Assembly (NCBI GenBank): GCA_964401135.1
Contig: CAYNXC010000001.1
Coordinates: forward strand, 210,264 to 274,263
Reading direction: 5' to 3'
Length of the DNA: 64,000 bases
Source: an uncultured Candidatus Saccharibacteria bacterium
GTDB lineage: Bacteria > Patescibacteriota > Minisyncoccia > Phycocordibacterales > UBA9988
In this document: positions 1 through 64,000 of the stretch, one piece after another
Position numbering within the stretch: the stretch's first letter is position 1
Layout: every line of letters begins with the position of its first letter
Made by a program: the position numbers and the translations under genes
Notes under the pieces: generated by a model
Told to the model about the DNA's origin: nothing
Databases searched by the model: none
What the model saw: the letters and a program-made list of their open reading frames with translations, nothing else

Positions 1-395
1 GTACTCGTGTGTAATAATTTTTGCTCCTTTTGTAAATACAGACTCAGAGAATTGATAGAGATCCTCCATAAGGATAAAGAATGATGGACTGGTCATACCA
101 AACCCATCTTTTGTCTCCCCTCCGGTAAGCACCATACGAATGCTCGCATCGGCGACACGATTTTTCCTACATAACTTGGTTATCAGGTCGCGCACCATCA
201 CTTCTCCCACAGGGACATTGAGACCGATAATATCTGCCGAGCGCTTGAAACGGGCAAAATGCTCATGAAAGTAGAAGGGTTTACCATTGTAGGTACGCAA
301 AAAATCAAAGACTCCGTAGCCACGCAAGACGCCAAGGTCAGAGAGAGAAAGCCTCGCCTTGGCGAGGGGGACAATCTTCCCATCCAAGTAGCAAT
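1..395 (-). CDS. Class IV aminotransferase (branched-chain/D-amino-acid aminotransferase family), partial; C-terminus lies beyond the window start
   Basis: My own minus-strand translation from a GTG near 395 gives VKPYCYLDGKIVPLAKARLSLSDLGVLRGYGVFDFLRTYNGKPFYFHEHFARF..., a classic IlvE/DAAT N-terminal pattern. The ORF track omits it because it runs off the window edge. Start codon is uncertain. Confidence 0.65.
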
Positions 396-408
396 ATGGC
401 TTCACAGG

Positions 409-479
409 TGCGGGTAGGGAGAATCGAACTCCCGTCTCATCCTTGGCAAGGACGTGTTCTACCACTAAACCATACCCGC
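409..479 (-). tRNA. tRNA-Gly (anticodon GCC)
   Basis: Hand-folded cloverleaf. Acceptor GCGGGTA/TACCCGC, anticodon stem CGTCC/GGATG with loop TTGCCAA, T-loop GTTCGATTC. Confidence 0.8.
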
Positions 480-518
480 ATCATTACAAGGCTATCCTAA
501 CAAAGTAAGGTGCCCTCT

Positions 519-950
519 TCAATCCGCCATGACAGGACGAGTCTTGATAAAGGCAGTTGCCGCAATGGCAAAAATTGTGGTAGAGAGGATGGCCGAGATC
601 ATACAGTAGAAACATAATGCCTCAATTACAAAAATTTGTAGGTATACAAACCAGAGTGTGAAGAGGAATCCGGTAAGCCCAAGCAGTGGCATGAGCCTCT
701 CCATCCACGACTTCTTCATATCAAGATAGAGAAAGGCGAGGAGAAATACTGTTGTGTAAAAGAGGAGTCCGTATACCGAGACGGGGAGTCCTGCTATTTG
801 GCTATAGGCGCTCGTAAGCACATCACTACAGCCACCGGTAATGGGACACACCACTTCTCCCCCCGTGTAGTACTTCACGGTAATGTACCCAGCATCAATT
901 AATCCGATGAAGGCGAGGACAGTCCAAGCAAGTGCGACAGTTTTGTACAT
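519..950 (-). CDS. Vitamin K epoxide reductase (VKOR) family membrane protein (DsbB-like function)
   Basis: Polytopic membrane protein with loop cysteines CPITGGCSD and an in-membrane CFYC motif. The likely start is MYKTVALAW at 950, one nucleotide after the stop of the upstream DsbA-like gene. Confidence 0.65.
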   Translation of the reverse strand: MYKTVALAWTVLAFIGLIDAGYITVKYYTGGEVVCPITGGCSDVLTSAYSQIAGLPVSVYGLLFYTTVFLLAFLYLDMKKSWMERLMPLLGLTGFLFTLWFVYLQIFVIEALCFYCMISAILSTTIFAIAATAFIKTRPVMAD

Positions 951-951
951 A

Positions 952-1608
952 TTACCTGTTCTTAGCCGAGATAAGCCCGGCTCGCAGGTCATCAAAACTC
1001 TTAACTGCAAGCTTCTCACCATTTATAAAGAAACTTGGAGTCCCGCGCACCCCAATACGCACAGCATCGTCAGCATCTCGTTTTACACGAGCGGCGACTG
1101 TATCACTCCCCATATCTGTGGCAAAGCGTACTGTCTCTAAATCAAGCTGTTCAGCCAGTTTTACAAAGTAGTCCTTTGCTTGATCCTGAGGGATGCCGGA
1201 CCATTCACTTTGTGTATCAAAGAGGAGATCGTGCATCTCCCAAAACTTTCCCTGTAAGGCGGCTGCTTCGGACGCATAGGCAGCAAGTCCTGCATTCTTA
1301 TGCTGTGCTAAAGGCAGGTGACGGTACACAAAGGTCGTAGATGAAGCAAATTCCGCGTACAACGAGCGCAAGGCGGGTTGCGCCGCTTCACACGCAGGAC
1401 ATTCGAAGTCGCTGTATTCAACAAAAATAGGCGAAGTAGAGGAGCTTGCTCCCCTTATGTGATCATCTGACTGCAATTTTGGAGCAATGGCGCCCGTTCC
1501 TCCACTTGTATCGCGAGTAATCACATATACAGCAAATGCCGCCACAAGAACAAGAGTGAGTGCCGAGAGCCATAAAAAGACACGAGATCCAATGTGTTGT
1601 GCAGACAT
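952..1608 (-). CDS. DsbA-like thiol:disulfide oxidoreductase (thioredoxin fold), membrane-anchored
   Basis: Thioredoxin-fold active site FECPACEAA and an N-terminal hydrophobic anchor. The longer ORF-track start at 1665 would run up against tRNA-Pro (1672..1744), so the internal Met at 1608 is preferred. Confidence 0.65.
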   Translation of the reverse strand: MSAQHIGSRVFLWLSALTLVLVAAFAVYVITRDTSGGTGAIAPKLQSDDHIRGASSSTSPIFVEYSDFECPACEAAQPALRSLYAEFASSTTFVYRHLPLAQHKNAGLAAYASEAAALQGKFWEMHDLLFDTQSEWSGIPQDQAKDYFVKLAEQLDLETVRFATDMGSDTVAARVKRDADDAVRIGVRGTPSFFINGEKLAVKSFDDLRAGLISAKNR

Positions 1609-1671
1609 GACGAAGATTCTAACAGATTGGCAGACAAGCGCAATAGAATATGGTACTATCATCACGGCATA

Positions 1672-1744
1672 CGGGCCGTAGTGTAACGGCTAACATTCCC
1701 GCTTTGGGAGCGGGCGACTCCGGGTTCGAATCCCGGCGGCCCGA
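1672..1744 (+). tRNA. tRNA-Pro (anticodon UGG)
   Basis: Acceptor CGGGCCG/CGGCCCG, anticodon stem CCCGC/GCGGG with loop TTTGGGA, T-arm CCGGGTTCGAATCCCGG. Confidence 0.8.
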
Positions 1745-1765
1745 TTGTTCAGTGAAGAGAAAAAG

Positions 1766-1836
1766 CGGGCTGTAGTATACCGGTAGTACGCGCCCATGGG
1801 GTGGGTGCAGACCGGGTTCAATTCCCGGCAGCCCGA
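1766..1836 (+). tRNA. tRNA-Pro (anticodon GGG)
   Basis: Acceptor CGGGCTG/CAGCCCG, anticodon stem CGCCC/GGGTG with loop ATGGGGT, T-arm CCGGGTTCAATTCCCGG. Confidence 0.75.
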
Positions 1837-1854
1837 TAATCATTAGTCAATCAT

Positions 1855-3387
1855 ATGAGCTGGAGTGTATCTTCTTTTCTTGCAGTCATCATGCGGCGTC
1901 CATGGCGCTACAGTCTTATCGGCGTGGTACTGCTCGGGGTAATTGTCTGGTTTGTAGTCATCCGAGGTAGTGGGGATGGAGATTTTGAATCAGTAGTGGT
2001 TACACGAAGAACATTAATTGAATCGGTAATGGTGTCGGGAAAAGTCCAACCAGCACAGGAAGCAAGTCTCGCCTTTGAAACAAGCGGGGCTGTCTCGCGC
2101 ATCCCCGCCACCGTGGGGACAATGGTAATGCAGGGAGATACGATTATTGCTCTCAGTAATGGGGAAGTATCTGCCCAATATGATGCAGAGCTTATTAAAT
2201 TGAGCGAATTAAAAAATGGAACCCGCCCAGAGGAGATTGCCGTCTCTCTGCGAGAACTTGAGAGTGCCCGAGTAGCAGTAGCAGAAAAGGGGCTGGAGTT
2301 AAGTGTAGCACTCAACGATGCGTATGTTCGTGCAAGTAATGCGATAAATACTGTAGACCGAATTATAGATAATCCTAATTCACAGAATGCTACGCCCTCT
2401 TTTCCTATACCAGATGCAGATTTAAAGATTTCGATCGCTTTTGCTCGTAAAACGATCTCCACTGCTCTACCTGTATGGCGCACACTCACCTTACAAGCAA
2501 GTACGACTGATAGCCTGGCCTCAGCGATGACCGTCTCATTAAATACCATAAACATCATTCGTAATTACCTAACACTCCTCTCAGGAGCACTTACAGACCT
2601 TCCCAACGACATGGCAATCAGGAGTCTGAGTGTCGCTACCGTCCGTTCTGATATGACAAGTGCACGAACATCTCTAGAAACAGCTGCTTCATCACTAACT
2701 TCGGCACATACCGCGTGGCAGAACGCTCGTACTGCACTTGAGGTATCGGAACGCCAACTGACCCTCAAGCAATCAGGATCGCGGTCTGAAGTAATAGACG
2801 CACAAGAGGCCGTGGTAAGGCAGTATGAAGCAAAGCTTGCGAAAACAGTGCTCCGTGCCCCTTTTAACGGTATTGTGACCACTATTGCTGTTGAGCTTGG
2901 CGAATTGGCCCCCGCAAATCAAAAAGTGGCAGGACTCATGTCGGCAAACGTTTTTGAGGTAAAGGCGCAGGTGCCAGAAGTAGAGATTGCAAAAATTGCT
3001 GTGGGTAACACCGCAACAATTACATTAGATGCCTACGGCACTGGGGTATCCTTCCCAGCAACAGTGAGCGAAATAGAGCCAGCAGAGACGGTTGTGGGAG
3101 GTATACCTACTTACACCACGATACTCTCCTTCACGCAAGAAGATCCTCGCATTAGGAGTGGTATGACAGCAAACATCACCATTACCGGCAAAAGACGGCC
3201 AAACATACTAGCCATACCCGCATCTGCTCTTTCATTACATAACGGCAATCGCATTGTTAAAATTCCCGCACGCAATAAAGACGGCTTTACGGAGCGGACG
3301 GTGACAACAGGTGTTTTTGACTCCGATGGAAGTGTAGAGATTCTCTCTGGTCTCTCCGAGAATGAGACGGTACTGGTCCCACACTAA
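1855..3387 (+). CDS. HlyD/MacA-family periplasmic adaptor (membrane fusion protein) of an ABC exporter
   Basis: N-terminal TM anchor, coiled-coil and beta-barrel regions typical of membrane fusion proteins. It is followed immediately by the permease and ATPase genes. Confidence 0.7.
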   Translation: MSWSVSSFLAVIMRRPWRYSLIGVVLLGVIVWFVVIRGSGDGDFESVVVTRRTLIESVMVSGKVQPAQEASLAFETSGAVSRIPATVGTMVMQGDTIIALSNGEVSAQYDAELIKLSELKNGTRPEEIAVSLRELESARVAVAEKGLELSVALNDAYVRASNAINTVDRIIDNPNSQNATPSFPIPDADLKISIAFARKTISTALPVWRTLTLQASTTDSLASAMTVSLNTINIIRNYLTLLSGALTDLPNDMAIRSLSVATVRSDMTSARTSLETAASSLTSAHTAWQNARTALEVSERQLTLKQSGSRSEVIDAQEAVVRQYEAKLAKTVLRAPFNGIVTTIAVELGELAPANQKVAGLMSANVFEVKAQVPEVEIAKIAVGNTATITLDAYGTGVSFPATVSEIEPAETVVGGIPTYTTILSFTQEDPRIRSGMTANITITGKRRPNILAIPASALSLHNGNRIVKIPARNKDGFTERTVTTGVFDSDGSVEILSGLSENETVLVPH

Positions 3388-3395
3388 CTCTCCTT

Positions 3396-4649
3396 ATGCC
3401 TTCACACGCGCTCCGAGTTGGATTCTTTCTCGCCATCAGACAATTGCGCCGAGCGCATGTCTGGACCAATGTGCTCATAATTGCAGTAATGACACTCACC
3501 TTCTTAAACCTCGTCGTGGTAAGCGGAATTTTGGTTGGCTTGATTGAAGGAGCTGTTGAGACAATTCAGTCTCACTATACCAGTGATGTGATTGTGAGTA
3601 ATCGCTTAGAGCGTAACTACATAGAACGGACCCCATTCATTCTCTCGGTGATTGAGTCGCTCCCTGATGTCGTCTCCGCTACTCCACGCTATGTGGAAGG
3701 AGGAAATGTTGAAGCAGATTACTCAATCACCAAAAAAGATTCAGAGATTGGTAACGAAGCGGGGACCTCCATTGTGGGCATTGATCCCGAGAGAGAGCAG
3801 GCCGTCTCACGGTTAGGAGACCTTATTATCGAAGGATCCTATCTCTCTTCTCATGACTATGACCAAGTGCTTGTAGGTGCCCTTCTTCTTAAAAAGTATT
3901 TAAACATCGATTCGCAGTCCTTCCAGGCGCTTGCAAATGTAGAAGTGGGAACTAAAATACGCGTCACTGTCAATGGCAACACGCGAGATGTTACCGTAAA
4001 AGGGATTATTAGGAGTAAGGCGGATGAGATTGACCGGCGCGTTTTCTTTGTAGATAAGCAGTTGCGCCCTATGATTGGGCGCACAGATTATAACGCTGAT
4101 GAAATCGCCATCAAACTCCGCCCCGGGGCGGATCCTGCTGTAGTGCGTGATGCCATACTTGCGCAAGGTGTGGATGACTACGCCCGCGTACAGACGGCCG
4201 ACGATGCTGAACCAAAATTTGTGAAGGATATGAAGCAGACCTTTGCAATTTTAGGGAATATTATCAGCTCCGTTGGTCTCGTTGTTGCCTCCATCACCAT
4301 TTTCATCGTCATTTTTATTAACGCAATCACACGCAAAAAGTACATTGGTATTTTAAAAGGCATCGGTATTAGCGGTAGGACCATTGAGTACTCATACATA
4401 TTCCAAGCAGCATTCTACGCGATAGCGGGAACAGGACTCGGCATCCTTATAGTGTATGGAGTGTTAGAACCCTATCTGCGTGCGCATCCAATCAACTTCC
4501 CTTTCTCTGACGGCATTCTCGTAGTTACCGTACTCGGGACCACAGTACGCGCGGTTGTACTATTTGTTTCCACCTTCATCTCTGGATACATTCCTGCGCG
4601 CATTGTTATTTCAGGCAACACCTTAGATGCTATTTTAGGGAGAAAGTGA
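3396..4649 (+). CDS. ABC transporter permease, FtsX/MacB-like
   Basis: N-terminal TM, a large extracytoplasmic domain and three C-terminal TMs (FtsX-like topology). The stop overlaps the start of the next gene (ATGA). Confidence 0.75.
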   Translation: MPSHALRVGFFLAIRQLRRAHVWTNVLIIAVMTLTFLNLVVVSGILVGLIEGAVETIQSHYTSDVIVSNRLERNYIERTPFILSVIESLPDVVSATPRYVEGGNVEADYSITKKDSEIGNEAGTSIVGIDPEREQAVSRLGDLIIEGSYLSSHDYDQVLVGALLLKKYLNIDSQSFQALANVEVGTKIRVTVNGNTRDVTVKGIIRSKADEIDRRVFFVDKQLRPMIGRTDYNADEIAIKLRPGADPAVVRDAILAQGVDDYARVQTADDAEPKFVKDMKQTFAILGNIISSVGLVVASITIFIVIFINAITRKKYIGILKGIGISGRTIEYSYIFQAAFYAIAGTGLGILIVYGVLEPYLRAHPINFPFSDGILVVTVLGTTVRAVVLFVSTFISGYIPARIVISGNTLDAILGRK

Positions 4650-5323
4650 TGATTAGTGCAAGAAACATTATTAAGAGCTTCCACGATGGGGAACGCGAAC
4701 AGATGGTGCTCCGCGGTATCTCTCTTGAGGTGGACGACGGGGAATTTGTGGCAGTGATAGGGCGCTCTGGCGCAGGGAAGTCCACTCTCCTCTACCAGCT
4801 CTCGCTCTTAGATCACCCCACATCAGGATCAATCTCATTAGATGGGATAGAGACCAGCACCTTAAACCATGAAGAACGGGCGCGCTTCCGCTTAGAGCGG
4901 CTCGGGTATGTCTTCCAAGATTATGCGATTATGCCTGACCTCACAGCGGCAGAAAATGTAGCAATTACAGTAATGATGCGCGGAGAGACAAAGAATGATG
5001 CGCTTGCAGAGGCAGCACGAGTACTAGAGCGTGTTGGGTTGGAGAGCCGTCTTCACTACCTCCCCTCACAACTCTCTGGAGGGGAACAGCAACGCGTCTC
5101 TATTGCACGCGCGCTCGTGAACAACCCACGCATTCTCTTTGCTGATGAGCCAACAGCTAACCTTGATAGCGAGACGGGGTCGCGCGTTATTTCGCTTCTC
5201 ACAGAACTCAACAAAGCGGGACAGACTATTGTGATGGTCACTCACGAGGAAGAGTACAAAAACTTCGCCAAACGCGTCATCACTCTCTCTGATGGGCTCA
5301 TTGTAAGTGATAAAAAAATATAA
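4646..5323 (+). CDS. ABC transporter ATP-binding protein (MacB/LolD-like)
   Basis: Walker A GRSGAGKST, ABC signature LSGGEQQRVSIARAL and Walker B ILFADEPT. Confidence 0.9.
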   Translation: MMISARNIIKSFHDGEREQMVLRGISLEVDDGEFVAVIGRSGAGKSTLLYQLSLLDHPTSGSISLDGIETSTLNHEERARFRLERLGYVFQDYAIMPDLTAAENVAITVMMRGETKNDALAEAARVLERVGLESRLHYLPSQLSGGEQQRVSIARALVNNPRILFADEPTANLDSETGSRVISLLTELNKAGQTIVMVTHEEEYKNFAKRVITLSDGLIVSDKKI

Positions 5324-5457
5324 TCATGTTTTAGCTCTCAGCCACACAAGAGAAACTCTTCATCATCCAAGTACGAAACGCAGTCATCATGATTGGTAGA
5401 GTGCCTGCTTCGCCGAGTCAAGGCGGGCATAAGGATCCTCCCCTCTCTAAAAGAGAA

Positions 5458-5486
5458 ACCCGCCCTTCATACCCATAGGGCGGGTC
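5458..5486. terminator. Hairpin CCCGCCCT-N-AGGGCGGG; candidate bidirectional rho-independent terminator
   Basis: GC-rich stem seen in the sequence. On the minus strand it is followed by a TTTCTCTTTT tract directly after the stop of the 5492..5734 ORF. Confidence 0.4.
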
Positions 5487-5491
5487 ATATC

Positions 5492-5734
5492 TTACATCGT
5501 CGGGCCGAGGACATTGCGTTCACGCAATCCTCGCTCTTCCATCTTTTCACCGGGAACAATGGGGAGGTAATGAGGGAGGGTCTGTAGTCCTTCAACTTCA
5601 ACCGTTGGCTCGATATCTTCTCGTTCGTAGGATGAGAGTAACCCTGAGCTAATAATGATCAAAGTCTGATAGATTTTGGCAAGTAACCCTACAACGGCAA
5701 CACATACAGCGACCAAGATACTGAAGGTTAACAT
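5492..5734 (-). CDS. Small membrane protein, hypothetical
   Basis: 80-aa ORF with an N-terminal TM helix and its own downstream hairpin plus U-tract. Confidence 0.35.
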   Translation of the reverse strand: MLTFSILVAVCVAVVGLLAKIYQTLIIISSGLLSSYEREDIEPTVEVEGLQTLPHYLPIVPGEKMEERGLRERNVLGPTM

Positions 5735-5797
5735 CTTGTACCCCCTTGATGAGCGTTCTTCCTGTATTGTGCAGGATACAAAAGCTAAGTCAATCCA

Positions 5798-5870
5798 TCG
5801 GAATGCCGGGATTCGAACCCGGAGTCACGCGAACCCGAATCGCGTATGTTACCGTTACACCACATTCCGC
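5798..5870 (-). tRNA. tRNA-Pro (anticodon CGG)
   Basis: Acceptor CGGAATG/CATTCCG, anticodon stem CGCGA/TCGCG with loop TTCGGGT, T-arm CCGGGTTCGAATCCCGG. Confidence 0.75.
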
Positions 5871-5901
5871 TTACCCGCCTGTATTGAGGCGGATATACGC
5901 A

Positions 5902-6441
5902 CTATTCTGCTACAAACGATATTTGGATGATAGCGCCAGTGCTATCAGCAATTGGTTTATCCTTTTTGAGATCAAAGACCTTGTCTCCGTCATCAGTGTG
6001 AAGCATTGCGTAATAAGTCTTCCCCTTCTCAGTCTTACGCATCAGCTCAACAGAGACGGCGTTGTGCTCCCCTACAAAGACGAGTGCTGCGCCAAGTACA
6101 TTACCCGGTTTACCACCTACTTCTTCATGTATAACAACCCACCCCATCTGATTAAGCTCTACTGATGAGATCGTCACAAGGTTTCCTGCACGCTGGTTCT
6201 CAATATCTATGGTGTTCTTGCCCGAGAGCACTACTCCTGATGTTGTTCGTGTATCCTGATCTACATCAACGGTTGTCCCCGCCACATCTTGTTCCCCCTT
6301 ATCTACCGTTGAGGTTGCAGTATCATTATTTCCACTTACATCTACCGAGGAGAGGATGAATCCCCTATCAACAGCAAGTGCTCCGACAATAAAACCCACC
6401 ACAAGCCCTATAATGAGGAACTGTACTGATTTTTTATCCAT
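5902..6441 (-). CDS. Hypothetical membrane-anchored exported protein
   Basis: N-terminal signal-anchor MDKKSVQFLIIGLVVGFIVGALA followed by a Thr/Asp-rich beta-rich domain. No family recognised. Confidence 0.5.
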   Translation of the reverse strand: MDKKSVQFLIIGLVVGFIVGALAVDRGFILSSVDVSGNNDTATSTVDKGEQDVAGTTVDVDQDTRTTSGVVLSGKNTIDIENQRAGNLVTISSVELNQMGWVVIHEEVGGKPGNVLGAALVFVGEHNAVSVELMRKTEKGKTYYAMLHTDDGDKVFDLKKDKPIADSTGAIIQISFVAE

Positions 6442-6543
6442 ACGGTTACGGTTAATCCTTAGTAATTTCACTTCATCATACTGGGGCGAGATTAAAAAGC
6501 AATGGCCCATACAGTTTAGAAAGCGGTATGGGCCAAAATATCC

Positions 6544-6786
6544 CTATTCATCCCACGAAAAACCGTCGGCGAGAGGTTGAGTAAGGAGAGGTAGTGTTCC
6601 ACCGCAACAACTACATTGTGCAACAATGGGTAATGCACCAATCTCATTCAGTTCCCCGGCGTCAATCAGTGTCATTCCCCGTTCTATTTCCACAAGTACA
6701 CTCCCTTGATTGCGTCTCTGACATAAAATAGACGCGCATCTAAAGCGTACCGCACCACCATCACTTACTCCGAGTGAGTCTATCAT
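6544..6786 (-). CDS. Small Cys-containing hypothetical protein
   Basis: 80-aa ORF with four Cys arranged C..C...CSCC, possibly a zinc ribbon. Weak support. Confidence 0.25.
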   Translation of the reverse strand: MIDSLGVSDGGAVRFRCASILCQRRNQGSVLVEIERGMTLIDAGELNEIGALPIVAQCSCCGGTLPLLTQPLADGFSWDE

Positions 6787-6846
6787 TAACCTTCTCCTTT
6801 CCTTTTATTAAAGAACTAAACAAACCCTCCGTAGAAGACTCTACTC

Positions 6847-7230
6847 TTACAGCATAATATCTTCTAGGCATTCTATTGTAATCACTTCCCCTTGGCTGTC
6901 CAGTGTCACAGAGTAAGCATCAATCTGCCACACAACCTCCTCCCCTACCCTCTTGTCCAATAGGTAGGTCTGGATAATACGGGAGAGACGCTTGCGCTTC
7001 CACCTATGTATATTTTCAAAGGCTTCATAGTCTCTGGGGCTCCCTGTTACATGTGTAACAGTCTTAACCTCTATAAAATGAATACAGTCCTTATATTTAC
7101 TTACGATGTCTAGCTCTCCCCACGGTCTGAGATAATTTCGATCTAAAATGATGTGCCCAGCGTCAATCAATCTGTCAGATATGACATTTTCACCAACATC
7201 TCCTATCTTTCTTTTTTCTGTATCAGACAT
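6847..7230 (-). CDS. YraN-family (UPF0102) endonuclease
   Basis: GDVGENVISDRLIDAGHIILDRNYLRPWGELDIVS....IHFIEVKT matches the YraN PD-(D/E)xK-like core. Confidence 0.7.
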   Translation of the reverse strand: MSDTEKRKIGDVGENVISDRLIDAGHIILDRNYLRPWGELDIVSKYKDCIHFIEVKTVTHVTGSPRDYEAFENIHRWKRKRLSRIIQTYLLDKRVGEEVVWQIDAYSVTLDSQGEVITIECLEDIML

Positions 7231-7374
7231 GTTTCTTATGAAACACTTATGATTTCCTATACAAGATGACCTTTGTCCATGAGAATATCCTTATTTTTAG
7301 CCAATTTGATTTTATCCTATCTGTCTTTTATACACAGTATACACAGATTTATCCACAAAGAGACTGTCTTTTTG

Positions 7375-7445
7375 TGCGGGCAGGGAGAATCGAACTCCCA
7401 TATCCTGCTTGGAAGGCAGGTGTTCTACCATTAAACCATGCCCGC
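7375..7445 (-). tRNA. tRNA-Gly (anticodon UCC)
   Basis: Acceptor GCGGGCA/TGCCCGC, anticodon stem CCTGC/GCAGG with loop CTTCCAA. Confidence 0.8.
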
Positions 7446-7460
7446 TTTCTCTTTTCCTTG

Positions 7461-7532
7461 TGTCCCCGGCAGGACTCGAACCCGCAACGCATGGTCCGAA
7501 GCCATGAATGATATCCATTTCACCACAGGGAC
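7461..7532 (-). tRNA. tRNA-Arg (anticodon UCG)
   Basis: Acceptor GTCCCTG/CGGGGAC, anticodon stem CATGG/CCATG with loop CTTCGGA, T-arm GCGGGTTCGAGTCCTGC. Confidence 0.7.
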
Positions 7533-7586
7533 AGTGGTAATACCTAGCATATCATAGCTAAGCAAGGAAAAATACAGTACCATGAC

Positions 7587-9059
7587 ATGATGATACAGAA
7601 AGGGGATATACCGGCTCTCATCCAAAAAACCTCTCACACCCTTGAGAAGGCTGGTTTTGAGGCGTATATCGTTGGGGGTTGTGTACGAGATCTCGTAATG
7701 GGAAAGGAGCCACACGACTGGGATATCACTACAAGAGCGCGCCCGGATGAGATTATTGCACTTTTTGAGAAGACATTTTACGAGAATACCTACGGCACAG
7801 TCACGGTTGTTACCGAGGATGCAGAAGAGACACTCCGCCATATCCAAATTACTCCTTTTAGAGAGGAGGGTCAATACAGTGACTCACGACATCCAGATTC
7901 TGTTACTTTTGGCACTTCTATTGAGAATGACCTAGGGAGGAGGGATTTCACCATGAATGCGATCGCGTACCGGCCAGAGACCGATGTCTTTATTGACCCA
8001 TTTGGTGGACTAAAGGATATAAAGGACAACTGCATACGGGCGGTTGGGGATCCTATTGAACGATTGGAGGAGGATGCTCTGCGTAGTATACGGGCGATCC
8101 GTTTTGCGTCTACATTTGGCTTCTCTTTAGATGAAAAGACTTTCTCGGCCATTAAAAAAATGGCTAAAAATATAAAGAAACTCTCTACTGAGCGAATCCG
8201 TGATGAGTTTGAAAAGATTATCCTCTCTCCAGAACCACAAAAAGGACTCTTGCTTGCGGAGTCACTTGGGGTGTTACATGAGATAGCACCGGAGTTAGAA
8301 GAAACTATTGGCGTTAAACAGAACGGAGACCACCCATATCCAGTATGGGAACATATCCTCAAAGCAGTACAGCACTCGGCAGAGAGGAATTTCCCATTAG
8401 AAGTACGCTTTGCGGCTTTATTTCACGACATTGGCAAGCCTCGGACCAGAGATTTTTCACGTGAAAAGAATGATTACACCTTTTACGGGCATGATGTGCT
8501 TGGTGCACGAATGGTTAAAAAGATACTAACTCGCCTCAAGTTTCCCGTGAAAACAATAGAATCGGTCGAAAAATTGGTGAGATACCATATGTTCTTTACT
8601 GATATAGAGAAAATAACCCTCTCGGCTGTCCGCCGTATTGTCCGAAATGTTGGACCAGAACGAGTATGGGATCTGATGAAGGTGCGTGCTTGTGATCGAA
8701 TGGGGATGAATAGGCCAGTAGAAGAGCCATATCGCTTACGGAAATATGAGTCCATGATTGAAGAAGCCTTACGGGATCCCACCTCTGTAAAGATGCTCAA
8801 AATCGATGGTAAGCGGATTATGGATGTTACACAAGAAACACCTGGCCCAAAGATAGGATTTATCCTCCATGCGCTCTTAGAAGAAGTACTGGACGACCCC
8901 TCACTAAACACCGAGGAGTATCTTGAAAAGAAGGCGCAGGAGCTAGTAAGACTCACCGAAGAAGAGCTGAAGAAGCGGGGAGAAAGTGGAAGACAAAAGA
9001 AAGGAGAAGTAGAAGAGGGAGAACTTAAGAAAATACGATCAAAGTATCGTGTAAAATAA
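7587..9059 (+). CDS. cca: CCA-adding tRNA nucleotidyltransferase with HD domain
   Basis: PolyA-polymerase head motif GGCVRDL..DWD and an HD domain (HDIGK). KE-rich C-terminal tail. Confidence 0.8.
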   Translation: MMIQKGDIPALIQKTSHTLEKAGFEAYIVGGCVRDLVMGKEPHDWDITTRARPDEIIALFEKTFYENTYGTVTVVTEDAEETLRHIQITPFREEGQYSDSRHPDSVTFGTSIENDLGRRDFTMNAIAYRPETDVFIDPFGGLKDIKDNCIRAVGDPIERLEEDALRSIRAIRFASTFGFSLDEKTFSAIKKMAKNIKKLSTERIRDEFEKIILSPEPQKGLLLAESLGVLHEIAPELEETIGVKQNGDHPYPVWEHILKAVQHSAERNFPLEVRFAALFHDIGKPRTRDFSREKNDYTFYGHDVLGARMVKKILTRLKFPVKTIESVEKLVRYHMFFTDIEKITLSAVRRIVRNVGPERVWDLMKVRACDRMGMNRPVEEPYRLRKYESMIEEALRDPTSVKMLKIDGKRIMDVTQETPGPKIGFILHALLEEVLDDPSLNTEEYLEKKAQELVRLTEEELKKRGESGRQKKGEVEEGELKKIRSKYRVK

Positions 9060-9060
9060 A

Positions 9061-9092
9061 AAACCCTCCCGTTGTCTGTTGGGGAGGGCTGC
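9061..9092. terminator. Hairpin CCCTCCC-N-GGGGAGGG after the cca stop
   Basis: Strong GC stem. The minus-strand orientation is followed by a TTTTTTATTTT tract. Confidence 0.4.
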
Positions 9093-9259
9093 GTTGGCTA
9101 TTTGTCTTATAGAACAAAGAAATTATCTGAAACAAGGGTGGAGAACCTCTATTTAGTGTTCTTTGTCTTAAAAGACAAAAAGGCCTCTGCGTAAGGACAA
9201 ATCATATCTGTCCTTTATTGTACTTTGTCCTTTATATCCGTCAACTCAGTTATCCACAA
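9093..9259. repeat. Repeat-rich intergenic region 3' of xerD
   Basis: Inverted repeat TTTGTCTTAAAAGACAAA, direct repeats of GTCCTTTAT, and several TTGTC/GACAA half-sites. Confidence 0.4.
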
Positions 9260-10180
9260 TTAACCCTTCCGCCCTTTGGCGTGAAAGTTTTGGTGTATCT
9301 CTTTGAGATGCTTATCGGTAACATGGGTATAGATTTGCGTGGTAGAGACAGAAGAGTGACCTAACATCATCTGCACCGACCGGATGTCTGCGCCATTTTG
9401 TAACAAGTCTGTTGCAAATGAGTGGCGTAGGATGTGTGGAGTCATCTTTTTACCAATGCCCGCCTTGACTGCGTACTGTTTTACTATCCGTTCAATACTC
9501 CGCGAGGTAAGGCGCTCACTCTTATTCTTATTGATAGTTGAGAGGCCAACAAAGAGTGCATCCTCCATATCCTTTCTCTTCTTTAAGTACTCATGGAGAG
9601 CATCCTTAGCAGAAGGGGAGAGAAAGACGACGCGGACCTTTTCACCCTTACCGCGAACAGAGAACTCATCCCGCGAGAGATCGATGCTGTCGGTATTGAG
9701 CGAACAGAGCTCCGATACGCGCAAGCCAGTAGAAAAGAAGAGCTCTAGGATTGCCCGGTCGCGGAGCCCTTTTGCTTGGGTAGTATCTGGGGCAGAGAGG
9801 AGGCGTTCTAACTCCGTACCTGAGACAAGATCAAGGTTGCGTGCTGGTGTTTTTGCCAGCTCAATGGTGTCTGGCGCCAGAGAGCTGATCTTTCGCTTCA
9901 CTAGATATCGGAGAAAGGCGCGTAAAGCAATGAGATGATAGTTCTGGGTGTTTCTCTTGAGCGTACCGCCATACTTTTGCCTATTCTCCTGACGATTGAG
10001 CCAGAGACGGTATGAGCGCACAAGCTCCTCTGTTATCAGAGAAGCATCGTCAATACTCGTTTGCTTAATAAAACGAGAGAGATAGCGATCATAATTCTCA
10101 ACTGTTTTGAGGCTACGGCCCTTCTCTATCTCCAGATATTCCAAAAACTCTCGTTTAAGAGCCGTAATATTGTGCGACAT
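9260..10180 (-). CDS. xerD: Tyrosine site-specific recombinase XerC/XerD family
   Basis: C-terminal catalytic motifs HILRHSFAT and LGHSSVSTTQIYTHV (R-H-R-Y signature). Confidence 0.8.
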   Translation of the reverse strand: MSHNITALKREFLEYLEIEKGRSLKTVENYDRYLSRFIKQTSIDDASLITEELVRSYRLWLNRQENRQKYGGTLKRNTQNYHLIALRAFLRYLVKRKISSLAPDTIELAKTPARNLDLVSGTELERLLSAPDTTQAKGLRDRAILELFFSTGLRVSELCSLNTDSIDLSRDEFSVRGKGEKVRVVFLSPSAKDALHEYLKKRKDMEDALFVGLSTINKNKSERLTSRSIERIVKQYAVKAGIGKKMTPHILRHSFATDLLQNGADIRSVQMMLGHSSVSTTQIYTHVTDKHLKEIHQNFHAKGRKG

Positions 10181-10244
10181 TGCTTCAGTATAGAGGTAAG
10201 GGGGGAACCTTGCAAAGTCTAAAGTTCTATGCTACTATTGCCCC

Positions 10245-10484
10245 ATGCTTGCTACTAAGAAAAAGCAGACGGTAATCAAAAAGTCACAGGTACACGACAC
10301 GGACACTGGCTCTTCTGCTGTGCAGATTGCGCTCCTGACGGAACGGATTGAGACTCTCGCCAGGCACTTGAAGAAAAACGCCAAGGATAATCACTCCCGC
10401 CGCGGCCTCCTCAAGATGGTTGCTGATCGTCGCATACATCAAAAGTATGTAGATAAGCAGACCAAGAAAGCTAAAATAAAATAA
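10245..10484 (+). CDS. rpsO: 30S ribosomal protein S15
   Basis: [28 protein letters not shown] is the canonical S15 motif. Confidence 0.9.
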
Positions 10485-11008
10485 TGCCTGTTATTAAGCA
10501 CAGCGACCAGCGCGTGGGAGTCTTCATAGACACCCAGAACCTTTACCATAGTGCAAAAAACCTCTATAAAGCCCGAGTCAACTTTGGCAATATTGTTAAA
10601 GATGCGGTAGGGAGTCGCCGCCTTGTGTGCGCGCTCGCCTATGTTATTACTACCGAGGGCGGTGAAGAAAAAAACTTTTTTGAGGCACTCGCTAAAGTAG
10701 GGATAGAGACAAAGACGAAGGATCTGCAGGTCTTTGCTGGAGGGGCAAAGAAAGCGGACTGGGATGTGGGGCTTGCCGTTGATGTGATTATGTTTGCCCC
10801 CAAATTGGACTCTGTTATCCTCGTGACCGGAGACGGGGACTTTATCCCGCTCGTTGAGTACCTTCAGCGCACCTTCGGCATACAGGTGGAAGTCTTCTCA
10901 TTTGGCAAAAGCACTTCCGGAAAGCTCCGTGAGGCGGCAGACAGCTTTACCGACCTCTCCGAGAACCCTCGCCGCTACCTCATCCCCGTCAGAAACGGAG
11001 GGAAATAA
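10484..11008 (+). CDS. NYN-domain (LabA-like, PIN-related) protein
   Basis: VGVFIDTQNLYHSA...VTGDGDF are NYN/DUF88 signature residues. The start overlaps the rpsO stop (TAATG). Confidence 0.7.
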   Translation: MPVIKHSDQRVGVFIDTQNLYHSAKNLYKARVNFGNIVKDAVGSRRLVCALAYVITTEGGEEKNFFEALAKVGIETKTKDLQVFAGGAKKADWDVGLAVDVIMFAPKLDSVILVTGDGDFIPLVEYLQRTFGIQVEVFSFGKSTSGKLREAADSFTDLSENPRRYLIPVRNGGK

Positions 11009-11014
11009 TATAGT

Positions 11015-11500
11015 ATGGAATATCACACTCTATCATTTAAAAAAGATAGGGATGCAGTATCGGAACCTCCAAAATTTTTATATTGGATAGTATTTGACGG
11101 GAATCATACAGACTGCGCTTTTGATGAAATTGCCCTAAAAGCAAGCTCTGAAAAAGATGGTGTTTACCCACTCGTGGTTTGTGGGTGTGGCTATATTGGC
11201 TGTAATGGTATGTATGTCACAACTCGTATTGAAAAAGATGATGTAATCTGGGAAAAATTCTGGCAAGGACAATGTTGTGGGGAAACAGAAAAAGACGACG
11301 AATTATCGGAATTTTCCTTAATTAAGAATAGTGCAAAAGGGAAAAATATTACATTAAAACCGCCTGTAAAATTTCATCTCGGTGAATATCGTGACCTTAT
11401 AGAAACAATAGAGCATGATATAAAAAGTGATCCGATCAGTAGTAAAGAATATGATGAAGCTCTTTCATATTATAAAGATGGTAATGTTTTTAGAATGTAA
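11015..11500 (+). CDS. Hypothetical Cys-rich protein in a low-GC islet
   Basis: 161-aa ORF in a markedly AT-rich stretch, containing CGCGYIGCNG and QGQCCGE Cys clusters. Confidence 0.45.
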   Translation: MEYHTLSFKKDRDAVSEPPKFLYWIVFDGNHTDCAFDEIALKASSEKDGVYPLVVCGCGYIGCNGMYVTTRIEKDDVIWEKFWQGQCCGETEKDDELSEFSLIKNSAKGKNITLKPPVKFHLGEYRDLIETIEHDIKSDPISSKEYDEALSYYKDGNVFRM

Positions 11501-11502
11501 AA

Positions 11503-12006
11503 ATGAATTGGCTATCTAAATTTTTTTTAACATACGGCTTCGGCTCAGTTGGATCCATTGCAAAATGGATGGCAGTGAACTATACAAAAGCTAAGAAAAA
11601 ATTTCCAAAAAAAACTCACCGAGAATTATTACTGCACCTTATTGAACTGCGATACCCAAATGGTAAAGCGATAATAGGCCCTGAACGACTGCCTGAACCG
11701 AGCATGGCAATAATTGAAAAATGCCAAGGATCTTTGGAAAAAATCACTATGTATATAGAACATCTGGAACACAATGAATTGGATGAAGTAAAAATAACTC
11801 GACCATATTTATATAGGGCCGTAAAAAAAATAGTTCGGGAAAGATTAAATAAATTTGCTCCTGATATTAAGAGAGATTTAATAGATGATGCCCTTGAAGT
11901 TTTTAAATCTGGCAAGGGAATTAAGAATGACAATTGGAGTATTGAACCTATAGCAAAAAACTTTTGCTCAATATCTTTTCCAGAAGATAAAGAAACGGAG
12001 AAGTAG
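11503..12006 (+). CDS. Hypothetical protein in a low-GC islet
   Basis: 167-aa ORF, AT-rich, two nucleotides after the previous gene. No recognisable motif. Confidence 0.45.
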   Translation: MNWLSKFFLTYGFGSVGSIAKWMAVNYTKAKKKFPKKTHRELLLHLIELRYPNGKAIIGPERLPEPSMAIIEKCQGSLEKITMYIEHLEHNELDEVKITRPYLYRAVKKIVRERLNKFAPDIKRDLIDDALEVFKSGKGIKNDNWSIEPIAKNFCSISFPEDKETEK

Positions 12007-12037
12007 ACAATTTCTCTTATTCAATCTTAATAATTCC

Positions 12038-12820
12038 TCACGGATTACTACGCGGTAAAGTAGTATAAAATTGATGTACGATTTCTTTCATGTCTTTCAG
12101 TAATTTTATTAGAACCGCATCGACTATTTCTTGAGGGATATTCTTGTAAAATGCTTCAGCGATTGCACCAGAAATACATGCGAGAGTATCGCTGTCTCCT
12201 CCGAGAGTTATCGCATTCCGTACTGCACTTTCAAAATCAGTAGACTCTAAAAAGCACATGATGGCTTCTGGGACTGTTTCTTGACAGGTTTCATTAAAAA
12301 AATATGTTGTCCTGATTTCTTTCAGAGTGCGGCCAAGATCATAATCAAATATTTTTTGGATACTTTGAGTTATATCTTTTTTAGTGACGCCACTTCGAGA
12401 TAAAAAGATTGAAAGAGCAACCGCTTGTGCCCCTTTTATTCCTTCTGAATGATTATGACTTACTTCTGCGCTCTTTTTTGCTTCTCTTAAAACCTGATCT
12501 TCGTTGTGAAAAAACCATCCAATAGAGCTTACGCGCATTGCTGAACCGTTACCGTAGCTGTTGTAGGGTTGTGGATCACGAGACTTAATCCATGAATAAA
12601 AACGGTCTCCATATCCACGATCTAAGTATTTTTGCCCCCATTCTCGCATCGTCAAACCATATTCCTTATGATTTAAAATGGCGTCAGCAACAGCAATTGT
12701 CATAACAGTATCATCAGTAAAATCTGATTCTGTATTAAATAAAGAAAAATCAGGATTAGCACGCTTATATTCAAAAGGTGACCCAATTATGTCCCCAATG
12801 ATTGCCCCTAACATCATCAC
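12038..12820 (-). CDS. ADP-ribosylglycohydrolase (ARH/DraG family)
   Basis: N-terminal GAIIGDIIGSPFE, GNGSAMRVSSIG, and C-terminal GGDSDTLACISGAIAEAFY (dimetal-binding Asp/Thr motifs). Confidence 0.75.
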   Translation of the reverse strand: MMMLGAIIGDIIGSPFEYKRANPDFSLFNTESDFTDDTVMTIAVADAILNHKEYGLTMREWGQKYLDRGYGDRFYSWIKSRDPQPYNSYGNGSAMRVSSIGWFFHNEDQVLREAKKSAEVSHNHSEGIKGAQAVALSIFLSRSGVTKKDITQSIQKIFDYDLGRTLKEIRTTYFFNETCQETVPEAIMCFLESTDFESAVRNAITLGGDSDTLACISGAIAEAFYKNIPQEIVDAVLIKLLKDMKEIVHQFYTTLPRSNP

Positions 12821-12870
12821 ACTGTAATCTTATTCTGAAGTAATACAAATGGCTTCTATCTTGGAGATTC

Positions 12871-12898
12871 TAGACATGTTGGTTTGCAATGCTATACT
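12871..12898 (+). promoter_or_regulatory. Candidate sigma70-like promoter for pnp (TAGACA-16-TATACT)
   Basis: Hexamers read directly from the sequence with a 16-nt spacer, about 95 nt upstream of the pnp start. Confidence 0.3.
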
Positions 12899-12942
12899 CT
12901 CCACATTAGCCAGTAATTAATAATGGTGGTCAGCGGATAGGA

Positions 12943-12980
12943 GGTCCGAAACGAGGGTTTCGAATCTAAATTCGAGGACC
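12943..12980 (+). promoter_or_regulatory. Structured pnp leader hairpin (nested GGTCC...GGACC / CGAAAC-GAGG-GTTTCG)
   Basis: Nested perfect stems immediately upstream of the pnp start. Analogous position to PNPase autoregulatory leaders. Confidence 0.35.
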
Positions 12981-12991
12981 ACTACAGCGTT

Positions 12992-15232
12992 ATGGAGAAA
13001 AAAGAATACTCAATGGAGTTGGGAGGCAAGACCCTGACGGCAACTTTTAGTGACCTCGCCGATCAGGCGCAGGGCTCAGTACTGATTAAGCACGGCGAGA
13101 CCGTCGTACTTGTCACAGCGGTGATGAGTAAGGATGCGAAGGAGGCAGCTGGATACTTCCCGCTCACTGTTGATTACGAAGAAAAGTTCTACGCCACCGG
13201 CCGTATCTTGGGGAGTCGTTTTGTAAAACGAGAGGGAAGGCCATCTGACGAGGCCATCCTCACCGGTCGAGTAGTAGACCGTACTATCCGTCCACTCTTT
13301 GATAGCCACATCAGAAACGAGGTACATGTGGTGGTGACAGTCCTCTCTATAGATGAAGAGAACGACCCCGATGTGCTTGGGATCATTGGCGCATCTCTCG
13401 CGCTCGGCACTTCAGAGATCCCGTGGAATGGCCCCGTCTCAGCCGTCCGCATTGGAGCAAAAGAGATGAGCTCTCCCTTTATGGTGACTCCCGGGTACTC
13501 CGAGAGAGAGCAGTGTGCCTTTGACCTGCTCATATGCGGGAAGGATGGCTCAATCAACATGATAGAAGCAGAAGCAACCGAGATTCCTGAAGCACGGATC
13601 AGCGAGGCCTTTGCGCTTGCTATTACAGAGCTTGCCAAGATTGAAGCATGGCAAAAGAGCATCATCATCGAGCGAGGAAAAAAGAAACTTTCCCTGCCTA
13701 AACCAGTACTTGCCCCAGAGATTATTGCAATCTTTAAGAAAGAAATTGAGCCGAAACTTGATTCGGCCATCTTTAGCGGAGCAGGGAAAGAGGCAATCCA
13801 CGCGCTTGAGGAGGAATGGATGACGCTCATTTTGGGACAATCCCCTGATGCGCCAAAAAATGACGCCTTGGATTACTATATGGATTCGGTCAATAACCTC
13901 CTCCACACAGAGGCAATCACAAAAAAGCGCCGTGCTGATGGCCGGAAGGTTGACGAGGTACGACCTCTCTTTGCGCAAGCGGGAGGACTCTCAAGTATCG
14001 TCCATGGAGCAGGATTCTTTTACCGTGGCGGGACACACATCCTCTCGGTACTCACTCTCGGGAGCCCTAAGGACTCACAAGTAATTGAGGGTATGGAAGT
14101 GCGCACTAAGAAGTACTTTATGCACCACTACAACTTCCCTCCATTCTCTTCAGGAGAGACCGGACGCATGGGGGGCACCAATCGTCGTGCCATTGGCCAC
14201 GGCGCACTTGCAGAAAAGGCGCTCCGTGCAGTCATCCCTCCAAAAGAGAAGTTCCCTTACAGTATCCGCATCGTGTCAGAGTCAATGGCCTCAAACGGTT
14301 CCACCTCAATGGGGAGCGTTTGCGGAAGTACCTTAGCCCTCATGGATGGTGGCGTACCGATTAAAAATCCTGTTGCAGGGATTGCGATGGGGGTGATGAT
14401 GGGGAATAACGGAGTCGAGCTTCCAGAGGGATGTCCGACTCCGTACCAGATACTCACCGACATTCAAGGCCCAGAAGATGAGCATGGCGATATGGACTTT
14501 AAGGTTGCGGGAACCAAGGAAGGGGTAACCGCTATCCAACTAGACATCAAAGTGGGGAGCATTCCCGTTGCAATCTTAAATGAGGCTCTCGACGGAGCGA
14601 GGGCCGCGCGGCTTCACATTCTAGAGACTATTACCACTGCAATCCCTGCGCCTCGCGCAGATCTAGCGCCCTCCGCACCGCGAATCATCCAAATCAGTAT
14701 CCCTGTTGAGAAGATTGGCGCAGTCATCGGCTCGGGAGGGAAGGTGATCAACTCAATTATTGAAGATACCGGTGCAGACATTGAGATAGAGGACGATGGA
14801 ACAGTCTACATCTCCGGCATGGTAGAGGCGGTGACAAAGGCAAAAGAGACTGTTGAGGGGATAACTCACGAGTACCAAGTAGGAGAGCGCTTTGAGGGAG
14901 AGGTAATCAAAGTATTGGACTTTGGCATTGTGGTAAAAATTGGACCAACACAAGAAGGACTCGTGCACATTTCAGAGATAGCGCCCTATCGCATTGATAC
15001 TGTAACTGGGTTCTTCTCCGTAGGAGAGAAAGTGCCGGTTGCCATCTGTGGACTTGACCCAGAGAAGGGAAAAGTAAGTCTCTCTATTAAAGATGCCGAT
15101 CCGAGCCTTGCAGAGAAAAAAGGCTTCACTCGTTCCGCCAGTATGGGATATAATGGGAGTGATCATGGACACACATCAGAAGAACGCAGGGGGAGACGCG
15201 GCGGCGGCAGACCCGGTAGCTCTGGACGATAA
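12992..15232 (+). CDS. pnp: Polynucleotide phosphorylase/polyadenylase with a Gly/Arg-rich C-terminal tail
   Basis: Two RNase PH domains (FPLTVDYEEKFYATGRI..; FSSGETGRMGG), then KH (GAVIGSGGKVIN) and S1 (GEVIKVLDFGIVVKI) domains. The RGRRGGGRPGSSGR tail is unusual. Confidence 0.9.
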   Translation: MEKKEYSMELGGKTLTATFSDLADQAQGSVLIKHGETVVLVTAVMSKDAKEAAGYFPLTVDYEEKFYATGRILGSRFVKREGRPSDEAILTGRVVDRTIRPLFDSHIRNEVHVVVTVLSIDEENDPDVLGIIGASLALGTSEIPWNGPVSAVRIGAKEMSSPFMVTPGYSEREQCAFDLLICGKDGSINMIEAEATEIPEARISEAFALAITELAKIEAWQKSIIIERGKKKLSLPKPVLAPEIIAIFKKEIEPKLDSAIFSGAGKEAIHALEEEWMTLILGQSPDAPKNDALDYYMDSVNNLLHTEAITKKRRADGRKVDEVRPLFAQAGGLSSIVHGAGFFYRGGTHILSVLTLGSPKDSQVIEGMEVRTKKYFMHHYNFPPFSSGETGRMGGTNRRAIGHGALAEKALRAVIPPKEKFPYSIRIVSESMASNGSTSMGSVCGSTLALMDGGVPIKNPVAGIAMGVMMGNNGVELPEGCPTPYQILTDIQGPEDEHGDMDFKVAGTKEGVTAIQLDIKVGSIPVAILNEALDGARAARLHILETITTAIPAPRADLAPSAPRIIQISIPVEKIGAVIGSGGKVINSIIEDTGADIEIEDDGTVYISGMVEAVTKAKETVEGITHEYQVGERFEGEVIKVLDFGIVVKIGPTQEGLVHISEIAPYRIDTVTGFFSVGEKVPVAICGLDPEKGKVSLSIKDADPSLAEKKGFTRSASMGYNGSDHGHTSEERRGRRGGGRPGSSGR

Positions 15233-15713
15233 ACTAAAAGCGGCCCGTCTCGCGATGGAGGGGCCAGAGTATGCCGCAAGACGAGAAGAGCGCGAGCGCA
15301 GTGAAGAACTCCACAAAAAGCGCGAGGTGGCAGAGCGACGCTTGGAAAGTATCAAGGAAGAAAAAGAAAAGCTGGAGCTCGCGTGGATTGCACTTGACGA
15401 GAAGCGTGTTCGCGCCCGCCAAACTCTGATGCCACTCTTGGAAGAAGAAAAGAAAATAGAGGCGGAAGAGACGGCTCTGGAAGAGAAAGAGCGTATCAAT
15501 GTGGTAGCAGAAGAACGACAGGTGATAGAGAAAGAGCGTTACGAGGTACAAAAAAGACGCCGCGCGGCAGAAGAGAAAAAATGGCAGAGCGAGGAGGCTC
15601 TTACCGACATTGAAGAAGAAGTTGATATACACACCAAAGCGTACCAAAAACTCTTGGATGAAGAGGAGGATCTGTATTCTAACCTAGAATCATTAGATAA
15701 AAAGATGCCATGA
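15165..15713 (+). CDS. KE/R-rich coiled-coil hypothetical protein
   Basis: Highly charged heptad-like sequence. The ORF overlaps the 3' end of pnp in another frame. Start taken as 15165 or 15177 (ORF-track start is 15093). Confidence 0.45.
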   Translation: MDTHQKNAGGDAAAADPVALDDKLKAARLAMEGPEYAARREERERSEELHKKREVAERRLESIKEEKEKLELAWIALDEKRVRARQTLMPLLEEEKKIEAEETALEEKERINVVAEERQVIEKERYEVQKRRRAAEEKKWQSEEALTDIEEEVDIHTKAYQKLLDEEEDLYSNLESLDKKMP

Positions 15714-16870
15714 TGCCGCTTGATGAACAGCGCCGCAAAGCGGCGCTTGCAATGGCAAGTCCCGAACAGCGGAAGCGGCAATTAGAGCGAGAGAAGCGCG
15801 AAGCAGAACTACAATCAGAGAGGGAAAAGCAAGCAGAACAAGCACAGGCACTTGAACTCGCACGCCAGAAGAAAGAAGCAGAGGCGCGTATTTTGAGAGA
15901 GGCAGAAGAACGAGAACAAAAACAACGAGAAAATAGTCGTCTTGAAAAAGCGCGCAAAGCGGAGGAGCAGATCAGTATGTTAAAGCGCCAAGCGCTGGGT
16001 ATCAATCAGCTCCGCACCATGAAGAGTGACTTGGAGCGAGCACAAAAGAAAGAGGCATCCCCTACATGGGCAGGATCTGCTGTTCCTGTCGGGACGCCAA
16101 TACTCAACGCACATTCACAAAAGCGTTATGTAGCAGAAGAGGAACCAACGCGATCTCGTCCAATACTCTGGTGGCTCGGAGGAGGACTCCTTGCGCTCCT
16201 TGCGCTTGGGGGCGGCGCGGCCTACATCATTTTTTCATCACAGGGGAGTATCCCAGGAGCGGCGAAGGAGCCAAGTGCTCCAGGCGCCCTCGTTACAGCA
16301 GAACAAACAATCGCTATTGATACTACGGGGAAAAATCCAGAGAACCTGCGCAGTATCATCACTCAGAAAATTATTACCGAGACACATAAAACAGGTTTAA
16401 CGCGCGCTTACTTTACCTACCAAGCAACACCAACCTCAAGCCCTGTCGTGTTAGGGGTAGGGGAGTGGCTCAATCGTGTAGGAGCATCTGCGCCAGGACT
16501 CCTAGTGCGCTCACTTGATAACTCCTTTGATTACGGAGCCTACCAATTGGTACCAAACGCGGCCTACATTATTCTCTCAAGCAAGGCCCCACAGAACGCC
16601 TTCTCTGGTATGCTCCAGTGGGAAGACACGACACTAGCCAAAGATCTGATCCCGCTTGTAAGCGGGAGCACGGTGGATGAAGGGCTCCTGCGTGGGACAT
16701 TTGAAGATAAGGTACTCTCTGGACTCAATATAGATGCGCGCATCTTGCGAGATACTACGGGGAACACTCGTCTTGTATACACCGTTTTGAGTGCACAAGG
16801 CGTTATCATCATTACCAAAGACGAAAAGACTCTTGCCGAGCTCTACCGGAGGGTCATTATTCCAGGTTAG
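15710..16870 (+). CDS. Hypothetical bitopic membrane protein (charged coiled-coil N-terminus, one TM, extracytoplasmic domain)
   Basis: ATGA overlap with the previous gene. TM segment WWLGGGLLALLALGGGAAYIIF. Confidence 0.5.
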   Translation: MMPLDEQRRKAALAMASPEQRKRQLEREKREAELQSEREKQAEQAQALELARQKKEAEARILREAEEREQKQRENSRLEKARKAEEQISMLKRQALGINQLRTMKSDLERAQKKEASPTWAGSAVPVGTPILNAHSQKRYVAEEEPTRSRPILWWLGGGLLALLALGGGAAYIIFSSQGSIPGAAKEPSAPGALVTAEQTIAIDTTGKNPENLRSIITQKIITETHKTGLTRAYFTYQATPTSSPVVLGVGEWLNRVGASAPGLLVRSLDNSFDYGAYQLVPNAAYIILSSKAPQNAFSGMLQWEDTTLAKDLIPLVSGSTVDEGLLRGTFEDKVLSGLNIDARILRDTTGNTRLVYTVLSAQGVIIITKDEKTLAELYRRVIIPG

Positions 16871-16902
16871 ACAGCCTCTACAGGCTCTGTTACACTGCAA
16901 CT

Positions 16903-17271
16903 ATGAATACAGACGCGCTAAAAAAGAAACTTCTCGCAGAAAAAGAGAGTTTGGAGTCCGAGTTGGGCTATATTGGAGATAAAGATGAACTAAATCCGGG
17001 CAATTACAACGCAAAACCAGCAGAAACAGATCCGATTGGCTTCCGTGATGAGGTTGCCGACCGGCTTGAAGAGTTGGATGAACGACTTGCAACCGAGCAA
17101 CCGCTTGAAGCTCACCTAAAAAATGTACGCGAGGCACTCAAGCGCATTGAAGAGGGAAACTACGGGATATGTGTGGTATGTGGTGAAAAGATAGAAGAAG
17201 ACCGACTCAGCGCCAGCCCCTCTGCTCGAACCTGTAAAGAACATTTGAGCTCAGACAGTAACGGCGGATAA
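16903..17271 (+). CDS. DksA/TraR-family zinc-finger protein
   Basis: Coiled-coil N-terminus plus a C-terminal CVVCGEKIEEDRL...TC zinc-finger-like motif. Confidence 0.55.
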   Translation: MNTDALKKKLLAEKESLESELGYIGDKDELNPGNYNAKPAETDPIGFRDEVADRLEELDERLATEQPLEAHLKNVREALKRIEEGNYGICVVCGEKIEEDRLSASPSARTCKEHLSSDSNGG

Positions 17272-17295
17272 CAGTAAATCTGCTACAATTGAGTC

Positions 17296-18843
17296 ATGCT
17301 TGCGAAGGTGCATAGCGCACAGGTGAGCGGGCTCTCGGCAGATATCATTGATGTAGAAGTAGATATCTCGCAGGGACTTCACTCTTTCTCTATTGTCGGA
17401 CTTCCCGACAAGGCGGTTGAAGAATCCAAAGATAGGATTACAGCCGCAATAAAAAACTCCGGCTTCAAATCGCCGCAAAAAGGGAACTTGAAGGTGATAG
17501 TCTCCCTCTCACCGGCGGATGTCAAAAAAGAGGGCTCCTCTTTTGACCTCGCCATTGCTCTCGCACATCTTCTCGCCACACGAGAGCTCTCTTTCAATCC
17601 GAAAGAGAAGCTCTTTTTAGGTGAACTTGCCTTAGACGGAGCATTGCGACCTTTGCGCGGCGCACTCATGATGGCGCAAAAAGCGAAGAGCGCCGGATTC
17701 AGCGGACTCTACCTCCCACAAGAGAATGCTCGTGAAGCGGCACTTGTAGAGGGGATACAGATATTCCCAGTGCGTACACTCAAGCAATTAGCTGAACATC
17801 TCTCGCCATTTCAAGAGCAGAGTACTAAGCCCTCCATCATCATCCCGCAAGAAAAAACAGAAATTATTTTTGAACAGTCCTCACACCTAACCGACTTTGC
17901 GGATGTCAAGGGGCAAGAGAGTGCCAAGCGTGGGCTTGAGATTGCCGCGGCTGGTGGACACAACATTGCCATGTCTGGCCCACCGGGGACAGGAAAGACG
18001 ATGCTTGCAAAAGCATTCATTGGTGTACTACCGCCACTCTCGTTTGAACATATTTTAGAAGTAACGGGCATACACTCCTCGGCAGGCATTCTACAAGAAG
18101 ATCTTGTTACTCATCCACCCTTACGATCCCCGCATCACACAGCATCCTATGTCTCTATGGTTGGCGGCGGTGCAAGCCCCCGCCCCGGAGAGATTACACT
18201 TGCGCATCGTGGAGTGCTCTTTCTTGATGAGTTCCCCGAGTTTGAGCGGCGCGTACTGGAGTCCTTACGGCAGCCACTAGAGGATCGTGTCATTTCTATT
18301 TCACGGGCAAAGGGAACGCTCTCATTCCCTGCTGACTTTATTCTAATTGCAACGATGAACCCATGCCCCTGCGGGAATAGGGGAGTACGCGGTAAGGAGT
18401 GCGTCTGTTCTCAATCCTCCATCATGAAGTATGAACGAAAAATTTCTGGTCCTATCATTGATCGTATAGATCTCTGGCTCTCTGTCCCACAAGTTGATCC
18501 ACAGAAATTAGGGAGCGACGCTGAAGGAGAGGGGAGTGCAAAAGTACGCGAGCGAGTTGCACGAGCACGCAGAGTACAAGAAAAGCGTTTCCGCGAAGTG
18601 CCGGGACTCTGCACCAACAGTGGAATGAGCGTGCGAGAGATCAAGCGCTTCTGCCCATTATCTGGAGAGGCTGCGGATGTACTCAATAGTTCTGCGACGC
18701 GACTCAATCTCTCGGCACGCGTCTACCATCGTCTCATCAAGCTTGCGCGAACAATCGCCGACTTGAGTGGAGCAGAGGACATTACTCCGGAGCACCTCCT
18801 TGAGGCCCTACAGTATAGGCCAAAAGAAAAAACAGGATATTAA
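17296..18843 (+). CDS. comM: YifB/ComM Mg-chelatase-like AAA+ ATPase
   Basis: N-terminal Lon-protease-like S5 domain, Walker A GPPGTGKT, Walker B LFLDEFPEF, C-terminal ChlI-like. Confidence 0.85.
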   Translation: MLAKVHSAQVSGLSADIIDVEVDISQGLHSFSIVGLPDKAVEESKDRITAAIKNSGFKSPQKGNLKVIVSLSPADVKKEGSSFDLAIALAHLLATRELSFNPKEKLFLGELALDGALRPLRGALMMAQKAKSAGFSGLYLPQENAREAALVEGIQIFPVRTLKQLAEHLSPFQEQSTKPSIIIPQEKTEIIFEQSSHLTDFADVKGQESAKRGLEIAAAGGHNIAMSGPPGTGKTMLAKAFIGVLPPLSFEHILEVTGIHSSAGILQEDLVTHPPLRSPHHTASYVSMVGGGASPRPGEITLAHRGVLFLDEFPEFERRVLESLRQPLEDRVISISRAKGTLSFPADFILIATMNPCPCGNRGVRGKECVCSQSSIMKYERKISGPIIDRIDLWLSVPQVDPQKLGSDAEGEGSAKVRERVARARRVQEKRFREVPGLCTNSGMSVREIKRFCPLSGEAADVLNSSATRLNLSARVYHRLIKLARTIADLSGAEDITPEHLLEALQYRPKEKTGY

Positions 18844-19120
18844 TAATAAAGACCGTCCGAGAAGCGAAATATAGAACAAATTAGTCACATCATTATGAGT
18901 AAGTACCAATTTGTTTCATCTGTCCGCAGAGAGATTGACGGACTCAACTCTGCCGTTGGCTTGAGAATAGTGAGGAGGAGAATCTATCGCGACCTTGTGC
19001 GTCGACACAAGAAGCTCACGCACACACTGCGGATGCTTGAGCGGAAAAGAGGATCTGGTATTCTCTCATTCTTTTTTTCGTAGCATCACATATTTCATCC
19101 GTAGTATACTTACAAGGATG

Positions 19121-19507
19121 CAGTATCTTTCTCTCGTCGGAAATTATCTCGTATGGCACTACACGCGCGGGTATCACGACCTCGCAGAAAACGCGTACAA
19201 CCTGCTCTATTTCTTATACCACTTTTTTTCAATACGAGAGCTCCTGCGCACTTTTTTCTCTCCATGGAAAAATTTTCATGGAGGGCTCGCGAGTGTGCAA
19301 ACGAGTGCGGAGTATCTCTCACTCATTACTCTAAATAGTGTCCTCCGGATTGTTGGTATCATCCTCCGAAGTATTATTATCGCAACCGGTTGTGCATCCC
19401 TCATCATCGGAGGAGGACTCACTATACTTGCACTCCTCTTATGGGCTATCATCCCTGGCATTATTGTATTTTGTTTCATTACTGGATTCTCTCTCCTATT
19501 TTTGTAG
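19121..19507 (+). CDS. Hypothetical polytopic membrane protein
   Basis: 128 aa with three or four hydrophobic helices. Its stop is one nucleotide before the start of the next gene. Confidence 0.4.
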   Translation, partial: QYLSLVGNYLVWHYTRGYHDLAENAYNLLYFLYHFFSIRELLRTFFSPWKNFHGGLASVQTSAEYLSLITLNSVLRIVGIILRSIIIATGCASLIIGGGLTILALLLWAIIPGIIVFCFITGFSLLFL

Positions 19508-19508
19508 T

Positions 19509-21503
19509 ATGGCATACTCACTTACCGAGCAGATGAGTACAGGGTTACAGAGGGCTTTGCGCGCAGAGCGTATTGTTTCACCTAGAAAAAAACGCTTTCT
19601 TTTACTCGTTGCGGACTGCATCATTATTCTCTTTGTACTCTGTACCATACTCGGGTACAGTGACCCATCTTGGAAAGAGGCGCGTATGCCTCTCATTGGA
19701 GGACTCTTAATGGTAAGTTCTCTCATTCTCTCGTGGTATCTCGTAAAGAGTTACATCCATTCACTCCTTGGGCGAGTAGAAGAACATGAGGGACCCTGCT
19801 CAATTGAAGCGGGACGAATATTGTTTCATCATAAAAAAAATCTACTCCGTGCATGTATCACAAGTCCCGTGGGGCGCAAATTATTTTTACGCGCAGGTAT
19901 CGCTCAAGAAAAAATTTCAAAGCTTACACACGCATTTGTTTCAAAAGAACTTATTGAAGAGCATGAGGGACACATCACACTAAAAGAGATTGCGCGAGTG
20001 CTCATAGAAAAAAGTGAAGAACTCAGACAACTCTTAGAAGAAGTGGGGCTAACACAGAGTGAGTTTATTGGCACAGCAGAGTGGATAGAACGAGAGAGTG
20101 GATGGATAAGAGAAAGAGAGTTGTGGTGGAGGAGGGGAGCCTTAAATCGCATCCCTGGCATTGCGAAGGATTGGGCAAAAGGAGACACGCCCACACTTGA
20201 TCATTACGCACACGACATCGTTGTCCCTCCCACTGTACGCTTCATCACACACAACAGGGAACTGAGAAAAGTGGAGGAGATACTCATGAAAGAAAAAAAT
20301 GCGCATGTCCTCATTGTTGGGGAACATGAGAGAGCATACAGGAGTCTCACTATAGGACTTGCGAGAGAAATTGGGAGCGGACACATCGTGCCACAGCTAG
20401 AGTCATTCCGCGTGGTGATGCTAGAGTCCAATCTTTTGGCTCAGAGCTTCACAGAGGCAGAGGGATTAAAAAAAGTATGTACTATGATACGAGAAGAGTT
20501 ACAACGAGTACATAATATCATCCTCGTGATTGATGCTCCGCATAATAAGATCATATTAGAGTCTCTCCTTACCATAAGACACAGTAAGATACTCGTATGC
20601 GTGCATAAAGAACAGCATCGAGATCTCCCCATAACAGAAGAGGTACGAGCAGGGCTCCACACCATCGTTGTGGAACCTCTCTCTGAAGAAGGAGAGATTG
20701 CGCTTCTTGAAGCACAATTACTTCGTATAAGTACTAGTCGTTACATTGAGATAAACTATCCGGCAATCGTACTCCTCGCACGATACACGAGCGAAGAAAA
20801 TGGTATTGCGAAACTATCAGAGATCATTCCCTGGGCGCGCAAAAAAAACATTTTTCTCATCAACCGCACGGTTTGTGAACAGTTTCTAAAAGAGGCACGA
20901 CTTATGCCGGAAGATGAAAGGGATCATATCCGTGCTCATCGCCTTTCTGATATTACAAAAGAGATGAATGTTTGCGCTCCTGCACAAACACTAGCGATAA
21001 AAGAGATTTCGCAGACGATACAGAAAAAGTATGTGGACTCAAAAAAGAAAGGTGGGCCACTTACAAGACTCCTCTTCTTAGGGCCAGAAGAACAAAAGCT
21101 GGTAGTGGCACAAGCACTCGCGCGAACTCTCTTTGGTGGAGAAGAAGCATTCATACATATCTCTCTCCCACACTATACAGATGTCACAACAATATCCAAT
21201 ACGATGCGAGAATATGTAGCACATCGCCCTGCTGTACTTATCTATGTAGAACAATTTGAGCATGCGAAAGAGGAGTTACGAGAAGCTATACTCAATTTCC
21301 CCGACATAACACAAGAGGCAGTCCTGATTGTATCAAGCCGTGCAGGAGAGCGGCACATAGAGTGGCTCATTGAGACTGGAAAAAATATTGAAGAGGAGGC
21401 GGACGCAATTCTCTCTGGTATCGTCCACGATGGAGTACTCACACAAGAGACATTAGAGAGCTTTGACACCATCGCTCTCTTTAGCCCCACACTCAATAGC
21501 TAG
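19509..21503 (+). CDS. Membrane-anchored Clp (ClpA/B/C)-like protein with degenerate ATPase motifs
   Basis: Two N-terminal TMs. The first domain aligns to Clp NBD1 but has LIVGEHERAYRS in place of GEPGVGKT. The second aligns to NBD2 but has LFLGPEEQKL in place of GPTGVGKT and VEQFEHA in place of DEVEKAH. Confidence 0.6.
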   Translation: MAYSLTEQMSTGLQRALRAERIVSPRKKRFLLLVADCIIILFVLCTILGYSDPSWKEARMPLIGGLLMVSSLILSWYLVKSYIHSLLGRVEEHEGPCSIEAGRILFHHKKNLLRACITSPVGRKLFLRAGIAQEKISKLTHAFVSKELIEEHEGHITLKEIARVLIEKSEELRQLLEEVGLTQSEFIGTAEWIERESGWIRERELWWRRGALNRIPGIAKDWAKGDTPTLDHYAHDIVVPPTVRFITHNRELRKVEEILMKEKNAHVLIVGEHERAYRSLTIGLAREIGSGHIVPQLESFRVVMLESNLLAQSFTEAEGLKKVCTMIREELQRVHNIILVIDAPHNKIILESLLTIRHSKILVCVHKEQHRDLPITEEVRAGLHTIVVEPLSEEGEIALLEAQLLRISTSRYIEINYPAIVLLARYTSEENGIAKLSEIIPWARKKNIFLINRTVCEQFLKEARLMPEDERDHIRAHRLSDITKEMNVCAPAQTLAIKEISQTIQKKYVDSKKKGGPLTRLLFLGPEEQKLVVAQALARTLFGGEEAFIHISLPHYTDVTTISNTMREYVAHRPAVLIYVEQFEHAKEELREAILNFPDITQEAVLIVSSRAGERHIEWLIETGKNIEEEADAILSGIVHDGVLTQETLESFDTIALFSPTLNS

Positions 21504-22465
21504 AAAGGATTCTGTGCGCCGCGGACTTCGAAGTGGAGGTGGGCGCCAGTAGAGCGTCCAGTCATCCCGACAGTACCAATAGCGTCACCTTGCTCAACAA
21601 ACATACCTTGAGAGACAGTAATGCTATCCATATGCGCATAGAGTGTCTGCGTGCTGTTACCATGTTTAATGACCACATAGTTCCCGTAGCCGCCATTCCA
21701 GCCGCTTGAACGGCTCACGATGACTTGACCACTTGCGGCGGCCATGACTGTTGTACCAACAGGAGAGGCAAGATCAATACCATTGTAGCCATGTATGCCT
21801 TGAGAGCGCATAGAACGAGTAAGAGGTTTAATAAAGTAACCACTGACTGATTTCTTTGTAGAATTATCTGCAATAGGAATGGTAGATTGGCCAGAAGAAA
21901 CAGTAATGTCTCCATCGGGGACCATAATAAGCGCCCCTACGATAAGAGGGTGATGTACATCGATTCCGTTAAATTGAGCAATCTCTTCACTGTCGGCTCC
22001 ATAGCGTTTGGCGATACGGCTTACGGTATCTCCTTTTCTGACCGTATGACGGACTCCAGACACTGGCAAGATGACGAGAGTCTGATCAGGAGACACTTTT
22101 GATCCACTGGTAAGGTCATTTGCCCAGAGAATAGTTGAGGGAGAGACTCCGAACATCTCTGCAATTCCGCCAATTGTGTCCCCCTCGCGTACCACATAGA
22201 GACTGATTTGATCGCTTGGAGGAGCCTCCTTTATATCCGCAACAGTACCAAGGGGCCCCGAATCTGCGAGGAGAGCATTCCCCACAATAATCGTATCCCC
22301 ACCACCTCTTGCTGGATGTGGGTTTTGGTTTACTGCTGGTTGAAGGAGGGGTATGGTCTGGGAATTTAAAGATTGTGAGGCCAATGCCTCTTGTCTGCCG
22401 ACATAGACGAGTCGTTCTTTAATGAGTGAGAAAAAATCTACAAAGGTAGTGTTGTGATCCAACAA
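21500..22465 (-). CDS. Peptidoglycan hydrolase: two LysM domains plus M23 (LytM) metallopeptidase
   Basis: Two LysM repeats (YVVREGDTIGGIAEMFGV; HTVRKGDTVSRIAKRYG) and M23 motifs (HGYNGIDLA...GAHLHFEV). The TTG start lacks a signal peptide, and an in-frame upstream extension encodes a hydrophobic anchor. Confidence 0.75.
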   Translation of the reverse strand: MLDHNTTFVDFFSLIKERLVYVGRQEALASQSLNSQTIPLLQPAVNQNPHPARGGGDTIIVGNALLADSGPLGTVADIKEAPPSDQISLYVVREGDTIGGIAEMFGVSPSTILWANDLTSGSKVSPDQTLVILPVSGVRHTVRKGDTVSRIAKRYGADSEEIAQFNGIDVHHPLIVGALIMVPDGDITVSSGQSTIPIADNSTKKSVSGYFIKPLTRSMRSQGIHGYNGIDLASPVGTTVMAAASGQVIVSRSSGWNGGYGNYVVIKHGNSTQTLYAHMDSITVSQGMFVEQGDAIGTVGMTGRSTGAHLHFEVRGAQNPF

Positions 22466-22654
22466 AGAGAAAAGGCAGACGAAGACGACAAACAGAGCCT
22501 GCTTACCGCGGAGTGAGTGTGTTCTTTGATTTCCGTCTCGTACAGGAGTCGGGGAGTTTTTAAAAAGGTATAGTATAAGCCAATATCCGTGCAGCCATTA
22601 CTTCCATACAGGCATCGTACATCCTAACAGAGGGAGGGATATGCTTCAAGTCTC

Positions 22655-25024
22655 TCAACTGCGCAGACGGGTAAGGATGGCGGCTTCAACACTTGTAAGA
22701 TCTCTCCCATATGAGAGGCGGGAAAGTTCTTTTAATTTTTCTGCAACTTCTTGAGATCCTCTCTCGGTAGTGCGCGTTTGGATAGCGAATGCAGGTGAGG
22801 GCTCCCCGTTCACCAAGAGCTTCATAATTGCGTGACGATTTTCTGTACTCATGAGATCAGATGCAGAAAAGGTTGGCTCTACATACTGCTTTAAATACTC
22901 GGCATCTTCAGCCCCCACACGGAAGAGTGCGAGTGACCCCACATTTCCGAAGACTGCCGCCTTGATGGTATCCGAAAGCTGGGCAATAAACTGATGTGCA
23001 AGAGTAAGTGAGAGATGATACTTGCGTGCTTCGGAGAGAATAACCGCAATTGAGTCTGTGGTAAAGTTTTGAAACTCGTCAATGTAGAGATAAAAATCTG
23101 TTCGTGATTGTTCCGACATATCACCTCGAGCAAGCGCGGCCAAAAGAATGCGTCCGGTAATAATCATCCCCAAGAGACCTGCATTAAGATCTCCAATCTT
23201 CCCTTTTGAGAGATTAACGAGTAAAATCTTCTTCGTATCAAGCACTTCCCTAAAGTTAAATGACGATGAAGTTTGCCCAATAATAGGTCGAATGTAATCG
23301 TTTGCAATAAAATTATTAAACTTCGAGGTAATGTAGGGGGTCATATTCGCAAGCCCCTGTTCTCCAGATGTCTTCACTGCCTCTTTTTCCCAAAAATCTA
23401 TGACAACCGGGTTGAGGATGCGAGAGAGCTTACGCTTTCTAAACTCCGGATCGGTAAAGATGCGCGGCACCTCAATCAAAGTGGCGGGTTCATTCTTCAT
23501 ATCCTCCATAAGAAGAAGGAGTGCATTACGCATATACTGCTCAAACATTGGCCCCATTGTCTCCGCCGTAAAAAGACGGTTAAAAATAGACTGGAGTTCG
23601 TTCACAATAAAGGTTCGTTCCTCCGGCTTTTCTGTCTGATGTTCCAACATATTAAGCCCTAGTGGACGCTCGCGATCTCCGGGGTCAAACACGATGACAT
23701 CATTAATACGGCTCTTTGGCACGACGCTCAAGAGGTCGGTAATAAGATCGCCATGCGGGTCTATCACACAGAGGCCGTTCCCAGCCTCAATATCTTGTGC
23801 CGCCATAGTGCGCAGAAGAGAGCTCTTCCCCGTACCTGTCTGGCCAATGAGGTAGAAGTGCCGTAGACGATCAGTGGTGGAGAGGCGCACCGCCTGTGCA
23901 TCGCCACGAAACAGGTTCTCACCAATGGTGACTCCTTCTTGGGAAAGATTTGCGGGGGGAGCCGACTCTCGTGTGCGCAACCAACTTACCCGAGGGATGT
24001 CTAAGGAGTTGGTAGGTAAGTGGAAGATACTAGCCAACTCTTCTGTATTCAAATACATACTCTCGGCATCTCTCCACTCTCTGAATGAGTAACGATACAA
24101 GAGCGACTGTGTGTCGCGAGGAAGCACCGTAACAAAGCCGTTATGTTTTGTGGTAGTGAATTGGGAAAAAGACCCCGCAATAGAAGTAAAGAGGTCATGT
24201 GCCCTATCTTCATTCCCGCCAGAAGTTACAATACGGGCAATCACAGAAAGGAGGGGACTGCCCGCCTTCCGCTCAAGCATAGCAACAGATTCTGTATCAA
24301 CGAGGGATGCGGGTTGAATCTCTACCTTCTTACTCGGTGTTGCGGTAAGCTCTTCATGGAGCTCTTTTAGCCCAAAACTAACTCCTTTCTTTACATCTTC
24401 AAGCTTTACTCCTTTTCTTAGTTGCTCAAGTGCTGATACGAGGCGCTTCTTCGCATTTTGATCAGCGGGGCGGATAAGAAACTGCAGTGAGGCACCGTCC
24501 CCTACACTCTCTAGGTGAGATAAGGTGCTCACGATTGGCGTAAAGGTGTCTAGCGAGGACTCACGATATGTCCGGATGGGGAGGATAAACGACTCTTTGA
24601 GTGAAAGATACCCCGCAACCGCAATACCATGCGGATTGAATACTGAATAGTCGTTCACACGCTCAATGCGTGCCTCAGGGTACAGGCCTCGCACCTGATC
24701 ACTTACATACGCTGCACTCTCACGAGGCACTGATGTATAGAAATAAATTTCCTCTCCAATGTGATGTACCGAGACCTCAAACACAACCGGCCTCCCGATG
24801 GCAGAGAGTGAAGAGAAGAGCTGTTCAGAGAGCGCAATATCTCGGAGTCTTCTCTCTGCATCTCCTCCCGTACCACGAGGCACAGAGATGCGTAAGAGTA
24901 CATACGAGAGGGTAGAGAGGCGCGGACTTCTAAACCACTGAAAGAGGAGTACCAGCATCACCGCGCACGAGAGTGCAGCAATCCCTCCACCAGCTATCCA
25001 CAACAGGCTAGGTAATGAGACCAT
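22655..25024 (-). CDS. VirD4/TraD/TraG-like type IV coupling protein-family ATPase (FtsK/HerA superfamily), membrane-anchored
   Basis: N-terminal TM, Walker A IGQTGTGKSSLL, CVIDPHGDL, Walker B-like YLYIDEFQNF, and LAHQF. A long roughly 380-aa domain precedes the P-loop, which is atypical. Confidence 0.6.
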   Translation of the reverse strand: MVSLPSLLWIAGGGIAALSCAVMLVLLFQWFRSPRLSTLSYVLLRISVPRGTGGDAERRLRDIALSEQLFSSLSAIGRPVVFEVSVHHIGEEIYFYTSVPRESAAYVSDQVRGLYPEARIERVNDYSVFNPHGIAVAGYLSLKESFILPIRTYRESSLDTFTPIVSTLSHLESVGDGASLQFLIRPADQNAKKRLVSALEQLRKGVKLEDVKKGVSFGLKELHEELTATPSKKVEIQPASLVDTESVAMLERKAGSPLLSVIARIVTSGGNEDRAHDLFTSIAGSFSQFTTTKHNGFVTVLPRDTQSLLYRYSFREWRDAESMYLNTEELASIFHLPTNSLDIPRVSWLRTRESAPPANLSQEGVTIGENLFRGDAQAVRLSTTDRLRHFYLIGQTGTGKSSLLRTMAAQDIEAGNGLCVIDPHGDLITDLLSVVPKSRINDVIVFDPGDRERPLGLNMLEHQTEKPEERTFIVNELQSIFNRLFTAETMGPMFEQYMRNALLLLMEDMKNEPATLIEVPRIFTDPEFRKRKLSRILNPVVIDFWEKEAVKTSGEQGLANMTPYITSKFNNFIANDYIRPIIGQTSSSFNFREVLDTKKILLVNLSKGKIGDLNAGLLGMIITGRILLAALARGDMSEQSRTDFYLYIDEFQNFTTDSIAVILSEARKYHLSLTLAHQFIAQLSDTIKAAVFGNVGSLALFRVGAEDAEYLKQYVEPTFSASDLMSTENRHAIMKLLVNGEPSPAFAIQTRTTERGSQEVAEKLKELSRLSYGRDLTSVEAAILTRLRS

Positions 25025-25391
25025 TATGTTTTAACTCGTCATAGAGCTTATCCGTAAGTGCATCATGGAACGCATCCATCAAAAAAGGTCGTTCTTGTTT
25101 AATAAGTGCAATAGTTTTCTTCATACCCAGTTCAGGGATGCGTGTAATGTAGGCATTCAGCTCGGTAAGTGAATCATCATCCATTGCATCAAGGTAATGA
25201 GCGGTTGGGGAGCTCTGTATTATAGGCACCCCTCCTCCACTAAAAATCTCCTCGTGTAATACTTGGCGGACCAAGTCCTTCTCTTTACTCACCCCCTGCT
25301 CTGTTTCTATCGCATTTCTGCGTGATTCAATTGCCTTACTCAACTCAAGCAGTTCAGCAGGTACTGCTTCTGGCGAAAAATGTTCTGGCAT
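25008..25391 (-). CDS. Hypothetical protein
   Basis: Protein-like 128 to 133-aa ORF overlapping the start of the coupling-ATPase gene by about 17 nt. No motif recognised. Confidence 0.35.
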   Translation of the reverse strand: MPEHFSPEAVPAELLELSKAIESRRNAIETEQGVSKEKDLVRQVLHEEIFSGGGVPIIQSSPTAHYLDAMDDDSLTELNAYITRIPELGMKKTIALIKQERPFLMDAFHDALTDKLYDELKHNGLIT

Positions 25392-25448
25392 ACGCAAATT
25401 ATAGCGCACTTCAGAGAGGGCAAAAAGGACGCTATACTAGAGACCGTC

Positions 25449-27359
25449 ATGAAATCATTGGAAGGATTAAATGAACAACAGCGGAAAGCGGCAGAGATGA
25501 CAGAAGGACCGCTTCTCATTGTTGCAGGAGCAGGCGCCGGAAAGACAAAAACACTCACTCACCGCATTATGCGACTCATGGAGAACAGGGTAGCGCCCGA
25601 GTCTATACTTGCCGTTACCTTTACCAATAAAGCGGCAAAAGAGATGAGTGATCGCGTCCGGCTCTTAACCCCAGAAGGAAAAAGCATTCCGTTTATGAGC
25701 ACCTTCCACGCACTCTGCGTGTATATACTCCGTGAGAACGCATCAAAGATTGGATATCCAAGATACTTCCACATTGCAGATAAAGAGGATTCCCTCTCCC
25801 TCGTCAAGCAAGCAATGGATGAGCTTGGTATCTCACAAAAAGAACACGAACCAAGGAAAATTTTGTCCGCGATCTCACGAGAAAAGAACGCTATGGTTTC
25901 CCGTGTTACCTATGACGAGAAAGCACGCGACCCCTTCAGGAGAAGGGTCGCACAAATCTGGCGTCGCTATGCGGATCTGTGTAAAAAGACACATATGCTA
26001 GACTTCGATGATCTCGTGGGGAAGACGGTGGAGCTATTCCGTAGTGACCCTGAGACCTTGGGACAGTATCAAGATCGCTGGCGCTACATACATATCGACG
26101 AATACCAAGACACAAACACTGCCCAGTATGAGTTGGTATCACTCCTTGCGAAAAAATACAAAAATATTGCCGTCGTGGGAGACGCTGACCAATCTATTTA
26201 TGGGTGGCGAGGTGCCGACTTTACCAATATGCTCAACTTTGAGCGCGACTACCCTGGAGCCGCGGTGGTAATACTGGAAGAAAACTATCGTTCAACACAA
26301 ACCATTATCGCAGCCGCAAATGAGGTGATACAAAAAAATCAGGAACGAACAGAAAAATCACTCTTCACTAAAAATAAAGTTGGCGAAAAGATAGGACTAA
26401 TCACCGCGCTCCATGAGACAGGGGAAGCCCGTGAGGTGGCAAAAAAAGTCCGAGAAGCAATCCACTCTGGTGGTGTGCGAGCATCGGATATTGCAGTACT
26501 CTATCGGGCAAACTTTCAATCTCGCGCACTGGAAGAAGCTTTCCTCTCTCTCGGCATACCCTACCGCGTACTGGGAACTCGCTTCTTTGAACGCAAAGAA
26601 GTAAAAGATATGCTCGCATACCTGCGCGCAGCACTAGATACGGAAGATATAGAGAGTGTGAAGCGTATTATCAATACTCCCAGACGAGGCTTGGGGAAGG
26701 CCGCCGTGGCAAAAATTTTTTCTGGGGCACAGAGTGCCTTAACAGGAACTGCGGCACGGGGTGCTCAACAATTTTTTTCTCTCCTTTCGCATATTAAAGA
26801 GAAGGTAGAGCAAGTACCACTCTCTGAAGTAATGAAATATGTACTTATAGAGAGTGGATGGGAAAGAGAACTACGCGAGGGAGGTGATGAGGGAGAGGAA
26901 CGGTTAGAAAACTTGCGAGAATTAGTAACTATCGCGAACGGGTACGACGCACTCCCGAGAGAGGAGGGGATAGAGCGCTTTCTCACCGATGCGGCACTCC
27001 TCTCTGCAGAAGAGGAAGAGGAGGAGAAAGGGAAGGAGGGAGTGCGGATGATGACTGTGCATGCCGCAAAAGGGCTAGAATTTAACTATGTATTTGTGGT
27101 TGGACTTGAGCAAGACCTATTCCCTCACGCACGCATCTCGGGTGATGGGCGTAATGCGGAAGAGGAGCGAAGACTCTTTTATGTTGCAATTACTCGTGCA
27201 CGGGAGAAATTGTATCTCTCGTACGCACAGACAAGAACCATCTACGGCTCACGGAGAATCAATCTCCCCTCCGAATTCCTCCTTGATATCAGCGACGATC
27301 TTATAGACATGGAGGCGATACACCCCATGGATTCCGAGGATGTGATAGAGTGGGATTAA
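25449..27359 (+). CDS. pcrA: ATP-dependent DNA helicase UvrD/PcrA family
   Basis: Helicase motifs I (AGAGAGKT), II (DEYQDTN) and V/VI (MTVHAAKGLEF; VAITRA). Confidence 0.85.
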   Translation: MKSLEGLNEQQRKAAEMTEGPLLIVAGAGAGKTKTLTHRIMRLMENRVAPESILAVTFTNKAAKEMSDRVRLLTPEGKSIPFMSTFHALCVYILRENASKIGYPRYFHIADKEDSLSLVKQAMDELGISQKEHEPRKILSAISREKNAMVSRVTYDEKARDPFRRRVAQIWRRYADLCKKTHMLDFDDLVGKTVELFRSDPETLGQYQDRWRYIHIDEYQDTNTAQYELVSLLAKKYKNIAVVGDADQSIYGWRGADFTNMLNFERDYPGAAVVILEENYRSTQTIIAAANEVIQKNQERTEKSLFTKNKVGEKIGLITALHETGEAREVAKKVREAIHSGGVRASDIAVLYRANFQSRALEEAFLSLGIPYRVLGTRFFERKEVKDMLAYLRAALDTEDIESVKRIINTPRRGLGKAAVAKIFSGAQSALTGTAARGAQQFFSLLSHIKEKVEQVPLSEVMKYVLIESGWERELREGGDEGEERLENLRELVTIANGYDALPREEGIERFLTDAALLSAEEEEEEKGKEGVRMMTVHAAKGLEFNYVFVVGLEQDLFPHARISGDGRNAEEERRLFYVAITRAREKLYLSYAQTRTIYGSRRINLPSEFLLDISDDLIDMEAIHPMDSEDVIEWD

Positions 27360-28126
27360 TGTACGCAAAAAAGAGCCTCGGGCAACACTTTCTTAACTCA
27401 CAGAGTGTCCTTTCGGCAATCCGTGATGCAGGCGATGTCAATGCGGATGATATCGTACTTGAGATCGGACCTGGGAAAGGAGTGCTAACTGAAATACTTC
27501 TCACATCCGTGGCTAAGGTGGTCGCTGTTGAAAAAGATTCCGCACTTGTGATGTACTTGCGTGAGCGCTTCAATGACGCAATATGCGACGGCCGTCTTGA
27601 TCTTATAGAGCAGGACATATTGGATTTTGATCCGGAAACACTCTCATCTTATGGCTTTTCTTATAAGGTTGTTGCGAATATTCCCTACTACATCACAGGA
27701 GCCATCATTAAGAAATTTTTATCAGCAAGACGACAGCCAGAGCGGATGGTGCTCCTCATACAAAAGGATGTTGCCGAGCGGATCCTTGCAAAGGACGGGA
27801 AGGAGAGCATCCTCTCGCTCTCGGTTAAGGCATACGGGGAGCCGTACTATGAGCAGACGGTAAGGAGTGGATCTTTTAGCCCTGCACCGAAGGTAGATTC
27901 GGCAATTATATGCATACAGGACATATCGCGGGCGCATTTTACACAGGTTTCTGAAGAACAATTCTTTACTCTCATAAAAAAGGGTTTCTCGTCTAAGCGG
28001 AAAATGCTCAAGAATAATATTGAAGCAGATGCTGGGCTACTTACCGGATGTGGTGTTGATGAGAAGGCCCGAGCTGAAGACCTCACACTCACACAATGGC
28101 TATGCCTCGCGTCTCATACCTCATAA
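27350..28126 (+). CDS. rsmA: 16S rRNA (adenine1518/1519-N6)-dimethyltransferase
   Basis: LGQHFL...IGPGKGVLTE SAM-binding motif and the KsgA family pattern. Confidence 0.8.
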   Translation: MGLMYAKKSLGQHFLNSQSVLSAIRDAGDVNADDIVLEIGPGKGVLTEILLTSVAKVVAVEKDSALVMYLRERFNDAICDGRLDLIEQDILDFDPETLSSYGFSYKVVANIPYYITGAIIKKFLSARRQPERMVLLIQKDVAERILAKDGKESILSLSVKAYGEPYYEQTVRSGSFSPAPKVDSAIICIQDISRAHFTQVSEEQFFTLIKKGFSSKRKMLKNNIEADAGLLTGCGVDEKARAEDLTLTQWLCLASHTS

Positions 28127-28524
28127 TCGCCGCTTTAGCTCTTGTCATTCTTGAAGTCGGACTTCCTTCTGGAAGCGGAAGTCCGACTTCAGCTCGTGAC
28201 TGGAGTCGAACTTCAGTCATTACTGTAGAAGGAGTAGATTATCGCGTGCGCGTTGTAGATACACCAAGAGAGCGGGCTCAGGGACTCTCGGGTACCACGA
28301 GACTTGCTCCTAATGAGGGGATGCTCTTTGTGTTTGAGGAAGTGGGACTACACGGCTTCTGGATGAAAGATATGAACTACGCTATAGACATTTTATGGCT
28401 CAATGATGAGTTTAAACCTGTAGGAGTCACAGAAAATATTTCTCCTGACAGCTTCCCCACTATCTTCTACCCTCCTATACCTGTCCGATATGCACTAGAG
28501 ATCGCTACGAAGTCCCCACAATAG
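28096..28524 (+). CDS. DUF192-family exported protein
   Basis: GMLFVF....FWMKDM...DILW motif typical of DUF192, with an N-terminal signal peptide. Confidence 0.6.
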   Translation: MAMPRVSYLIIAALALVILEVGLPSGSGSPTSARDWSRTSVITVEGVDYRVRVVDTPRERAQGLSGTTRLAPNEGMLFVFEEVGLHGFWMKDMNYAIDILWLNDEFKPVGVTENISPDSFPTIFYPPIPVRYALEIATKSPQ

Positions 28525-28846
28525 AGATAATCCCTTCATTAGGGATGATTTGGCAATGATGACGGACTCTTATATAGCACGCGTTACCAGTACCTGGGAT
28601 ATAGTTCCCTAAGAGCCAAGTCCCTGGAGAGGATACATTGTGAAATTGATATAGACGGGTACTACCAGGAACATAGTGATATCTCCCTGCACGAGGAGGA
28701 CCTACCATCACTACATGACCTACAGTACAAGTACAATAGATTGGCCGTCCTGTAATCCGGCCGCCAAAGGGGAGTGTGCCAGCCGCAAAAAGAGGAGAAG
28801 GGAGAAGTGTTGCCAAAAAAGCCAGTGTAATAAGTATCTTTTTCAT
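28505..28846 (-). CDS. Small secreted hypothetical protein
   Basis: Signal peptide MKKILITLAFLATLLPSPLFAAG, with Cys- and Gly-rich mature region. Confidence 0.4.
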   Translation of the reverse strand: MKKILITLAFLATLLPSPLFAAGTLPFGGRITGRPIYCTCTVGHVVMVGPPRAGRYHYVPGSTRLYQFHNVSSPGTWLLGNYIPGTGNACYIRVRHHCQIIPNEGIISIVGTS

Positions 28847-28847
28847 A

Positions 28848-29372
28848 CTAAGGGTCCAGCTGCTCTATAAAAGTGGCCGTGTTACTGTCGCCATTCTCAT
28901 TATGAATATACAGAAAAATATCTTGGGTGTTTCCATGAACTGGGTTTTGAGGTAATCCCGGAGCACCTAAGCTGATGCCCCAATGTGAGAGGGTAGAGAG
29001 AGCTTCTTCCTCCGACTGTACGACGGGTGGGTAACGGTGAATGAAGCGTATTTCTGTACCATTTTTTTGTGATGGGACAGAGTAGCGCGTCTCAAATATG
29101 GTATGCACGGTATTACTTGCCGTAAAACCCTTACCCTGTATCACTATTTCAGTCCCCGAGACCCCGCGGGAAGGCGAGAGTGCAGTAATCATGGGAGTGC
29201 TCGCACTCACCACAACGGTGGTAGGCACGGTAGAGATCGGCGTGGGATACAGAGCCAACCTTCGTAAGAGCAAGAGTAGTGTCGCACGCATTGATGGAGA
29301 AAAAGAAGCCCCATATACAATACCGGGGGAGATAAGTGCGCCTAGTACGAAGATAAGGTGGATGCGCCTCAT
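28848..29372 (-). CDS. Secreted protein with an IPT/TIG-like domain
   Basis: Signal peptide, then ITALSPSRGVSGTEIVIQGKGF, an IPT/TIG-like strand pattern. Confidence 0.45.
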   Translation of the reverse strand: MRRIHLIFVLGALISPGIVYGASFSPSMRATLLLLLRRLALYPTPISTVPTTVVVSASTPMITALSPSRGVSGTEIVIQGKGFTASNTVHTIFETRYSVPSQKNGTEIRFIHRYPPVVQSEEEALSTLSHWGISLGAPGLPQNPVHGNTQDIFLYIHNENGDSNTATFIEQLDP

Positions 29373-29439
29373 ATAAGTAGTATACTGTAATTGCGTTATC
29401 CACCCAACAGGCACTCAAAATCACGCTATACTTACAGTT

Positions 29440-30297
29440 ATGAATAAGTTTGCCGCTGGTCTACTCACGGCCTTTGTTTGTGTACTCGCTTTTCTATGGT
29501 GGTTTGGTGGGAAAGTAGAACGGGGAGAAATTGGCAATGCGCTCTACACCGCAGAGAAAAAGGATGCAAAAGCCGAGATTGCCGACAGCGACAAGGATGG
29601 CCTGCGAGATTGGGAAGAACGACTCTGGGGTACTGACATACATTCAACAGATAGTGATGGAGACGGAACAGGGGATGGTGAAGAGGTCGCCCTCGGGAGA
29701 GATCCCAAGAAAAAGTCACCAGGAGATACCCTCTCAAATAAGGAGGACATTGCCCGTGCCGCAATTCACGAGAGTGTGAGCGAGGGAGGGGGCACCATAA
29801 TACCCACAACGGAGGATTTAAAACCAACACTTACTTACACCGCATTTGATATCCATACAGTGGACTCAAAGGATCAGGCTTTTCTCATAAACTATGGGGC
29901 AAGTTTGCGCACAAACTTACGGCCACTCAGCACAGGATTTGGCTCTGCAGCGAGTAATACTATTGCAGTGCTCTCAAAAAAAGATTCGGGGAGTATAGAA
30001 CGGATTAAGGCAGAAGAAACACTACTTATTACAATTACCAAAGAGTTACTCGTTCTTGATGTGCCAGAGTCAGCGAGCGTAATCCACCTTAAACTCCTCA
30101 ATTCACTCACAGAATTAGCAGAGCTCGCGTATACTATGGAGCAAGTGGAGCGTGAACCTGCGTTTGCGCTCGCCAGTGCTGAGGCATACGAAAAGAAAAA
30201 GCCCGAACTCTTGGCAGTGCTCGGTGAGATAAACGCATATTTCAAAGGAGAGGGGGTACGCTTTGATTCAAAAAATGCCGTCACTATAAGTCTATGA
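29440..30297 (+). CDS. Membrane-anchored protein with thrombospondin-type-3-like Ca-binding repeats
   Basis: N-terminal anchor, then DSDKDGLRDWEE and DSDGDGTGDGEE (DxDxDG repeats). Confidence 0.5.
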   Translation: MNKFAAGLLTAFVCVLAFLWWFGGKVERGEIGNALYTAEKKDAKAEIADSDKDGLRDWEERLWGTDIHSTDSDGDGTGDGEEVALGRDPKKKSPGDTLSNKEDIARAAIHESVSEGGGTIIPTTEDLKPTLTYTAFDIHTVDSKDQAFLINYGASLRTNLRPLSTGFGSAASNTIAVLSKKDSGSIERIKAEETLLITITKELLVLDVPESASVIHLKLLNSLTELAELAYTMEQVEREPAFALASAEAYEKKKPELLAVLGEINAYFKGEGVRFDSKNAVTISL

Positions 30298-32390
30298 AGG
30301 TACGAGAACATACACTCATTATAATCTCGCTCGGAATCGCCTTTCTTTCAATCTTTTTTGTAGGGTCGCTCACGGTACAGGCAGAGGAACAAAGGGCAAA
30401 CGATAACAGTCTTATTCAAGCTGGTTTTGATTACGGCCCACAAGAAACAATTGCTCAAGAAATTATTAATGGTCGTGCCGAGAACGACCTCAAAGAGTGT
30501 GTCGCAGAAACAGGGAATACTACCTCGGGAGGATCATCCGGTGGCGACTATGTTCCCGTGCATGAAGTGGGGGAGCTCCTCTCGCTCACCACGGGCATCA
30601 ATAAAAAAGTAACGCACGGCAACGATCTCTTGGTAGATATCTGTATGCACTTAAAGGCGATACGACGCGTGCAGTATGTAATGGAGGCACAAGTGCTCTA
30701 CCATGACCCCAATGCGCGCAAGGCCGCGGCAAAGGCAATCTTTGAACACAAACAGTCCTTCATAGAGAACAACATTAAGAAGGGTTATGAAGTTTCTCCC
30801 GCACTCCTCGGTACCAGCGGGACAGAGAGTAGTTCGGAAAATAAGCAGCCGCTCTATGTGGCAAATATGGACGAGCACCTCAAGTCTGTACGCAGTGAGG
30901 CCTACGGAGTTTTTGATGCTGATTTAACCACACTCAACTCTTCAGCAAATCCAAATATCTTCACCGATAGCATCCGCAAAAATCTTGCAGTCTCTGAAGC
31001 AGCAGGGGAGAGTGAGGAATCACGATTGAGGACATCTCTCGGGTCTACTATCACGAAAGATGAATTCAACGCCTTTACCAACGACTTCTCACAAGGTGGG
31101 TGGGATATGTGGCTCAAGGTACTTGATCCACGCAACAACTACAGAGGCTCAAAAATTCTTGCACAGGATGAGCTCAATTATAGAAAGTCACTCGCAGAGA
31201 CAAACGCGAGAGAAGAAATTGCATCAGCAAAAGGATTTCTCCCTGTTCGTGAATGTGCCACAGAAAACTGGGTAACAACTGCTGATGGGAAGAAGTACTG
31301 TAGAAAGTGGACGGTCAAAACTCCTGGGACCATCAACGAGAGTTACCTTGCAGACATTGTCGGGTCAACTCTGCGTCAAAATGAGATAGCAGATCAGTCG
31401 GTGGAAGATTTTAGCAAGACAGAGTTTGCACGCGTAGAGAGTGAGTTAACTAACCTAGAAAAGGTGGGGAAGACGGAGGACAGAGTAGCAGTACAGAGCA
31501 TCTTCCAAAAAGAGGATCCATGCCCCGGACCAGGGCCTTGTGAAGATTCTGGCTGGGTGGGGAGTAGTGCAGGAGGAGGGATAGGCGGAGGAGGAGGTAT
31601 CACTAACCCAACAACACTCGCGCAACAAATTTATAACAATAAAAATACATTACCAGGTCTCCCTGATGGATTACAATCAATCTTCAACATCCCTGGACTC
31701 TCACAGGAAGCAATCATCAAACAGATTACAGAGTGGCTTAAAAAAGATACCAATGGAAATGGTACTCCCGACTACTTAGAGAGTGAGCCCCCGAAGATTG
31801 TCTTTACTGCCGAAACCAACTCCCTTGCAATTGCGGCCGATGCGGATAGAAACACCACAAAACTTACCTGGAATGCGTGGAATGCAACGGAGTGCAGTGC
31901 GGTCAACGACTGGTTGAGTGCAAGTACGATTACAAAATCGCGCGATACCAAGCTCGCCCCAACAGGGACGCTCACCGTACGACACCCATACACCTTTACC
32001 GTGAGTCTCTCTCGGAGTCCTGACTTAAGTGGATGGAGCACGGGGAGAGTAACGAGCGTGGCGGATCAATTTCTCCTCTCTCAAAAAACAACCATTGATC
32101 TCTCTGGTCTTACTGCCGCGTCGGGGTTAAGCTTCACCCTCTCACTTGGCACCAATGCCAACCTCACTGTAGTGGGAAATAGTTCAAATCAAAATCTGAC
32201 ACAGTCATTCAAAGAAGCGTATAACACACTCTCACAGACAGATGTGAATTATTCTGCTTTGCGTGGTAAGTACGCATTCACTTTTGATATCTCAAACAAA
32301 AAAATCTACATCAGTGCCAATCCGATATACAAAATCTCTTGCACGAATGCGAACAGTACAGAATATAAAGATGTAACGATTACGCGATGA
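30294..32390 (+). CDS. Large secreted or surface hypothetical protein (698 aa), T4SS-cluster associated
   Basis: Signal peptide, a Gly-rich stretch GGGIGGGGGITNP, and no recognisable family. ATGA overlap with the previous gene. Confidence 0.5.
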   Translation: MKVREHTLIIISLGIAFLSIFFVGSLTVQAEEQRANDNSLIQAGFDYGPQETIAQEIINGRAENDLKECVAETGNTTSGGSSGGDYVPVHEVGELLSLTTGINKKVTHGNDLLVDICMHLKAIRRVQYVMEAQVLYHDPNARKAAAKAIFEHKQSFIENNIKKGYEVSPALLGTSGTESSSENKQPLYVANMDEHLKSVRSEAYGVFDADLTTLNSSANPNIFTDSIRKNLAVSEAAGESEESRLRTSLGSTITKDEFNAFTNDFSQGGWDMWLKVLDPRNNYRGSKILAQDELNYRKSLAETNAREEIASAKGFLPVRECATENWVTTADGKKYCRKWTVKTPGTINESYLADIVGSTLRQNEIADQSVEDFSKTEFARVESELTNLEKVGKTEDRVAVQSIFQKEDPCPGPGPCEDSGWVGSSAGGGIGGGGGITNPTTLAQQIYNNKNTLPGLPDGLQSIFNIPGLSQEAIIKQITEWLKKDTNGNGTPDYLESEPPKIVFTAETNSLAIAADADRNTTKLTWNAWNATECSAVNDWLSASTITKSRDTKLAPTGTLTVRHPYTFTVSLSRSPDLSGWSTGRVTSVADQFLLSQKTTIDLSGLTAASGLSFTLSLGTNANLTVVGNSSNQNLTQSFKEAYNTLSQTDVNYSALRGKYAFTFDISNKKIYISANPIYKISCTNANSTEYKDVTITR

Positions 32391-34447
32391 AGCACTGCTC
32401 ACGGATAATTGCGGGGACACTCTTTTTTCTCACTATTTTTGTTTTGTTTTTTGGTGTAGTCCAGACAGTAAATGCTCAAGCCCCTTTACCAGTAATTCCT
32501 GGGTATAACGCTCCTGACACTCCTGAATGGCATGAGATAGCAAGAAAACAAAACACAATGGTAACAGAGTCAGTGGGAGGAGAAGGGGGATTGCTTTCAT
32601 TTCTTCTTCCCAGTTTCAGTGATTTAACAAATTGGATTGGGGATGTTATTTCAACCGCACTCATTTGGCTTGCTGGCAACTTCCTTTGGTTGGGCGGCAA
32701 ACTTCTGGATGCTTCCGTCCAATTTAATGTCTGCGATATGAAGAGTCTAATGGGGACGGCTGTTGTCTCCCAGGGGTGGCTTATCGCTCGTAATATCGCT
32801 AACTTCTTCTTCATCTTCATCCTCCTCTACATTGCCATCTCTATTATTTTAAATGTTGGAGAAAGTCAAAAGAGGTTAATTGTATGGGTCGTGATCATTG
32901 CGCTCGTCATTAACTTTAGCGCCGTGCTTACGCGCTTTGTTATTGATGTATCTAACATCTTTGCCTATCAATTCTATTCAAGCATTGTGGGGGGAGGGGA
33001 TCCGTGCACCGAAGAGAGTCGTAATACAACAGGAATTTCTGCTAATTATATGACTGCATTGAAGTTTCAGAAATATGCAGAAGAAGAATCGAGCTCTGAC
33101 TCTCTCTATAAGGGTATTGAAGGATTTGGAGCAAAGACAGTGACAGGAATCATGACGGCAACATTTATTACCATCACTGCATGGAGTTTTATTATTGTCG
33201 CAGCACTAATGATTATCCGTTCCGCGGTGTTAATGATTCTTATTGTGCTCTCACCAATCGCATTTATGGGATTTATCCTACCACAAATAAAACAGGTAAT
33301 GACTAAGTGGTGGGGCGCACTTATTAGTCAAGCCTTCTTTGCGCCGGTGTACCTCTTCTTTGCCTACATCACCCTCGTCCTCGCTAAGGGTACTGTGGCA
33401 CTTTTTTCACAAGAGACTTTTGCCTCTGGATCTGAACAGATATTCAAAATCTTTTTGCAGTACTCAATCCTCATTACACTCATTGTCGTAGGACTCATCC
33501 AAGCAAAAAAGATGAGTGCCGCCGGCGGAGGGGCAGTGCAAGCGCGAGTACTTAAGTCTCTTGATTGGATGCGCGGACAAGCAACAGGAGCCATGGGACG
33601 CAATACAGTGGGGAGACTCGGCCGTCAAATCGCTGATAGTGATCGTGTTAAGAGATGGTCATCAGGCTCTGGTGGTATCTTAAAGAAAGCCGCGGGGATT
33701 CCTATTAAGAATGCAAGTGCTTCTATGGCTGGAGGGAAGTATGGTGGCGGGAAGAGTTACGATGATATTGTTAAGAAGCAAATTGAACGGGCAAAGGGAA
33801 TTGAAGACCCTGCAGATAAAGCGCGCGTCTTGGGAGGAATGAGTACTGCCGCGCGCAGAGAGTACTTTGATAGTCTCTCTGACCGTGAGAAAGCAGAGAC
33901 ACTTGATGCGGCAAAGACTCTCGGGGGCTTCACGCAAGCACGGGTAGAAGGACAGCGTGAGCGACTTACCGCAGAGCAGGTTGAAAAAATGGAGAAGGCA
34001 GGTGGAGAGGGGAAGGATGCTACACGCAAAAAAGAGCAATCCGCAGATATTGAAGCAGTGGTTGGTAATACAGAAAAAGGTATAGCTGGTCTACCAAGAG
34101 GTTCAGACGAGAGAAGAATTAAGATTGAAAAGGTGGTCACAGGACTTAAAGATGATGAGGGACGCAAACTGGCAAAGATTGTTGAAGATGCGGACACGAC
34201 CGACATTGCCACAATGTACGGGAAGATGAACCCACTTGATCTTGTAGACTTAATGGGGAAGGCTAAACTCTCAAATGATGCTAAAGAAAAACTACGAAAG
34301 GGGATGTTGGATCTTGGAGAAGATCACCCAACATTTATTGAGCTACACAGTAATCCAAAATTAAAGATCCTCTTTGGTAGTACACCAATAAACGCACCTA
34401 GGTCAGCACCGACTCCTGCTAATCCTCCAGGAACCACTACAGCATGA
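32387..34447 (+). CDS. VirB6/TrbL-like polytopic membrane protein (T4SS inner-membrane component) with a long hydrophilic C-terminal tail
   Basis: Signal peptide, then at least five or six TM helices in a TrbL/VirB6-like arrangement, then a charged roughly 250-aa tail. Start overlaps the previous gene. Confidence 0.5.
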   Translation: MKHCSRIIAGTLFFLTIFVLFFGVVQTVNAQAPLPVIPGYNAPDTPEWHEIARKQNTMVTESVGGEGGLLSFLLPSFSDLTNWIGDVISTALIWLAGNFLWLGGKLLDASVQFNVCDMKSLMGTAVVSQGWLIARNIANFFFIFILLYIAISIILNVGESQKRLIVWVVIIALVINFSAVLTRFVIDVSNIFAYQFYSSIVGGGDPCTEESRNTTGISANYMTALKFQKYAEEESSSDSLYKGIEGFGAKTVTGIMTATFITITAWSFIIVAALMIIRSAVLMILIVLSPIAFMGFILPQIKQVMTKWWGALISQAFFAPVYLFFAYITLVLAKGTVALFSQETFASGSEQIFKIFLQYSILITLIVVGLIQAKKMSAAGGGAVQARVLKSLDWMRGQATGAMGRNTVGRLGRQIADSDRVKRWSSGSGGILKKAAGIPIKNASASMAGGKYGGGKSYDDIVKKQIERAKGIEDPADKARVLGGMSTAARREYFDSLSDREKAETLDAAKTLGGFTQARVEGQRERLTAEQVEKMEKAGGEGKDATRKKEQSADIEAVVGNTEKGIAGLPRGSDERRIKIEKVVTGLKDDEGRKLAKIVEDADTTDIATMYGKMNPLDLVDLMGKAKLSNDAKEKLRKGMLDLGEDHPTFIELHSNPKLKILFGSTPINAPRSAPTPANPPGTTTA

Positions 34448-34956
34448 ACACATTAACACCAGATCAGCTCCGTGAGATATACAACTCGCTCCCTGAGGAT
34501 CTTCAAGACGCAATGGGTTCGGCACAGACCTCAGAGACAGTACGCCGTATCAGCAACAACTACGGGCTCTCACTAGATCAAATGGGTGAACTTACAGAAG
34601 AGATTGGCCTCACTATGCTTGGTGTAAACACGCTTGAAGATATGCCAAAAAATATTGCGCTTCGACTTGGCACAGATCTCCCTATGGGAACTGCTATTTA
34701 TAGAGATATTAATGGGAGTATCTTCTTAAGGGTGCAGGGGAGCCTAAAGCAAGTACAGGAGCTCCGCGAATCCAAACCTCTACTTACCTACTCCATACAA
34801 AAGGAGAAGATTGTTCCACCTTCCTCACCAACCCCAGCCCCCGTACAAGCACGAGAACAAGCCCTCCCTCAAACACCACACACTGTACTAACTTCGCCAC
34901 ACACCCCAATGCCCAACAAGTCTGCAAATGATCCGTATCGTGAAATAATAGAGTAA
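34444..34956 (+). CDS. Hypothetical cytoplasmic protein, T4SS-cluster associated
   Basis: 170 aa, overlaps both neighbours by a few nucleotides. No motif recognised. Confidence 0.4.
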   Translation: MNTLTPDQLREIYNSLPEDLQDAMGSAQTSETVRRISNNYGLSLDQMGELTEEIGLTMLGVNTLEDMPKNIALRLGTDLPMGTAIYRDINGSIFLRVQGSLKQVQELRESKPLLTYSIQKEKIVPPSSPTPAPVQAREQALPQTPHTVLTSPHTPMPNKSANDPYREIIE

Positions 34957-35387
34957 TGGATTTCCAAGTACCACAATTTATTGAGATAGAGGACAAAATA
35001 TTCGGCCCACTCACCTTCAAACAGTTTGTCTACATTGCCGGTGGAGCGGGGGCGGCATTTGTGCTGTACTCAATTCTCTCTCAATTTCTTCCTTCAGCCA
35101 TCGCAATCATCATCGCTGTCCCCCTTGTTGGCTTGGGACTTGCGCTCGCATTCTATAAAATAAACGAGCGGCCACTCATTTACCTTGTACAAGCCGCGGT
35201 GCTCTATCTTCTTCGCGGAAAGCTGTACCGATGGAGAAAAGAAGAGTATCAGTTAGGAGAAGACCGGGTGAGTCTCCCTTCCGCGCAAAAAAATCCTCTA
35301 CAGGCAACGCCTGTTCGCGGCGACCGTCTCTCTGGTATTGCATGGAATTTAGATGTTCGCAAAGAGATCCCTACCGAACATACATAA
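34956..35387 (+). CDS. PrgI/VirB3-like small membrane protein
   Basis: KIFGPLTFKQF followed by two TM helices. Size and pattern fit the PrgI family of Gram-positive-type T4SS. Confidence 0.5.
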   Translation: MDFQVPQFIEIEDKIFGPLTFKQFVYIAGGAGAAFVLYSILSQFLPSAIAIIIAVPLVGLGLALAFYKINERPLIYLVQAAVLYLLRGKLYRWRKEEYQLGEDRVSLPSAQKNPLQATPVRGDRLSGIAWNLDVRKEIPTEHT

Positions 35388-35390
35388 GCT

Positions 35391-36050
35391 ATGGCAACAA
35401 AACAAGCAAACGCTTCACAAAAATTTCTCCCTATCCGCGAAATACGCGATAGTGTTGTGGTACTCTCTGATGGTGGAATGCGTATGGCCTTAATGGCCTC
35501 GTCTCTTAACTTTGCACTGAAATCACAAGACGAACAGATGGCAATACTACTCCAGTTTCAAAATTTTTTAAATGCTCTTGATTTTCATATTGAGTTTTTC
35601 ATAGAATCTCGCCGCTTGGACATACGACCCTACCTGCGCATCCTTGAGGACCGTATGAAGGAGCAGGTCAACGATCTGGTAAAAATACAAACCAAAGAGT
35701 ATCTGGACTTTGTGCGCAGTTTTACTGAGAGTACCAATGTGATGTCTAAATCATTCTTTGTGGTAGTGCCCTACAGTCCTCCAATCATCCAGAACTCAAG
35801 TGGATTTTTTGGGAAAATGTTTAATCGGGATAAAACTAATACTCAAGCTCTAGATGAGAGTGCATTTGAAGAACATCGGACACAACTTGAACAGCGTTCG
35901 TATGTCGTTGCACAGGGACTTGCCGCGTTCGGAGTACGATCAGTCATCCTTGGTACCGATGAGCTGGTAGAGCTCTATTACAAATTATTTAACCCCGGAG
36001 AGAAGGATGCGCCACAACCGGGAAGCTACACCAACAATGCCTCTGTTTAA
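35391..36050 (+). CDS. VirB4-like N-terminal domain as a separate ORF (possible split or frameshifted virB4)
   Basis: Immediately precedes, and overlaps in another frame, the VirB4 ATPase ORF. Size of about 219 aa matches the VirB4 N-terminal domain. Confidence 0.45.
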   Translation: MATKQANASQKFLPIREIRDSVVVLSDGGMRMALMASSLNFALKSQDEQMAILLQFQNFLNALDFHIEFFIESRRLDIRPYLRILEDRMKEQVNDLVKIQTKEYLDFVRSFTESTNVMSKSFFVVVPYSPPIIQNSSGFFGKMFNRDKTNTQALDESAFEEHRTQLEQRSYVVAQGLAAFGVRSVILGTDELVELYYKLFNPGEKDAPQPGSYTNNASV

Positions 36051-37875
36051 GAAAAAAGAAGTGTCTGAGGAGGAGGCAAGTGTCTCCGTCATCCCCCGTG
36101 ATTTTTATGAGGGCAATCAACTTTCTCTCAAGGATGTCATCGCCCCTGCTGCGCTCCAAGTTAATCCAAGCTTCATCAACATTGGCGGTAAGTACGCACG
36201 CACCTTCTTTGTTATCTCCTACCCTCGACAGTTAGCAAAGAGTTGGTTTAGTCCCATCATCAACCTTGACCGTGTGTTTGATATTTCTATCTATGTGCAC
36301 CCTATTGACACTTCGGTAGTCCTCCGACAATTACAGAAAAAAGTTGCCGAGGTACAGAGCCAAATTTCAGTACGAGAGGAGCGGGGAATGGTGCGTGACC
36401 CCAAACTAGACACCGCGTACCAAGATATAGAATTCCTCCGCGACCAGCTCCAGCAATCGCGAGAAAAAATGTTTGATGTGGGTCTCTATCTCACCTTTTA
36501 TGGAGAGAGCGAGGAAGAGCTCAACAAAACAGAATCGGAAGTAAAAAGTATGTTGGAGTCAAAACTGGTATATGTGAAGCCTGCTGTATTTCAACAAGAA
36601 GATGGTTGGAAGAGCACTTTGCCGCTCGGTATGGACTTACTCTCTGTACATTCAAAATTGAACTCCTCTCCACTCTCATCACTCTTCCCCTTTACCTCGT
36701 TTGACCTTACCAGTAACCAAGGGATCCTCTACGGCATCAACCGTCACAACGCCTCACTGGTGATGTTTGATCGCTTTTCAATGGAGAATTACAACTCCGT
36801 CACCTTTGCCAAGTCTGGATCGGGCAAGTCTTACGCCACCAAACTAGAGATCCTCCGGAGTCTTATGTTTGATGTGGATGTGATAGTGATAGACCCTGAA
36901 CGAGAGTATGAGTATATGGCGGAATCTGCAGGAGGGCGTTATTTTAACATTTCACTCACTTCAGAGCACCATATTAACCCATTTGATTTACCATTTCCCC
37001 GCGAAGATGAATCGCCTGCAGATGTATTACGGAGTAACATCATTAACCTCGTTGGGCTCTTTCGTATTATGTTGGGAGGCCTCACCCCTGAAGAAGACTC
37101 TATCATTGATTCTGCTATTACAGAGACTTACGCACTCAAAGATATTACTGCAGACAGCGATTTTACCGGAAAACCTGCCCCTATCCTCTCTGACCTTAAC
37201 CTCGTACTTGCCTCTATGGAAGGAGGGGAGTCGCTCTCACAGAGACTCAATAAGTACACTCAAGGCACCTGGGCGGGGTTCTTAAACCAACCAACCAATG
37301 TAGACATCAATAAAAAGTTTGTAGTCTTTTCAATCCGTGATATGGAGGATGAGCTCAAGCCTGTCGCAATGTACATTATTATGCACCATATTTGGAATGT
37401 AGTGCGCCGGACGCTTAAAAAAAGGATTCTAGTGGTAGATGAGGCGTGGTGGATGATGAAGGCAGAAGATACAGCCTCCTTTCTCTTCTCACTCGCTAAG
37501 CGCGGAAGAAAGTACTACTTAGGTCTCGCTACCATTACACAAGATGTAGGCGACTTCTTAAAGTCACCTTACGGGCTCCCTATGATTACCAACTCATCTA
37601 TACAAATACTCCTAAAACAATCGCCGGCATCTATTGATCTTGTTCAACAAACCTTTAACCTCACCGATGAGGAGAAGTACCTCCTCCTTGAGTCAGCAGT
37701 GGGGGAGGGAATCTTTTTTGCTGGGCTAAAGCATGTAGCGATTAAGGTAATCGCTTCGTACACCGAGGATCAAATCATTACCTCCGATCCTTCGCAGGTA
37801 CTCGCCATTAAAAAAGCGAAGGATGAACTGCGAGCGGCAGAGAGTGCTGGTCCCGTTGCAGGAGCTACGGCATGA
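36037..37875 (+). CDS. virB4: VirB4/TrbE/CagE-family conjugative transfer ATPase (C-terminal ATPase portion)
   Basis: Walker A FAKSGSGKSY, Walker B LVVDEAWWMM, and the overall VirB4 motor pattern. Confidence 0.8.
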   Translation: MPLFKKKEVSEEEASVSVIPRDFYEGNQLSLKDVIAPAALQVNPSFINIGGKYARTFFVISYPRQLAKSWFSPIINLDRVFDISIYVHPIDTSVVLRQLQKKVAEVQSQISVREERGMVRDPKLDTAYQDIEFLRDQLQQSREKMFDVGLYLTFYGESEEELNKTESEVKSMLESKLVYVKPAVFQQEDGWKSTLPLGMDLLSVHSKLNSSPLSSLFPFTSFDLTSNQGILYGINRHNASLVMFDRFSMENYNSVTFAKSGSGKSYATKLEILRSLMFDVDVIVIDPEREYEYMAESAGGRYFNISLTSEHHINPFDLPFPREDESPADVLRSNIINLVGLFRIMLGGLTPEEDSIIDSAITETYALKDITADSDFTGKPAPILSDLNLVLASMEGGESLSQRLNKYTQGTWAGFLNQPTNVDINKKFVVFSIRDMEDELKPVAMYIIMHHIWNVVRRTLKKRILVVDEAWWMMKAEDTASFLFSLAKRGRKYYLGLATITQDVGDFLKSPYGLPMITNSSIQILLKQSPASIDLVQQTFNLTDEEKYLLLESAVGEGIFFAGLKHVAIKVIASYTEDQIITSDPSQVLAIKKAKDELRAAESAGPVAGATA

Positions 37876-38198
37876 AGCGTCGGATCAGTAACACCACTGC
37901 AGGTCTCCTTATTTTAGGAACACTTATTGCGGAACTACTCCAAGCAGTGACTAACTTTATTGGGGTTGGCTTCGTCTTAAACCCCATCGTGAGCATATTT
38001 ATCTGGCTCACAGCATACTTTGTATTCGCTACACATAATGTAAGTGTGTTTAGCTCTCGTAAGCTCGCCGCGGCACTCACGAGCGCTACAATAGAGATGA
38101 TCCCTTTTATTGCGGTAATCCCTGCGTGGACACTCTATGTGATATCCATTATTGTTATTTCCCGCAGAGAGGATCGTATACATCATACCGATGAGTAA
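37872..38198 (+). CDS. Small three-TM membrane protein, T4SS-cluster associated
   Basis: 108 aa, hydrophobic, overlapping start. Possibly a VirB2/VirB3-like accessory. Confidence 0.4.
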   Translation: MKRRISNTTAGLLILGTLIAELLQAVTNFIGVGFVLNPIVSIFIWLTAYFVFATHNVSVFSSRKLAAALTSATIEMIPFIAVIPAWTLYVISIIVISRREDRIHHTDE

Positions 38199-38217
38199 AT
38201 CCACAACACACCAAGGT

Positions 38218-39246
38218 ATGCGCTCCTTTCAATGGTACAATGTGCTCATGGTAAGATGCGCCATCTGTTTAATACTTCTCTTGTGTATACCAATGGGAGT
38301 GTCTGCGGCGATACTCAGTGGAGATGAGGGAGTCTCTGTGTCAGTCTCACCGGAGTACCCAGGTGCCGGAGAAGCTGTGACTATAAGTCTCTCGGGAAGA
38401 ACTTTTGATATCGATGCGGCCACTGTCACATGGACAGTAGAAGGAAAAAAAGTATTAGAAGGACCTGCTGAAAAAAATTATTCATTCACTACAAGTGAGT
38501 CCGGTGCAGTAAGTGCGATCACCGCAACAGTGCTCACGAGTGATGGCACCCGCTACCAAAAGGGAATAAGCATCAGCCCTTCGAAAGTAGACCTGATTTG
38601 GGAAGCACAAACCTATACACCACCTTTTTTTAAAGGGCACTCTCTTGCAAGTTCCGAGAGTGTAATCACCGTCGTTGCTCTCGCAGAGCTCAAGGGGGGT
38701 AACGGAACAAAAATACCTGCGAGTAAACTGATTTATAAATGGAGTAAGGATGGAAAAAATATCTCAAGCGCGTCAGGCTTAGGGAAGCAATCGTTTACTT
38801 TCACTGGAGCAAAATTATTTAATGACAATAAAGTAACGGTAAGTATTACTTCGCAAGACGGACTAGTAACAGCCGAGCGGAGCATTAGTATCCCTGTCTC
38901 TAATCCTCGTATTGTTGTCTATCCAGCTCCAGCGCTCTTAGGGACAGAGTATGGAAATGCACTCACGAACTCGTTCACATTACAAGAAGATGAGATGGGG
39001 GTCCGTGCGGTACCATTCTACTTTAGTACTACCGCAGTGGGGGCTCCTGCAACAAGGCTTGTATGGTCCTTGAATGGGAAAATTCTCCCCACAGAGCCTG
39101 GCTCAGATATGCTGGCAATATTACGAAAGGGGACGAGCGCTGGTACTGCTCGCATTAGAGTGGAGGGAGCGCACACAAGTAACCTACTCCAATCAGCCGA
39201 GTGGTCAGGAATAATTAATTTAGGATCTGGGACAAATACCTTTTAA
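38218..39246 (+). CDS. Secreted hypothetical protein (beta-rich, Ig-like repeats)
   Basis: Signal peptide MRSFQWYNVLMVRCAICLILLLCIPMGVSAA, then a repetitive beta-strand-rich sequence. Confidence 0.45.
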   Translation: MRSFQWYNVLMVRCAICLILLLCIPMGVSAAILSGDEGVSVSVSPEYPGAGEAVTISLSGRTFDIDAATVTWTVEGKKVLEGPAEKNYSFTTSESGAVSAITATVLTSDGTRYQKGISISPSKVDLIWEAQTYTPPFFKGHSLASSESVITVVALAELKGGNGTKIPASKLIYKWSKDGKNISSASGLGKQSFTFTGAKLFNDNKVTVSITSQDGLVTAERSISIPVSNPRIVVYPAPALLGTEYGNALTNSFTLQEDEMGVRAVPFYFSTTAVGAPATRLVWSLNGKILPTEPGSDMLAILRKGTSAGTARIRVEGAHTSNLLQSAEWSGIINLGSGTNTF

Positions 39247-39248
39247 CT

Positions 39249-40496
39249 ATGAAAATTATTCTTCACACACTCGTAGCATTCTCTATTTTTTCAAGCATCA
39301 TCACAGTTGCTTTTGCAGCAGAAGGGGGTGGTATTATTCTCTTAGAGCCGAGTGTGGTAAATGCGGGTGAAAATAGCCGAGTCCAATTTGGTCAGTATAT
39401 GTCAACGCTCTTTACCACCTTTATTACCGTAGCGGCAGTGCTTGCGGTACTTATGATTGTGATTGGCGGCATCCAATACATCACTTCATTCTCTGGTAGC
39501 GGTAAAGAACAGGGGAGGGTGCGCATTACCAATGCTATTTTTGGCCTCCTTTTGGCGGTATCTGCGTTCCTCATTCTCCAAACAGTGAATCCGGACTTAG
39601 TCTCGAGCGACACTCTCTCGCTTGATATTGGTAAGTTCTCTCCTATCACACAAAGTATTGCAAATGGATTATATAGCAAAGATGGAACTCGCGATGAGGC
39701 TCATGAGACTAAAGAAACAGATAAATCTGAGGAGGCCGCTGAATGGGGCCGTTGCACTCAAAATGGGTACAAAAAGTGTGTATGGATGGAAAATTGTGTC
39801 TCCATCGGGCCAGACAACCAACCTCTACCATATGTGGAAATACCAAAAAACAACTGTGACAAGCCGGCTATTGCGGACCAGATTGCCTCTTCTATATGTT
39901 GTGGAATGATAGATACTGAAAATAAAAAATATTATTTTATTAACACTGACGAAAGCTGTATTTCTTCTGCTTATAACAGCCTGAATGAATGTAACTCAGC
40001 AAAACCGAGTAACACTGCATGTAGGGATACCGAGATGACTCGTAGAGCCAACGAGACTTTAAATTACCCTCAATGTAGCAATCCTTCTGGGGGTAGTGAA
40101 GGGGGAGACACTTCAACAATTGGACAATGGCAGTATCAAACAGGGATTGAGAGACAAGCGGGAGACATGTCTAGCTCCGTTACTTCATTACTCTCCTGCA
40201 TGAGAGAGAAAATTCCTGACACATCTGTCGGGCAGATTTCTTCAATCAGTGACTCTAGACATATAGGAAACTTGTCTTCTTGTAATCAGGCAAACTGTAG
40301 TGGATGTTCTCACTCATGTAGATCTTGTCACTACGGGGGAGGAGTTTCTGGAGCTAAATCTATGGCAGTTGACTTCGGTGATGAGTGGAATAAGAAAAAG
40401 ATTATAAGTGCAGCAAGAGCATGTGACCCAGAGGCCTATATTCTTGACGAAGGGAACCATATCCACGTAAGCACAAGCGCCTGTCCTCGTGATTAA
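39249..40496 (+). CDS. Pilin-like (VirB2/TrbC-like hairpin) N-terminus fused to a Cys-rich C-terminal domain with a putative M15-like zinc-hydrolase motif
   Basis: Signal peptide plus two long hydrophobic helices separated by a short loop. C-terminal region has more than 20 Cys, SCHYGGGVSGAKSMAVDF and EGNHIHVS. Confidence 0.45.
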   Translation: MKIILHTLVAFSIFSSIITVAFAAEGGGIILLEPSVVNAGENSRVQFGQYMSTLFTTFITVAAVLAVLMIVIGGIQYITSFSGSGKEQGRVRITNAIFGLLLAVSAFLILQTVNPDLVSSDTLSLDIGKFSPITQSIANGLYSKDGTRDEAHETKETDKSEEAAEWGRCTQNGYKKCVWMENCVSIGPDNQPLPYVEIPKNNCDKPAIADQIASSICCGMIDTENKKYYFINTDESCISSAYNSLNECNSAKPSNTACRDTEMTRRANETLNYPQCSNPSGGSEGGDTSTIGQWQYQTGIERQAGDMSSSVTSLLSCMREKIPDTSVGQISSISDSRHIGNLSSCNQANCSGCSHSCRSCHYGGGVSGAKSMAVDFGDEWNKKKIISAARACDPEAYILDEGNHIHVSTSACPRD

Positions 40497-40504
40497 ATAG
40501 AACT

Positions 40505-41758
40505 ATGTCTTCCACTATTGTTAAAATTCTCTTCGGTCTCGCCATCGTCATACTCCTTTCCATTGGTGGGGGACTCATCTGGTACACACTCTTCTACCAA
40601 GCAGTGCCAGAGCCAATCAATACCGCGACAAGTTCTCCAGAGAATCTCTTTCCTGTTGGCGGAGAAGTAGAAGTAAGTACGGCAACCAGCACCGCAAGCT
40701 CTACACTTGGCGTGGCGGTAACAGGAGGAGGAGTAAGGGCGCGAGAGTTGCTTTCAAACCCGATCGCCGGATTTGGAGTATTTGGCTACTCAGCAACAAA
40801 TACGGTAGTTATTGCGGTGGATCGGAGCAATGGCCATGTGTACCGCATCTCTATTGCGTCTAGCACGGTTGAAAAAATCGCCAACACAACACTAGTAGGA
40901 GTGCAGGAGGCGTATGTAGGGGAGACTAAGAGCCTGTACTACATTATTTCTCGCTACGAGGCAAATTCAGGCTCACATACGCATATACAAAGCATTAAGA
41001 AGAGCTTGATAGCCATTACTGCAAGCTCAACAGTAAATTCGGGATCTCTACTCCCTCAAACGATCACGAGTATTGCTCTCTCCCCTAAACGAGATAGGTA
41101 TGCAACAGTGGTGAAGGGGAGTACTGGAGGGAGTATTGTATACATCACCGACTTTGCAACTGGGAAAAAACGGGAGTTGTACCGCTCACCACTTACTGAA
41201 TGGAATCTCCTCTGGCCCAACGAGAGTACACTCACCTTAGAGACAAAGGGATCATCTCGTGTACGAGGCACTCTTTTAAGTATCAACGCACAAACAGGAG
41301 CAGCGACGCGGATACTCGGTAATATAGCAGGGCTTACCTCACTTCCATCTCCCTCTCTCTCATACATCCTCGCTTCAGAGAGTAGAGATGATGGTGGAAT
41401 CAACCTATTCCGCTACACACCAAAATCGGGAGACCGAACACCACTCCCATTCTCTGTATTCCCTTACTGGTGTGTATGGGCACAAAAAACAGAAGGGTTG
41501 CTGTATTGTGCAGCTCCAGACACTATTCCTTCTGTACCCTTCCCCGACACATGGTACCGAGGGGAACTTTCTTTTAACACAAAAATATGGGAGTTTAATG
41601 TAAAAACAGGGGATAGTGAGATCGTGTGGAATCCAAATCTCACAGGGACTCTAAGAACAGAGGCACGGAACCTTGCTCTAAACTCTTCCGGGACACTCCT
41701 CTTCTACATAGACGACAATAATCTGACACTCTGGTCAGTGCGTCTCACTGATCTATAA
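40505..41758 (+). CDS. Membrane-anchored beta-propeller (TolB/WD40-like) protein
   Basis: N-terminal TM, then repeated beta-blade-like segments (ATVVKGSTGGSIVYITDFATGKKREL...). Confidence 0.45.
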   Translation: MSSTIVKILFGLAIVILLSIGGGLIWYTLFYQAVPEPINTATSSPENLFPVGGEVEVSTATSTASSTLGVAVTGGGVRARELLSNPIAGFGVFGYSATNTVVIAVDRSNGHVYRISIASSTVEKIANTTLVGVQEAYVGETKSLYYIISRYEANSGSHTHIQSIKKSLIAITASSTVNSGSLLPQTITSIALSPKRDRYATVVKGSTGGSIVYITDFATGKKRELYRSPLTEWNLLWPNESTLTLETKGSSRVRGTLLSINAQTGAATRILGNIAGLTSLPSPSLSYILASESRDDGGINLFRYTPKSGDRTPLPFSVFPYWCVWAQKTEGLLYCAAPDTIPSVPFPDTWYRGELSFNTKIWEFNVKTGDSEIVWNPNLTGTLRTEARNLALNSSGTLLFYIDDNNLTLWSVRLTDL

Positions 41759-41765
41759 GCGTATA

Positions 41766-42464
41766 CTACGCGTGGAGGCGTTTATAGCCCTGTTCGTAAG
41801 CAATAGAGAAGAGGGTGTTAGTAAGCCAGTACAGAGCAACTGCGGCAGGGAGGCCAGCTGATACCACACCAATCACTATCGGCATAATATACTTCATTTG
41901 GAACTGCAGACTTCGATTAAAATCCTCAGCAAACGAGCGTTCTTCAGTTTGATTTGGAGAGGATGAGGGGAGAGAGAGTTTTGTGTGAATAAACTGTGCA
42001 ATGGTAATAATTACTGCAAACACAATACTTTTTGCACCTAGATCAACACCAAGAAAGATGGCATTAACATACGATGGCGCATGAACAAATGAGTAGAGCC
42101 CGTACTTGAGAGACTCCAGACCATCCCGAAAGACAAGAAATAAGCCAATAAATATGGGTATTTGCACTAAAATAACGGCAAACCCAGCAAAGGGATTGAC
42201 CCGGTGTTCTTTATAGAGCGCCATGACGCGACGAGCCTCCTCTTCACGATTACCAACAGTGTCTTTTTTGATTTTTTTCAGCTCCGGTTCTATTTTTTTC
42301 AGCTCTTTCTGTGTAGATAGAGCTCTATTTTGGAGAGGGATAAGCACTATCTTTACCAGCACTGTAAGAACAATAATAGAAAGTCCAATACTATTCCCAG
42401 GGAGTACTCCTGTTAAAAACACGAGGGCATTATAGAGAGGTTCGGATATGAGTGTATGGAACAT
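41766..42464 (-). CDS. yidC: Membrane protein insertase YidC/Oxa1 (short form)
   Basis: Conserved YidC core LIPLQNRALSTQKELKKIEPELKKIKK...NPFAG. Position is downstream of rnpA. Confidence 0.85.
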   Translation of the reverse strand: MFHTLISEPLYNALVFLTGVLPGNSIGLSIIVLTVLVKIVLIPLQNRALSTQKELKKIEPELKKIKKDTVGNREEEARRVMALYKEHRVNPFAGFAVILVQIPIFIGLFLVFRDGLESLKYGLYSFVHAPSYVNAIFLGVDLGAKSIVFAVIITIAQFIHTKLSLPSSSPNQTEERSFAEDFNRSLQFQMKYIMPIVIGVVSAGLPAAVALYWLTNTLFSIAYEQGYKRLHA

Positions 42465-42471
42465 ACAGTGA

Positions 42472-42804
42472 CTACCTTAGCATATTCTTGATAGAAGTGA
42501 GAAGTTCATCTGTCTTCATCTTTAACTCCTTCTCACTCATTGTAGAGGGGTACGCAGTGAGACGGAGTACCATATCTACACCCTTGCCAATAAAATTATG
42601 TTGTTCAATACTCGTGTAGAGTATGCGTTTGACACGATGGCGATCAACAGAGCTCTTCACCACCACTTTTGGGACAACCACAGAGATTTTCGTCTCTGTG
42701 GAGGAGTGGGCAATGCGAATAGTAGTGAAAGGATTAGTGTATGTTAACCATCTTCTACGGATAGAAAAATCGGCCCTCTTCAGCCGATTTTTTTTAGGCA
42801 ACAT
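42472..42804 (-). CDS. rnpA: Ribonuclease P protein component
   Basis: MLPKKNRLKRADF.. basic N-terminus, between rpmH and yidC. Confidence 0.75.
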   Translation of the reverse strand: MLPKKNRLKRADFSIRRRWLTYTNPFTTIRIAHSSTETKISVVVPKVVVKSSVDRHRVKRILYTSIEQHNFIGKGVDMVLRLTAYPSTMSEKELKMKTDELLTSIKNMLR

Positions 42805-42815
42805 ACACAGTATGG

Positions 42816-42950
42816 CTACACAGCAAGCTTTTTGCGACCTTTTCGCATCCGCCGCAACAAAACACCACGCCCAGAAGAAGTCTTTGTTCTGGTAAGAAAC
42901 CCATGGGTCTTCTGCCTCTTTCTATTCTTTGGATTATAGGTAAACGACAT
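42816..42950 (-). CDS. rpmH: 50S ribosomal protein L34
   Basis: Own translation: [44 protein letters not shown] (44 aa). Below the ORF-track size cutoff. Confidence 0.8.
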
Positions 42951-43096
42951 ACGAATGGAGTATACAGAATGTATATACTTTTTTCAAGAGAATATACTTA
43001 TCCACCATAATCCACTCCTTATAAACATCTTGGATAGGTTTGTAGTTTAGTACTAAGAGTACTATAATCGCAACATAAAAATAACGAGCGGACCCT

Positions 43097-44440
43097 ATGG
43101 ACAACAAAGATCTTTGGGACAACGCCCTTGCGGAGATTGAAGTATATGTATCAAAAGCTAATTTTGGAACATGGTTTCGTAATACAGTAATTCTAAAGAC
43201 GGAAGGTGGGACAGTACATCTCGGAGTACCTAATGCTTTTGTGAAGGATTGGCTATCTAATAAATACCATCTTTCTATTCTTAAAGCGTTGAGAAATCAC
43301 TCTGAACAAATAAAGCATGTTGAATATATTGTTATTCGTGGAGAAAAGATAAAGATAGAAGAACTGCCAGTTAAACCCCTCTTTCGCGATCAATTAGAGC
43401 TATCTGAGTTGTATGTAAACAAAGAAGACAACTTAAACCCAAAATACATCTTTGATTCTTTTATTGTTGGACCATTTAACGAGACAGCATACGCCGCAGG
43501 ACAAGCAATCATTAAATCTCCAGGGACTACATACAATCCCTTATACATCTATGGAGGTACAGGGTTAGGAAAAACACACCTCACCCAAGCAATAGGGAAC
43601 ACCATCAAACAATTACACCCAAATAAAAAAGTTTACTACATTACTTCGGAGAAATTTGTTATCGAGGTAGTAAATGCAATTCAGAACAATAAAGCAAATG
43701 TATTCAAGGAAAAATATCGTAAGTATGATGTGTTTATTATGGATGATGTTCAATTTATTGCTAATAAAGATAAAACACAAGAAGAATTATTCCATTTATT
43801 TAATAGCCTATACGATCAAAATAAGCAGATTATTTTTTCATCAGATAAAATTCCAAAATATATACCAAACTTAGAAGAACGGTTACGATCTCGTTTTGAA
43901 GGTGGAATGATTATTGATATTGCACTACCAGACTACGAATCTCGCCTAGCAATATTAAAATCTAAGATAAAACAGAGTGATTTTTCTCCATCTGATGAGA
44001 TCATTGAATATGTTGCGTCAGTTATTAAGGGAAATATTAGAGAATTAGAAGGTGTTCTTAACTCTATTATTTGCCAATGCCAGTTAAAAAATAGAAATTT
44101 GAATTTGAGTGAGGTAAAAAACCTTATAAAAAATACCATAAAACCACAAAAAACCATCTCTATTAAGGATGTTCTTAAGATTATTGCTGGGTTTTATAGT
44201 ATTGATGAGAAGGTACTCTATGAAAAAACAAGGAGGAAGGAGGTAGTAAAACCGAGACAAATTATTATGTATATCCTCCGTGAAGATTTCAACATCTCTT
44301 ATCCTTACATTGGTCAAAAATTAGGTGGGAGAGATCACACAACTGTGATTCATGCATATGAAAAAATAAAAAAAGAAGTAAAACAGAATAATCTTATTAC
44401 ACAAGAAGTCGAACAAATACGGTCATTACTATACAACTAA
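43097..44440 (+). CDS. dnaA: Chromosomal replication initiator DnaA
   Basis: AAA+ Walker A GGTGLGKTHL, box VII, and the C-terminal DNA-binding signature KLGGRDHTTV. Confidence 0.9.
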   Translation: MDNKDLWDNALAEIEVYVSKANFGTWFRNTVILKTEGGTVHLGVPNAFVKDWLSNKYHLSILKALRNHSEQIKHVEYIVIRGEKIKIEELPVKPLFRDQLELSELYVNKEDNLNPKYIFDSFIVGPFNETAYAAGQAIIKSPGTTYNPLYIYGGTGLGKTHLTQAIGNTIKQLHPNKKVYYITSEKFVIEVVNAIQNNKANVFKEKYRKYDVFIMDDVQFIANKDKTQEELFHLFNSLYDQNKQIIFSSDKIPKYIPNLEERLRSRFEGGMIIDIALPDYESRLAILKSKIKQSDFSPSDEIIEYVASVIKGNIRELEGVLNSIICQCQLKNRNLNLSEVKNLIKNTIKPQKTISIKDVLKIIAGFYSIDEKVLYEKTRRKEVVKPRQIIMYILREDFNISYPYIGQKLGGRDHTTVIHAYEKIKKEVKQNNLITQEVEQIRSLLYN

Positions 44441-44657
44441 TATGTATAACTTGTGAATTATTAGTGAATAAAAAGTAGATAGTAAATTTTAAAAATAAAA
44501 AAATAAAAGATAATTCACTTACATACATACCTTATGTTCATACTATATCCACAATTCATAATAGTAAAAAATTAACACTAAACTCCTTTATAAGACTTAT
44601 CCACTTTATCAACAATACTAATAGTAATAAGTATTTAAAAAAAAGAATTTAATTATT
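44441..44657. other. Candidate oriC: AT-rich dnaA-dnaN intergenic region with DnaA-box-like 9-mers
   Basis: More than 80% AT. Contains ATATCCACA (44555-44563), TTATCCACT (44597-44605) and TGTGAATTA (44453-44461). Further boxes TTATCCACC, TAATCCACT and TGGATAGGT lie upstream of dnaA (42998-43039). Confidence 0.5.
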
Positions 44658-45752
44658 ATGAAAGTAGAATGTGTAAAAGAAAAACTAAAGGACGCATTAC
44701 TTACTGCTGATCGTATTACAGGTAAAAATTTATCGCTCCCCATCCTTTCTTATATTTATCTGCGAGCAATAAAAAATAAAATAATTATTAGATCAACAAA
44801 CCTTGATATTGGTGTTGAGATTATACTACCAGCAAAAGTAGTGAGAGAAGGACTAGTTGTTGTTCCTGGTTCATTACTTATTTCTGTACTATCAAATTCA
44901 ACCCATGAGATGATTACCCTTGAAGAAGTGAATGGTAATATAACAATTACTACACCAAATTTAAATACAATTATTAAGAGTGTCCCGAGTGATGATTATC
45001 CAAATTTACCTAAAAACGAAACAAGTGATGAGTATACACTACATACTTCACTCCTTACTTTAGGTATACAATCTGTTGTATTTGCGGCCTCATTGAGTGA
45101 TATTAAACCAGAAATAGCGAGTGTTTATATCTACTCTCACGACTCTCAATTATTATTTGTTTCGACTGATGGATTTAGATTGGCTGAAAAAAAGTTTCCA
45201 ATAAAATTATCACATGAATTTAAAGCCATTATTCCTTATAGAAATGCACTTGAAATAGCAAAGATCTTAGTTGGAAGTGATGAAGATTCTAAGATATTAC
45301 TCTCACCATCACTTATATCAATTCAAAGTGGGAACTATACTATTACTTCACGACTTATTGATGGGGTATATCCAGATTATCCACAATTAATACCATCATC
45401 ATTTTCTACTACATCAAGAATACCAAAACAGGACCTTGTAAACACATTACGACTCGCTCATATTTTTTGTGATAGAACAAATCAAATTCAACTTACTATT
45501 CAAGTGAGTGAAGCACTTTTTATGATTTATTCTCAAAATACTGAGAAGGGTGAATACTCGTCATCATTACAGTCAATTGTTGATGGTGAAGATCTACAGA
45601 TGAATGTTAATGTACGATATTTAGTGGATATATTATCCATTCTTCACAACCCAACAGTGTTTATTGGGTGTAATGGTCGTGGTAAGCCACTTTTTGTTCG
45701 GGATGATGGTGATAATTCTTTTCTATATCTTGTCATGCCAATGAATCGGTAA
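44658..45752 (+). CDS. dnaN: DNA polymerase III beta sliding clamp
   Basis: Position after dnaA, roughly 364 aa, three-domain clamp-like pattern. Confidence 0.8.
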   Translation: MKVECVKEKLKDALLTADRITGKNLSLPILSYIYLRAIKNKIIIRSTNLDIGVEIILPAKVVREGLVVVPGSLLISVLSNSTHEMITLEEVNGNITITTPNLNTIIKSVPSDDYPNLPKNETSDEYTLHTSLLTLGIQSVVFAASLSDIKPEIASVYIYSHDSQLLFVSTDGFRLAEKKFPIKLSHEFKAIIPYRNALEIAKILVGSDEDSKILLSPSLISIQSGNYTITSRLIDGVYPDYPQLIPSSFSTTSRIPKQDLVNTLRLAHIFCDRTNQIQLTIQVSEALFMIYSQNTEKGEYSSSLQSIVDGEDLQMNVNVRYLVDILSILHNPTVFIGCNGRGKPLFVRDDGDNSFLYLVMPMNR

Positions 45753-45755
45753 TGT

Positions 45756-46016
45756 ATGAACTCAATCTCTGATTTTTTAGGTAAATTTTCACAATTTCAA
45801 GATAATCAATCTCGGATAAAAAAAACGATATCCAGTATTATTCAAAATATATCAGGGATGGATATTCCTGAAACAAATATAGATATTATAGAAGATAGAG
45901 TCTATCTTAAGGTACACCCGGCTATATTAAATGAAATACTCATTCACAAATCTGTGGTGCTAACAGAAATTGAAAAAAAAACAAAAAAAATGTATAGAAT
46001 TATCGGCTTATCGTAG
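45756..46016 (+). CDS. DUF721-like small protein (possible DciA-like helicase-loader homologue)
   Basis: 86 aa immediately after dnaN, with a pattern reminiscent of DUF721. Weak support. Confidence 0.35.
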   Translation: MNSISDFLGKFSQFQDNQSRIKKTISSIIQNISGMDIPETNIDIIEDRVYLKVHPAILNEILIHKSVVLTEIEKKTKKMYRIIGLS

Positions 46017-48177
46017 AGGTAGCTGTGGTGGTATTTATAGGCGCAGTAGTAATCGTCGGTTTGTTAACATAGTGATGCTGTTGCGCCCACTTCTGTATAG
46101 GGGTTTCCCAAAGTATATACTGCGGATCGTTCTCTGGGCGGATAGGTCGTGCACCTAATGGGTTATTTTTGTTTACCCAATATAGAATTGAGTGAATGTT
46201 TGCTGCCACTTCTCCTTGCCAATATCCTCGTAATACAGGTTTAATATCAGTGGGTGTAGTTTCCGGTTTTGTGAATGACTCTTTGGGAATAATCGTTAAA
46301 GCTTCACTCATAAATGTATTCCAGAGAGGCGCAACAATATAGCGCGCCACTCGTTTCTCCATAGGTGTATTGTCGTTATTACCAACCCATGCTCCAACAC
46401 TAATAGTTGGTGTATACCCAAGTATCCACGCGTCTTTGTAATCATTTGTGGTACCAGTTTTTACCGCAACATCATATCCAGGGAAGTAGAGAGGGGAGTT
46501 TGCTCCAAATGCAGGTGTCCTTGCTACATTATCTGAAAGTACATCAGTAATTTGACGAGCAACATTAACGGTGATGACTTGTTTGGGGTTTTGTGTGAAC
46601 TCCTCAACAATTCTCCCTTTTGAATCTTCTATTTTTAAGATAAATGCAGGCTGGTTGCGTACTCCATCATTCGCAAATACACCATAAGCACTCGTAAGTT
46701 CAAGCAATGTTACTTCACCGCCACCAAGTGCGAGAGAGAGACCGTACTGATTTGAATTACCAAGATTTTTAATACCCATTACATTTGCTGTATTAATTGA
46801 GTCGCTTATCCCTGCAAGGTACATTACTTTTACTGATGGGATGTTAATCGACTGTGCAAGTGCGTTTCGCATACTAATTGGACCACGGAATATTGAGTCG
46901 TAGTTTTCTGGGTGATAACAAGAGGATCCATCCGCGCCTGTTTTTGATGTCCCGTCAGGATTACAAGAAGTATCAAACTCAGTAAATAAATCAAAAAGGA
47001 CAGTGTCTGGTGTGTATCCTTTTGCAAATGCGGTTGCGTATGCGAAGGGTTTAAATGTAGATCCCGGTTGGCGGTGTGCAAGGGTGATATTGAAGTTGCC
47101 CTCATTGTCTCTATCAAAATAATTTCGTGATCCTACCATTGCGAGAATTTGTCCTGTCTTTGGGTCTAGTGCTACGAGCCCTGCATTCTTTGCATTGAAA
47201 TTAGTCTCATTCTCTGCTGCGTATTTTGCAACAATTTCTTGTGCACGACTTTGAAGGTGCCAATCAAGTGTTGTGACTACAGAGTATCCCTCTTGTTCAA
47301 TCGTCTCTCTCCCGTACTTCTCTTCAAGGTATGAGCGGACATAATCTACAAAGTGTGGGGCTTTGATACCGCCTCCGCCTCGTTGGTTGAAGGTTATTTT
47401 CTCTGATCGTGCTTGGATGAATTGTTCTTTATTAATCTTTCCTAAATCAAGCATCCTCTGCAGAATAAGATTCTTTCGTTCCTCAAGCCTGTCTTGGTGG
47501 GACCCGTACGGTGAGAGGTATGATGGAGCTTGCGGGAGTGCCGCAAGGTATGCAGATTCCGCAAGACTTAAGACTCGAGCGCTCTTCCCAAAGAATGACT
47601 GCGACGCCTCCTCAACCCCATAAATACTTCCGCCATAGGGAGCTTCATTTAAGTAAATAGCAAGAATATCATCCTTAGCCATTGAGCGCTCTAGTTTTAC
47701 TGCAAGGATTACTTCTTTTATTTTTCTGGTGATACTCCTATCACTAGTCAAGATTGCCATTTTAATAACTTGCTGGGTTATGGTTGAGCCACCCTGCCGT
47801 ACCGATCCAGCCCCTAGGTTTACGAGGAATGCCCGTGCGATACCTCTAGGATCTACACCATTGTGCTCAAAAAAGTTAGCATCCTCGATTGCTATTGTTG
47901 CGTCCTGGACTGTCTTTGCTATGTCGCTTAATGGGACAATAGTCCTCTTTACATTCCCGTGTACATCGTAGAGTACCACCTTCCCCGTGCGATCATAAAT
48001 CTTAGTTGATTCAAAGATGTCTCGAGCTTGGAATGAGTCAAATGTTGGTATGTCTAAAGTGACTGCCCATAAGACAGAGACGCCGGTGGTGACAAAAAAA
48101 ATAATCCCCGCAAGTGCAAGGCTCTTGAGTGCAAGACGAGTGGTGGAACTCTGTTTAATTTTCTTTACCCAACCCAT
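46000..48177 (-). CDS. Class A penicillin-binding protein (transglycosylase/transpeptidase) PBP1A
   Basis: Glycosyltransferase motifs EDANFFEHNGVD and GGSTITQQ. Transpeptidase SxxK (STFK) and KTGT. Confidence 0.85.
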   Translation of the reverse strand: MGWVKKIKQSSTTRLALKSLALAGIIFFVTTGVSVLWAVTLDIPTFDSFQARDIFESTKIYDRTGKVVLYDVHGNVKRTIVPLSDIAKTVQDATIAIEDANFFEHNGVDPRGIARAFLVNLGAGSVRQGGSTITQQVIKMAILTSDRSITRKIKEVILAVKLERSMAKDDILAIYLNEAPYGGSIYGVEEASQSFFGKSARVLSLAESAYLAALPQAPSYLSPYGSHQDRLEERKNLILQRMLDLGKINKEQFIQARSEKITFNQRGGGGIKAPHFVDYVRSYLEEKYGRETIEQEGYSVVTTLDWHLQSRAQEIVAKYAAENETNFNAKNAGLVALDPKTGQILAMVGSRNYFDRDNEGNFNITLAHRQPGSTFKPFAYATAFAKGYTPDTVLFDLFTEFDTSCNPDGTSKTGADGSSCYHPENYDSIFRGPISMRNALAQSINIPSVKVMYLAGISDSINTANVMGIKNLGNSNQYGLSLALGGGEVTLLELTSAYGVFANDGVRNQPAFILKIEDSKGRIVEEFTQNPKQVITVNVARQITDVLSDNVARTPAFGANSPLYFPGYDVAVKTGTTNDYKDAWILGYTPTISVGAWVGNNDNTPMEKRVARYIVAPLWNTFMSEALTIIPKESFTKPETTPTDIKPVLRGYWQGEVAANIHSILYWVNKNNPLGARPIRPENDPQYILWETPIQKWAQQHHYVNKPTITTAPINTTTATSTISR

Positions 48178-48217
48178 TGCTCTTTATCATACCACACATT
48201 TATGGTACTTTGAAGCG

Positions 48218-49381
48218 ATGCACTTATCTCAAACTATTTCTCATTTACTCTCACGAGGGGTATCTCAAATTTATCCAACCGTTGATCTGCTCGCGGAGAG
48301 GCTCAGAAAGGGGCCTATACGCCTCTATAGCGGCATTGATCCTACAGGTCCTACCCTTCACCTAGGACACGCGTCTATACTCCGTAAAATGCGGATGTTT
48401 CAAGATGAGGGGCATCAAGTAGTTCTCCTTGTTGGTGATTTTACTGCGATGATCGGAGATCCAACTGGTAAGGCGAGTGCTCGTAAACAGCTGAGTCAAA
48501 AGGAGGTGCAAAGCAATATGGAGGCGTATCTGGAGCAAGTGGGGAGGATACTCAACCTTGATTCAGTTGAAATACGCTACAACAGTGAATGGTTGAGCGG
48601 ACTTTCTCTCCGCGATATGGTGGGGCTCTTGAGTGAATTTACTGTCCAGCAGATGATAGAGCGGGATATGTTTGAAAGACGGATTAGTGTAGGAGAGCCA
48701 GTGTATGTGCACGAATTTCTCTATCCAGCGCTCCAAGGCTATGACTCAGTTGCCTTGGGTGTTGATCTTGAAGTAGGGGGGAGTGATCAGATTTTTAATA
48801 TGTTGGCAGGACGGACACTCCTCAAAAAGAGGGGAAAAGAAAAATTTATTCTCGCAACAAAATTGCTCATTGATCCAACAGGAAAGAAGATGGGGAAGAC
48901 GGAGGGGAATATGGTGGCTCTCTCTGACTCAGTGAATGATGCCTTTGGAAAGGTGATGAGTTGGTCAGATGAGCTTATGGAGCCGGCCTTTGAATTACTT
49001 ACCTCAAAAGACTTAGATGAAGTACGAGACCTTATATCACGCAATCCTAGAGAGGCAAAGATGACTCTCGCTTATTCCATCACCGAGTGGATTTGGGGGA
49101 AGGAGAGTGCTGAGAGTGCCCAAGAGACTTTCACCGACCGCTTTAGTAATGGGATCATCACAGGGACAATACCAGAAATTACTGTTACGCGCGGATCTCT
49201 CCTTGCTGATGCAGTACTCCAGTCTGGGCTCATTGCCTCTAAATCGGAGTGGCGTCGCCTCGTGTTGGAAGGGGCGATAGAGGTGGAGGGAAATAAAATA
49301 TCTGATCCGTCCATTTCAGTATCCCAAGCTTCCCAACAGTTGCGAATAGGAAAGAGTCGTTTTCTCTCTATTCATACATAG
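48218..49381 (+). CDS. tyrS: Tyrosyl-tRNA synthetase
   Basis: HIGH-like HLGH, KMSKS-like KMGKT, and a C-terminal S4-like domain. The start is set at the Met after the PBP1A gene ends. Confidence 0.85.
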   Translation: MHLSQTISHLLSRGVSQIYPTVDLLAERLRKGPIRLYSGIDPTGPTLHLGHASILRKMRMFQDEGHQVVLLVGDFTAMIGDPTGKASARKQLSQKEVQSNMEAYLEQVGRILNLDSVEIRYNSEWLSGLSLRDMVGLLSEFTVQQMIERDMFERRISVGEPVYVHEFLYPALQGYDSVALGVDLEVGGSDQIFNMLAGRTLLKKRGKEKFILATKLLIDPTGKKMGKTEGNMVALSDSVNDAFGKVMSWSDELMEPAFELLTSKDLDEVRDLISRNPREAKMTLAYSITEWIWGKESAESAQETFTDRFSNGIITGTIPEITVTRGSLLADAVLQSGLIASKSEWRRLVLEGAIEVEGNKISDPSISVSQASQQLRIGKSRFLSIHT

Positions 49382-49382
49382 T

Positions 49383-49415
49383 AATAAAAAATACCGGTGT
49401 AAGACCAGTATTTTT
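49383..49415. terminator. Hairpin AATACCGGT-gtaag-ACCAGTATT followed by a T-run; bidirectional terminator candidate
   Basis: Stem seen in the sequence directly after the tyrS stop, with a TTTTTTAT tract downstream. Confidence 0.45.
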
Positions 49416-49437
49416 TATCGGAGAAAGTTTTTAGCTT

Positions 49438-49560
49438 TTATTCTTCGAAAGAACCAGAACCAAAACCTTCTTCGTCCTCGTCTTTAAAACCTACCTCCTC
49501 TTCATCCTCATCTTTATCTTCCTTATCTTCAAAATCGTCCTTCATCAAATCGTCATCCAT
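49438..49560 (-). CDS. Highly acidic 40-aa micro-ORF (speculative)
   Basis: Own translation: MDDDLMKDDFEDKEDKDEDEEEVGFKDEDEEGFGSGSFEE. No homology can be asserted. Confidence 0.15.
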   Translation of the reverse strand: MDDDLMKDDFEDKEDKDEDEEEVGFKDEDEEGFGSGSFEE

Positions 49561-49661
49561 ATAATTACATTAACTTAATAATGAAAGTCTCTGCGAGACC
49601 ATTTTTTTGTATCATACCACCAATCATTTGCAATGCGGTGCTATGATAGCGTGTGGATAAG

Positions 49662-50153
49662 TTAGCGCATCAGGGGTCGCGCCGTCAAGGCCACCGCAAT
49701 TGCGTCGTACTCATCGTCATGCCGGCGCGTGGCATCCATCATAAGGAGCGTCCGTACCATTGAACTCACCTGTCTCTTATCTGCATTCCCATACCCAGTA
49801 ACTGCGCGCTTAATCTCTTGTGGGGTGAACTCTAGAAAAGAGAGTGCATGCTGTGTAGCAATGTATCGGATAATCCCGCGCAGTTCAGCAACCGCGATGC
49901 CTGTTTTTTGGTTCTTGGTAAAAAAAATCTTTTCGCACGCAAGAATTTTTGGACACCACTTTGTAATAGTGTGTTCCAACACTGTCCCAATTTCTAAAAA
50001 ACGAACATCCAGTGCTCCTGGAACTGGAGTTATGCATGATGACCAGAGAAGCACATCTTTATTGTGTTGTTGCTCAACAACTGCGATACCGCAACGATCG
50101 TACCCAGGGTCTACCCCAAGAACAATAACAGGCTTTTTATGCGTAGGCAGCAT
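49662..50153 (-). CDS. ruvC: Holliday junction resolvase RuvC
   Basis: VLGVDPGYDRCGIAVV (catalytic Asp) and RNase H-like fold residues. The start is set at the internal Met, four codons downstream of the ORF-track start. Confidence 0.8.
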   Translation of the reverse strand: MLPTHKKPVIVLGVDPGYDRCGIAVVEQQHNKDVLLWSSCITPVPGALDVRFLEIGTVLEHTITKWCPKILACEKIFFTKNQKTGIAVAELRGIIRYIATQHALSFLEFTPQEIKRAVTGYGNADKRQVSSMVRTLLMMDATRRHDDEYDAIAVALTARPLMR

Positions 50154-50673
50154 TTGAGAAGACATTTTTCACATCCGGATGCTCGTCTAATGCATCAATA
50201 ATAAGACCTAGTGTCTCAACCTCATCCTCTCGTATAGGTACTACAGTCTGCGCTTCCCACTCATCACCTTTGTGGGTAAACGCCCACTGAGCGCTCCCCG
50301 GACTTGCGAAGTTTGCACCGTGCGATGAAAGGAGATGACGGATCTCTGCAGCAGTTCTATTTTTATTATCAGTCATCCCTACAATGAGTAGCGCGCTCCC
50401 TCCGGGGCCATAAGCCTCGTAGAGCACTTCTTCGTACTGTGCGTCTCCTCCACCACTTCCCTTAACAATTGCTCGTTCAATATTCTCTGTTGGCATATTT
50501 GACGAGCGAGCTTTCTCTATCACAGCGCGTAGGCGTGGATGATTACGATCTCCGCTAGATGCGCGAGCTTCCATTGTAATTGCTCGTACTAGCATAGAGA
50601 ATAACTTACTCTTCTTTGCATCTTCGGCCGCTTTCTTATTTTTTATCTGTGACCATTTATTATGTCCTGACAT
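50137..50673 (-). CDS. YebC/PmpR-family protein (shortened)
   Basis: MSGHNKWSQIKNKKAAEDAKKSKLF... is the canonical YebC N-terminus. 178 aa, shorter than typical. Confidence 0.7.
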   Translation of the reverse strand: MSGHNKWSQIKNKKAAEDAKKSKLFSMLVRAITMEARASSGDRNHPRLRAVIEKARSSNMPTENIERAIVKGSGGGDAQYEEVLYEAYGPGGSALLIVGMTDNKNRTAAEIRHLLSSHGANFASPGSAQWAFTHKGDEWEAQTVVPIREDEVETLGLIIDALDEHPDVKNVFSNAAYA

Positions 50674-50676
50674 AGT

Positions 50677-51693
50677 CTAGAGTAATGAAGATTGTGCTGG
50701 TGTGTCGTAGCCGAGGTGTTTGTAGGCGCGTTCTGTTGCTGTCCTACCGCGTGGTGTTCTCTCAATCAATCCTAACTGTATGAGGTAAGGCTCGTTGATC
50801 TCTTCTATCGTAGATTCATCCTCGGCGAGTGCAGTGGCAATTGTCCCGACCCCGACTGGTCCTCCGTGGAAAGTCTCTATGATAACCGAGAGAACTCGAC
50901 GGTCAATAGAGGAGAGTCCTAGCTCGTCAATTTCTAACAGAGAGAGTGCCTCGTGCACCGTTTCTTTGTTGAGTACCCGTCGTTTGACTTGTGCGTAGTC
51001 ACGAGCCCGTTTCAGGTATTGGTTAGCTATACGGGGAGTGAAGCGGCTCCGCCGAGCAATCTCGGTAATCGCACTCTCTTCGATAGGAACAGCGAGGATC
51101 CGTGCGGATCTTCGAATGATAGTACCTATCTCCTCCTCGGTGTAGAACTCTAATCGGAATGTGCCACCACCAAATCGTGAGCGGAGCGGTGCAGAGAGGA
51201 GTGAGATGCGCGTAGTTGCCGCAATGAGAGTGAATGGGGGAAGTTCTAACTGGATACTGCGTGCTCCTGGCCCCTTCCCAATAATAATATTGAGCATACC
51301 TGATTCCATCGCGGGGTAGAGTACTTCCTCGATCAATTTATTGAGACGATGAGCCTCGTCTATAAATAGAATATCACCCGGTGATAGGTTGGTGAGAATA
51401 GATGCAATGTCTCCTACCTTTTCAATTGCTGGTCCGGAGGTTGTTTTTATTTGTGCGCCCATCTCTCGTGCAATTAAGTAGGCGATGGTGGTCTTCCCCA
51501 AGCCCGGAGGCCCGTAGAAGAGAAGGTGTTCTGGAGGGTGTTTACGCTCTTCTGCTGCTGATAGGAGGATACGAAGGTTCCCTTTAATGTGCTCCTGTCC
51601 CACATACTCATCCCACGAGTTCGGGCGTAGGGCGCTGTCTAAGTGCCGCTCGTGTTCCGAAATTTCTATCTCTAGTGTTTTATTACTTGACAT
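50677..51693 (-). CDS. ruvB: Holliday junction branch-migration helicase RuvB
   Basis: Walker A GPPGLGKTT, Walker B ILFIDEAHRL, sensor motifs and a C-terminal winged helix. Confidence 0.9.
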   Translation of the reverse strand: MSSNKTLEIEISEHERHLDSALRPNSWDEYVGQEHIKGNLRILLSAAEERKHPPEHLLFYGPPGLGKTTIAYLIAREMGAQIKTTSGPAIEKVGDIASILTNLSPGDILFIDEAHRLNKLIEEVLYPAMESGMLNIIIGKGPGARSIQLELPPFTLIAATTRISLLSAPLRSRFGGGTFRLEFYTEEEIGTIIRRSARILAVPIEESAITEIARRSRFTPRIANQYLKRARDYAQVKRRVLNKETVHEALSLLEIDELGLSSIDRRVLSVIIETFHGGPVGVGTIATALAEDESTIEEINEPYLIQLGLIERTPRGRTATERAYKHLGYDTPAQSSLL

Positions 51694-51735
51694 GAAATAT
51701 AATGTATGCTAGTGTCAACCCTGACTGAACGGAGT

Positions 51736-51880
51736 AATCTCTAAGCAATCGGGGCGCAAGCCTATGGGTCTGTCTGCTAGGACGCTTTGGTCTTCTCACT
51801 TTAGTGAGACTGCTGGTGCTATCCTCGTGGGCAAGCCTGCCTTCTTGGAGTTCCAAGAAGGATTGTTTAGAGATTTTTTC
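51736..51880 (+). ncRNA. Candidate structured small RNA of unknown class, ending in an intrinsic terminator
   Basis: A 15-bp closing helix AAUCUCUAAGCAAUC/GAUUGUUUAGAGAUU is perfect with one G-U pair on the plus strand but needs an A-C mismatch on the minus strand. It is followed by UUUUU. Internal perfect hairpins include CCUUCUUGG-aguu-CCAAGAAGG and UCUCAC-uuua-GUGAGA, plus a GNRA-type GGC-GCAA-GCC. A TATAAT lies at 51698-51703. Confidence 0.3.
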
Positions 51881-51888
51881 GCTCAGTC

Positions 51889-53607
51889 TCAATGATCTTC
51901 ACCCGTAAGGTCAATGACACGCCCTAACTCATCTAAGGAGGTATCACCGCGTAATACCTTTAAGACACCATCCTCGCGCATGGTGAGGATATTTTGAGGG
52001 AGTGCTGCGCGTCTGATTTCCCGTTCGCTCGGATTGCTTAAGGTGACAGTGGTAATTGCCTCATCCGAGCGTATTGCCTCAAAAATACCACTTCGTCCTT
52101 TGTAGCCTGTCATGTTACAGAGAGGACAACCAACTGCCACAAAGTAGTGATCTGTGGTGGAGGCGCTAATGTCAGGGCGCCGCGAAGAGATTGCCTCCGT
52201 TGTCTTTTGTAGGAGAGCCAACTCCTCAGGTGAAGGGGTGGCCTCTTTTTTGCATCTCTCACAAAGCTTCCGTACGAGGCGTTGCGCAATAGCGATTGTG
52301 AGCGCTGATCCAATCACTTTTGGATTAACGCCAAGATCGATGAGGCGTGGGATGGTGCCTGCCGCGGTGTTTGTGTGGAGGGTGCTAAAGACCAAGTGCC
52401 CCGTGAGTGCGGAGTTGACCGCGACTCCTGCCGTCTCTTTGTCACGAATCTCACCAACCATAATAATGTCTGGGTCTTGGCGCAAGGCAGAACGGAGCCC
52501 CTCCAAAAAAGTATAGCCCTTATCTTCCTCCACCTGCGTTTGGTTGATACCATCAAGGTGATACTCAACAGGGTCCTCAATGGTGATGATTTTATTCCCC
52601 GTGTTTGAGACATAGCGCAAGAATGCGTAGAGTGTGGTGGTCTTACCACTTCCTGTTGGCCCAGTGAGCAGGATCATCCCGTTTGGTTTGGAGAGCTCCT
52701 CTTCAAAAACGCTCTTGAGTCGCGGCTCAATACCTAACTTGTCAAAAGTGAGCGCTATTGTCTCTGGGTTGAGTATGCGCATAACTACCGACTCTCCGTA
52801 AGTGCCGGGTATGATGGAGCTACGGATCTCCATCTCGGTACCCTTAAGCCGGACGCTAAAGCGACCATCTTGCGCAACATTTTTTAAGTTCAACTTCATT
52901 GCAGAGACGAGTTTAATACGCATGAGTACATTGTGGAAAATCTTTGCGTCTATGTGCACAATGTCTTGGAGTACTCCGTCTAGCCGGTAGCGTAGGCGTA
53001 TAGAAGCATCTTCTGGCTCGATGTGAATATCGGACGATGAGAGTGCGATGGCTCCAGAGAGAATAACCTCGACGAGGTTGGAGATGCCTTGCCCTGATCG
53101 GACCGCCACCTCTTCCTGTTCAACGAGCTTTTGCGCGTCATCGATACTTTTTATTTTCTCTAGGTATGATGAGAGTACCTCTTCAGAAATTGAGATAACT
53201 CCCGCGTCGGTCCGGGAACTCTTAGAGATCTCTGCGTAGTGCTCCCATGCGCGCGCGAGACTCTTTTTTGATGCAATATATAGGGATGGGATGAAGCCCT
53301 TCTCCCTCAACTCCTCAAGTATTCCAGAGACGGCTGGAGAGTCTGGAATCGCGGCGGCAATGTCGATTTTTTTTCCTGTGGCTCGGAAGGAAGCGACAGA
53401 AGACTGCTCTGCTTCTTCTTGGGGTATGATACGGAGAGCATCAGTGTTAATGGCGATGGTGGAGAGGTCAATGTAGGGGATACCGAACTTTGCCGCTACA
53501 ATTTGCGCCAGATCTTCCTCCTCTTTAGCGTGGAGGTCAGCAATACGCTTATCTTGCTTCTCTTCATCAAAACTAATCATCTTTATAGTGTAGCACGAGA
53601 AGCCCAC
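51889..53607 (-). CDS. pilB: Type II/IV secretion-system ATPase (PilB/GspE family; type IV pilus assembly ATPase)
   Basis: Walker A GPTGSGKTTT, Asp/His boxes, and a C-terminal tetracysteine C..C...C..C. Confidence 0.85.
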   Translation of the reverse strand: MGFSCYTIKMISFDEEKQDKRIADLHAKEEEDLAQIVAAKFGIPYIDLSTIAINTDALRIIPQEEAEQSSVASFRATGKKIDIAAAIPDSPAVSGILEELREKGFIPSLYIASKKSLARAWEHYAEISKSSRTDAGVISISEEVLSSYLEKIKSIDDAQKLVEQEEVAVRSGQGISNLVEVILSGAIALSSSDIHIEPEDASIRLRYRLDGVLQDIVHIDAKIFHNVLMRIKLVSAMKLNLKNVAQDGRFSVRLKGTEMEIRSSIIPGTYGESVVMRILNPETIALTFDKLGIEPRLKSVFEEELSKPNGMILLTGPTGSGKTTTLYAFLRYVSNTGNKIITIEDPVEYHLDGINQTQVEEDKGYTFLEGLRSALRQDPDIIMVGEIRDKETAGVAVNSALTGHLVFSTLHTNTAAGTIPRLIDLGVNPKVIGSALTIAIAQRLVRKLCERCKKEATPSPEELALLQKTTEAISSRRPDISASTTDHYFVAVGCPLCNMTGYKGRSGIFEAIRSDEAITTVTLSNPSEREIRRAALPQNILTMREDGVLKVLRGDTSLDELGRVIDLTGEDH

Positions 53608-53680
53608 GAGATATTATTGACGAGTCAAATAAAGATATGTACATTCTTCGCTCAGAAGAACATTTCAAAAAAGAAATAAG

Positions 53681-53703
53681 TGTTCAACCTCGGAGGTTGA
53701 ACA
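53681..53703. promoter_or_regulatory. Perfect 23-bp palindrome TGTTCAACCTC-G-GAGGTTGAACA (candidate operator or bidirectional terminator)
   Basis: Read directly. It lies in the divergent intergenic region between pilB and the 53848 gene. The minus-strand orientation is followed by a U-rich tract. Confidence 0.4.
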
Positions 53704-53750
53704 GCTGGCGGGGGGGGTCAAGCCGTTGTCGCGGTCACATTATAGGGAAC

Positions 53751-53778
53751 TTGACAGATAAACCATATATGCTATAAT
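53751..53778 (+). promoter_or_regulatory. Near-consensus sigma70 promoter TTGACA-16-TATAAT
   Basis: Consensus hexamers with a 16-nt spacer, about 70 nt upstream of the 53848 start codon. A G8 homopolymer lies at 53710-53717 just upstream. Confidence 0.45.
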
Positions 53779-53847
53779 GGACACAGAGTCGTTGAAAATC
53801 CCCTAAATTCGCGTTAGCGAATGGGAATATATGAGGAGGAGAAGAAA

Positions 53848-54429
53848 ATGAAGTTGAATAAGGAAGATGCTTTCTATCTTGTCGTGGCGGCGCTTGTTAT
53901 CACATTCTTTGCACTCTCGGCCTATGCAGGCGAGCCAGGGAGCGAAGAGCGGGCCAGAGTCACTACAGTGGATGCTCCACTACAAGCGACCCCAATCCCC
54001 GCATGGCAGCCCGCACAGGCACCTGCTCCACAACCGGAGATCCGCTATGTGGATCGGATTGTGGAGAAGCCAATCTATGTTGATCGGGAAGTTTATGTGG
54101 ACAAGCCGATCTACATTGACCGACCAGTAGAGAAGATCATCGTGGAAGAATGCCCTGTATTCATCCCGCCTGCCCCGCCGATGCCGGTCTACATTCCTGA
54201 TCCGGCTCCGTCCCTGTTTGGGATCGGATTTGACCTCAATGTGGGCTTCGGTCATCGTCAACCACGGAATCATCCGCAGTACGATAGATACAATCGGTAT
54301 GTTGACTACAACTACCAGCCACGCTATCAGCAACTCCGATACCAACAACGGTATGATCATCTCGATCATCATTACGATCGCAGGTCGTCATACCGCCCAT
54401 CGCGCCACTATCATGACGATTGTTGGTGA
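53848..54429 (+). CDS. Secreted hypothetical protein with tandem (V/I)DR..(E)KPIY repeats and a His/Tyr/Arg/Gln-rich C-terminus
   Basis: Signal peptide, the repeats YVDRIVEKPIYVDREVYVDKPIYIDRPVEK, and a low-complexity RYQQRYDHLDHHYDRR tail. Confidence 0.45.
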   Translation: MKLNKEDAFYLVVAALVITFFALSAYAGEPGSEERARVTTVDAPLQATPIPAWQPAQAPAPQPEIRYVDRIVEKPIYVDREVYVDKPIYIDRPVEKIIVEECPVFIPPAPPMPVYIPDPAPSLFGIGFDLNVGFGHRQPRNHPQYDRYNRYVDYNYQPRYQQLRYQQRYDHLDHHYDRRSSYRPSRHYHDDCW

Positions 54430-54512
54430 GTAGCTCCTCCCCCCTAGCCCCCTTGTTTGGTAATTCGCCTCCGGCGGACCAGCAAGGGGGTTTTGTTTGT
54501 TACAATAGGGCG

Positions 54513-54959
54513 ATGCAACGAAGTACCCTCAGTGCAGAAGAGATGAAAGGGTGTGCCAAAGAGATCATAGCACCACTTCTTCCTCAAGAGAGGAGTCATG
54601 CCCTCGTGCTTGCGCTCTCAGGAGATTTAGGAGCAGGGAAGACGACCTTTACCCAAGGAGTGGCAGAAGCGCTCGGCATTCGTGAAGCGGTGGTTAGTCC
54701 AACCTTCACCATCATGAGGATCTATAAAATTCAAAAAGAAGGCCCCTTCACTCATCTCGTTCACATAGATGCCTATCGTTTAGAGAGTGCAGATGAACTG
54801 TTTCGTCTCGGGTGGGATGCCCTCGTGAAGGATCCGCAGTGCTGTATTGTGATAGAGTGGCCGGAGCGTGTGAGCGACTGTATCCCTCCTTCTGCCCACT
54901 CTATTATTCTTAGACTTGTCTCTGATGCTCGCCATGAAATCAGTTACCAAAAAAACTAA
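54513..54959 (+). CDS. tsaE: tRNA threonylcarbamoyladenosine biosynthesis protein TsaE
   Basis: P-loop GDLGAGKTTF followed by SPTFT, the canonical YjeE/TsaE motifs. Confidence 0.75.
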   Translation: MQRSTLSAEEMKGCAKEIIAPLLPQERSHALVLALSGDLGAGKTTFTQGVAEALGIREAVVSPTFTIMRIYKIQKEGPFTHLVHIDAYRLESADELFRLGWDALVKDPQCCIVIEWPERVSDCIPPSAHSIILRLVSDARHEISYQKN

Positions 54960-57315
54960 TACTTTTCATCCACGTTTGCTTGTCCTCCTGGATGCGCACG
55001 CGATCATCCATCGTGCCTACCATGCACTCCCAGATCTACGCACTAAGGCGGGGGAGCCGACAGGCGGACTTTACGGGATAGCTTCAATGCTGATGAAGAT
55101 TATTACAGAGCTTAACCCTGATTACCTCGTTGCCTGCTATGATCTCCCCGAACCAACTTTCCGTAAGAAAATATATGAGGACTATAAAGCTGGGAGAGTA
55201 AAAGCTGATGATGATTTAATTACACAGATTGAGCGCTCGCGGAGCATCTTCACCGCCTTTGGGATTCCAATCATTTCACATCCCGGATTTGAGGCAGATG
55301 ACATACTTGGTACCTTAGTGGAGCGTTTTAAAAAAGAAAAAAACCTCTCCATCATTATTGCTTCTGGTGATATGGATACACTCCAGTTGGTGGATGGAGA
55401 ACGCGTGCGTGTATATACCTTGCGCAAAGGGCTTACCGACACGGTTCTCTATGATGAAAAGACAGTGAAAGAACGATTTGGTTTTGAACCAATATTAGTT
55501 GCCGACTACAAAGGTCTCCGAGGCGATCCATCAGATAATATTGTAGGAGTGCCGGGGATAGGGGAGAAGACGGCCACAGAACTTATTACACGGTTTGGCA
55601 CCATAGAAGAGATTTATCAGAAACTCAAAAAGACCCCGGAAGTATTTACAAAGTCCGGTATCAAGCCTCGCGTGGTGAGTCTGCTTACCGAGAATGAAGA
55701 AGAGGCGATGTTTTCAAAAACACTCGCGACCATACGCCGTGACGCTCCCATCCAATACACGCTCCCAGAGGGAAATTGGAGGGAGGGAGTGGGTGAGCCT
55801 GCCTTAGTGAGTCTTTTTAATGAACTTGAGTTTGAGAGTCTTAAACGCCGAGCCCTTGCGATCCTGCGTAACACTCCTTTGGATGCGTCAGCTTCAACGA
55901 CTACTGAAGAATCACCCCACGATGAGGAGCTGGGTGAATCACTCCATCGAGCCCGCATCGCACTCTGGCTCCTTGACTCTACGCGTACCACAGCAAGTCG
56001 CACTGATGTGAGTATCTACACTAAGAAAAAAGATATTTCCTCTGCTCTCGCTACGCTTGAAAAAGAATTGAAAGAGAAGGATCTCTTGTCTGTGTACGAA
56101 GAAATAGAGCTCCCTCTCATCCCTATTCTCGCACGGGCGGAGAATCGTGGGATATTGGTGGACACTGCACTCCTCCGCTCACTCTCGGTCGAGTATCACA
56201 AAAGACTCGGTGTGATTGAACGGCGTATCTACAAGGAGGCAGGAGAAGAGTTTAATATCAATTCCCCAAAACAGATTTCAGGGCTCCTGTTTGAAAAACT
56301 AGGACTTTCCACCAAAGGAATTGCGAAGACAGGTGGAGGAGCGCTCTCTACTAAAGAAAGTGAATTAGCAAAATTACAAGGGGAGCACTCAATTATTGAT
56401 GATATTCTCCTCTATCGTGAGCTACAAAAGTTACTGGGAACCTACATTGACGCCATCCCCTCATTAGTTGATGGAGAGAGTCGGCTCCATACGCACTTGA
56501 ATCAGACGGGGACGACTACAGGGAGAATGTCTTCAGACAGCCCTAATCTCCAAAACATCCCTGCGCGAGATGGTTACGGTGTAGCCATCAGAGAGGCTTT
56601 CATTGCGGCTCCCGGCCATACCTGGGTCTCCTGTGATTACTCACAGATTGAGATGCGCGTGCTTGCAGTGATGGCGGAGGATGAGGAGTTAATTAAAATT
56701 TTTAAAGAAGGAAAGGATGTACACAGCTCTGTTGCCTCACGCGTATTTCGTGTGCCAGAAGGTGAGGTGACCAAGGATATGCGACGGAAGGCGAAGGTGA
56801 TCAACTTTGGCATTATCTACGGGATGGGGGTGCAGGCACTCCGAAAAAATCTTGGGACGGATTTGAAAGAAGCGAAAGAGTTTTACGAGCAGTACTTTGC
56901 GAGCTTCCCACGCATCGAGCTCTTTTTTGAAGGGGTTAAAGAGTATGCACGCAGAAACGGTTATACAAAAACATTCTTTGGACGGAGGCGCTACTTCCCG
57001 GAGATCAAATCCCACCTACCCTACTTGCGCGCGAGCGCCGAACGGATGGCAATGAACGCTCCCTTGCAGGGGACTGCGGCAGACCTCATCAAGATTGCGA
57101 TGCGTCGCTCTGAAGAGATACTGACAGAGCGGGGTCTCTCGGGGAGGGCGCATCTCATTCTACAAGTACATGATGAGCTTATTTATGAAGTGGAGCGCGA
57201 AGTGGTGGAAGAAGTCTCCATGATTATCACAGAGGCAATGGAAGGCGCCGCACATGTTGCCGTGCCGCTCTCTGTCTCGCTAGGCATAGGAAGAAATTGG
57301 AAGGAGGCAGGATAG
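54934..57315 (+). CDS. polA: DNA polymerase I (5'-3' exonuclease plus polymerase; 3'-5' exonuclease motifs not evident)
   Basis: N-terminal 5' nuclease (LLVLLDAHAIIHRAYHA, GIPGIGEKTA). Polymerase motifs A (DYSQIEMRVLA), B (RRKAKVINFGIIYG) and C (VHDEL). Confidence 0.85.
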   Translation: MKSVTKKTNTFHPRLLVLLDAHAIIHRAYHALPDLRTKAGEPTGGLYGIASMLMKIITELNPDYLVACYDLPEPTFRKKIYEDYKAGRVKADDDLITQIERSRSIFTAFGIPIISHPGFEADDILGTLVERFKKEKNLSIIIASGDMDTLQLVDGERVRVYTLRKGLTDTVLYDEKTVKERFGFEPILVADYKGLRGDPSDNIVGVPGIGEKTATELITRFGTIEEIYQKLKKTPEVFTKSGIKPRVVSLLTENEEEAMFSKTLATIRRDAPIQYTLPEGNWREGVGEPALVSLFNELEFESLKRRALAILRNTPLDASASTTTEESPHDEELGESLHRARIALWLLDSTRTTASRTDVSIYTKKKDISSALATLEKELKEKDLLSVYEEIELPLIPILARAENRGILVDTALLRSLSVEYHKRLGVIERRIYKEAGEEFNINSPKQISGLLFEKLGLSTKGIAKTGGGALSTKESELAKLQGEHSIIDDILLYRELQKLLGTYIDAIPSLVDGESRLHTHLNQTGTTTGRMSSDSPNLQNIPARDGYGVAIREAFIAAPGHTWVSCDYSQIEMRVLAVMAEDEELIKIFKEGKDVHSSVASRVFRVPEGEVTKDMRRKAKVINFGIIYGMGVQALRKNLGTDLKEAKEFYEQYFASFPRIELFFEGVKEYARRNGYTKTFFGRRRYFPEIKSHLPYLRASAERMAMNAPLQGTAADLIKIAMRRSEEILTERGLSGRAHLILQVHDELIYEVEREVVEEVSMIITEAMEGAAHVAVPLSVSLGIGRNWKEAG

Positions 57316-57414
57316 ACTGACTCATGTGCACATATACGCTATTTCCTCTCAATTCCGTATTTAATGATGGCATGCTATTATTTCTTACGCTGACTCCACG
57401 CCGTCATAATAGTC

Positions 57415-58173
57415 ATGGTAATTCGCACTAGAAATATTTTTGATCCCAATTCACAGGATCCTTTTAAGCTCTCTCGTTCAAAAATTGAAGACTTTTTACG
57501 CTGCCCGCGCTGTTTCTACCTAGATCGTCGTCTGGGGGTGGGGAAGCCGGCACAGCTCCCTTTCAATCTAAACTCCGCGGTAGACCATTTGTTTAAAAAA
57601 GAGTTCGATATCCATCGAGCAAAGGGAGAATCACACCCGCTTATGGAGCGATATGGGATTAAGGCCATTCCCTTCTCACACCCACAGCTCAACGAATGGC
57701 GAGAGAACTTTGTGGGAATCCAGTATTACCACGAGCCGAGTAATTTTATTATCACCGGAGCCGTGGATGATCTCTGGGTTGCTTCGGAAGGGGATATCAT
57801 CGTTGTAGATTATAAATCTACGAGTAAAGATTCGGAGGTAAATCTTGATGCAGAGTGGCAGAGAGGCTATAAGAATCAGATGGAGATATACCAGTGGCTT
57901 TTACGGAAGCTTGGTTTCATAGTCTCTCCCGTTGGATATTTCGTGTATGCAAATGGGCGACGAGATAGAAAGGCCTTTGATGCAAAACTAGAGTTTGATA
58001 TCAGCATTATTCCCTACGAGGGGGACGACAGTTGGGTTGAGGGTGTTATACTAGATATACACAAGTGCTTGATGGGGGACAAGCTCCCAGGAAGTACATC
58101 GCAATGTGAGTATTGTCAATATAGACAAGCAGCGGCAAGTGCGATACGATCGCATTCACAGGAGGATTATTAG
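57415..58173 (+). CDS. PD-(D/E)XK nuclease (Cas4/RecB-like) with four Cys suggestive of an Fe-S cluster
   Basis: N-terminal CPRC, core D...VVDYKS (D-x(n)-DYK), and C-terminal C...CEYC. Confidence 0.6.
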   Translation: MVIRTRNIFDPNSQDPFKLSRSKIEDFLRCPRCFYLDRRLGVGKPAQLPFNLNSAVDHLFKKEFDIHRAKGESHPLMERYGIKAIPFSHPQLNEWRENFVGIQYYHEPSNFIITGAVDDLWVASEGDIIVVDYKSTSKDSEVNLDAEWQRGYKNQMEIYQWLLRKLGFIVSPVGYFVYANGRRDRKAFDAKLEFDISIIPYEGDDSWVEGVILDIHKCLMGDKLPGSTSQCEYCQYRQAAASAIRSHSQEDY

Positions 58174-58191
58174 TTGATACATAAGAGCATT

Positions 58192-58704
58192 ATGAACAAG
58201 CAACTTATATTATTTATTGTTGCCATCATCATCATTGCGATTTTGGTGATTTTGGGCTACCAAAGTCGTGGCTCAGACGAGCTTCCCGCACAAGAAGCAT
58301 CGGTCGGAGTGACGCAGGGCACTATGATAGAAGATACACTTGTTGGTACGAGTACAGAAGAGGCAAAAGTGGGGGATACCGTCACTGTCCACTATGTGGG
58401 TACCCTTGCTGATGGGACAAAGTTTGATTCCAGTATTGACCGTGGAGAGCCCTTTAGCTTCACGATTGGTGCAGGGCAGGTCATACAAGGGTGGGAGCAA
58501 GGTTTACTCGGTATGAAGGTCGGAGGTAAGCGTGTACTCACTGTACCTCCAGAGCTTGGATATGGAGCACAGACTGTTGGTCCTATTCCCGCAAATGCAA
58601 CACTTAAGTTTGAAATAGAACTCATTAAGGTCGCACCTGCGAGCACGAGTACTACTTCAGTTATAGATGACAAAGCAAGCACCTCTACAAAAGAAGTAGA
58701 GTAA
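58192..58704 (+). CDS. FKBP-type peptidyl-prolyl cis-trans isomerase, membrane-anchored
   Basis: VTVHYVGTLADGTKFDSS...GWEQGLLGMKVGGKRVLTVPPELGYG, the canonical FKBP domain, with an N-terminal TM. Confidence 0.8.
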   Translation: MNKQLILFIVAIIIIAILVILGYQSRGSDELPAQEASVGVTQGTMIEDTLVGTSTEEAKVGDTVTVHYVGTLADGTKFDSSIDRGEPFSFTIGAGQVIQGWEQGLLGMKVGGKRVLTVPPELGYGAQTVGPIPANATLKFEIELIKVAPASTSTTSVIDDKASTSTKEVE

Positions 58705-58734
58705 TCCAGAAAACCTAAAGACTAAACGAATATT

Positions 58735-59295
58735 ATGAAAAACGCTATTATCCTGATCGTCATCATTGCGCTCATCGTTGTTGGATACCTCGTATTCAAG
58801 AATAAGGGTGACGAATCTGAACTTCCTACAGACAATGAGACAGCCACCACCACTCCCGTCGCGGAACCAGCCCGCGTGAATGTTACCCTCAATGAAGTGG
58901 CAAAGTCTGGAGAGTCTGGAGCGGCAGTATTAGAAAATGTAGATGGCAAACTGAAAATCACCATAACAGTAAGTGATACTCCTGCCGGAGTCGCTCAACC
59001 TGCATTTGTGTACGCAGGATCCTGCGCGAAGCTTGGTGAGGCTAAGTATACACTTGCTGATGTTGTTGGGGGCACTTCAGAGACTGTTCTTGATACGGAG
59101 ACGGTGGAGCAGTTCCTCACAGGACTCCCGCTCGCCATCAGTATTCAGAAGTCGGAGAAAGATGTGAAAAAGTCTATTGCCTGTGGAGATATCAGTAATC
59201 CCACAGTAACAGAGACAGTGAGTACTACGGCAACAACAACTAGTGCTACGACCACAACAAGCACAACCACAAAAGGAGTTACGACTACTCCTTAA
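58735..59295 (+). CDS. Secreted hypothetical protein with a Thr-rich C-terminal tail
   Basis: Signal anchor and a TTATTTSATTTTSTTT tail. Family not recognised. Confidence 0.45.
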   Translation: MKNAIILIVIIALIVVGYLVFKNKGDESELPTDNETATTTPVAEPARVNVTLNEVAKSGESGAAVLENVDGKLKITITVSDTPAGVAQPAFVYAGSCAKLGEAKYTLADVVGGTSETVLDTETVEQFLTGLPLAISIQKSEKDVKKSIACGDISNPTVTETVSTTATTTSATTTTSTTTKGVTTTP

Positions 59296-59370
59296 GGTTA
59301 GGCAGAATTCTTTATCCATAATCCCGCCCTATCACTTTGGTAGGGCGTGGTTTGTGTTATATTTCAAATT

Positions 59371-59985
59371 ATGGCAGAAGATGCTCGTAATGAAGCACTC
59401 AAGCGAATAAAAGACGAGGTTCTTGCACTTGAACGATCTTCACTCTATGAATACCGAACAAAAAATCACTATTTTCCTGTGATCGGGGAGGGAGACCACT
59501 ATGCAAAGCTCATGTTTGTGGGAGAAGCCCCTGGACGGACAGAGGCACTGACGGGAAGGCCCTTTGTGGGTGCGGCTGGAAGGATATTGGAAGAATTATT
59601 GGAGAGTGTTGGCATGACTCGTGCTGAAGTCTACATTGCGAATATTTTAAAAGATCGTCCACCAGAAAATCGTGACCCACTCCCTGAAGAGATTAGTGTC
59701 TACGGACCCTTTCTTGATCAGCAAATTGAGATTATTCAACCATCCGTCATCGCGACGCTTGGTCGTTACTCGCTTGGCTACATTATTCGGAAGTTTGAGT
59801 TGGAGCTCTATCTCCAACCAATCTCGTATATGCACGGGAAGAGTTTTGCCGCTAAAGCTCCATACGGAGACATCTCCATTGTCTGCCTCTACCACCCAGC
59901 GGTAGCAGTATACAACAACAAGATGAAGGATACATTGAAGAAAGATTTTCAGATTGTGAAGACATTGATTTCTCACCATGAGTAA
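59371..59985 (+). CDS. Uracil-DNA glycosylase, family 4
   Basis: LMFVGEAPGRTE...GRPFVGAAGRIL (motif A GEAPG) and a C-terminal HPAVAVYN-type motif B. Confidence 0.8.
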   Translation: MAEDARNEALKRIKDEVLALERSSLYEYRTKNHYFPVIGEGDHYAKLMFVGEAPGRTEALTGRPFVGAAGRILEELLESVGMTRAEVYIANILKDRPPENRDPLPEEISVYGPFLDQQIEIIQPSVIATLGRYSLGYIIRKFELELYLQPISYMHGKSFAAKAPYGDISIVCLYHPAVAVYNNKMKDTLKKDFQIVKTLISHHE

Positions 59986-60769
59986 ACTCACCCTGATATC
60001 GTGGAATGTGAATGGGATCCGTGCGGCAGTGAATAAGGGCTTTATAGATTTTTTAAAGCATAAAAATCCAGATGTGTTCGGCATTCAAGAAATTAAGATC
60101 AGTAACGAAGCACGAGAGAAAGTGGAGTTTGACTTTGCTGGATATGCCGAGTTTTGGAATCCAGCAGAGAAGCCTGGCTACAGCGGCACCGCTACACTTA
60201 CAAGAGTTGCGCCAATCGCAGTGAGTGAGGGGTTTGTAGTACCTGGAACTAACACAAAAATGCTCGCAGAAGAGAGGGAGGGGCGTGTGCAGACATTAGA
60301 ATTTGAAAAATTTTATTTTTTAAACTGCTACTTCCCTAATGCAAATAACGAGCTCTCCCGTTTGAATTTCAAAGAAGAATTCAATGATACTTTTTTGAAG
60401 CATGTATCTCGTCTGGAAAAAAATAAACCAGTACTTGCTTGTGGAGATTTTAATGTAGCACACCAAGAGATTGATCTCGCGCGTCCACAAGAAAATATGG
60501 GTAATCCAGGATTTACTGGTGAGGAACGACGCTGGGCAGACAAGTTTATCTCACACGGACTCGTGGACAGCTTCCGCCATCTCCACCCCAGTAAAAGAGA
60601 GTACTCATGGTGGAGCTACCGTGCGCTCGCTCGTGAGCGGAATGTGGGCTGGCGTATTGATTACTTTTTTGTGAGCGGGTGCTTTATGAAGCATGTGAAG
60701 GATGCGTTTATCTTGACACAGATAGAAGGATCTGATCATTGCCCCGTTGGGATTACCATTGAGATCTAG
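59978..60769 (+). CDS. xth: Exodeoxyribonuclease III (AP endonuclease)
   Basis: LISWNVNGIRA..., QEIK, CGDFNVAH and GSDHCPV, the EEP-fold catalytic residues. Confidence 0.85.
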   Translation: MSKLTLISWNVNGIRAAVNKGFIDFLKHKNPDVFGIQEIKISNEAREKVEFDFAGYAEFWNPAEKPGYSGTATLTRVAPIAVSEGFVVPGTNTKMLAEEREGRVQTLEFEKFYFLNCYFPNANNELSRLNFKEEFNDTFLKHVSRLEKNKPVLACGDFNVAHQEIDLARPQENMGNPGFTGEERRWADKFISHGLVDSFRHLHPSKREYSWWSYRALARERNVGWRIDYFFVSGCFMKHVKDAFILTQIEGSDHCPVGITIEI

Positions 60770-60772
60770 TCT

Positions 60773-61489
60773 ATGATCTACGCAGTGGTAGGGAATGGGA
60801 ATCCGAAAGCAATAGAAAAGTACCGTTTCTTAAAGGAGCAATTTTTTCGTAAGTATCCTAATGCGCAACGACTCTCGTTTACTGAAGAGACCCTTGATGC
60901 GAAGGAGATTTTTGACGCAGCATCTCAACAAAGTCTTTTTGGTGGGGCATACCTCGTTTCCTGCTTCAGGTTAAGTGAAAATGCAGTAATAAAAGAGATT
61001 TTTTCTGATCTCATCGCAGTGATGTGGAAGTCAGAGAATCACTTTCTCCTCTTTGAACACTCCCTTGATAAAAAATCTCTAGCCCTGATTGAAGAGCATG
61101 GGAAGCTGTACTCATTTGTACCAGCCACAACGGCGCTTGAGTACAATGTCTTTTCTCTACCACAAAAAGTAGGGGAGCGCGATAGAAAAGGGGCGTGGAT
61201 TGAGTTGCAGCGCGCGCGGATGGTAGGCGTCTCTGATGATGAGCTCTTACGCCCGCTTCTCTGGCAGATGAAGACCATACTCCTTGTTCACCCCGCCTTG
61301 GGAGGAGCGAGTGTAGAAGAGTCAGGACTGAAACCCACTGTCTATAGCAGAGCGCTTAGTTATGGGGAAAATTATTCTCGTGAAGAATTAAATGAGCTCT
61401 CCTTTGCTCTTGCCATGCTCCCCTCGCGTGTGGTCTCTGGTGAAGTAGAGATGGATATTGCTCTAGAGTCAATCATTCTGAGTGTATAG
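60773..61489 (+). CDS. Hypothetical protein, possibly a divergent DNA polymerase III delta subunit (HolA-like)
   Basis: Weak resemblance to delta N-terminus and C-terminus patterns (MIYAVVGNGN...; LLRPLLWQMKTILLV). Confidence 0.35.
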   Translation: MIYAVVGNGNPKAIEKYRFLKEQFFRKYPNAQRLSFTEETLDAKEIFDAASQQSLFGGAYLVSCFRLSENAVIKEIFSDLIAVMWKSENHFLLFEHSLDKKSLALIEEHGKLYSFVPATTALEYNVFSLPQKVGERDRKGAWIELQRARMVGVSDDELLRPLLWQMKTILLVHPALGGASVEESGLKPTVYSRALSYGENYSREELNELSFALAMLPSRVVSGEVEMDIALESIILSV

Positions 61490-61527
61490 CGTGGACAGAG
61501 GGGGAGTCTGTGGTATTATTTCGCGAG

Positions 61528-61600
61528 CCGCCCATAGCTCAGTCGGTAGAGCAGCTCCCTTTTAAGGAGAGGGTCGTAGGTTCGAATCCTACTGGGCGGA
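61528..61600 (+). tRNA. tRNA-Lys (anticodon UUU)
   Basis: Acceptor CCGCCCA/TGGGCGG, D-arm GCTCAGTCGGTAGAGC, anticodon loop CTTTTAA, T-arm GTAGGTTCGAATCCTAC. Confidence 0.8.
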
Positions 61601-61602
61601 TA

Positions 61603-62088
61603 ATGATGCAAAACTCTCTCTCCCTTATCCTCCACAATGTGCGAAGCTGTGAAAATGTGGGGAGTATCTTGCGTAGCGCGGATGCAGCAGGAGTAGAAAA
61701 AGTGTACCTCTGTGGGATCACCCCTGCACCAATAGATCGTTTTGGGCGTCCTAATCCTCGCGTGCTCAAGGCCTCTCTTGGAGCGGAGAAAAATGTAGAG
61801 TGGGAAGAGAGAGAAGATAGCATGGCGCTCATTGAGGATTTACGGCAAAAAGATGTTCGTATCTATGCTTTGGAACAGAGTAAAGGCTCGGTAGATTATC
61901 GAACCGTCAAGATAAATACTGCGGCGGCACTTATTGTGGGGAATGAGGTTGACGGAATAGGAGATGAGCTTCTTACACTCGCTGATACTGTTATTGAGAT
62001 CCCTATGCGTGGTATAAAAGAGTCACTCAATGTCTCTGTTGCCTGCGGGATTATCCTGTTCTCTTTTAGTAACGATACTCCGCAATAA
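61603..62088 (+). CDS. SpoU/TrmH-family RNA 2'-O-methyltransferase
   Basis: SPOUT motifs NVGSILRSADAAG, IVGNEVDGI and IPMRGIKESLNVSVACGIILF. The ORF-track N-terminus overlaps tRNA-Lys, so the start is moved to MMQNS. Confidence 0.75.
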   Translation: MMQNSLSLILHNVRSCENVGSILRSADAAGVEKVYLCGITPAPIDRFGRPNPRVLKASLGAEKNVEWEEREDSMALIEDLRQKDVRIYALEQSKGSVDYRTVKINTAAALIVGNEVDGIGDELLTLADTVIEIPMRGIKESLNVSVACGIILFSFSNDTPQ

Positions 62089-62719
62089 TGAGTCCTCGTT
62101 CATCTCGCAGGATGATTGTGTCGTGTTCTGACGAGAACAGGGAGCTATCCGCGTCTAGGAATACTCTCCATTCAGGAGAAAAAAATTGCGGGTTCGCGTG
62201 CTCTCTTTCTACACAGTCGTTATAAAAACCTTCGGTAGTAGTCGCCCCTGTTTTTGTAAATGTAGGATAGAAATTTTGGAAGCGTTCTAGCCTTGGGCTA
62301 CAACTATTCACTTGAAATGAGATACCAACAGGGGAGGATCCTCCAGAGATGAGCGCACGCTCGCCAGGAAAGAGCGCTATAGGGGAACGTGTAGGGATAG
62401 CTCCTTGGCGAAAGAGTGTATTCCCTTCAGGGATAGTGATTCGTATTTTTTTTTCAGTACTCTCTAAGTTCCAACCAGAGATTTTTTGTGCGGTACCCTC
62501 ATGCGCGGTGTACACTACGATAAGGTACTCATGACTCTGTCCGCCTGAAGATATCTCCATCACTCGTGTCAGCGATACCATGCCATAGAGAGGACTCTTT
62601 GCTTCTGGTCGGATAGTAAGTGGAATGGTGACTTCTTTACTTGAAATCAGCAATATACCAAGGGCGGTGAGCACAATACCTACAATACAGGCTCCAGCAA
62701 TCTGCTGTGTTCGCGTCAT
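62066..62719 (-). CDS. Hypothetical membrane-anchored protein
   Basis: N-terminal TM, otherwise unrecognised. Four-nucleotide gap from the Mur ligase gene. Confidence 0.45.
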   Translation of the reverse strand: MTRTQQIAGACIVGIVLTALGILLISSKEVTIPLTIRPEAKSPLYGMVSLTRVMEISSGGQSHEYLIVVYTAHEGTAQKISGWNLESTEKKIRITIPEGNTLFRQGAIPTRSPIALFPGERALISGGSSPVGISFQVNSCSPRLERFQNFYPTFTKTGATTTEGFYNDCVEREHANPQFFSPEWRVFLDADSSLFSSEHDTIILRDERGLIIAEYRY

Positions 62720-62722
62720 AAA

Positions 62723-63895
62723 TTATCCAAGTTTTTCTAAGGCCTTCAGTTCTTCTCGTACCACGGCTGCATCGTCCCATGGGATTTTTGTCCCTCGGGG
62801 TCCCATAATGTACGGATCAGTACCTTTGCCGGTTATCATCACTATGTCACCCTGCCTCGCTTCTCGGAGCGCCGTTCTGATCGCTTCACGGCGATCAAGG
62901 ATGCTCCGTGATGCATCGTGTGGAAGTGCGGAACTCATGTCATTAATAATTGCTTCCGGGTCCTCGTCGTACGGATCTTCATTAGTAAAGATGATCTTTT
63001 CACAGTATTCATGTGCGGCCTGTGCCATGACGGGACGCTTCCACGCATCTCTCCCGCCACCACAACTCCCCAGTACGCAAAGCTTTGGCCCCTTACCAGC
63101 GGCCTCGTAGGCGGCACGAAGTGAATCTCTCGTATGTGCGTAATCTACATAGATGGTAATGCCACGATTATTTTCTATCCGCTCCATCCTACCACGCACA
63201 CCGTGGAACTTTTGGATTGCTGTCGCAATTATTTCTTCGCTTATACCAACTGTGCGTGCAGCCGCGGCGGCGATGAGGATATTAAAACGATTCATCTCTC
63301 CGGGGAGCCTTGTGGAGTAAGGGAAAGCGTCTTTTGCGCCCACTTCAATCTTTTGTGGTATAGAGAGTGAAAGAAACGGTAATTTTTCTTTATCGTCGCG
63401 GTTTACTATAATGGTGCGGTGTGGTTTTGTTGATCGTTCCAACTCTTGTGCAATGGATACTTTTGCCGCGAGATAGTTCTCGTAGGAGCCATGTGACTCA
63501 ATGTGCTCTGGAGAGATGTTAGTGACGACGAGTACATCAAGTGGGATAAAGCGGTGCCGATGTTGGCGGGCTCCCTCGCTCGTCATCTCAATGACCGCGT
63601 GAGTACAGCGCTCTTTCAGTCCTTGCGCAAGTAATCTTTGCAGGAAACCTTTCCCCGGCATAGACATCTTCGTAAGATTGCGTTCGCTCTTACCCGCGAT
63701 AGAGAAGTGTACCGTTGAGGAGATGACAGATTTTTTACCTGCTTCGGCAAGTATTGCTGCAATGATGTCTACTACCGTCGACTTGCCCTTGGTCCCTGTC
63801 ACGCCGATAATAAAAAAATTTTTCGCAGGGAAGTGGTACCAAAGCGCGGCGCAGTATGCCCAGAGGTAGTGGTAGATGGAAATGGATTTTTTCAT
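62723..63895 (-). CDS. Mur ligase family protein (MurE/MurF-like; N-terminal domain absent)
   Basis: P-loop GVTGTKGKST, DVLVVTNISPEHIESHG, and a C-terminal Mur ligase domain. Confidence 0.75.
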   Translation of the reverse strand: MKKSISIYHYLWAYCAALWYHFPAKNFFIIGVTGTKGKSTVVDIIAAILAEAGKKSVISSTVHFSIAGKSERNLTKMSMPGKGFLQRLLAQGLKERCTHAVIEMTSEGARQHRHRFIPLDVLVVTNISPEHIESHGSYENYLAAKVSIAQELERSTKPHRTIIVNRDDKEKLPFLSLSIPQKIEVGAKDAFPYSTRLPGEMNRFNILIAAAAARTVGISEEIIATAIQKFHGVRGRMERIENNRGITIYVDYAHTRDSLRAAYEAAGKGPKLCVLGSCGGGRDAWKRPVMAQAAHEYCEKIIFTNEDPYDEDPEAIINDMSSALPHDASRSILDRREAIRTALREARQGDIVMITGKGTDPYIMGPRGTKIPWDDAAVVREELKALEKLG

Positions 63896-63900
63896 ACGCT

Positions 63901-64000
63901 TAGATATCGTAGAGCTTCACGGATGCGTGCGCCCGTTTCAGTGCACCCTGCTGGTATATGTTTGAGCGCCTCACGAGACTCGTAGAGAGAGTAGCCGAGT
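63901..64000 (-). CDS. 3' end of an unidentified CDS (partial; starts beyond the window end)
   Basis: In-frame ...ALKHIPAGCTETGAHASVKLYDI* ending at 63901. Confidence 0.25.

What the first reader, a model, noticed from the sequence alone, without database searches (positions are those of the whole stretch)
10484..12830. Low-GC three-gene islet with an ADP-ribosylglycohydrolase, inserted with a NYN-domain gene between rpsO and pnp
rpsO and pnp are normally adjacent. Here a NYN-domain gene is followed by about 1.8 kb of markedly AT-rich DNA (roughly 33-38% GC versus about 48% in the flanks). It encodes a Cys-rich 161-aa protein, a 167-aa unknown, and a convergent ARH/DraG-family ADP-ribosylglycohydrolase. 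ARH enzymes act as immunity or antitoxin partners to ADP-ribosyltransferase toxins (for example Tre1/Tri1) and appear in phage-defence and anti-defence contexts. The two unknown proteins could be the toxin or effector partner.
Basis: partly seen in the sequence, partly recalled or inferred. Interest (0 to 1): 0.6.

Follow-up and report, generated by a model that had tools for sequence, protein, structure and literature searches.

The report
Small foreign gene islet upstream of pnp
A 1.9-kb piece of foreign, AT-rich DNA carrying a stand-alone ADP-ribose-removing enzyme and two unrelated orphan genes has been dropped into a variable spot just upstream of the pnp gene of an uncultured Patescibacteria bacterium; it is a real and recently spread mini-island, but there is no sign that it is a toxin-immunity system.

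Summary
The features are real. Three ORFs sit at 11015-12817: A (161 aa), B (167 aa) and a convergent ARH (259 aa). They lie in DNA of 35.4% GC against 47.2±1.9% background (z = -6.2). Their GC3 is 23-28%, against 53-59% in the flanks.

The NYN gene is not part of the insert. The order rpsO-NYN-pnp is conserved in 46 of 65 related Paceibacteria loci. The true insert is about 11009-12871, between the NYN stop and the pnp -35 box. The closest relatives, L017 and L048, have the empty site.

A second lineage (L014) carries the same islet at the same place. There the islet is 90-91% identical in DNA while the housekeeping flanks are 80-81% identical (pS 0.10-0.33 against 0.55-0.74). The islet therefore spread laterally after the lineages split.

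The ARH has intact metal-binding motifs and is under purifying selection. It belongs to a very large, promiscuous family that also occurs in phages, and I found no conserved neighbour.

A and B occur elsewhere without each other and without ARH. Family A is rare, matches phage family phrog_8242, and recurs next to restriction-modification genes on mobile DNA.

Verdict: a mosaic accessory islet with an orphan ARH. The toxin-partner idea is not supported. Interest is modest.

The parts
10245..10484 (+). rpsO (ribosomal protein S15). Native left flank, not part of the islet.
   Evidence: Pfam Ribosomal_S15 2.7e-23. GC3 0.56.
10484..11008 (+). NYN-domain (LabA-like) nuclease gene. Native and clade-conserved between rpsO and pnp. 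Not part of the islet.
   Evidence: Pfam NYN 2.6e-33. Its start overlaps the rpsO stop. The order S15-NYN-PNP is found in 46 of 65 related loci. GC 51%. dN/dS against L014 is 0.018.
11009..12871 (.). The inserted islet proper: 1863 bp, 35.4% GC.
   Evidence: Boundaries come from alignment with the empty sites of L017 and L048. Composition z = -6.2. DNA identity to L014 is 90-91%, against 80-81% for the flanks.
11015..11500 (+). Gene A: 161 aa, acidic (pI 4.9). Core motif DGxYPxxxCxCGxxGCxGxYV...WEKF...PLxFxxxEY. Rare family, remotely related to phage family phrog_8242.
   Evidence: No Pfam, NCBIfam or PADLOC hit. 34 representatives in 1.84e9 proteins. Invariant residues are C58, C63, G65, W79, P117 and Y125. 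13 of 26 members hit phrog_8242. dN/dS 0.20.
11503..12006 (+). Gene B: 167 aa, basic (pI 9.3). The conserved core is about residues 1-125. The C-terminal tail lies in a 169-bp segment that L014 lacks.
   Evidence: No family hits. Only 2 relatives found by homology search. The tail is absent in P0004, P0005 and L014. dN/dS 0.58. pI.
12038..12817 (-). ARH/DraG-family ADP-ribosylglycohydrolase, 259 aa, convergent with B. A GTG at 12820 is an alternative start.
   Evidence: Pfam PF03747 7e-36, covering residues 2-230. phrog_6572 1.6e-61. Motifs GDIIGSPFE 8-16, TDDT 34-37, GNGSAMR 89-95 and GGDSDT 206-211 align to the metal-site motifs of MJ1187 and ARH3. dN/dS 0.14.
12818..12853 (-). ARH 5' upstream segment that travels with the ARH gene. 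Its role as promoter or 5'UTR is inferred.
   Evidence: Nearly identical between the window and L014 up to about 12853, after which the two diverge.
12871..12898 (+). Native pnp promoter-like site: TAGACA, 16 nt, TG-TATACT. It marks the right edge of the insert.
   Evidence: Promoter scan scores 10 of 12 with an extended -10. Conserved in L014, L017 and L048.
12924..12984 (+). Conserved long hairpin in the pnp 5' leader. Native and left intact by the insertion.
   Evidence: MFE -29.6 kcal/mol, z = -3.3, and none of 200 shuffles folds as well. In the consensus structure across 6 relatives, 6 of 22 pairs show compensatory changes.
12992..15232 (+). pnp (polynucleotide phosphorylase). Native right flank.
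   Evidence: Pfam RNase_PH, KH_1 and S1. 80 related loci were recovered.

Best explanation
The feature is a 1.86-kb horizontally acquired mosaic islet (about 11009-12871). It sits in the few bases between the stop codon of a native NYN nuclease gene and the -35 box of the native pnp promoter, in a Paceibacteria (Patescibacteria, near Candidatus Vogelbacteria) genome.

The NYN-pnp spacer is a permissive, variable site in this clade. The islet carries three cargo genes that move independently elsewhere.
1. The ARH is a stand-alone ADP-ribosylglycohydrolase of a very large, promiscuously transferred family that phages also carry. It has its own upstream region and lies on the opposite strand.
2. 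Gene A belongs to a rare family of small acidic proteins with a three-Cys cluster. That family is related to phage family phrog_8242 and is found repeatedly beside restriction-modification genes on mobile DNA.
3. Gene B is a small basic orphan.

Shown: the foreign composition, the empty sites in the closest relatives, the presence of the same islet in a more distant lineage with much lower synonymous divergence than the flanks (a recent lateral spread), purifying selection on A and ARH, and intact ARH metal-site motifs.

Inferred: A and B are expressed by read-through from rpsO-NYN, since no terminator is seen, the gaps are 6 nt and 2 nt, and all four genes share a strand. Also inferred: the ARH works as an orphan eraser that removes ADP-ribose put on cell components by foreign ADP-ribosyltransferases (from phages or competitors). 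That would make it an antitoxin-like enzyme without a cognate toxin, rather than half of a toxin-immunity pair. A and B are unrelated conflict-type or ORFan cargo.
For: Composition:
- GC 35.4% against 47.2±1.9% background, z = -6.2. GC3 0.23-0.28 against 0.53-0.59 in the flanks.

NYN is native:
- S15-NYN-PNP is found in 46 of 65 loci. The median NYN-pnp gap is 253 bp.

Empty sites and junctions:
- L017 (PNPase 89% identical) and L048 (81%) are empty. The junctions lie right after the NYN stop and at the conserved pnp promoter.

The site is variable in the clade:
- Other genomes hold different cargo there. L025 has a 1.7-kb, 24%-GC insert with a ParE toxin. L028 has 5 kb of other genes. L023 and L083 hold yet others.

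Recent lateral spread:
- Window against L014, pS is 0.325 (A), 0.095 (B) and 0.299 (ARH), against 0.55-0.74 for rpsO, NYN, pnp, xer and cca.
- DNA identity is 90-91% in the islet and 80-81% in the flanks.
- There is no ceiling effect: pS of A and B reaches 0.78-0.90 against distant homologues.
- The window is at least as close to the islet-free L017 (pnp pS 0.57) as to L014 (0.66).
- The islet is fixed and 99.9-100% identical over the compared stretch in the 7 same-species contigs checked by blastn. Same-species contigs carrying it come from more than 10 sequencing runs.

Modularity:
- L014 has an extra 1.1 kb with three small ORFs between ARH and pnp. It also lacks a 169-bp segment that includes the B tail.

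Independence of the three genes:
- A and B occur elsewhere without each other or ARH.
- ARH neighbours differ in every sampled locus.

ARH:
- Motifs are intact and dN/dS is 0.14.
- Phage relatives are 47-52% identical. The phrog_6572 match is 1.6e-61.

Background from the literature:
- Orphan antitoxin-like de-ADP-ribosylases are a described strategy (PMC11825919).
- An ARH-like DarG3 antitoxin has been reported (PMC13069673).
- ARHs outnumber ARTs in bacteria (PMC8120803).
Against: - No substrate, activity or phenotype is known for any of the three proteins. The orphan-eraser role is inferred from family membership and the lack of a partner.
- No mobility machinery was found. There is no island integrase (the upstream Xer-type recombinase is native in all relatives), no tRNA at the junction, and no convincing flanking repeats. 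How the islet reached the same spacer twice is therefore unexplained.
- No tract of raised identity is seen in the flanks, as simple homologous replacement would predict.
- Low GC alone is not proof of foreign origin in this genome. dnaA and dnaN have GC3 of 0.27 and 0.18.
- Only a handful of ARH and family-A neighbourhoods were sampled.
- The rest of the 64-kb window was not screened for ART genes.
Confidence: 0.6

Rival explanations
1. One reading: the three genes form one toxin-immunity or toxin-antitoxin system. A or B is a novel ADP-ribosyltransferase toxin or effector, and the ARH is its cognate immunity or antitoxin enzyme.
For: - The three genes travel together in two lineages.
- ARH-fold proteins do serve as immunity or antitoxin proteins: Tri1 (PMC8120803) and DarG3 (PMC13069673).
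- A and B have no assigned family, so a novel ART cannot be excluded by annotation.
- B is basic and small, with many conserved His, Arg, Tyr and Glu residues among its 3 known sequences.
Against: - A and B homologues occur without ARH and without each other.
- Close ARH homologues have unrelated neighbours and no ART Pfam family beside them.
- The family sizes differ by orders of magnitude.
- Family A has no invariant Arg/His or Glu.
- The ARH is convergent with A and B rather than co-oriented in one operon.
- It has no Tri1-type N-terminal extension, since the Pfam domain starts at residue 2. It scores 38.8 bits against the Tri1 cut-off of 490.
- PADLOC finds no hits.
- B shows relaxed constraint (dN/dS 0.58), and its 3' end is variable.
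Confidence: 0.07
2. The islet is a remnant of phage or mobile-element DNA whose genes are counter-defence cargo. A would be an anti-restriction or RM-modulating protein. ARH would be an eraser of defence-system ADP-ribosylation (DarT-like or other ART defences). Both are now domesticated or simply stranded in the chromosome.
For: - ARH matches phage family phrog_6572 at 1.6e-61. Relatives 47-52% identical occur in Bacteroidota phages and IMG/VR contigs.
- 13 of 26 family-A members match phage family phrog_8242, with a best E-value of 2.4e-7.
- Family-A genes lie beside RM genes on elements with a serine recombinase, an HTH_17 excisionase-like gene and FtsK/HerA-type ATPases.
- Phages are known to carry orphan antitoxin-like de-ADP-ribosylases (PMC11825919).
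Against: - No phage structural, replication or integrase genes lie in or next to the islet.
- No family-A relative was found in 2.9 million viral contigs or 50,697 phage genomes by direct search.
- The window's own protein A does not reach significance against phrog_8242 (E = 0.13).
- The ARH family is mostly chromosomal in diverse bacteria.
- A counter-defence gene has no obvious use to a cellular host.
Confidence: 0.18
3. The ARH is an acquired metabolic or housekeeping accessory. It might hydrolyse free or protein-linked ADP-ribose derivatives, O-acetyl-ADP-ribose or NAD-derived products, or reverse an endogenous regulatory ADP-ribosylation. A and B are functionless or unrelated ORFans that hitch-hiked.
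For: - The family is huge and chromosomal in cyanobacteria, Bacteroidota and others.
- In Pseudanabaena it lies 2 genes from a NUDIX/NrtR-type NAD regulator and directly follows a PP2C phosphatase gene.
- ARH-family enzymes hydrolyse OAADPr and several ADP-ribose linkages (PMC8120803).
- B shows relaxed selection.
Against: - Sampled neighbourhoods are inconsistent and often look like variable or defence regions: a NERD helicase, AAA_14/DUF4143, VWA, a protein kinase and phage early regions.
- The gene is absent from the closest relatives, so it is not needed for core metabolism.
- A is under purifying selection (dN/dS 0.20), so it is not junk.
Confidence: 0.15

Closest known systems
Short (~255-260 aa) stand-alone ADP-ribosylglycohydrolase family proteins (Pfam PF03747; PHROG phrog_6572), as annotated in Pseudanabaena, Bacteroidota, Porphyromonas phage phage005 and Bacteroides phage Versailles
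   Same: Full-length similarity of 47-62% identity, the same length, and the same TDDT and GGDSDT metal-site motifs. Single-domain with no extension.
   Different: None of these has a known substrate or role. Here the gene sits in a Patescibacteria chromosome inside a foreign islet. The nearest homologue outside the two islet-bearing Patescibacteria lineages is only about 60% identical.
Tri1, the ARH-fold immunity protein of the T6SS ART toxin Tre1 (Serratia proteamaculans)
   Same: Same DraG-like fold family. The idea of enzymatic reversal of a foreign ART's modification would apply.
   Different: NCBIfam Tri1 equivalog scores 38.8 bits against a cut-off of 490. There is no N-terminal toxin-occluding extension and no adjacent recognisable ART.
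DraG (ADP-ribosyl-[dinitrogen reductase] hydrolase)
   Same: Same Pfam family and the same E-D-D metal-site logic (PMC8120803).
   Different: TIGR02662 scores 49.9 bits against a cut-off of 337. No draT or nitrogenase context was seen between about 6.8 and 17.3 kb of the window. Our ARH is about 30 aa shorter than the 287-position DraG model.
Orphan antitoxin-like de-ADP-ribosylases (phage AdfN NADAR proteins, DarG2-like macrodomains) and the ARH-like DarG3 antitoxin of DarHTG
   Same: The concept is the same: an ADP-ribose eraser encoded without its toxin, acting on whatever ART placed the modification (PMC11825919). An ARH-like fold used as an antitoxin has a precedent (PMC13069673).
   Different: AdfN and DarG1 are NADAR-fold and DarG2 is a macrodomain. 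No DarT or helicase lies nearby, PADLOC is negative, and activity on ADP-ribosylated DNA is untested.
Small genomic islets or variable hot spots between conserved core genes (integration hot spots carrying TA and defence cargo)
   Same: - Atypical composition.
- Presence/absence among close relatives.
- Different cargo at the same site in other genomes, including a ParE-type TA in L025.
- A mosaic, modular structure.
   Different: - No integrase, tRNA target or flanking repeats.
- Only 1.86 kb.
- The site is the <=10-nt gap between a gene stop and a promoter.
PHROG phrog_8242 (phage proteins of unknown function), for gene A
   Same: 13 of 26 family-A members match it over profile positions 51-178 of 181, including the Cys motif.
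   Different: The window's own A reaches only E = 0.13. No function is known for the PHROG. No direct tblastn hit to deposited phages was found.

Membership tests
ARH / DraG-like ADP-ribosylglycohydrolase (PF03747) | Sequence match to the family model above the curated threshold, over the full domain | tested here: met
   124.8 bits against a cut-off of 26.2. Residues 2-230 match profile positions 2-286 of 287. phrog_6572 1.6e-61.
ARH / DraG-like ADP-ribosylglycohydrolase (PF03747) | Binuclear-metal-site motifs: an N-terminal G-D-x-x-G-x-x-x-E, T-D-D-T, and a C-terminal G-G-D-[ST]-D-T | tested here: met
   GDIIGSPFE 8-16, TDDT 34-37 and GGDSDT 206-211. The last two align to the corresponding motifs of ARH3 and MJ1187. 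The residue roles come from the literature (PMC8120803 and my own knowledge of ARH3).
ARH / DraG-like ADP-ribosylglycohydrolase (PF03747) | Hydrolysis of an ADP-ribosyl linkage | not testable with these tools
   Needs an enzyme assay.
Tri1-type ARH immunity protein (Tre1/Tri1) | Equivalog-level similarity to Tri1 | tested here: not met
   NF041672 scores 38.8 bits against a cut-off of 490.
Tri1-type ARH immunity protein (Tre1/Tri1) | N-terminal extension that occludes the toxin's active site | tested here: not met
   The ARH domain begins at residue 2 of 259.
Tri1-type ARH immunity protein (Tre1/Tri1) | Adjacent cognate ART toxin gene in the same operon | tested here: not met
   - Neighbours A and B have no ART family hit.
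- Family A lacks invariant catalytic residues.
- ARH is convergent with A and B.
- Homologues of A and B occur without ARH.
- An ART fold for B is not formally excluded.
DraG (nitrogenase regulation) | Equivalog-level similarity and a draT/nif context | tested here: not met
   TIGR02662 scores 49.9 bits against a cut-off of 337. No draT or nif genes were seen between about 6.8 and 17.3 kb of the window.
DarTG-type toxin-antitoxin defence (including ARH-like DarG3) | A DarT ART gene (and a helicase for DarHTG) adjacent to the eraser | tested here: not met
   PADLOC gives no hit for A, B or ARH. No DarT-like Pfam hit.
Type II toxin-antitoxin pair (A acidic, B basic) | The two genes co-occur as a conserved pair | tested here: not met
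   A is followed by different genes in L016, L100, L102, L116 and L118. B is preceded by a small membrane-protein gene in L015. The charge pattern (pI 4.9 and 9.3) is the only supporting feature.
Genomic island / horizontally acquired islet | Atypical base composition and codon usage relative to the host genome | tested here: met
   z = -6.2. GC3 0.23-0.28 against 0.53-0.59.
Genomic island / horizontally acquired islet | Presence/absence polymorphism among close relatives, with a definable empty site | tested here: met
   L017 and L048 are empty. The window and L014 are occupied. Islet divergence is much lower than flank divergence.
Genomic island / horizontally acquired islet | Mobility signatures: an island integrase, a tRNA target, flanking direct repeats | tested here: not met
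   The Xer-type recombinase at 9260-10180 is native in all relatives. The nearest tRNAs lie at 7375-7532, not at the junction. The only repeat spanning the islet is an 11-nt, 1-mismatch direct repeat that is absent from the empty site.
PHROG phrog_8242 (for gene A) | Significant match of the protein to the family profile | tested here: inconclusive
   The window's A scores E = 0.13. 13 of 26 family-A members match, with a best E of 2.4e-7 over most of the profile. The link is transitive only.

The most novel reading that the evidence does not exclude
Gene A may represent an unrecognised family of small proteins with a three-Cys cluster. The family has phage relatives (phrog_8242) and may be functionally tied to restriction-modification systems, either as an anti-restriction or RM-modulating factor or as an RM accessory. 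Together with an orphan ARH eraser, it would form a portable counter-conflict cassette. That cassette would spread between Patescibacteria lineages by recombination into the NYN-pnp spacer, where it is expressed from the strong rpsO operon.
Probability: 0.15. Interest if true: 0.55.

Novelty: new member of a known kind. Interest (0 to 1): 0.3.

Why it matters
As it stands, this is an ordinary small accessory islet. Three points have some value.

1. It is a clean, datable case of recent lateral spread of a gene cassette between uncultured Patescibacteria lineages into an identical site. Gene flow in these reduced-genome episymbionts is poorly documented.

2. It adds a chromosomal example to the emerging theme of ADP-ribose erasers kept without a cognate transferase. 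This ~257-aa ARH family is enormous and uncharacterised, so one biochemical assay would annotate thousands of genes.

3. Family A's repeated position beside RM genes, together with its phage relatives, makes it a cheap candidate for an anti-restriction or defence-accessory screen.

The correction that rpsO-NYN-pnp is the conserved operon in Paceibacteria also points to a lineage-specific RNA-decay module.

Tried and rejected
- **Structure route failed.** AlphaFold2 on A (4-sequence alignment) gave pLDDT 47.7. On B (3 sequences) it gave pLDDT 52.6. Foldseek against the PDB then gave nothing: best E 0.24 and 0.41, TM below 0.3. The afdb50 library was unavailable. The prediction cap stopped a re-run with the deeper alignment A5.
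- **Sequence searches for A and B found nothing usable.** Pfam, NCBIfam, PADLOC and PDB profile searches were all negative.
- **Direct searches for family A in viruses were negative.** These covered viral contigs and deposited phages. One member weakly hits phrog_3151, 'inhibitor of McrBC restriction', at E = 0.0055. I treat that as noise.
- **No conserved small partner downstream of ARH.** The ~100-aa ORFs that follow ARH in two phages and in L103/L104 are not related to each other beyond chance, nor to A or B.
- **No flanking repeats or att sites.** Only short, chance-level repeats were found.
- **The upstream tyrosine recombinase is not an island integrase.** It is native XerC/D-like and present in all relatives.
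- **No recombination tract in the flanks**.
- **No islet-free strain within the species.** Every contig carrying the identical NYN protein that extends past NYN also shows the start of the islet.
- **No literature link between ARH and Patescibacteria**.
- **Type III RM guess for L016 only partly borne out.** I guessed from memory that the genes flanking A in L016 are a type III Mod and Res. Pfam found nothing. tblastn shows the upstream fragment is the C-terminal part of a site-specific DNA methyltransferase. The downstream fragment only weakly resembles a restriction endonuclease N-terminus (E = 0.0019).

Full report
**1. What is in the sequence**

The region contains six genes:
- rpsO, 10245-10484 (+)
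- a NYN-domain gene, 10484-11008 (+), whose ATG overlaps the rpsO stop
- ORF A, 11015-11500 (+), 161 aa with 6 Cys
- ORF B, 11503-12006 (+), 167 aa
- a convergent ADP-ribosylglycohydrolase (ARH), 12038-12817 (-), 259 aa, with a GTG at 12820 as an alternative start
- pnp, 12992-15232 (+)

Pfam confirms Ribosomal_S15, NYN (2.6e-33), ADP_ribosyl_GH (7e-36, residues 2-230) and the PNPase domains. It finds nothing for A or B. NCBIfam, PHROGs and PADLOC also give nothing significant for A and B.

The GC dip is real. It is 31-39% in 300-nt windows across 11100-12900, against 47-54% on either side. For the 1863-bp stretch 11009-12871, GC is 35.4% against a background of 47.2±1.9% (z = -6.2). GC3 is 0.23, 0.27 and 0.28 for A, B and ARH, against 0.56, 0.59 and 0.53 for rpsO, NYN and pnp.

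**2.

The window comes from a Patescibacteria (Paceibacteria) genome close to Candidatus Vogelbacteria MAGs. Its PNPase is 89% identical to L017 and 81% to L048.

I recovered 80 related pnp loci. Of the 65 with at least 1.5 kb upstream, 47 have the NYN gene directly upstream on the same strand, and 46 have the full order S15-NYN-PNP. NYN identity is 59-95%, and the median NYN-pnp gap is 253 bp. NYN also has native composition (GC 51%, GC3 0.59) and is under strong constraint (dN/dS 0.018 against L014). NYN is therefore a resident of a clade-specific rpsO-NYN-pnp arrangement, not part of an insertion.

The two closest genomes, L017 and L048, have NYN followed after about 120-130 bp by pnp. Aligning them with the window places the left junction immediately after the NYN stop at 11008. 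It places the right junction at about 12871. There a conserved promoter-like element begins (TAGAC[A/G], 16 nt, TG-TATACT), followed by a conserved leader. The insert is thus about 11009-12871. It contains only A, B, ARH and the ARH upstream segment.

**3. It is a recently spread, mosaic islet**

One other lineage carries the same three genes at the same site. It is L014, an ENA contig of 325 kb; L099 is a near-identical JGI contig from the same lineage. The proteins are 83% (A), 85-89% (B, a truncated copy) and 90% (ARH) identical.

Between the window and L014, the native genes are at or near synonymous saturation. Their pS is 0.55-0.74 and dS is 1.0-3.0. The islet genes are not saturated: pS is 0.325 for A, 0.299 for ARH and 0.095 for B.

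At the DNA level the islet is 90-91% identical and the flanks are 80-81% identical. This is not a ceiling effect of AT-rich codons. The pS of A and B reaches 0.78-0.90 against their more distant homologues.

The window is also at least as close to the islet-free L017 (pnp pS 0.57) as to the islet-bearing L014 (0.66). Vertical inheritance with loss does not explain these numbers. The islet entered or was exchanged between the two lineages after they split.

The islet is mosaic:
- Identity to L014 is about 82-87% across A and 93-97% across B. In ARH it rises from 72% at the 3' end to 88-97%.
- L014 lacks a 169-bp segment that encodes the C-terminal about 40 residues of the window's B.
- L014 carries an extra about 1.1 kb with three small ORFs between ARH and the pnp promoter.

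Within the window's own species the islet is fixed and identical over the compared stretch. Seven contigs were 99.9-100% identical by blastn. Same-species contigs carrying the islet come from more than 10 sequencing runs.

The NYN-pnp spacer is variable in the clade. Five of 47 genomes have more than 1 kb there, with different cargo:
- L025 has a 1.7-kb, 24%-GC insert with a ParE toxin and small partner ORFs.
- L028 has 5 kb with regulator, dehydrogenase and methyltransferase-like genes.
- L023 has a membrane protein.

I found no mobility machinery. The tyrosine recombinase at 9260-10180 is native in all relatives. The nearest tRNAs are at 7375-7532. No convincing flanking repeats exist. No recombination tract is visible in the flanks. 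The route of entry remains unexplained.

**4. The three genes are independent cargo**

*ARH.* The ARH belongs to a very large family. Members are about 255-260 aa and occur in cyanobacteria, Bacteroidota, Poribacteria, Marinimicrobia and others. Outside the two islet-bearing lineages the best identity is only 57-62%.
- It matches phage family phrog_6572 at 1.6e-61.
- Relatives 47-52% identical occur in Porphyromonas and Bacteroides phages and in IMG/VR contigs.
- Its best solved relatives are MJ1187 (1.5e-17) and ARH3. The TDDT (34-37) and GGDSDT (206-211) motifs align to their metal-site motifs.
- dN/dS is 0.14, so it is very probably an active enzyme.
- It is not Tri1 (38.8 bits against a cut-off of 490) and not DraG (49.9 against 337). 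It has no N-terminal extension.
- In six bacterial loci (four independent contexts) and two phage neighbourhoods of close homologues, the adjacent genes are all different. Examples are VWA, PP2C with NUDIX/NrtR nearby, YkuD_2, a Ser/Thr kinase and phage early genes. None has an ART family, and none resembles A or B.

*Gene A.* An exhaustive profile search of 1.84 billion representatives found only 34 relatives.
- They are about 140-180 aa and mostly acidic, with a median pI of 5.1.
- They share the motif DGxYPxxxCxCGxxGCxGxYV...WEKF...PLxFxxxEY.
- The invariant residues are C58, C63, G65, W79, P117 and Y125.
- A third Cys switches between positions 56 and 64. All six sequences with G56 have C64. 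This suggests a three-Cys structural or metal site.
- No Arg/His or Glu is invariant, which argues against an R-S-E or H-Y-E transferase.
- 13 of 26 members match phage family phrog_8242 (function unknown). The best E is 2.4e-7, and matches cover profile positions 51-178 of 181. The window's own A reaches only E = 0.13.

Family-A genes elsewhere lie in these settings:
- L016: directly after the 3' end of a site-specific DNA methyltransferase (tblastn, 31-34% identity, E about 1e-24). The next ORF starts 2 nt later and weakly resembles a restriction endonuclease N-terminus (E = 0.0019).
- L100: just upstream of an HTH_17 gene that overlaps its 3' end, then a D12 Dam methylase, a SacI-like endonuclease and a large serine recombinase.
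- L116/L117 and L118/L119: about 1-3.5 kb downstream of EcoRI_methylase plus GmrSD_N/HNH genes, with FtsK-gamma or DUF87 ATPases.
- L102: among small membrane and zinc-ribbon ORFs.

None of these loci has B or an ARH.

*Gene B.* B is basic (pI 9.3) and has only two relatives found by homology search, plus the L014 copy. Its conserved core is about 125 aa, and dN/dS is 0.58. In L015 it follows a PIN-domain gene and a small membrane-protein gene, again without A or ARH.

**5. Mechanism**

Shown: a foreign, modular, recently spread cassette sits between the NYN stop and the pnp promoter. It leaves intact the pnp promoter and a conserved leader hairpin at 12924-12984 (z = -3.3, with compensatory changes in relatives).

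Inferred: A and B are transcribed by read-through from rpsO-NYN. They share its strand, the gaps are 6 nt and 2 nt, and no terminator-like site lies between them. ARH is transcribed from its own upstream segment, which travels with it.

My best functional reading is that the ARH is an orphan eraser of ADP-ribosylation, kept without a cognate transferase. It would remove modifications installed by foreign ARTs from phages or competitors. This is analogous in logic to the orphan antitoxin-like NADAR and macrodomain enzymes (PMC11825919) and to the ARH-like DarG3 antitoxin (PMC13069673). It also fits the general excess of ARHs over ARTs in bacteria (PMC8120803). A and B are separate cargo. The company A keeps suggests a role in restriction-related conflict, but that rests on guilt by association from a few loci.

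They are listed with their tests in the rival explanations.

**6. Limits**

- Structure prediction failed for A and B (pLDDT 48 and 53). Fold searches on those models were uninformative. An ART fold for B is therefore not formally excluded.
- Only a few neighbourhoods were sampled.
- The remainder of the 64-kb window was not screened for ARTs.
- Low GC is not by itself proof of foreign origin in this genome. dnaA and dnaN have GC3 of 0.27 and 0.18. The case for acquisition rests on the empty sites and the divergence contrast.

**7. Verdict**

It is wrong, or at least unsupported, about NYN and about a toxin partner.

This is a new example of a known kind: a small accessory islet with an orphan ARH. 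Two uncharacterised passenger families come with it, one of which (A) deserves a cheap experimental look. Interest is about 0.3.

Noticed in passing
window 42900-46020: A second low-GC stretch (28-34% GC) is not an accessory island. It is the replication-origin region: dnaA (43097-44440, GC3 0.27), dnaN (44658-45752, GC3 0.18) and an 86-aa ORF, next to rnpA and yidC, which have GC3 of 0.48 and 0.40. Essential replication genes about 15 GC points below the genome average suggest a xenologous replacement or a strong local mutational bias.
   Followed up: partly
window 10245-15232 and loci L017-L096: The order rpsO-NYN-pnp, with the NYN start overlapping or abutting the rpsO stop, is conserved in 46 of 65 Paceibacteria loci. 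This suggests a lineage-specific RNA-processing or decay operon: a NYN/LabA-like nuclease coupled to S15 and PNPase. A full-text search turned up no paper describing it.
   Followed up: partly
window 12871-12984: There is a conserved pnp promoter-like element (TAGACA, 16 nt, TG-TATACT) and a long 5'-leader hairpin (12924-12984). The hairpin has MFE -29.6 kcal/mol and z = -3.3. In the consensus structure, 6 of 22 pairs show compensatory changes across six relatives. It is reminiscent of the RNase III-processed autoregulatory pnp leader of E. coli. Rfam found no match in 7000-13200 apart from two tRNAs and one below-threshold match over a tRNA.
   Followed up: partly
L025:735-2406: In another Patescibacteria genome the same NYN-pnp spacer holds a 1.7-kb, 24%-GC insert with two small gene pairs. 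One pair includes a ParE-family toxin (1e-8) with an adjacent small ORF that looks like a ribbon-helix-helix (RHH) antitoxin. This supports the site as a hot spot for addiction or defence cargo.
   Followed up: partly
L116:1667-5498, L118:1-5489, L100:6001-10167: Family-A genes lie on elements that carry RM genes. L116 and L118 have EcoRI_methylase + GmrSD_N/HNH + an FtsK-gamma or DUF87 ATPase. L100 has HTH_17 + Dam + a SacI-like endonuclease + a large serine recombinase. The EcoRI_methylase-GmrSD pairing recurs in two loci whose A proteins have diverged.
   Followed up: partly
L097:5001-6102 and L098:5001-6090: In Porphyromonas phage phage005b and Bacteroides phage Versailles, the ARH is the penultimate gene of the leftward early block. 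It is overlapped at its 3' end by a ~108-aa ORF. The two small ORFs are only marginally similar (28% identity, E = 0.009).
   Followed up: partly
window 10284-10442 (-): Gene calls on most public Logan contigs of this organism list a 51-aa antisense ORF here instead of rpsO. This is very probably a gene-calling error, since the + strand ORF is a clear S15.
   Followed up: no
window 7375-7532 (-): Two adjacent tRNA genes (75.4 and 56.4 bits) lie between the UPF0102 gene and the CCA-adding enzyme gene. The ORFs listed over them are spurious.
   Followed up: no

Follow-up and report, generated by a model that had tools for sequence, protein, structure and literature searches.

The 64,000-nt stretch of DNA analysed here (the window), from an uncultured Candidatus Saccharibacteria bacterium, carries a gene (19509–21503, forward strand, stop codon included) for a membrane-anchored Clp/Hsp100-like pseudo-ATPase of 664 aa. 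Judged from its sequence, this protein has very probably lost ATP binding, ATP hydrolysis and substrate threading, and its gene nevertheless remains under purifying selection. The best explanation of these data is that it is a selected pseudoenzyme and not a pseudogene. We consider it likely (a probability of about 0.7) that it is kept for an ATP-independent, membrane-proximal role, which it would carry out together with a 129-aa membrane protein encoded immediately upstream.

Architecture of the Clp-like protein

The gene begins with an ATG at 19509 and its stop codon lies at 21501–21503. The product was given as 665 aa in an earlier note on this DNA, which had placed the start one codon early, at 19506. 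That note also described the protein as collinear with both nucleotide-binding domains of the Clp ATPases, and this was borne out by two kinds of comparison. Searched with phmmer against PDB sequences, the protein matched ClpC/ClpB, with a best E of 2e-11, along two segments, aa 224–347 and aa 476–595, which fall on D1 and D2, respectively. Foldseek with the AF2 model (pLDDT 88.9, pTM 0.76) returned ClpC, ClpB and Hsp104 (E 1e-20 to 1e-16), and its alignments to full-length ClpC/ClpB reached 738 columns and included the N-domain. Pfam gave no relevant match (AAA_2 or Clp_N) to the 664-aa protein, only two spurious matches below the cut-off (E 0.12), and the NCBIfam equivalogs (ClpB, ClpA, TssH) reached at best 39 bits against cut-offs of 885–1232.

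At the N-terminus, a transmembrane hairpin (aa 26–80; 19584–19748, forward strand, as are all parts of this gene) is preceded by RKKR. Its two helices had been proposed earlier, and the hydrophobic segments found by Kyte-Doolittle hydropathy (aa 26–53 and aa 60–80) agree with the AF2 helices (25–51 and 53–92). Next is a Clp-N-like helical domain (aa ~95–205; 19791–20123) in which the AF2 model has eight helices (aa 99–204); the long Foldseek alignments take in the ClpC N-domain here, and Pfam Clp_N did not match. The linker that follows (aa 206–236; 20124–20216), WWRRGALNRIPGIAKDWAKGDTPTLDHYAHD, carries the signature WW.R..L.RIPG[IL][AG]KDW.YG.T..L..Y..D, whose columns are among the best conserved of those common to relatives with a dead and with a live D2 (see below), and its C-terminal part aligns with TPTLD..ARDLT, the start of ClpC D1. 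The remainder consists of a D1 pseudo-ATPase module (aa ~237–472; 20217–20924), aligned to ClpC D1, and a D2 remnant (aa 473–664; 20925–21500). D1 and D2 are spaced about 180 aa apart, too close for a ClpB-type M-domain to fit between them.

Loss of the catalytic motifs

Alignment to ClpC/ClpB confirmed the degenerate P-loops that had been read as GEHERAYRS and GPEEQKLV. At the D1 Walker A position (20319–20345) GEHERAYRS stands opposite GEPGVGKTA, and at that of D2 (21081–21104, GPEE-QKLV) GPEE-QKL stands opposite GPTGVGKT with a one-residue deletion in the loop; the Lys and Thr are missing from both. The degenerate D2 Walker B (VEQFEHA in the earlier note) was likewise found as described, with IYVEQFEHA (21240–21266) opposite LLLDEFEKA and the acidic pair gone. 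The D1 Walker B, ILVIDAPH (20520–20543), has also lost its catalytic Glu and has kept the Asp. An intact GxxGxGK[ST] elsewhere, the result named beforehand as speaking against this reading, was sought in the protein and in six frames and was not found: the motif scan detected no [AG]x4GK[ST], GK[ST] or hhhDE anywhere in the 664 aa, and no [AG]x4GK[ST] P-loop in the six frames of 19001–21600.

The losses in D2 extend well beyond the two Walker motifs. The pore-loop segment RLIGSFxxGKPG is replaced by an 11-aa gap, the sensor-1 Asn is lost (SSRAG in place of TSNAG), and so is the Arg finger (LLNRFD changed to TLESFD). The whole D2-small domain (~110 aa, with the GAR sensor-2) is absent, the protein stopping ~110 aa before the family's GARPMNR. 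It is because the D2 motifs have been lost as well that the protein very probably neither binds nor hydrolyses ATP, nor threads substrate.

A conserved membrane partner and the flanking genes

The gene for the 129-aa protein (19118–19507, forward strand) ends one nucleotide before the ATG of the Clp-like gene, as the earlier note had stated of the upstream membrane-protein gene. Its product has hydrophobic segments at aa 69–129 and an all-helical AF2 model (pLDDT 89.9). A fold search against the PDB gave no match with E < 1, and neither Pfam nor NCBIfam matched it. It is a conserved companion of the Clp-like protein and recurs beside the ATPase at distant loci (28% identity). Compared with L088, a relative's locus described below, its dN/dS is 0.11.

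Directly upstream of these two genes is a gene for a 62-aa basic protein (18896–19084, forward strand, from translation), possibly the first gene of the operon; a gene of 62–63 aa was called at the equivalent position in L001, L085, L087 and L088. On the other side, a convergent LysM-M23 peptidoglycan endopeptidase gene (21500–22465, reverse strand; identified with Pfam and syntenic in all relatives) shares 4 nt of its own 3' end with the Clp-like gene. Around the Clp-like gene lie housekeeping genes whose synteny is conserved, and the replication origin is nearby.

A family of live relatives in Patescibacteria

A word-indexed search with the window protein found three relatives only, and it was an exhaustive profile search that revealed the family to which it belongs. 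The top 150 representatives were all full-length relatives of ~800 aa. GTDB contains this family of membrane-anchored Hsp100-like proteins in at least 521 species genomes, nearly all of which carry Patescibacteria labels, a count obtained with a family-specific D2 fragment that is by design blind to members with a dead D2. These live relatives keep a ClpB-type D2 (AAA_2 plus ClpB_D2-small): of the ~150 representatives, the P-loop GPTGVGKT is intact in 148 and the Walker B LLLDEFEK in 146. The D1 P-loop, on the other hand, is intact in only one of 151 family sequences and the D1 hhDE in three. An N-terminal hydrophobic anchor was present in 74 of the 76 full-length GTDB members. At the 80 best GTDB loci, the ~129-aa membrane partner was detected 70 times, adjacent upstream in 61 and fused to the N-terminus of the ATPase in nine; in six of the ten loci where it was not detected, the ATPase gene is at or near a contig edge. 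No Pfam or NCBIfam model reached its curated threshold with either the family or the partner. This pattern is best explained by a live family whose usual working partner is a small, dedicated membrane protein and which would be powered by the D2 ring alone.

No genome occurs twice among those 80 loci, which suggests that the family is single-copy. At two GTDB loci at least (e.g., L064 and L081), a canonical Clp ATPase gene is found immediately upstream of the family member. Beyond the partner, a weak cell-envelope and division theme was observed among the neighbours (FtsQ-type POTRA, S11/S13 carboxypeptidases, YkuD, MraZ/MraW, PGA_cap and M23), and no universal third gene was found beside ATPase and partner among the family loci compared. 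We found no description of a transmembrane-anchored bacterial Hsp100, or of this Patescibacteria (CPR) family, in the literature, whose coverage was incomplete, so that this is absence of evidence only.

These comparisons divide an earlier claim, namely that a dead, membrane-tethered Clp protein is not a standard bacterial component. The anchor, the partner and the dead D1 are in fact the norm in a family that occurs in at least 521 species genomes. What is special to the narrow clade of the window, in the sequences compared, is that D2 is dead and truncated.

Stepwise decay of D2 at one chromosomal position

A live member, P0013 (locus L087; 813 aa), retains both D2 and D2-small, and its gene lies in the same order as in the window: PNPase, DksA, ComM, a 63-aa gene, a small gene, the Clp-like gene, M23, VirD4-like, UvrD and RsmA, with flanking gene order shared over ~20 kb. 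The window gene is therefore the positional ortholog of P0013. The members at this position form a size series, from 813 aa and live (P0013) through 691 aa and dead (P0003) and 664 aa and dead (window and L088) to 472 aa with D2 deleted (P0002, L085). The dead clade is represented by only four sequence lineages, and none of them has an intact D2; whether orthologues conserve the degeneracy had been proposed for checking. The protein of L088, 90% identical to that of the window, has the same dead motifs, P0003 has lost the D2 motifs, and P0002 is without D2 entirely; intact D2 plus D2-small is absent from the window protein, L088 and P0003. In L085 the whole D2 module has been deleted, with 138 nt from the 472-aa gene to the next gene. 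That P0002 might be a fragment at a contig end was considered and rejected, as the gene ends internally and beyond it only 11 aa of D2 sequence (E 0.15) can be traced.

Internal deletions in the dead clade are also stepwise: 12 aa in D1, 11–12 aa twice in D2, and D2-small lost. The residues that replaced the catalytic ones vary within the clade (GPEE-QKL vs. GPTK-RKM, and VEQFEHA vs. IENFEQT). Two other loci, L103 and L093, were examined as candidates for additional independent losses of D2. They were not counted, because their D2 sequence runs on in another frame, which makes them frameshifts or assembly errors.

Rapid evolution under purifying selection

Within its syntenic block, the Clp-like gene evolves faster than any other. 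Between the window and P0003, the Clp-like proteins share 47.5% identity and the neighbours 67–93%; between the window and P0013 the values are 28.6% and 45–74%, with one neighbour at 32%. Even distant Paceibacterota homologs (39%) resemble P0013 more closely than does the window protein, its syntenic ortholog.

Despite this rate, the gene is still under purifying selection. Measured against L088, at an unsaturated dS of about 0.35, dN/dS was 0.05 for the transmembrane hairpin, 0.08 for the N-domain, 0.15 for D1 and 0.21 for D2. The reading frame is intact in all four lineages of the dead clade, over a divergence that has saturated the synonymous sites, and the 1-nt junction to the partner gene has been maintained. 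In the 472-aa version, the hairpin, N-domain and D1 are kept at 74% identity with a dN/dS of ~0.14. Neither a broken frame nor a dN/dS near 1, the marks of a pseudogene, was observed. Constraint is strongest in the partner protein and, within the Clp-like protein, in the transmembrane hairpin, the Clp-N-like domain, the linker (WW/IPGIAKDW) and the D1 pseudo-ring. The dN/dS of 0.21 in D2 indicates that this part is not simply junk, and “vestige” may therefore understate its role.

Comparison with known systems

ClpC, ClpB and ClpA, which have the same order of N-domain, D1 and D2, are the best matches of the window protein in sequence and fold. The window protein differs from them in its added N-terminal transmembrane hairpin and dedicated membrane partner, and in being without P-loops, catalytic residues and D2-small. 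No [ILV]G[FL] ClpP-docking tripeptide was apparent in the alignments between sensor-1 and the Arg finger.

FtsH and Msp1/ATAD1 are N-terminally anchored AAA+ machines that extract clients from the membrane, and in them, likewise, the anchor puts the substrate-entry face of the ring beside the membrane. By analogy, the most likely working model for the live family is that it would pull clients at the membrane in the manner of FtsH or Msp1. The likeness is architectural, as FtsH and Msp1/ATAD1 are classic single-ring AAA proteins whereas the family is a two-tier Hsp100 without a protease domain, and the window protein is without any predicted motor activity. In Pex1/Pex6, NSF and similar two-tier AAA+ proteins one ring is inactive, which resembles the live Patescibacteria family with its degenerate D1 and working D2; the window protein has no working ring, and lineage and membrane attachment differ. 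A precedent for membrane translocation driven by an Hsp100 with a membrane-protein partner is PTEX, in which Plasmodium HSP101 works with the EXP2 pore. HSP101, however, is soluble and has its D2 exit face at the pore, whereas the window family is anchored at the N-domain/D1 entry end, and the PDB fold search revealed no EXP2 homology in the 129-aa protein. The Torsin activators LAP1 and LULL1 are membrane-tethered AAA+ folds that bind no nucleotide and have a conserved function (cf. PMC5638581), as do other AAA+-like pseudoenzymes. LAP1 and LULL1 are eukaryotic, single-domain proteins that supply a live partner with an Arg finger, and the window protein has lost its Arg fingers.

Discussion

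Several other accounts of the Clp-like protein were weighed against a selected pseudoenzyme. Inactive subunits or domains are used to tether or tune motors in Pex1/Pex6 and Torsin-LAP1/LULL1, and the dead protein could similarly co-assemble in a mixed ring with a live Hsp100, either a paralog of the family or ClpB/ClpC, and so serve as its membrane anchor or regulator. Its AAA+ architecture is whole and its ring-forming folds are retained in a model of high confidence, D2 is still under purifying selection, and there are the canonical Clp genes upstream of family members at L064 and L081. We nonetheless consider a mixed ring unlikely. The earlier note had suggested seeking a co-occurring active Clp or protease, and no second family member was found within the 64-kb window; the family is apparently single-copy, and synteny indicates that the dead gene replaced a live one with no duplication. 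The complete deletion of D2 in the sister lineage L085 also fits poorly with a protein that would be indispensable to a two-tier mixed ring.

That same deletion, together with the highest rate in the syntenic block and the stepwise internal deletions and loss of D2-small, might be taken to mean that gene loss is under way and that the frame is a slowly decaying, functionless relic of a dispensable ATPase. This we regard as improbable, given frames intact in four lineages across saturated synonymous divergence, dN/dS values of 0.05–0.21 where dS is unsaturated, the junction kept with a conserved partner gene, and the constraint on the 472-aa form. Least probable is an NTPase that is active with non-canonical residues. 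Nucleotide binding persists at some AAA+ pseudo-sites, the D1 Walker B Asp is kept (ILVID) and sequence alone cannot prove that binding is lost, and nothing positive speaks for activity. Against it are P-loops with no Lys or Thr and, in D2, one residue short, a D2 without its acidic Walker B pair or pore loop, a replaced Arg finger and sensor-1, and a missing sensor-2 lid. Moreover, the replacement residues differ among clade members, as would not be expected of a newly conserved site.

We therefore return to a selected, ATP-independent pseudoenzyme. The earlier note had called the protein a catalytically dead scaffold. Catalytic motif loss and continued purifying selection support the first part of this description, while the scaffold role and the loss of ATP binding are what we infer from them. 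In the mechanism we envisage, the 129-aa protein and the transmembrane hairpin would form a complex in the membrane, and the N-domain/D1 face of the Clp-like protein, in the orientation suggested by the anchor, would sit against it. From there, and without consuming energy, the N-domain and D1 could bind or organise a client or partner. The D2 remnant may add only stability of fold or oligomer, and its erosion would still be under way, one sister lineage having deleted D2 completely.

More tentatively, it is possible that the small membrane protein and the anchored Hsp100-like protein constitute an unrecognised, Patescibacteria-wide membrane machine. This would be a ClpP-independent motor for extraction or translocation with its entry face at the membrane, perhaps tied to envelope or division proteins, of which the lineage of the window would be a natural motor-dead mutant. 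If this is true, the partner, the transmembrane hairpin, the N-domain and the D1 pseudo-ring would have an autonomous, ATP-independent core function. An ~800-aa membrane AAA+ protein and its partner are likely to be important, because Patescibacteria genomes are tiny and the pair has been kept in hundreds of species. The clade of the window offers a clean example of a two-ring AAA+ enzyme becoming a pseudoenzyme step by step while selection persists. Overall, a motor that is live, then dead, then deleted, all at one chromosomal position, is a rare natural series, and it suggests that the motor-dependent and motor-independent roles of the machine may be separable.

Sequence, Motifs and Fold of the Clp-like Protein

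The + strand open reading frame at 19338–21503 most plausibly begins with the ATG at 19509, which gives a window protein of 664 aa, identical in sequence to the database protein P0001; the earlier note had the gene itself right, and its length of 665 aa counted one codon too many. That note had also described a membrane-protein gene one nucleotide upstream and two N-terminal transmembrane helices, and both were borne out: a 129-aa gene (19118–19507, +) stops 1 nt before the ATG, and hydropathy places hydrophobic segments at aa 26–53 and 60–80, preceded by an RKKR cluster. The window protein is membrane-anchored. Hydropathy of the 129-aa protein revealed hydrophobic helices in its C-terminal half.

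Pfam had no match for either protein, and NCBIfam gave the window protein only weak ClpV, ClpB and ClpA matches (≤39 bits against cut-offs of 885–1232). Searches of PDB sequences with phmmer matched ClpC/ClpB in two separate stretches (best E 2e-11) corresponding to the two AAA+ modules, D1 and D2, in agreement with the collinearity to Clp proteins originally proposed. The degenerate motifs were likewise recovered in these alignments: the D1 P-loop reads GEHERAYRS opposite GEPGVGKTA, the D2 P-loop GPEE-QKL opposite GPTGVGKT, and the D2 Walker B IYVEQFEHA opposite VLLDAIEKA. The D1 Walker B reads ILVIDAPH opposite ILFIDELH. By the earlier note's own criterion an intact P-loop elsewhere would have refuted it, and none was found: regular-expression scans gave zero occurrences of [AG]x4GK[ST], GK[ST] and hhhDE in the entire protein, and no [AG]x4GK[ST] in six frames of 19001–21600. 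Compared with the family consensus, D2 lacks the pore-loop segment, the sensor-1 Asn and the Arg finger, and the protein lacks the family's last ~110 aa, which form D2-small with GARPMNR.

An AlphaFold2 model built from an 80-sequence alignment was confident (pLDDT 88.9, pTM 0.76) and consisted of a helical hairpin, an eight-helix domain and two alpha/beta modules. Foldseek against the PDB matched this model to ClpC, ClpB, ClpC1 and Hsp104 chains (E 1e-20 to 1e-16). The window protein has the Hsp100 fold and is without any nucleotide-handling or threading element.

A Family with a Live D2 across Patescibacteria

A word-indexed search with the window protein returned only P0002 (472 aa, 74% identity), P0003 (691 aa, 48%) and P0004 (801 aa, 22%). 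P0004 has the TM hairpin and a striking linker, WW..IPG.AKDW.YG.T, in common with the window protein, and its D2 is perfect (GPTGVGKT, LLDEFEKA and D2-small). Searching 1.84 billion representatives exhaustively with a profile yielded at least 150 full-length relatives of ~800 aa. Of 151 sequences aligned with MAFFT, 1 had an intact D1 P-loop and 3 an intact D1 hhDE, while 148 retained the D2 P-loop and 146 the D2 Walker B; only the window protein, P0003 and P0002 were without D2 motifs, the last being without the whole of D2.

Database names for family members include “AAA family ATPase [Patescibacteria group bacterium]” and “ClpC”. With the ClpB and ClpA equivalogs (cut-offs 993–1232) live members reach 300–430 bits, and their only Pfam matches are AAA_2 and ClpB_D2-small. 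The family is therefore an Hsp100 relative distinct from ClpA, ClpB, ClpC and ClpV.

Scanning GTDB species genomes with two family-specific D2 peptides, LLDEFEK[TA] and FLQI[LF]DEG, identified at least 521 relatives. The record titles of the best 80 come from across Patescibacteria (Paceibacterota, Taylor-, Vogel-, Kaiser-, Moran-, Andersen-, Nealson-, Levy-, Curtiss-, Davies-, Berkel-, Peri- and Kuenenbacteria), and many of these 80 are TPA MAGs labelled Saccharibacteria. Among the 76 full-length members at these loci, 74 have an N-terminal hydrophobic anchor; a canonical D1 P-loop is present in nine, which all belong to the more divergent members (L062, L067, L072, L075, L076, L077, L079, L083 and L084). 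D1 inactivation is thus not universal, and D1 decay is graded across the family. The D1 hhDE is additionally kept in L076 and L083.

The Small Membrane Partner and Neighboring Genes

A 129-aa gene lies directly upstream of the Clp-like gene in all of the first loci examined, among them the P0004 locus, which has a different wider neighborhood. With an HMM of this protein, iterated once, a partner was detected in 70 of the best 80 GTDB loci: directly upstream on the same strand in 61, and in nine as an N-terminal fusion to the ATPase, in which it takes the place of the TM hairpin (residues 2–115 in the L041 fusion). The ATPase gene is at or near a contig edge in 6 of the 10 loci without a detected partner. 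That the two genes stay adjacent over deep divergence and have also fused independently strongly indicates that partner and ATPase act together in the membrane. The other fusion loci are L037, L038, L044, L049, L058, L059, L065 and L079, and some D1 P-loops in fusion loci read GxxGxGRKT. Databases call the partner “hypothetical protein”; it has no Pfam or NCBIfam family, and its AlphaFold2 model is confident and all-helical with no PDB fold match.

No universally linked third gene was found among the family loci examined, and neighboring genes have only a mild envelope/division flavor. Many Paceibacterota loci have SerS and an FtsQ-type POTRA protein upstream; S11/S13 DD-carboxypeptidases, YkuD, MraZ/MraW and PGA_cap occur downstream of family genes, and an M23-LysM endopeptidase neighbors the Clp-like gene in the window's clade. 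A gene for a 62-aa basic protein (MSKYQFVSS..., 18896–19084) directly upstream of the 129-aa gene is conserved in place throughout the clade and at the live-D2 locus of P0013, and may be a third operon member. At L064 (1322–4027) and L081 (1216–3909) a canonical soluble Clp ATPase gene (Clp_N, AAA, AAA_lid_9, AAA_2, D2-small), its locus assigned from gene length, apparently lies directly upstream of the family gene.

Type IV secretion-like genes are scattered around the locus (22655–25024 (−), 32387–34447, 36007–37875 and 39249–40496) and comprise a VirD4-like DUF8128 coupling protein, a TrbL/VirB6-like and a VirB4/TraC-like protein and a T4SS pilin-like protein. Synteny between the Clp-like module and the VirD4-like gene extends to every relative. 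An AT-rich dip at 41766–45752 (GC 0.30–0.38) is the chromosomal origin region, with YidC (−), DnaA (43097–44440) and DnaN (44658–45752).

Synteny and Loss of D2

P0013 is an 813-aa relative with a live D2 and D2-small on a JGI contig, and its gene order matches that of the window: S15, NYN, PNPase, two unknown genes, a DksA-type zinc finger, ComM, a LexA-like S24 gene, a 63-aa gene, the small partner, the Clp-like gene, M23-LysM (−), VirD4-like DUF8128 (−), UvrD, RsmA and DUF192. This shared order makes the window gene the positional ortholog of a live gene, and its protein derives from a D2-powered ancestor. The same block flanks the gene for P0003, which is dead in D2, and that for a 664-aa copy on a 672-kb contig (L088), which is 90% identical and dead in the same motifs. 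It also flanks the gene for P0002, which terminates internally and leaves 138 nt to the M23 gene; the only D2 remnant after its stop is an 11-aa trace. A metagenome scan added live relatives (21–32% identity to the window protein) and only a single further P0003-type locus, so that the dead clade is narrow and comprises four sequence lineages. Loss within it is stepwise: the motifs and D2-small, then 11–12-aa deletions, and finally the whole D2.

Two metagenome relatives that seemed truncated (L093 and L103) were rejected as further independent losses of D2, as they are frameshift-split with D2 continuing in another frame; the frameshifts may be assembly errors or real disruptions. About 1.7 kb between ComM and the 62-aa gene (L088 8061–9777) is absent from the window (18844–18895). 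In relatives, even L088, this stretch is kept and carries the gene for the LexA-like S24 peptidase, plus one or two small genes on the reverse strand.

Selection and Possible Function

No gene of the syntenic block evolves faster than the Clp-like gene. The Clp-like protein has 47.5% identity to P0003, against 67–93% for neighbors, and 28.6% to P0013, against 45–74% for neighbors and 32% for one; P0013 is closer to distant Paceibacterota homologs (39%) than to its ortholog in the window. Nei-Gojobori comparison of the window with L088 (dS ~0.35, unsaturated) gave dN/dS well below 1 throughout: 0.05 for the TM hairpin, 0.08 for the N-domain, 0.15 for D1, 0.21 for D2, 0.11 for the small partner and 0.04–0.06 for the ComM and VirD4-like neighbors. 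Older comparisons, in which dS is saturated, concur. The window protein is a selected pseudoenzyme under relaxed constraint, with D2 the most relaxed. Elsewhere in the block, two Glu/Lys/Arg-rich, apparently coiled-coil ORFs follow PNPase (15093–16870); the second (386 aa, no Pfam match, a central hydrophobic segment) is very fast-evolving, with 32% identity to its ortholog at the P0013 locus.

Substrate enters Hsp100 rings at the N-domain/D1 face in known structures, and the membrane anchor of the family sits at that end. Because of this placement, the simplest proposal is that live members would be membrane-facing, D2-powered unfoldases or extractors. Judged from the alignments, the live machine appears to be ClpP-independent, since no [ILV]G[FL] docking tripeptide was seen between sensor-1 and the Arg finger, and it appears to be without an M-domain because D1-to-D2 spacing is only ~180 aa.

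For the window protein we favor a role that needs no ATP, filled by the membrane-proximal module (partner, hairpin, N-domain, linker and D1 pseudo-ring), which might, for example, hold or organize a client or partner at the membrane, D2 being kept mainly for fold or oligomer stability. We put the probability of such a scaffold role at roughly 0.6, and are highly confident of the descriptive part of this account. Three less likely explanations were also considered: the protein might share a mixed ring with a live Hsp100, it might be a relic heading for loss, or it might be a non-canonical NTPase.

The window protein descends from class-I Hsp100s and works like them, but fails their catalytic features and every curated threshold; it matches the Patescibacteria family in all features except a live D2. 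In an incomplete coverage of the literature we found no account of this family or of any bacterial Hsp100 with a TM anchor. Taken by itself the dead protein is moderately interesting, and the family, the partner and the natural series of live, dead and deleted D2 modules make it more so.

Follow-up and report, generated by a model that had tools for sequence, protein, structure and literature searches.

A sizeable fraction of bacterial diversity belongs to the Patescibacteria. In the one species tested, epibiotic growth requires a T4SS-like apparatus, and the question is what cargo this apparatus carries and by which route a substrate reaches it. Quinonero-Coronel et al. 2025 (PMC12102498) counted 5,713 VirD4-type homologues, spread over 2,918 of the 3,035 Patescibacteria genomes in their survey, and relaxases are generally missing from this group; 148 of the 5,713 t4cp homologues lie near virB4 (within 20 genes), and genomes with T4CP homologues outnumber those with VirB4 (2,417). 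The 64,000-nucleotide stretch of DNA analysed here (the window) encodes one such homologue, which belongs to the minority close to virB4. A sequence-only reading had taken it for a coupling ATPase with an atypical long domain ahead of its P-loop, divergently paired with a UvrD/PcrA helicase and possibly adapted to a relaxase-free system. Here we ask what this ATPase is, which neighbouring genes belong with it and what it may do. The features discussed are collected in Table 1.

Table 1 Coordinates of the ATPase, its domains and motifs, and neighbouring genes in the window.
Feature	Position	Strand	Basis or remark
DUF8128 + VirD4/TrwB-type coupling ATPase (T4CP-like), 789 aa	22655..25024	-	ATG start
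Single N-terminal TM helix, residues 4–32	24929..25015	-	Hydropathy and model helix
DUF8128 domain, residues ~36–340	24005..24919	-	Alpha/beta; predicted VirB4 N-terminal domain fold
Walker A GQTGTGKS, residues 394–401	23822..23845	-	Computed position and TrwB alignment
All-alpha insertion in nucleotide-binding domain, residues 467–596	23237..23626	-	Six helices in model
Walker B region IDEFQNF, residues 648–654	23063..23083	-	Aligns to TrwB Walker B region
SEARKY (664–669) and AHQF (676–679)	22988..23035	-	TrwB alignment, invariance
Acidic (pI 4.8) soluble partner gene, 127 aa	25008..25391	-	ATG 25391, stop TAG 25010..25008
LysM + M23 peptidase, next downstream gene, same strand, 189-bp gap	21500..22465	-	Pfam
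pcrA/uvrD helicase, 636 aa	25449..27359	+	Pfam; size as called in public assemblies
T4SS-like cluster	29440..41758	+	Pfam; ends 1.3 kb before dnaA
VirB6/TrbL-like gene, T4SS-like cluster	32387..34447	+	Pfam
PrgI/VirB3-like gene, T4SS-like cluster	34956..35387	+	Pfam
VirB4 gene, T4SS-like cluster, 622 aa	36007..37875	+	Pfam
T4SS_pilin-domain protein, T4SS-like cluster	39249..40496	+	Pfam
dnaA, downstream of T4SS-like cluster	43097..44440

Family membership of the ATPase

The ATPase gene is not a chance open reading frame, because its homologues fill more than 7,149 clusters at E ≤ 1e-5 and the identical 789-aa protein is present on at least 13–14 public contigs. It is a real, ordinary member of an already catalogued, very large Patescibacteria family, to which it adds one useful structural annotation. 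All three T4CP-like motifs named in the sequence-only reading (GQTGTGKS, IDEFQNF and AHQF) were located in the translated frame. Across 50 homologues, G394, Q395, T396, G397, G399, K400 and S401 of Walker A are unchanged, as are D649, E650 and F651 of Walker B (DEF, 649–651); both motifs are thus intact, as in a P-loop NTPase of the FtsK–HerA superfamily. Alignments place SEARKY against ...GRKAG... of TrwB and AHQF (window 22988..22999) against ...GLQS..., and we regard the two segments as candidate arginine-finger and sensor residues. The single N-terminal TM helix proposed earlier was recovered as the sole hydrophobic segment in a Kyte–Doolittle scan and as a helix in the AF2 model. Because Arg residues come after this helix, the positive-inside rule suggests that the remainder of the protein is cytoplasmic.

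The protein matched Pfam TrwB_AAD_bind (PF10412) over residues 384–686 with 27.1 bits against a gathering threshold of 20.5, and T4SS-DNA_transf (PF02534) with 24.9 bits against 20.1. Together, these two T4CP families span residues ~362–688 and cover the whole ATPase region of ~325 residues, with margins of only a few bits. TrwB_AAD_bind was matched by 50 of 50 family members, T4SS-DNA_transf by 39 and TraG-D_C by 30. Comparison of the family profile with PDB sequences returned TrwB (2.8e-7) and DotL (5.7e-4) as the best matches, with HerA at 0.007 or weaker. In the full-length AF2 model (pLDDT 85), the all-alpha insertion of the nucleotide-binding domain appears to be placed as in TrwB, and the predicted overall fold resembles that of TrwB, as expected for a T4CP. 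The earlier assignment to the coupling-protein family held up in these searches, and sequence comparison supports a VirD4/TrwB-type coupling-protein homologue.

The domain ahead of the P-loop

The Walker A motif had been described as lying about 380 residues into the protein, later than in canonical VirD4. It is indeed late, but begins at residue ~394: by alignment, the TrwB P-loop lies ~55–65 residues into the deltaN70 crystal construct, or at about residue 130 of the full-length protein, and the ATPase carries ~250 extra residues before its P-loop relative to TrwB. Most of this region is annotated as Pfam DUF8128 (PF26449), which the precomputed Pfam listing assigns to this exact protein and to all listed homologues; the domain holds a disordered loop at residues 215–238. 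Structure prediction, which had been proposed as a check, gave a domain whose model matched TrwK/VirB4 only, pointing to a VirB4-NTD fold. At the level of sequence, the DUF8128 profile found chance matches only among PDB sequences, and hhalign of DUF8128 against a Patescibacteria VirB4 alignment gave a probability of 0.2, a weak negative given the low diversity of the VirB4 alignment (Neff 1.9).

The long domain is therefore a family-wide DUF8128 rather than a peculiarity of the gene in the window. It is also found beside Replic_Relax in a Tcp-type operon of Bacillus (see below), and the suggestion that it marks an adaptation to a relaxase-free system was abandoned. Literature searches for PF26449, DUF8128, or 'VirB4 NTD' together with 'coupling protein' returned none. 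The available part of PMC12102498 gives counts and positions; it takes up neither the N-terminal domain and its VirB4-like fold nor the small partner gene and the paralogue subtypes.

A conserved small partner gene

The small overlapping frame at the 5′ end of the ATPase gene, pointed out in the sequence-only reading, was predicted as the same 127-aa gene by independent gene callers. Its stop end overlaps the ATG of the ATPase (25024) by 17 nt, so translational coupling between the two is likely. Of 80 loci, 27 have a homologous ORF directly before the ATPase homologue (HMM E 1e-20 to 1e-39), and among the 51 homologues of the 127-aa protein several are on contigs equal in size to contigs with an ATPase homologue. 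No Pfam domain was found in the 127-aa protein family. The ORF is a real, conserved partner gene. Promoter and terminator scans for transcription units around the operon gave no signal beyond shuffled expectation.

Genomes carry about two ATPase paralogues each, and three context subtypes were seen. Homologues of subtype A have the dedicated small partner gene, and subtype B has an upstream family of 150–216 aa. Comparison of the two upstream families by hhalign gave a probability of 0.2; they are unrelated or have diverged past detection. The 127-aa family likewise gave no alignment with a 127-aa ORF found upstream of the Bacillus homologue. A group of 255-aa ORFs adjoining long-type homologues ('family 0') was discarded as an artefact, a single fused ORF having produced the group through single-linkage clustering.

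Genomic neighbourhood

On the other side of the 127-aa ORF lies the pcrA/uvrD gene (Pfam UvrD-helicase 5e-87, UvrD_C 2e-75), whose true start is likely ATG 25449, as called in public assemblies. The two starts lie ~57 bp apart, in the divergent orientation that the sequence-only reading had described, and the pairing of pcrA with the ATPase is kept in the close relatives sampled, at 85%, 63% and 60% identity. A tblastn search with the window neighbours found pcrA near an ATPase homologue in just 2 of 80 more distant, species-level loci. The order pcrA–ksgA–DUF192 is a housekeeping string, and with ksgA as its next gene pcrA resembles a common housekeeping member of the UvrD/PcrA family. Its adjacency is local gene order and lends no support to a functional partnership with the ATPase. 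The LysM + M23 peptidase gene on the other flank is similarly kept in close relatives and in 2 of 80 distant loci only.

The T4SS-like cluster contains several ORFs without a Pfam family match, and its arrangement agrees with that of the Patescibacteria T4SS near dnaA described in PMC12102498. Its virB4 lies 11 kb (13 genes) from the ATPase, a spacing kept in relatives down to 60% identity. By tblastn, VirB4, VirB6 and PrgI were within 10 kb of an ATPase homologue in 0 of 80 species-level loci, in a search that could miss less conserved T4SS parts and with a radius just short of the virB4 of the window itself. Nearness to the T4SS across relatives, which the sequence-only reading had proposed to check, was seen in the close lineage and, within 10 kb, in none of the distant loci; linkage over greater distances may occur there. 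The window ORFs that were scanned, a part of the total, yielded no relaxase. The window also encodes ComM and a PilB-type ATPase.

Proposed role and alternatives

The reading that we favour, and hold to be probable by a modest degree, is a membrane-anchored ATPase of the VirD4/TrwB lineage, in which a TM helix, a DUF8128 domain of VirB4-NTD fold and a RecA-like domain with an all-alpha insertion would serve to hand a substrate to the T4SS. We regard the ATPase as T4CP-like because of the TrwB_AAD_bind and T4SS-DNA_transf matches, the PDB matches to TrwB and DotL, the structure, the proximity of virB4 and the plasmid contexts of its homologues. It would form a ring at the membrane, as other coupling proteins do, would use ATP through K400 of Walker A, D649/E650 of Walker B and the candidate Arg finger R667, and would pass its substrate, whether protein or DNA, to the T4SS-like machinery encoded 5–17 kb away. 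In R388, the N-terminal domain of VirB4 touches VirB3 and VirB8 as well as another VirB4 subunit. By analogy, DUF8128 could dock the ATPase on the VirB3/VirB6/VirB4 platform, taking over from the pair of TM helices that anchors canonical VirD4. The acidic 127-aa protein probably serves the ATPase as its own adaptor or regulator, comparable to CagZ for Cag-beta or IcmS/IcmW for DotL.

Several observations count against a coupling role in the T4SS. The few-bit Pfam margins are among them, as are the strength of a defence-system profile (mad8, below) and, were the substrate DNA, the lack of a known relaxase. Most Patescibacteria t4cp genes are not near virB4, T4CP is commoner than VirB4, and in Southlakia epibionticum the t4cp homologue is dispensable and the T4SS genes are essential (PMC12102498, citing Wang 2023). 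Wang et al. 2023 themselves reported that the T4SS of this species had no recognisable coupling protein, and its t4cp homologue may or may not be of the DUF8128 type.

The same dispensability, frequency and lack of linkage would suit an exapted DNA translocase that is independent of the T4SS or directed to import, moving DNA or another polymer at or across the membrane without a relaxase, as would the roughly two paralogues per genome, the three context subtypes and the presence of ComM and PilB-type ATPase genes in the window. The precedent is CedD, which has a matching three-part architecture and is required for DNA import by the Ced system (bioRxiv 10.1101/2024.09.27.615246), and NCBIfam CedD (NF053655) does match the ATPase weakly (E 3.1e-5). 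However, this match is confined to the P-loop region and reaches 22.8 bits against an equivalog cut-off of 600, Saccharibacteria rely on ComEC and type IV pili for competence (Wang 2023), the Bacillus and haloarchaeal plasmid homologues sit in conjugation clusters and in this lineage the gene has remained close to the T4SS cluster; we consider such a translocase unlikely. A divergent VirB4 paralogue, acting as a second assembly ATPase and not as a coupling protein, would explain why the N-domain fold matches the VirB4 N-terminal domain only, and the VirB4 of the window is short at 622 aa. Yet the VirB4-type families AAA_10 (PF12846), P-loop_TraG (PF19044) and TraC_F_IV were matched by 0 of 50 members and do match the window's own VirB4, VirB4 was absent among the family-profile matches to PDB sequences that found TrwB and DotL, and DUF8128 did not align convincingly with VirB4 in hhalign. 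The Bacillus cluster, moreover, holds a separate AAA_10 VirB4-type ATPase, and the homologue takes the T4CP position there, next to a relaxase-like gene, and in the haloarchaeal cluster. A paralogue of this kind is improbable.

Scores at first sight would also fit a HerA/DptH/MADS-type helicase of repair or anti-phage defence: DUF87 gave the nominally top Pfam score (29.7 bits), and PADLOC mad8 the strongest profile score across libraries (52 bits, E 1.6e-14, residues 388–690). The DUF87 match, however, spans only 75 residues around the P-loop (374–448), so the profile check did not turn the best matches over to non-T4SS families. NCBIfam HerA reached 17.4 bits where the cut-off is 970; there is no HAS-barrel, the N-domain being VirB4-like by its model; the flanking genes are of housekeeping or T4SS type and not an eight-gene mad operon, and they include neither NurA, Sir2 or methyltransferase genes nor any other defence gene; and a gene that is almost universal and keeps its synteny in a reduced genome does not resemble a variable defence island. 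The MADS preprint gives no domain description for mad8. We attach very little weight to this explanation, and just as little to a relaxase-free DNA-transfer module made of the ATPase and the divergent PcrA/UvrD. ICEBs1 employs PcrA in conjugative DNA processing, and the short intergenic gap and its retention down to 60% identity would agree with a module; the pairing nevertheless recurs in only 2 of 80 species-level loci, pcrA belongs to its housekeeping string and the conserved neighbour of the ATPase is the small upstream ORF.

A bolder reading, which we think possible if rather doubtful, is that DUF8128 ATPases are a T4SS motor lineage, not explicitly described before, that has retained a VirB4 docking domain, is intermediate in architecture between VirB4 and canonical VirD4, and is common to Patescibacteria, some Bacillus plasmids and haloarchaeal plasmids. 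In Patescibacteria it would work independently of relaxases with a dedicated small acidic adaptor, possibly importing host polymers in the manner of CedD rather than exporting DNA. For the window, the outcome is that the PcrA pairing is removed as a false lead and the gene is filed in a known family. Beyond it, the finding that near-universal Patescibacteria 'T4CP' homologues carry a predicted VirB4-type N-terminal domain offers a handle for experiments, as do the partner gene of subtype A and the architecture common to conjugative plasmids of Bacillus and haloarchaea. These results bear on whether DUF8128 ATPases dock on the T4SS and on how VirD4 diverged from VirB4.

Comparison with known systems

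Canonical T4CPs (TrwB of R388, DotL and Cag-beta; PF02534, PF10412 and PF12696) have two TM helices as an anchor directly before the nucleotide-binding domain, whereas the window ATPase has one, followed by a cytoplasmic DUF8128 domain of ~300 residues between anchor and P-loop. It further differs in being chromosomal, without a relaxase partner and with a conserved small acidic upstream partner, and its sequence similarity to them is marginal (25–27 bits). The T4CP homologues surveyed in PMC12102498 share with it the phylum, detection by VirD4-type HMMs, a T4SS near dnaA and the lack of relaxases. With VirB4 (TrwK of R388; PDB 7o41–7o43, 8rtb and 8rtd), the likeness lies in the predicted fold of the N-domains, with no detectable sequence similarity, and the ATPase coexists with a genuine VirB4 nearby. 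CedD of Sulfolobales also combines a TM segment, a VirB4-NTD-like domain and an ATPase of the FtsK/HerA superfamily, and is chromosomal and without a relaxase, but its ATPase has been assigned to the HerA/VirB4 clade, and the resemblance of its NTD to that of VirB4 covers only a part of the latter.

Further architectural parallels come from plasmids. A Bacillus homologue (WP_121549396.1, a 'DUF87 domain-containing protein' on NZ_CP032854.1; 25% identity, E 1e-36 over residues 91–769) heads a Tcp-like conjugation operon with an adjacent Replic_Relax gene and TcpC/TcpE-like genes. On a haloarchaeal plasmid (NZ_CP084475.1), a DUF8128-like ORF and a T4CP ORF are split and overlap by 11 nt; the pair comes directly after a gene for a 1,093-aa 'conjugal transfer protein', and a pilin gene lies 3.9 kb upstream. 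These plasmid homologues are longer (886–1,031 aa), embedded in conjugation clusters and without a detectable counterpart of the 127-aa partner there, but they share with the window ATPase the colinear arrangement of a DUF8128-like domain and a T4CP ATPase.

A probable, distant VirD4/TrwB-type coupling protein

The ORF that the sequence-only reading had taken for a VirD4/TraD-like coupling ATPase is genuine, and all the features named there were recovered: computed from the translation, GQTGTGKS occupies residues 394–401, IDEFQNF residues 648–654 and AHQF residues 676–679, and a single hydrophobic helix (residues 4–32) lies at the N terminus. The identical protein is present on at least 13–14 public contigs, its closest named relative comes from a Candidatus Vogelbacteria MAG (60% identity), and homologues at E ≤ 1e-5 amount to more than 7,149 clusters (90% identity clustering). 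Catalytic-type positions are all invariant across 50 homologues, and the SEARKY and AHQ motifs align with GRKAG and GLQ of TrwB. TrwB_AAD_bind (27.1 bits) and T4SS-DNA_transf (24.9 bits) of Pfam matched above their gathering scores over residues ~362–688; among 50 family members, matches were found for TrwB_AAD_bind in all 50, T4SS-DNA_transf in 39 and TraG-D_C in 30. Searched against all PDB sequences, the family profile ranked TrwB (2.8e-7) and DotL (5.7e-4) first. Together, these profiles identify the ATPase as a predicted VirD4/TrwB-type coupling protein (T4CP), though a distant one, in keeping with the initial assignment.

Coordinates of the ATPase gene, its neighbours and related features
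Feature	Position	Strand	Basis or remark
ATPase ORF, 789 aa	22655..25024	−	ATG start
Small ORF, 127 aa	ATG 25391, TAG stop 25010..25008	−	Public gene calls concur
pcrA/uvrD helicase, 636 aa	start 25449 (probable)	+	Pfam; length as in public assemblies
T4SS-like cluster: VirB6/TrbL-like, PrgI/VirB3-like, VirB4, T4SS_pilin-domain protein	~29440..41758	+	Pfam
219-aa ORF	35391..36050		No Pfam match
VirB4, 622 aa	36007..37875	+	Short for its family
dnaA	43097..44440		
dnaN	44658..45752		
tRNA	61528..61600	+	ARAGORN 'tRNA-Stop', anticodon tta; Rfam 71 bits
DUF8128-like ORF and T4CP gene, Natrinema plasmid (L087, NZ_CP084475.1)	10028..14240		11-nt overlap

Fold of the pre-P-loop domain

Precomputed annotations assign the pre-P-loop region to Pfam PF26449 (DUF8128), of which no mention was found in the literature searched. 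A phmmer search with residues 1–365 against 1.84 billion representatives returned 1,071 clusters at E ≤ 1e-3; the best 150 of these are of full-length size or shorter, the shorter ones apparently being fragments. Structure prediction, proposed in the sequence-only reading for this region, gave a domain-only model (residues 36–362, pLDDT 84, pTM 0.82) with a TrwK/VirB4 N-domain fold. The best 14 Foldseek matches were all TrwK chains of R388 structures (E 8e-8 to 3e-5, probability 1.0, TMq 0.44–0.50), and none of the others was better than 3e-3. Because 4ag5, which holds only the VirB4 C-terminal domain, other RecA-like folds and Hcp are absent from the listed matches, the modelled domain must, by elimination, correspond to the VirB4 N-terminal domain. 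No supporting similarity between DUF8128 and VirB4 was detected at the sequence level, and the predicted relationship is therefore one of fold only.

Partner gene and gene neighbourhood

The small ORF reported at the 5′ end of the ATPase gene was upheld as an independently called gene. Its last 17 nt are shared with the ATPase gene (ATG 25024), and it encodes an acidic (pI 4.8), soluble, fast-evolving protein that matched no Pfam family. ORF calling and clustering in 80 species-level loci taken from GTDB genomes revealed three context subtypes of ATPase homologues. In subtype A, to which the window belongs, the ATPase (~790–840 aa) is preceded by the 127-aa family, detected directly upstream in 27 of the 80 loci (iterated HMM, E 1e-20 to 1e-39); several homologues of the 127-aa protein come from contigs equal in length to those with ATPase homologues, and in one case the locus tags of the two (D4Q79_01685 and D4Q79_01690) are adjacent. 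In subtype B (13 loci: L017, L020, L021, L033, L035, L036, L044, L049, L055, L056, L064, L066 and L076) the ATPase (~815–870 aa) directly follows a 150–216-aa family in which hhalign detected no similarity to the 127-aa family (probability 0.2), and is usually followed by two more conserved genes (~220 aa and ~520–600 aa). Subtype C (for example, L029, L030, L041, L048 and L050) has ATPases of ~910–960 aa, with ~100 extra N-terminal residues before DUF8128; they are set among small genes in a block that is strongly conserved and also encodes a 423-aa protein. The 255-aa 'homologues' beside subtype C were rejected as a clustering artefact of one fused ORF in locus L078.

The divergent pairing with pcrA (~57 bp between start codons) and the Pfam identity of the helicase were confirmed, but the functional link proposed for the pair was not, as pcrA is adjacent to the ATPase homologue in only 2 of the 80 loci; an M23 peptidase gene is adjacent in 2/80. 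The whole order, M23–ATPase–small ORF, divergent pcrA–ksgA–DUF192, then the T4SS cluster, is kept only in close relatives (85%, 63% and 60% identity). The pairing is therefore lineage-specific gene order within a housekeeping string, and no evidence for a mechanism. Co-occurrence with the T4SS cluster likewise holds in these relatives, but VirB4, VirB6 or PrgI was found within 10 kb of the ATPase homologue in 0 of the 80 loci. A 664–721-aa ORF without a Pfam match (19338..21503, +) converges on the M23 peptidase gene; its counterparts in relatives, by position, carry AAA_2 and ClpB_D2-small domains, and in this genome the ORF may encode a Clp-type ATPase that has degenerated. Relatives also keep two genes (16903..18843, +, and 51889..53607, −) in synteny with the ATPase region, a DksA/TraR-type zinc-finger gene and one like ComM/Mg-chelatase.

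The window is a stretch of Patescibacteria chromosome that surrounds the replication origin. The T4SS-like cluster ends 1.3 kb upstream of the putative origin region: GC falls to 0.30–0.38 round dnaA and dnaN (42000..46000), which is probably the replication origin. Quinonero-Coronel et al. 2025 (PMC12102498) describe the same arrangement, a T4SS near the origin and dnaA, for Patescibacteria. VirB4 is far more conserved than the ATPase (identity among the best 120 homologues, 76–100% versus 53–94%). The 219-aa ORF overlapping its start could be a separate 'TrsD-like' N-terminal piece of the kind that PMC12102498 reports. Further along, the window also encodes a PilB-type T2SSE ATPase that carries an MshEN domain.

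In canonical numbering (7-bp acceptor stem, 4-bp D stem, 5-nt variable loop), positions 34–36 of the tRNA at 61528..61600, assigned by eye, are TTT; judged from its sequence, it is therefore tRNA-Lys(UUU), the ARAGORN register being one base off, and a suppressor tRNA is unlikely. The tRNA overlaps the mechanically listed start of a SpoU methylase ORF (61510..62088), so translation of that gene probably begins downstream of the tRNA.

Homologues on Bacillus and haloarchaeal plasmids

A tblastn search of 72,556 plasmids matched 316 records, 20 of which cover at least 80% of the ATPase, most of DUF8128 included. On the Bacillus subtilis plasmid NZ_CP032854.1, an 886-aa homologue (25% identity over residues 91–769, E 1e-36) heads an operon that continues with Replic_Relax, TcpC- and TcpE-like proteins and an 848-aa AAA_10 ATPase of VirB4/TcpF type; a second Bacillus plasmid has a similar arrangement. 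An ATPase with the long pre-P-loop domain thus also occurs directly before a Replic_Relax gene, and the architecture is not confined to relaxase-free systems, to which the sequence-only reading suggested that the coupling protein could be adapted. Haloarchaeal plasmids encode the DUF8128-like part on its own, as an ORF of ~375 aa. On the Natrinema plasmid this ORF comes directly after the gene of a 1,093-aa 'conjugal transfer protein', with a pilin gene 3.9 kb away, and its stop runs into the start of a T4CP gene matching TraG-D_C, TrwB_AAD_bind and T4SS-DNA_transf; the two ORFs are a natural split form of the fused bacterial architecture. Therefore, DUF8128 plus T4CP is an old combination, linked to the T4SS, in the conjugation systems of monoderms and archaea, which fits the placement of Patescibacteria VirB4 inside the MPF-FATA class in PMC12102498.

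Proposed role and alternatives

The best-supported reading, which we consider reasonably likely, is a membrane-anchored coupling ATPase. The VirB4 N-domain in R388 contacts the inner-membrane platform or VirB4 itself; by analogy, DUF8128 would take that part, and the translationally coupled acidic protein would serve as an adaptor or regulator, as CagZ and IcmS/IcmW do. Three points from PMC12102498 weigh against a simple T4SS role: only 148 of 5,713 Patescibacteria t4cp genes are near virB4, most being far away; t4cp occurs in more genomes than VirB4 (2,918 versus 2,417); and in Southlakia epibionticum a t4cp homologue, of the DUF8128 type or another, is reported as dispensable and the T4SS genes as essential. 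This makes the main rival a translocase that has been exapted or is directed to import and would act in the manner of CedD, a protein needed for DNA import with a TM segment, an ATPase and, as its N-domain, a structural homologue of a portion of the VirB4 NTD (bioRxiv 10.1101/2024.09.27.615246); we regard this rival as distinctly less likely than a coupling role.

A divergent VirB4 paralogue would share the predicted N-domain fold and is improbable; VirB4-type families match 0 of the 50 family members and do match the genuine VirB4 of the window, and VirB4 is absent from the PDB matches of the family profile. The highest score in any profile library, 52 bits (E 1.6e-14, residues 388–690), well above the Pfam T4CP scores, came from PADLOC mad8 of the MADS defence system, for which the MADS preprint gives no domain description; no other MADS-like genes were found near the ATPase gene. 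DUF87 (29.7 bits) is restricted to 75 residues round the P-loop, HerA matched the family profile weakly, and a HerA- or defence-type ATPase is very unlikely. Equally unlikely is the coupled ATPase–PcrA transfer module first envisaged, which draws on the divergent pair; the lineage-specific gene order speaks against it.

Relation to known systems

The ATPase, for which a coupling role is preferred, belongs to a family already catalogued, with published VirD4-type homologues in Patescibacteria and a Pfam accession for the N-domain. In the literature searched, there appears to be no description of the predicted VirB4-NTD fold of DUF8128, of its being conserved as far as the conjugation clusters of Bacillus and haloarchaea, or of a dedicated small partner gene. 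The fold, the plasmid conservation and the partner gene are useful annotations and no new kind of system, and the layout of TM segment, VirB4-NTD-like domain and ATPase has its architectural precedent in CedD of Sulfolobales.
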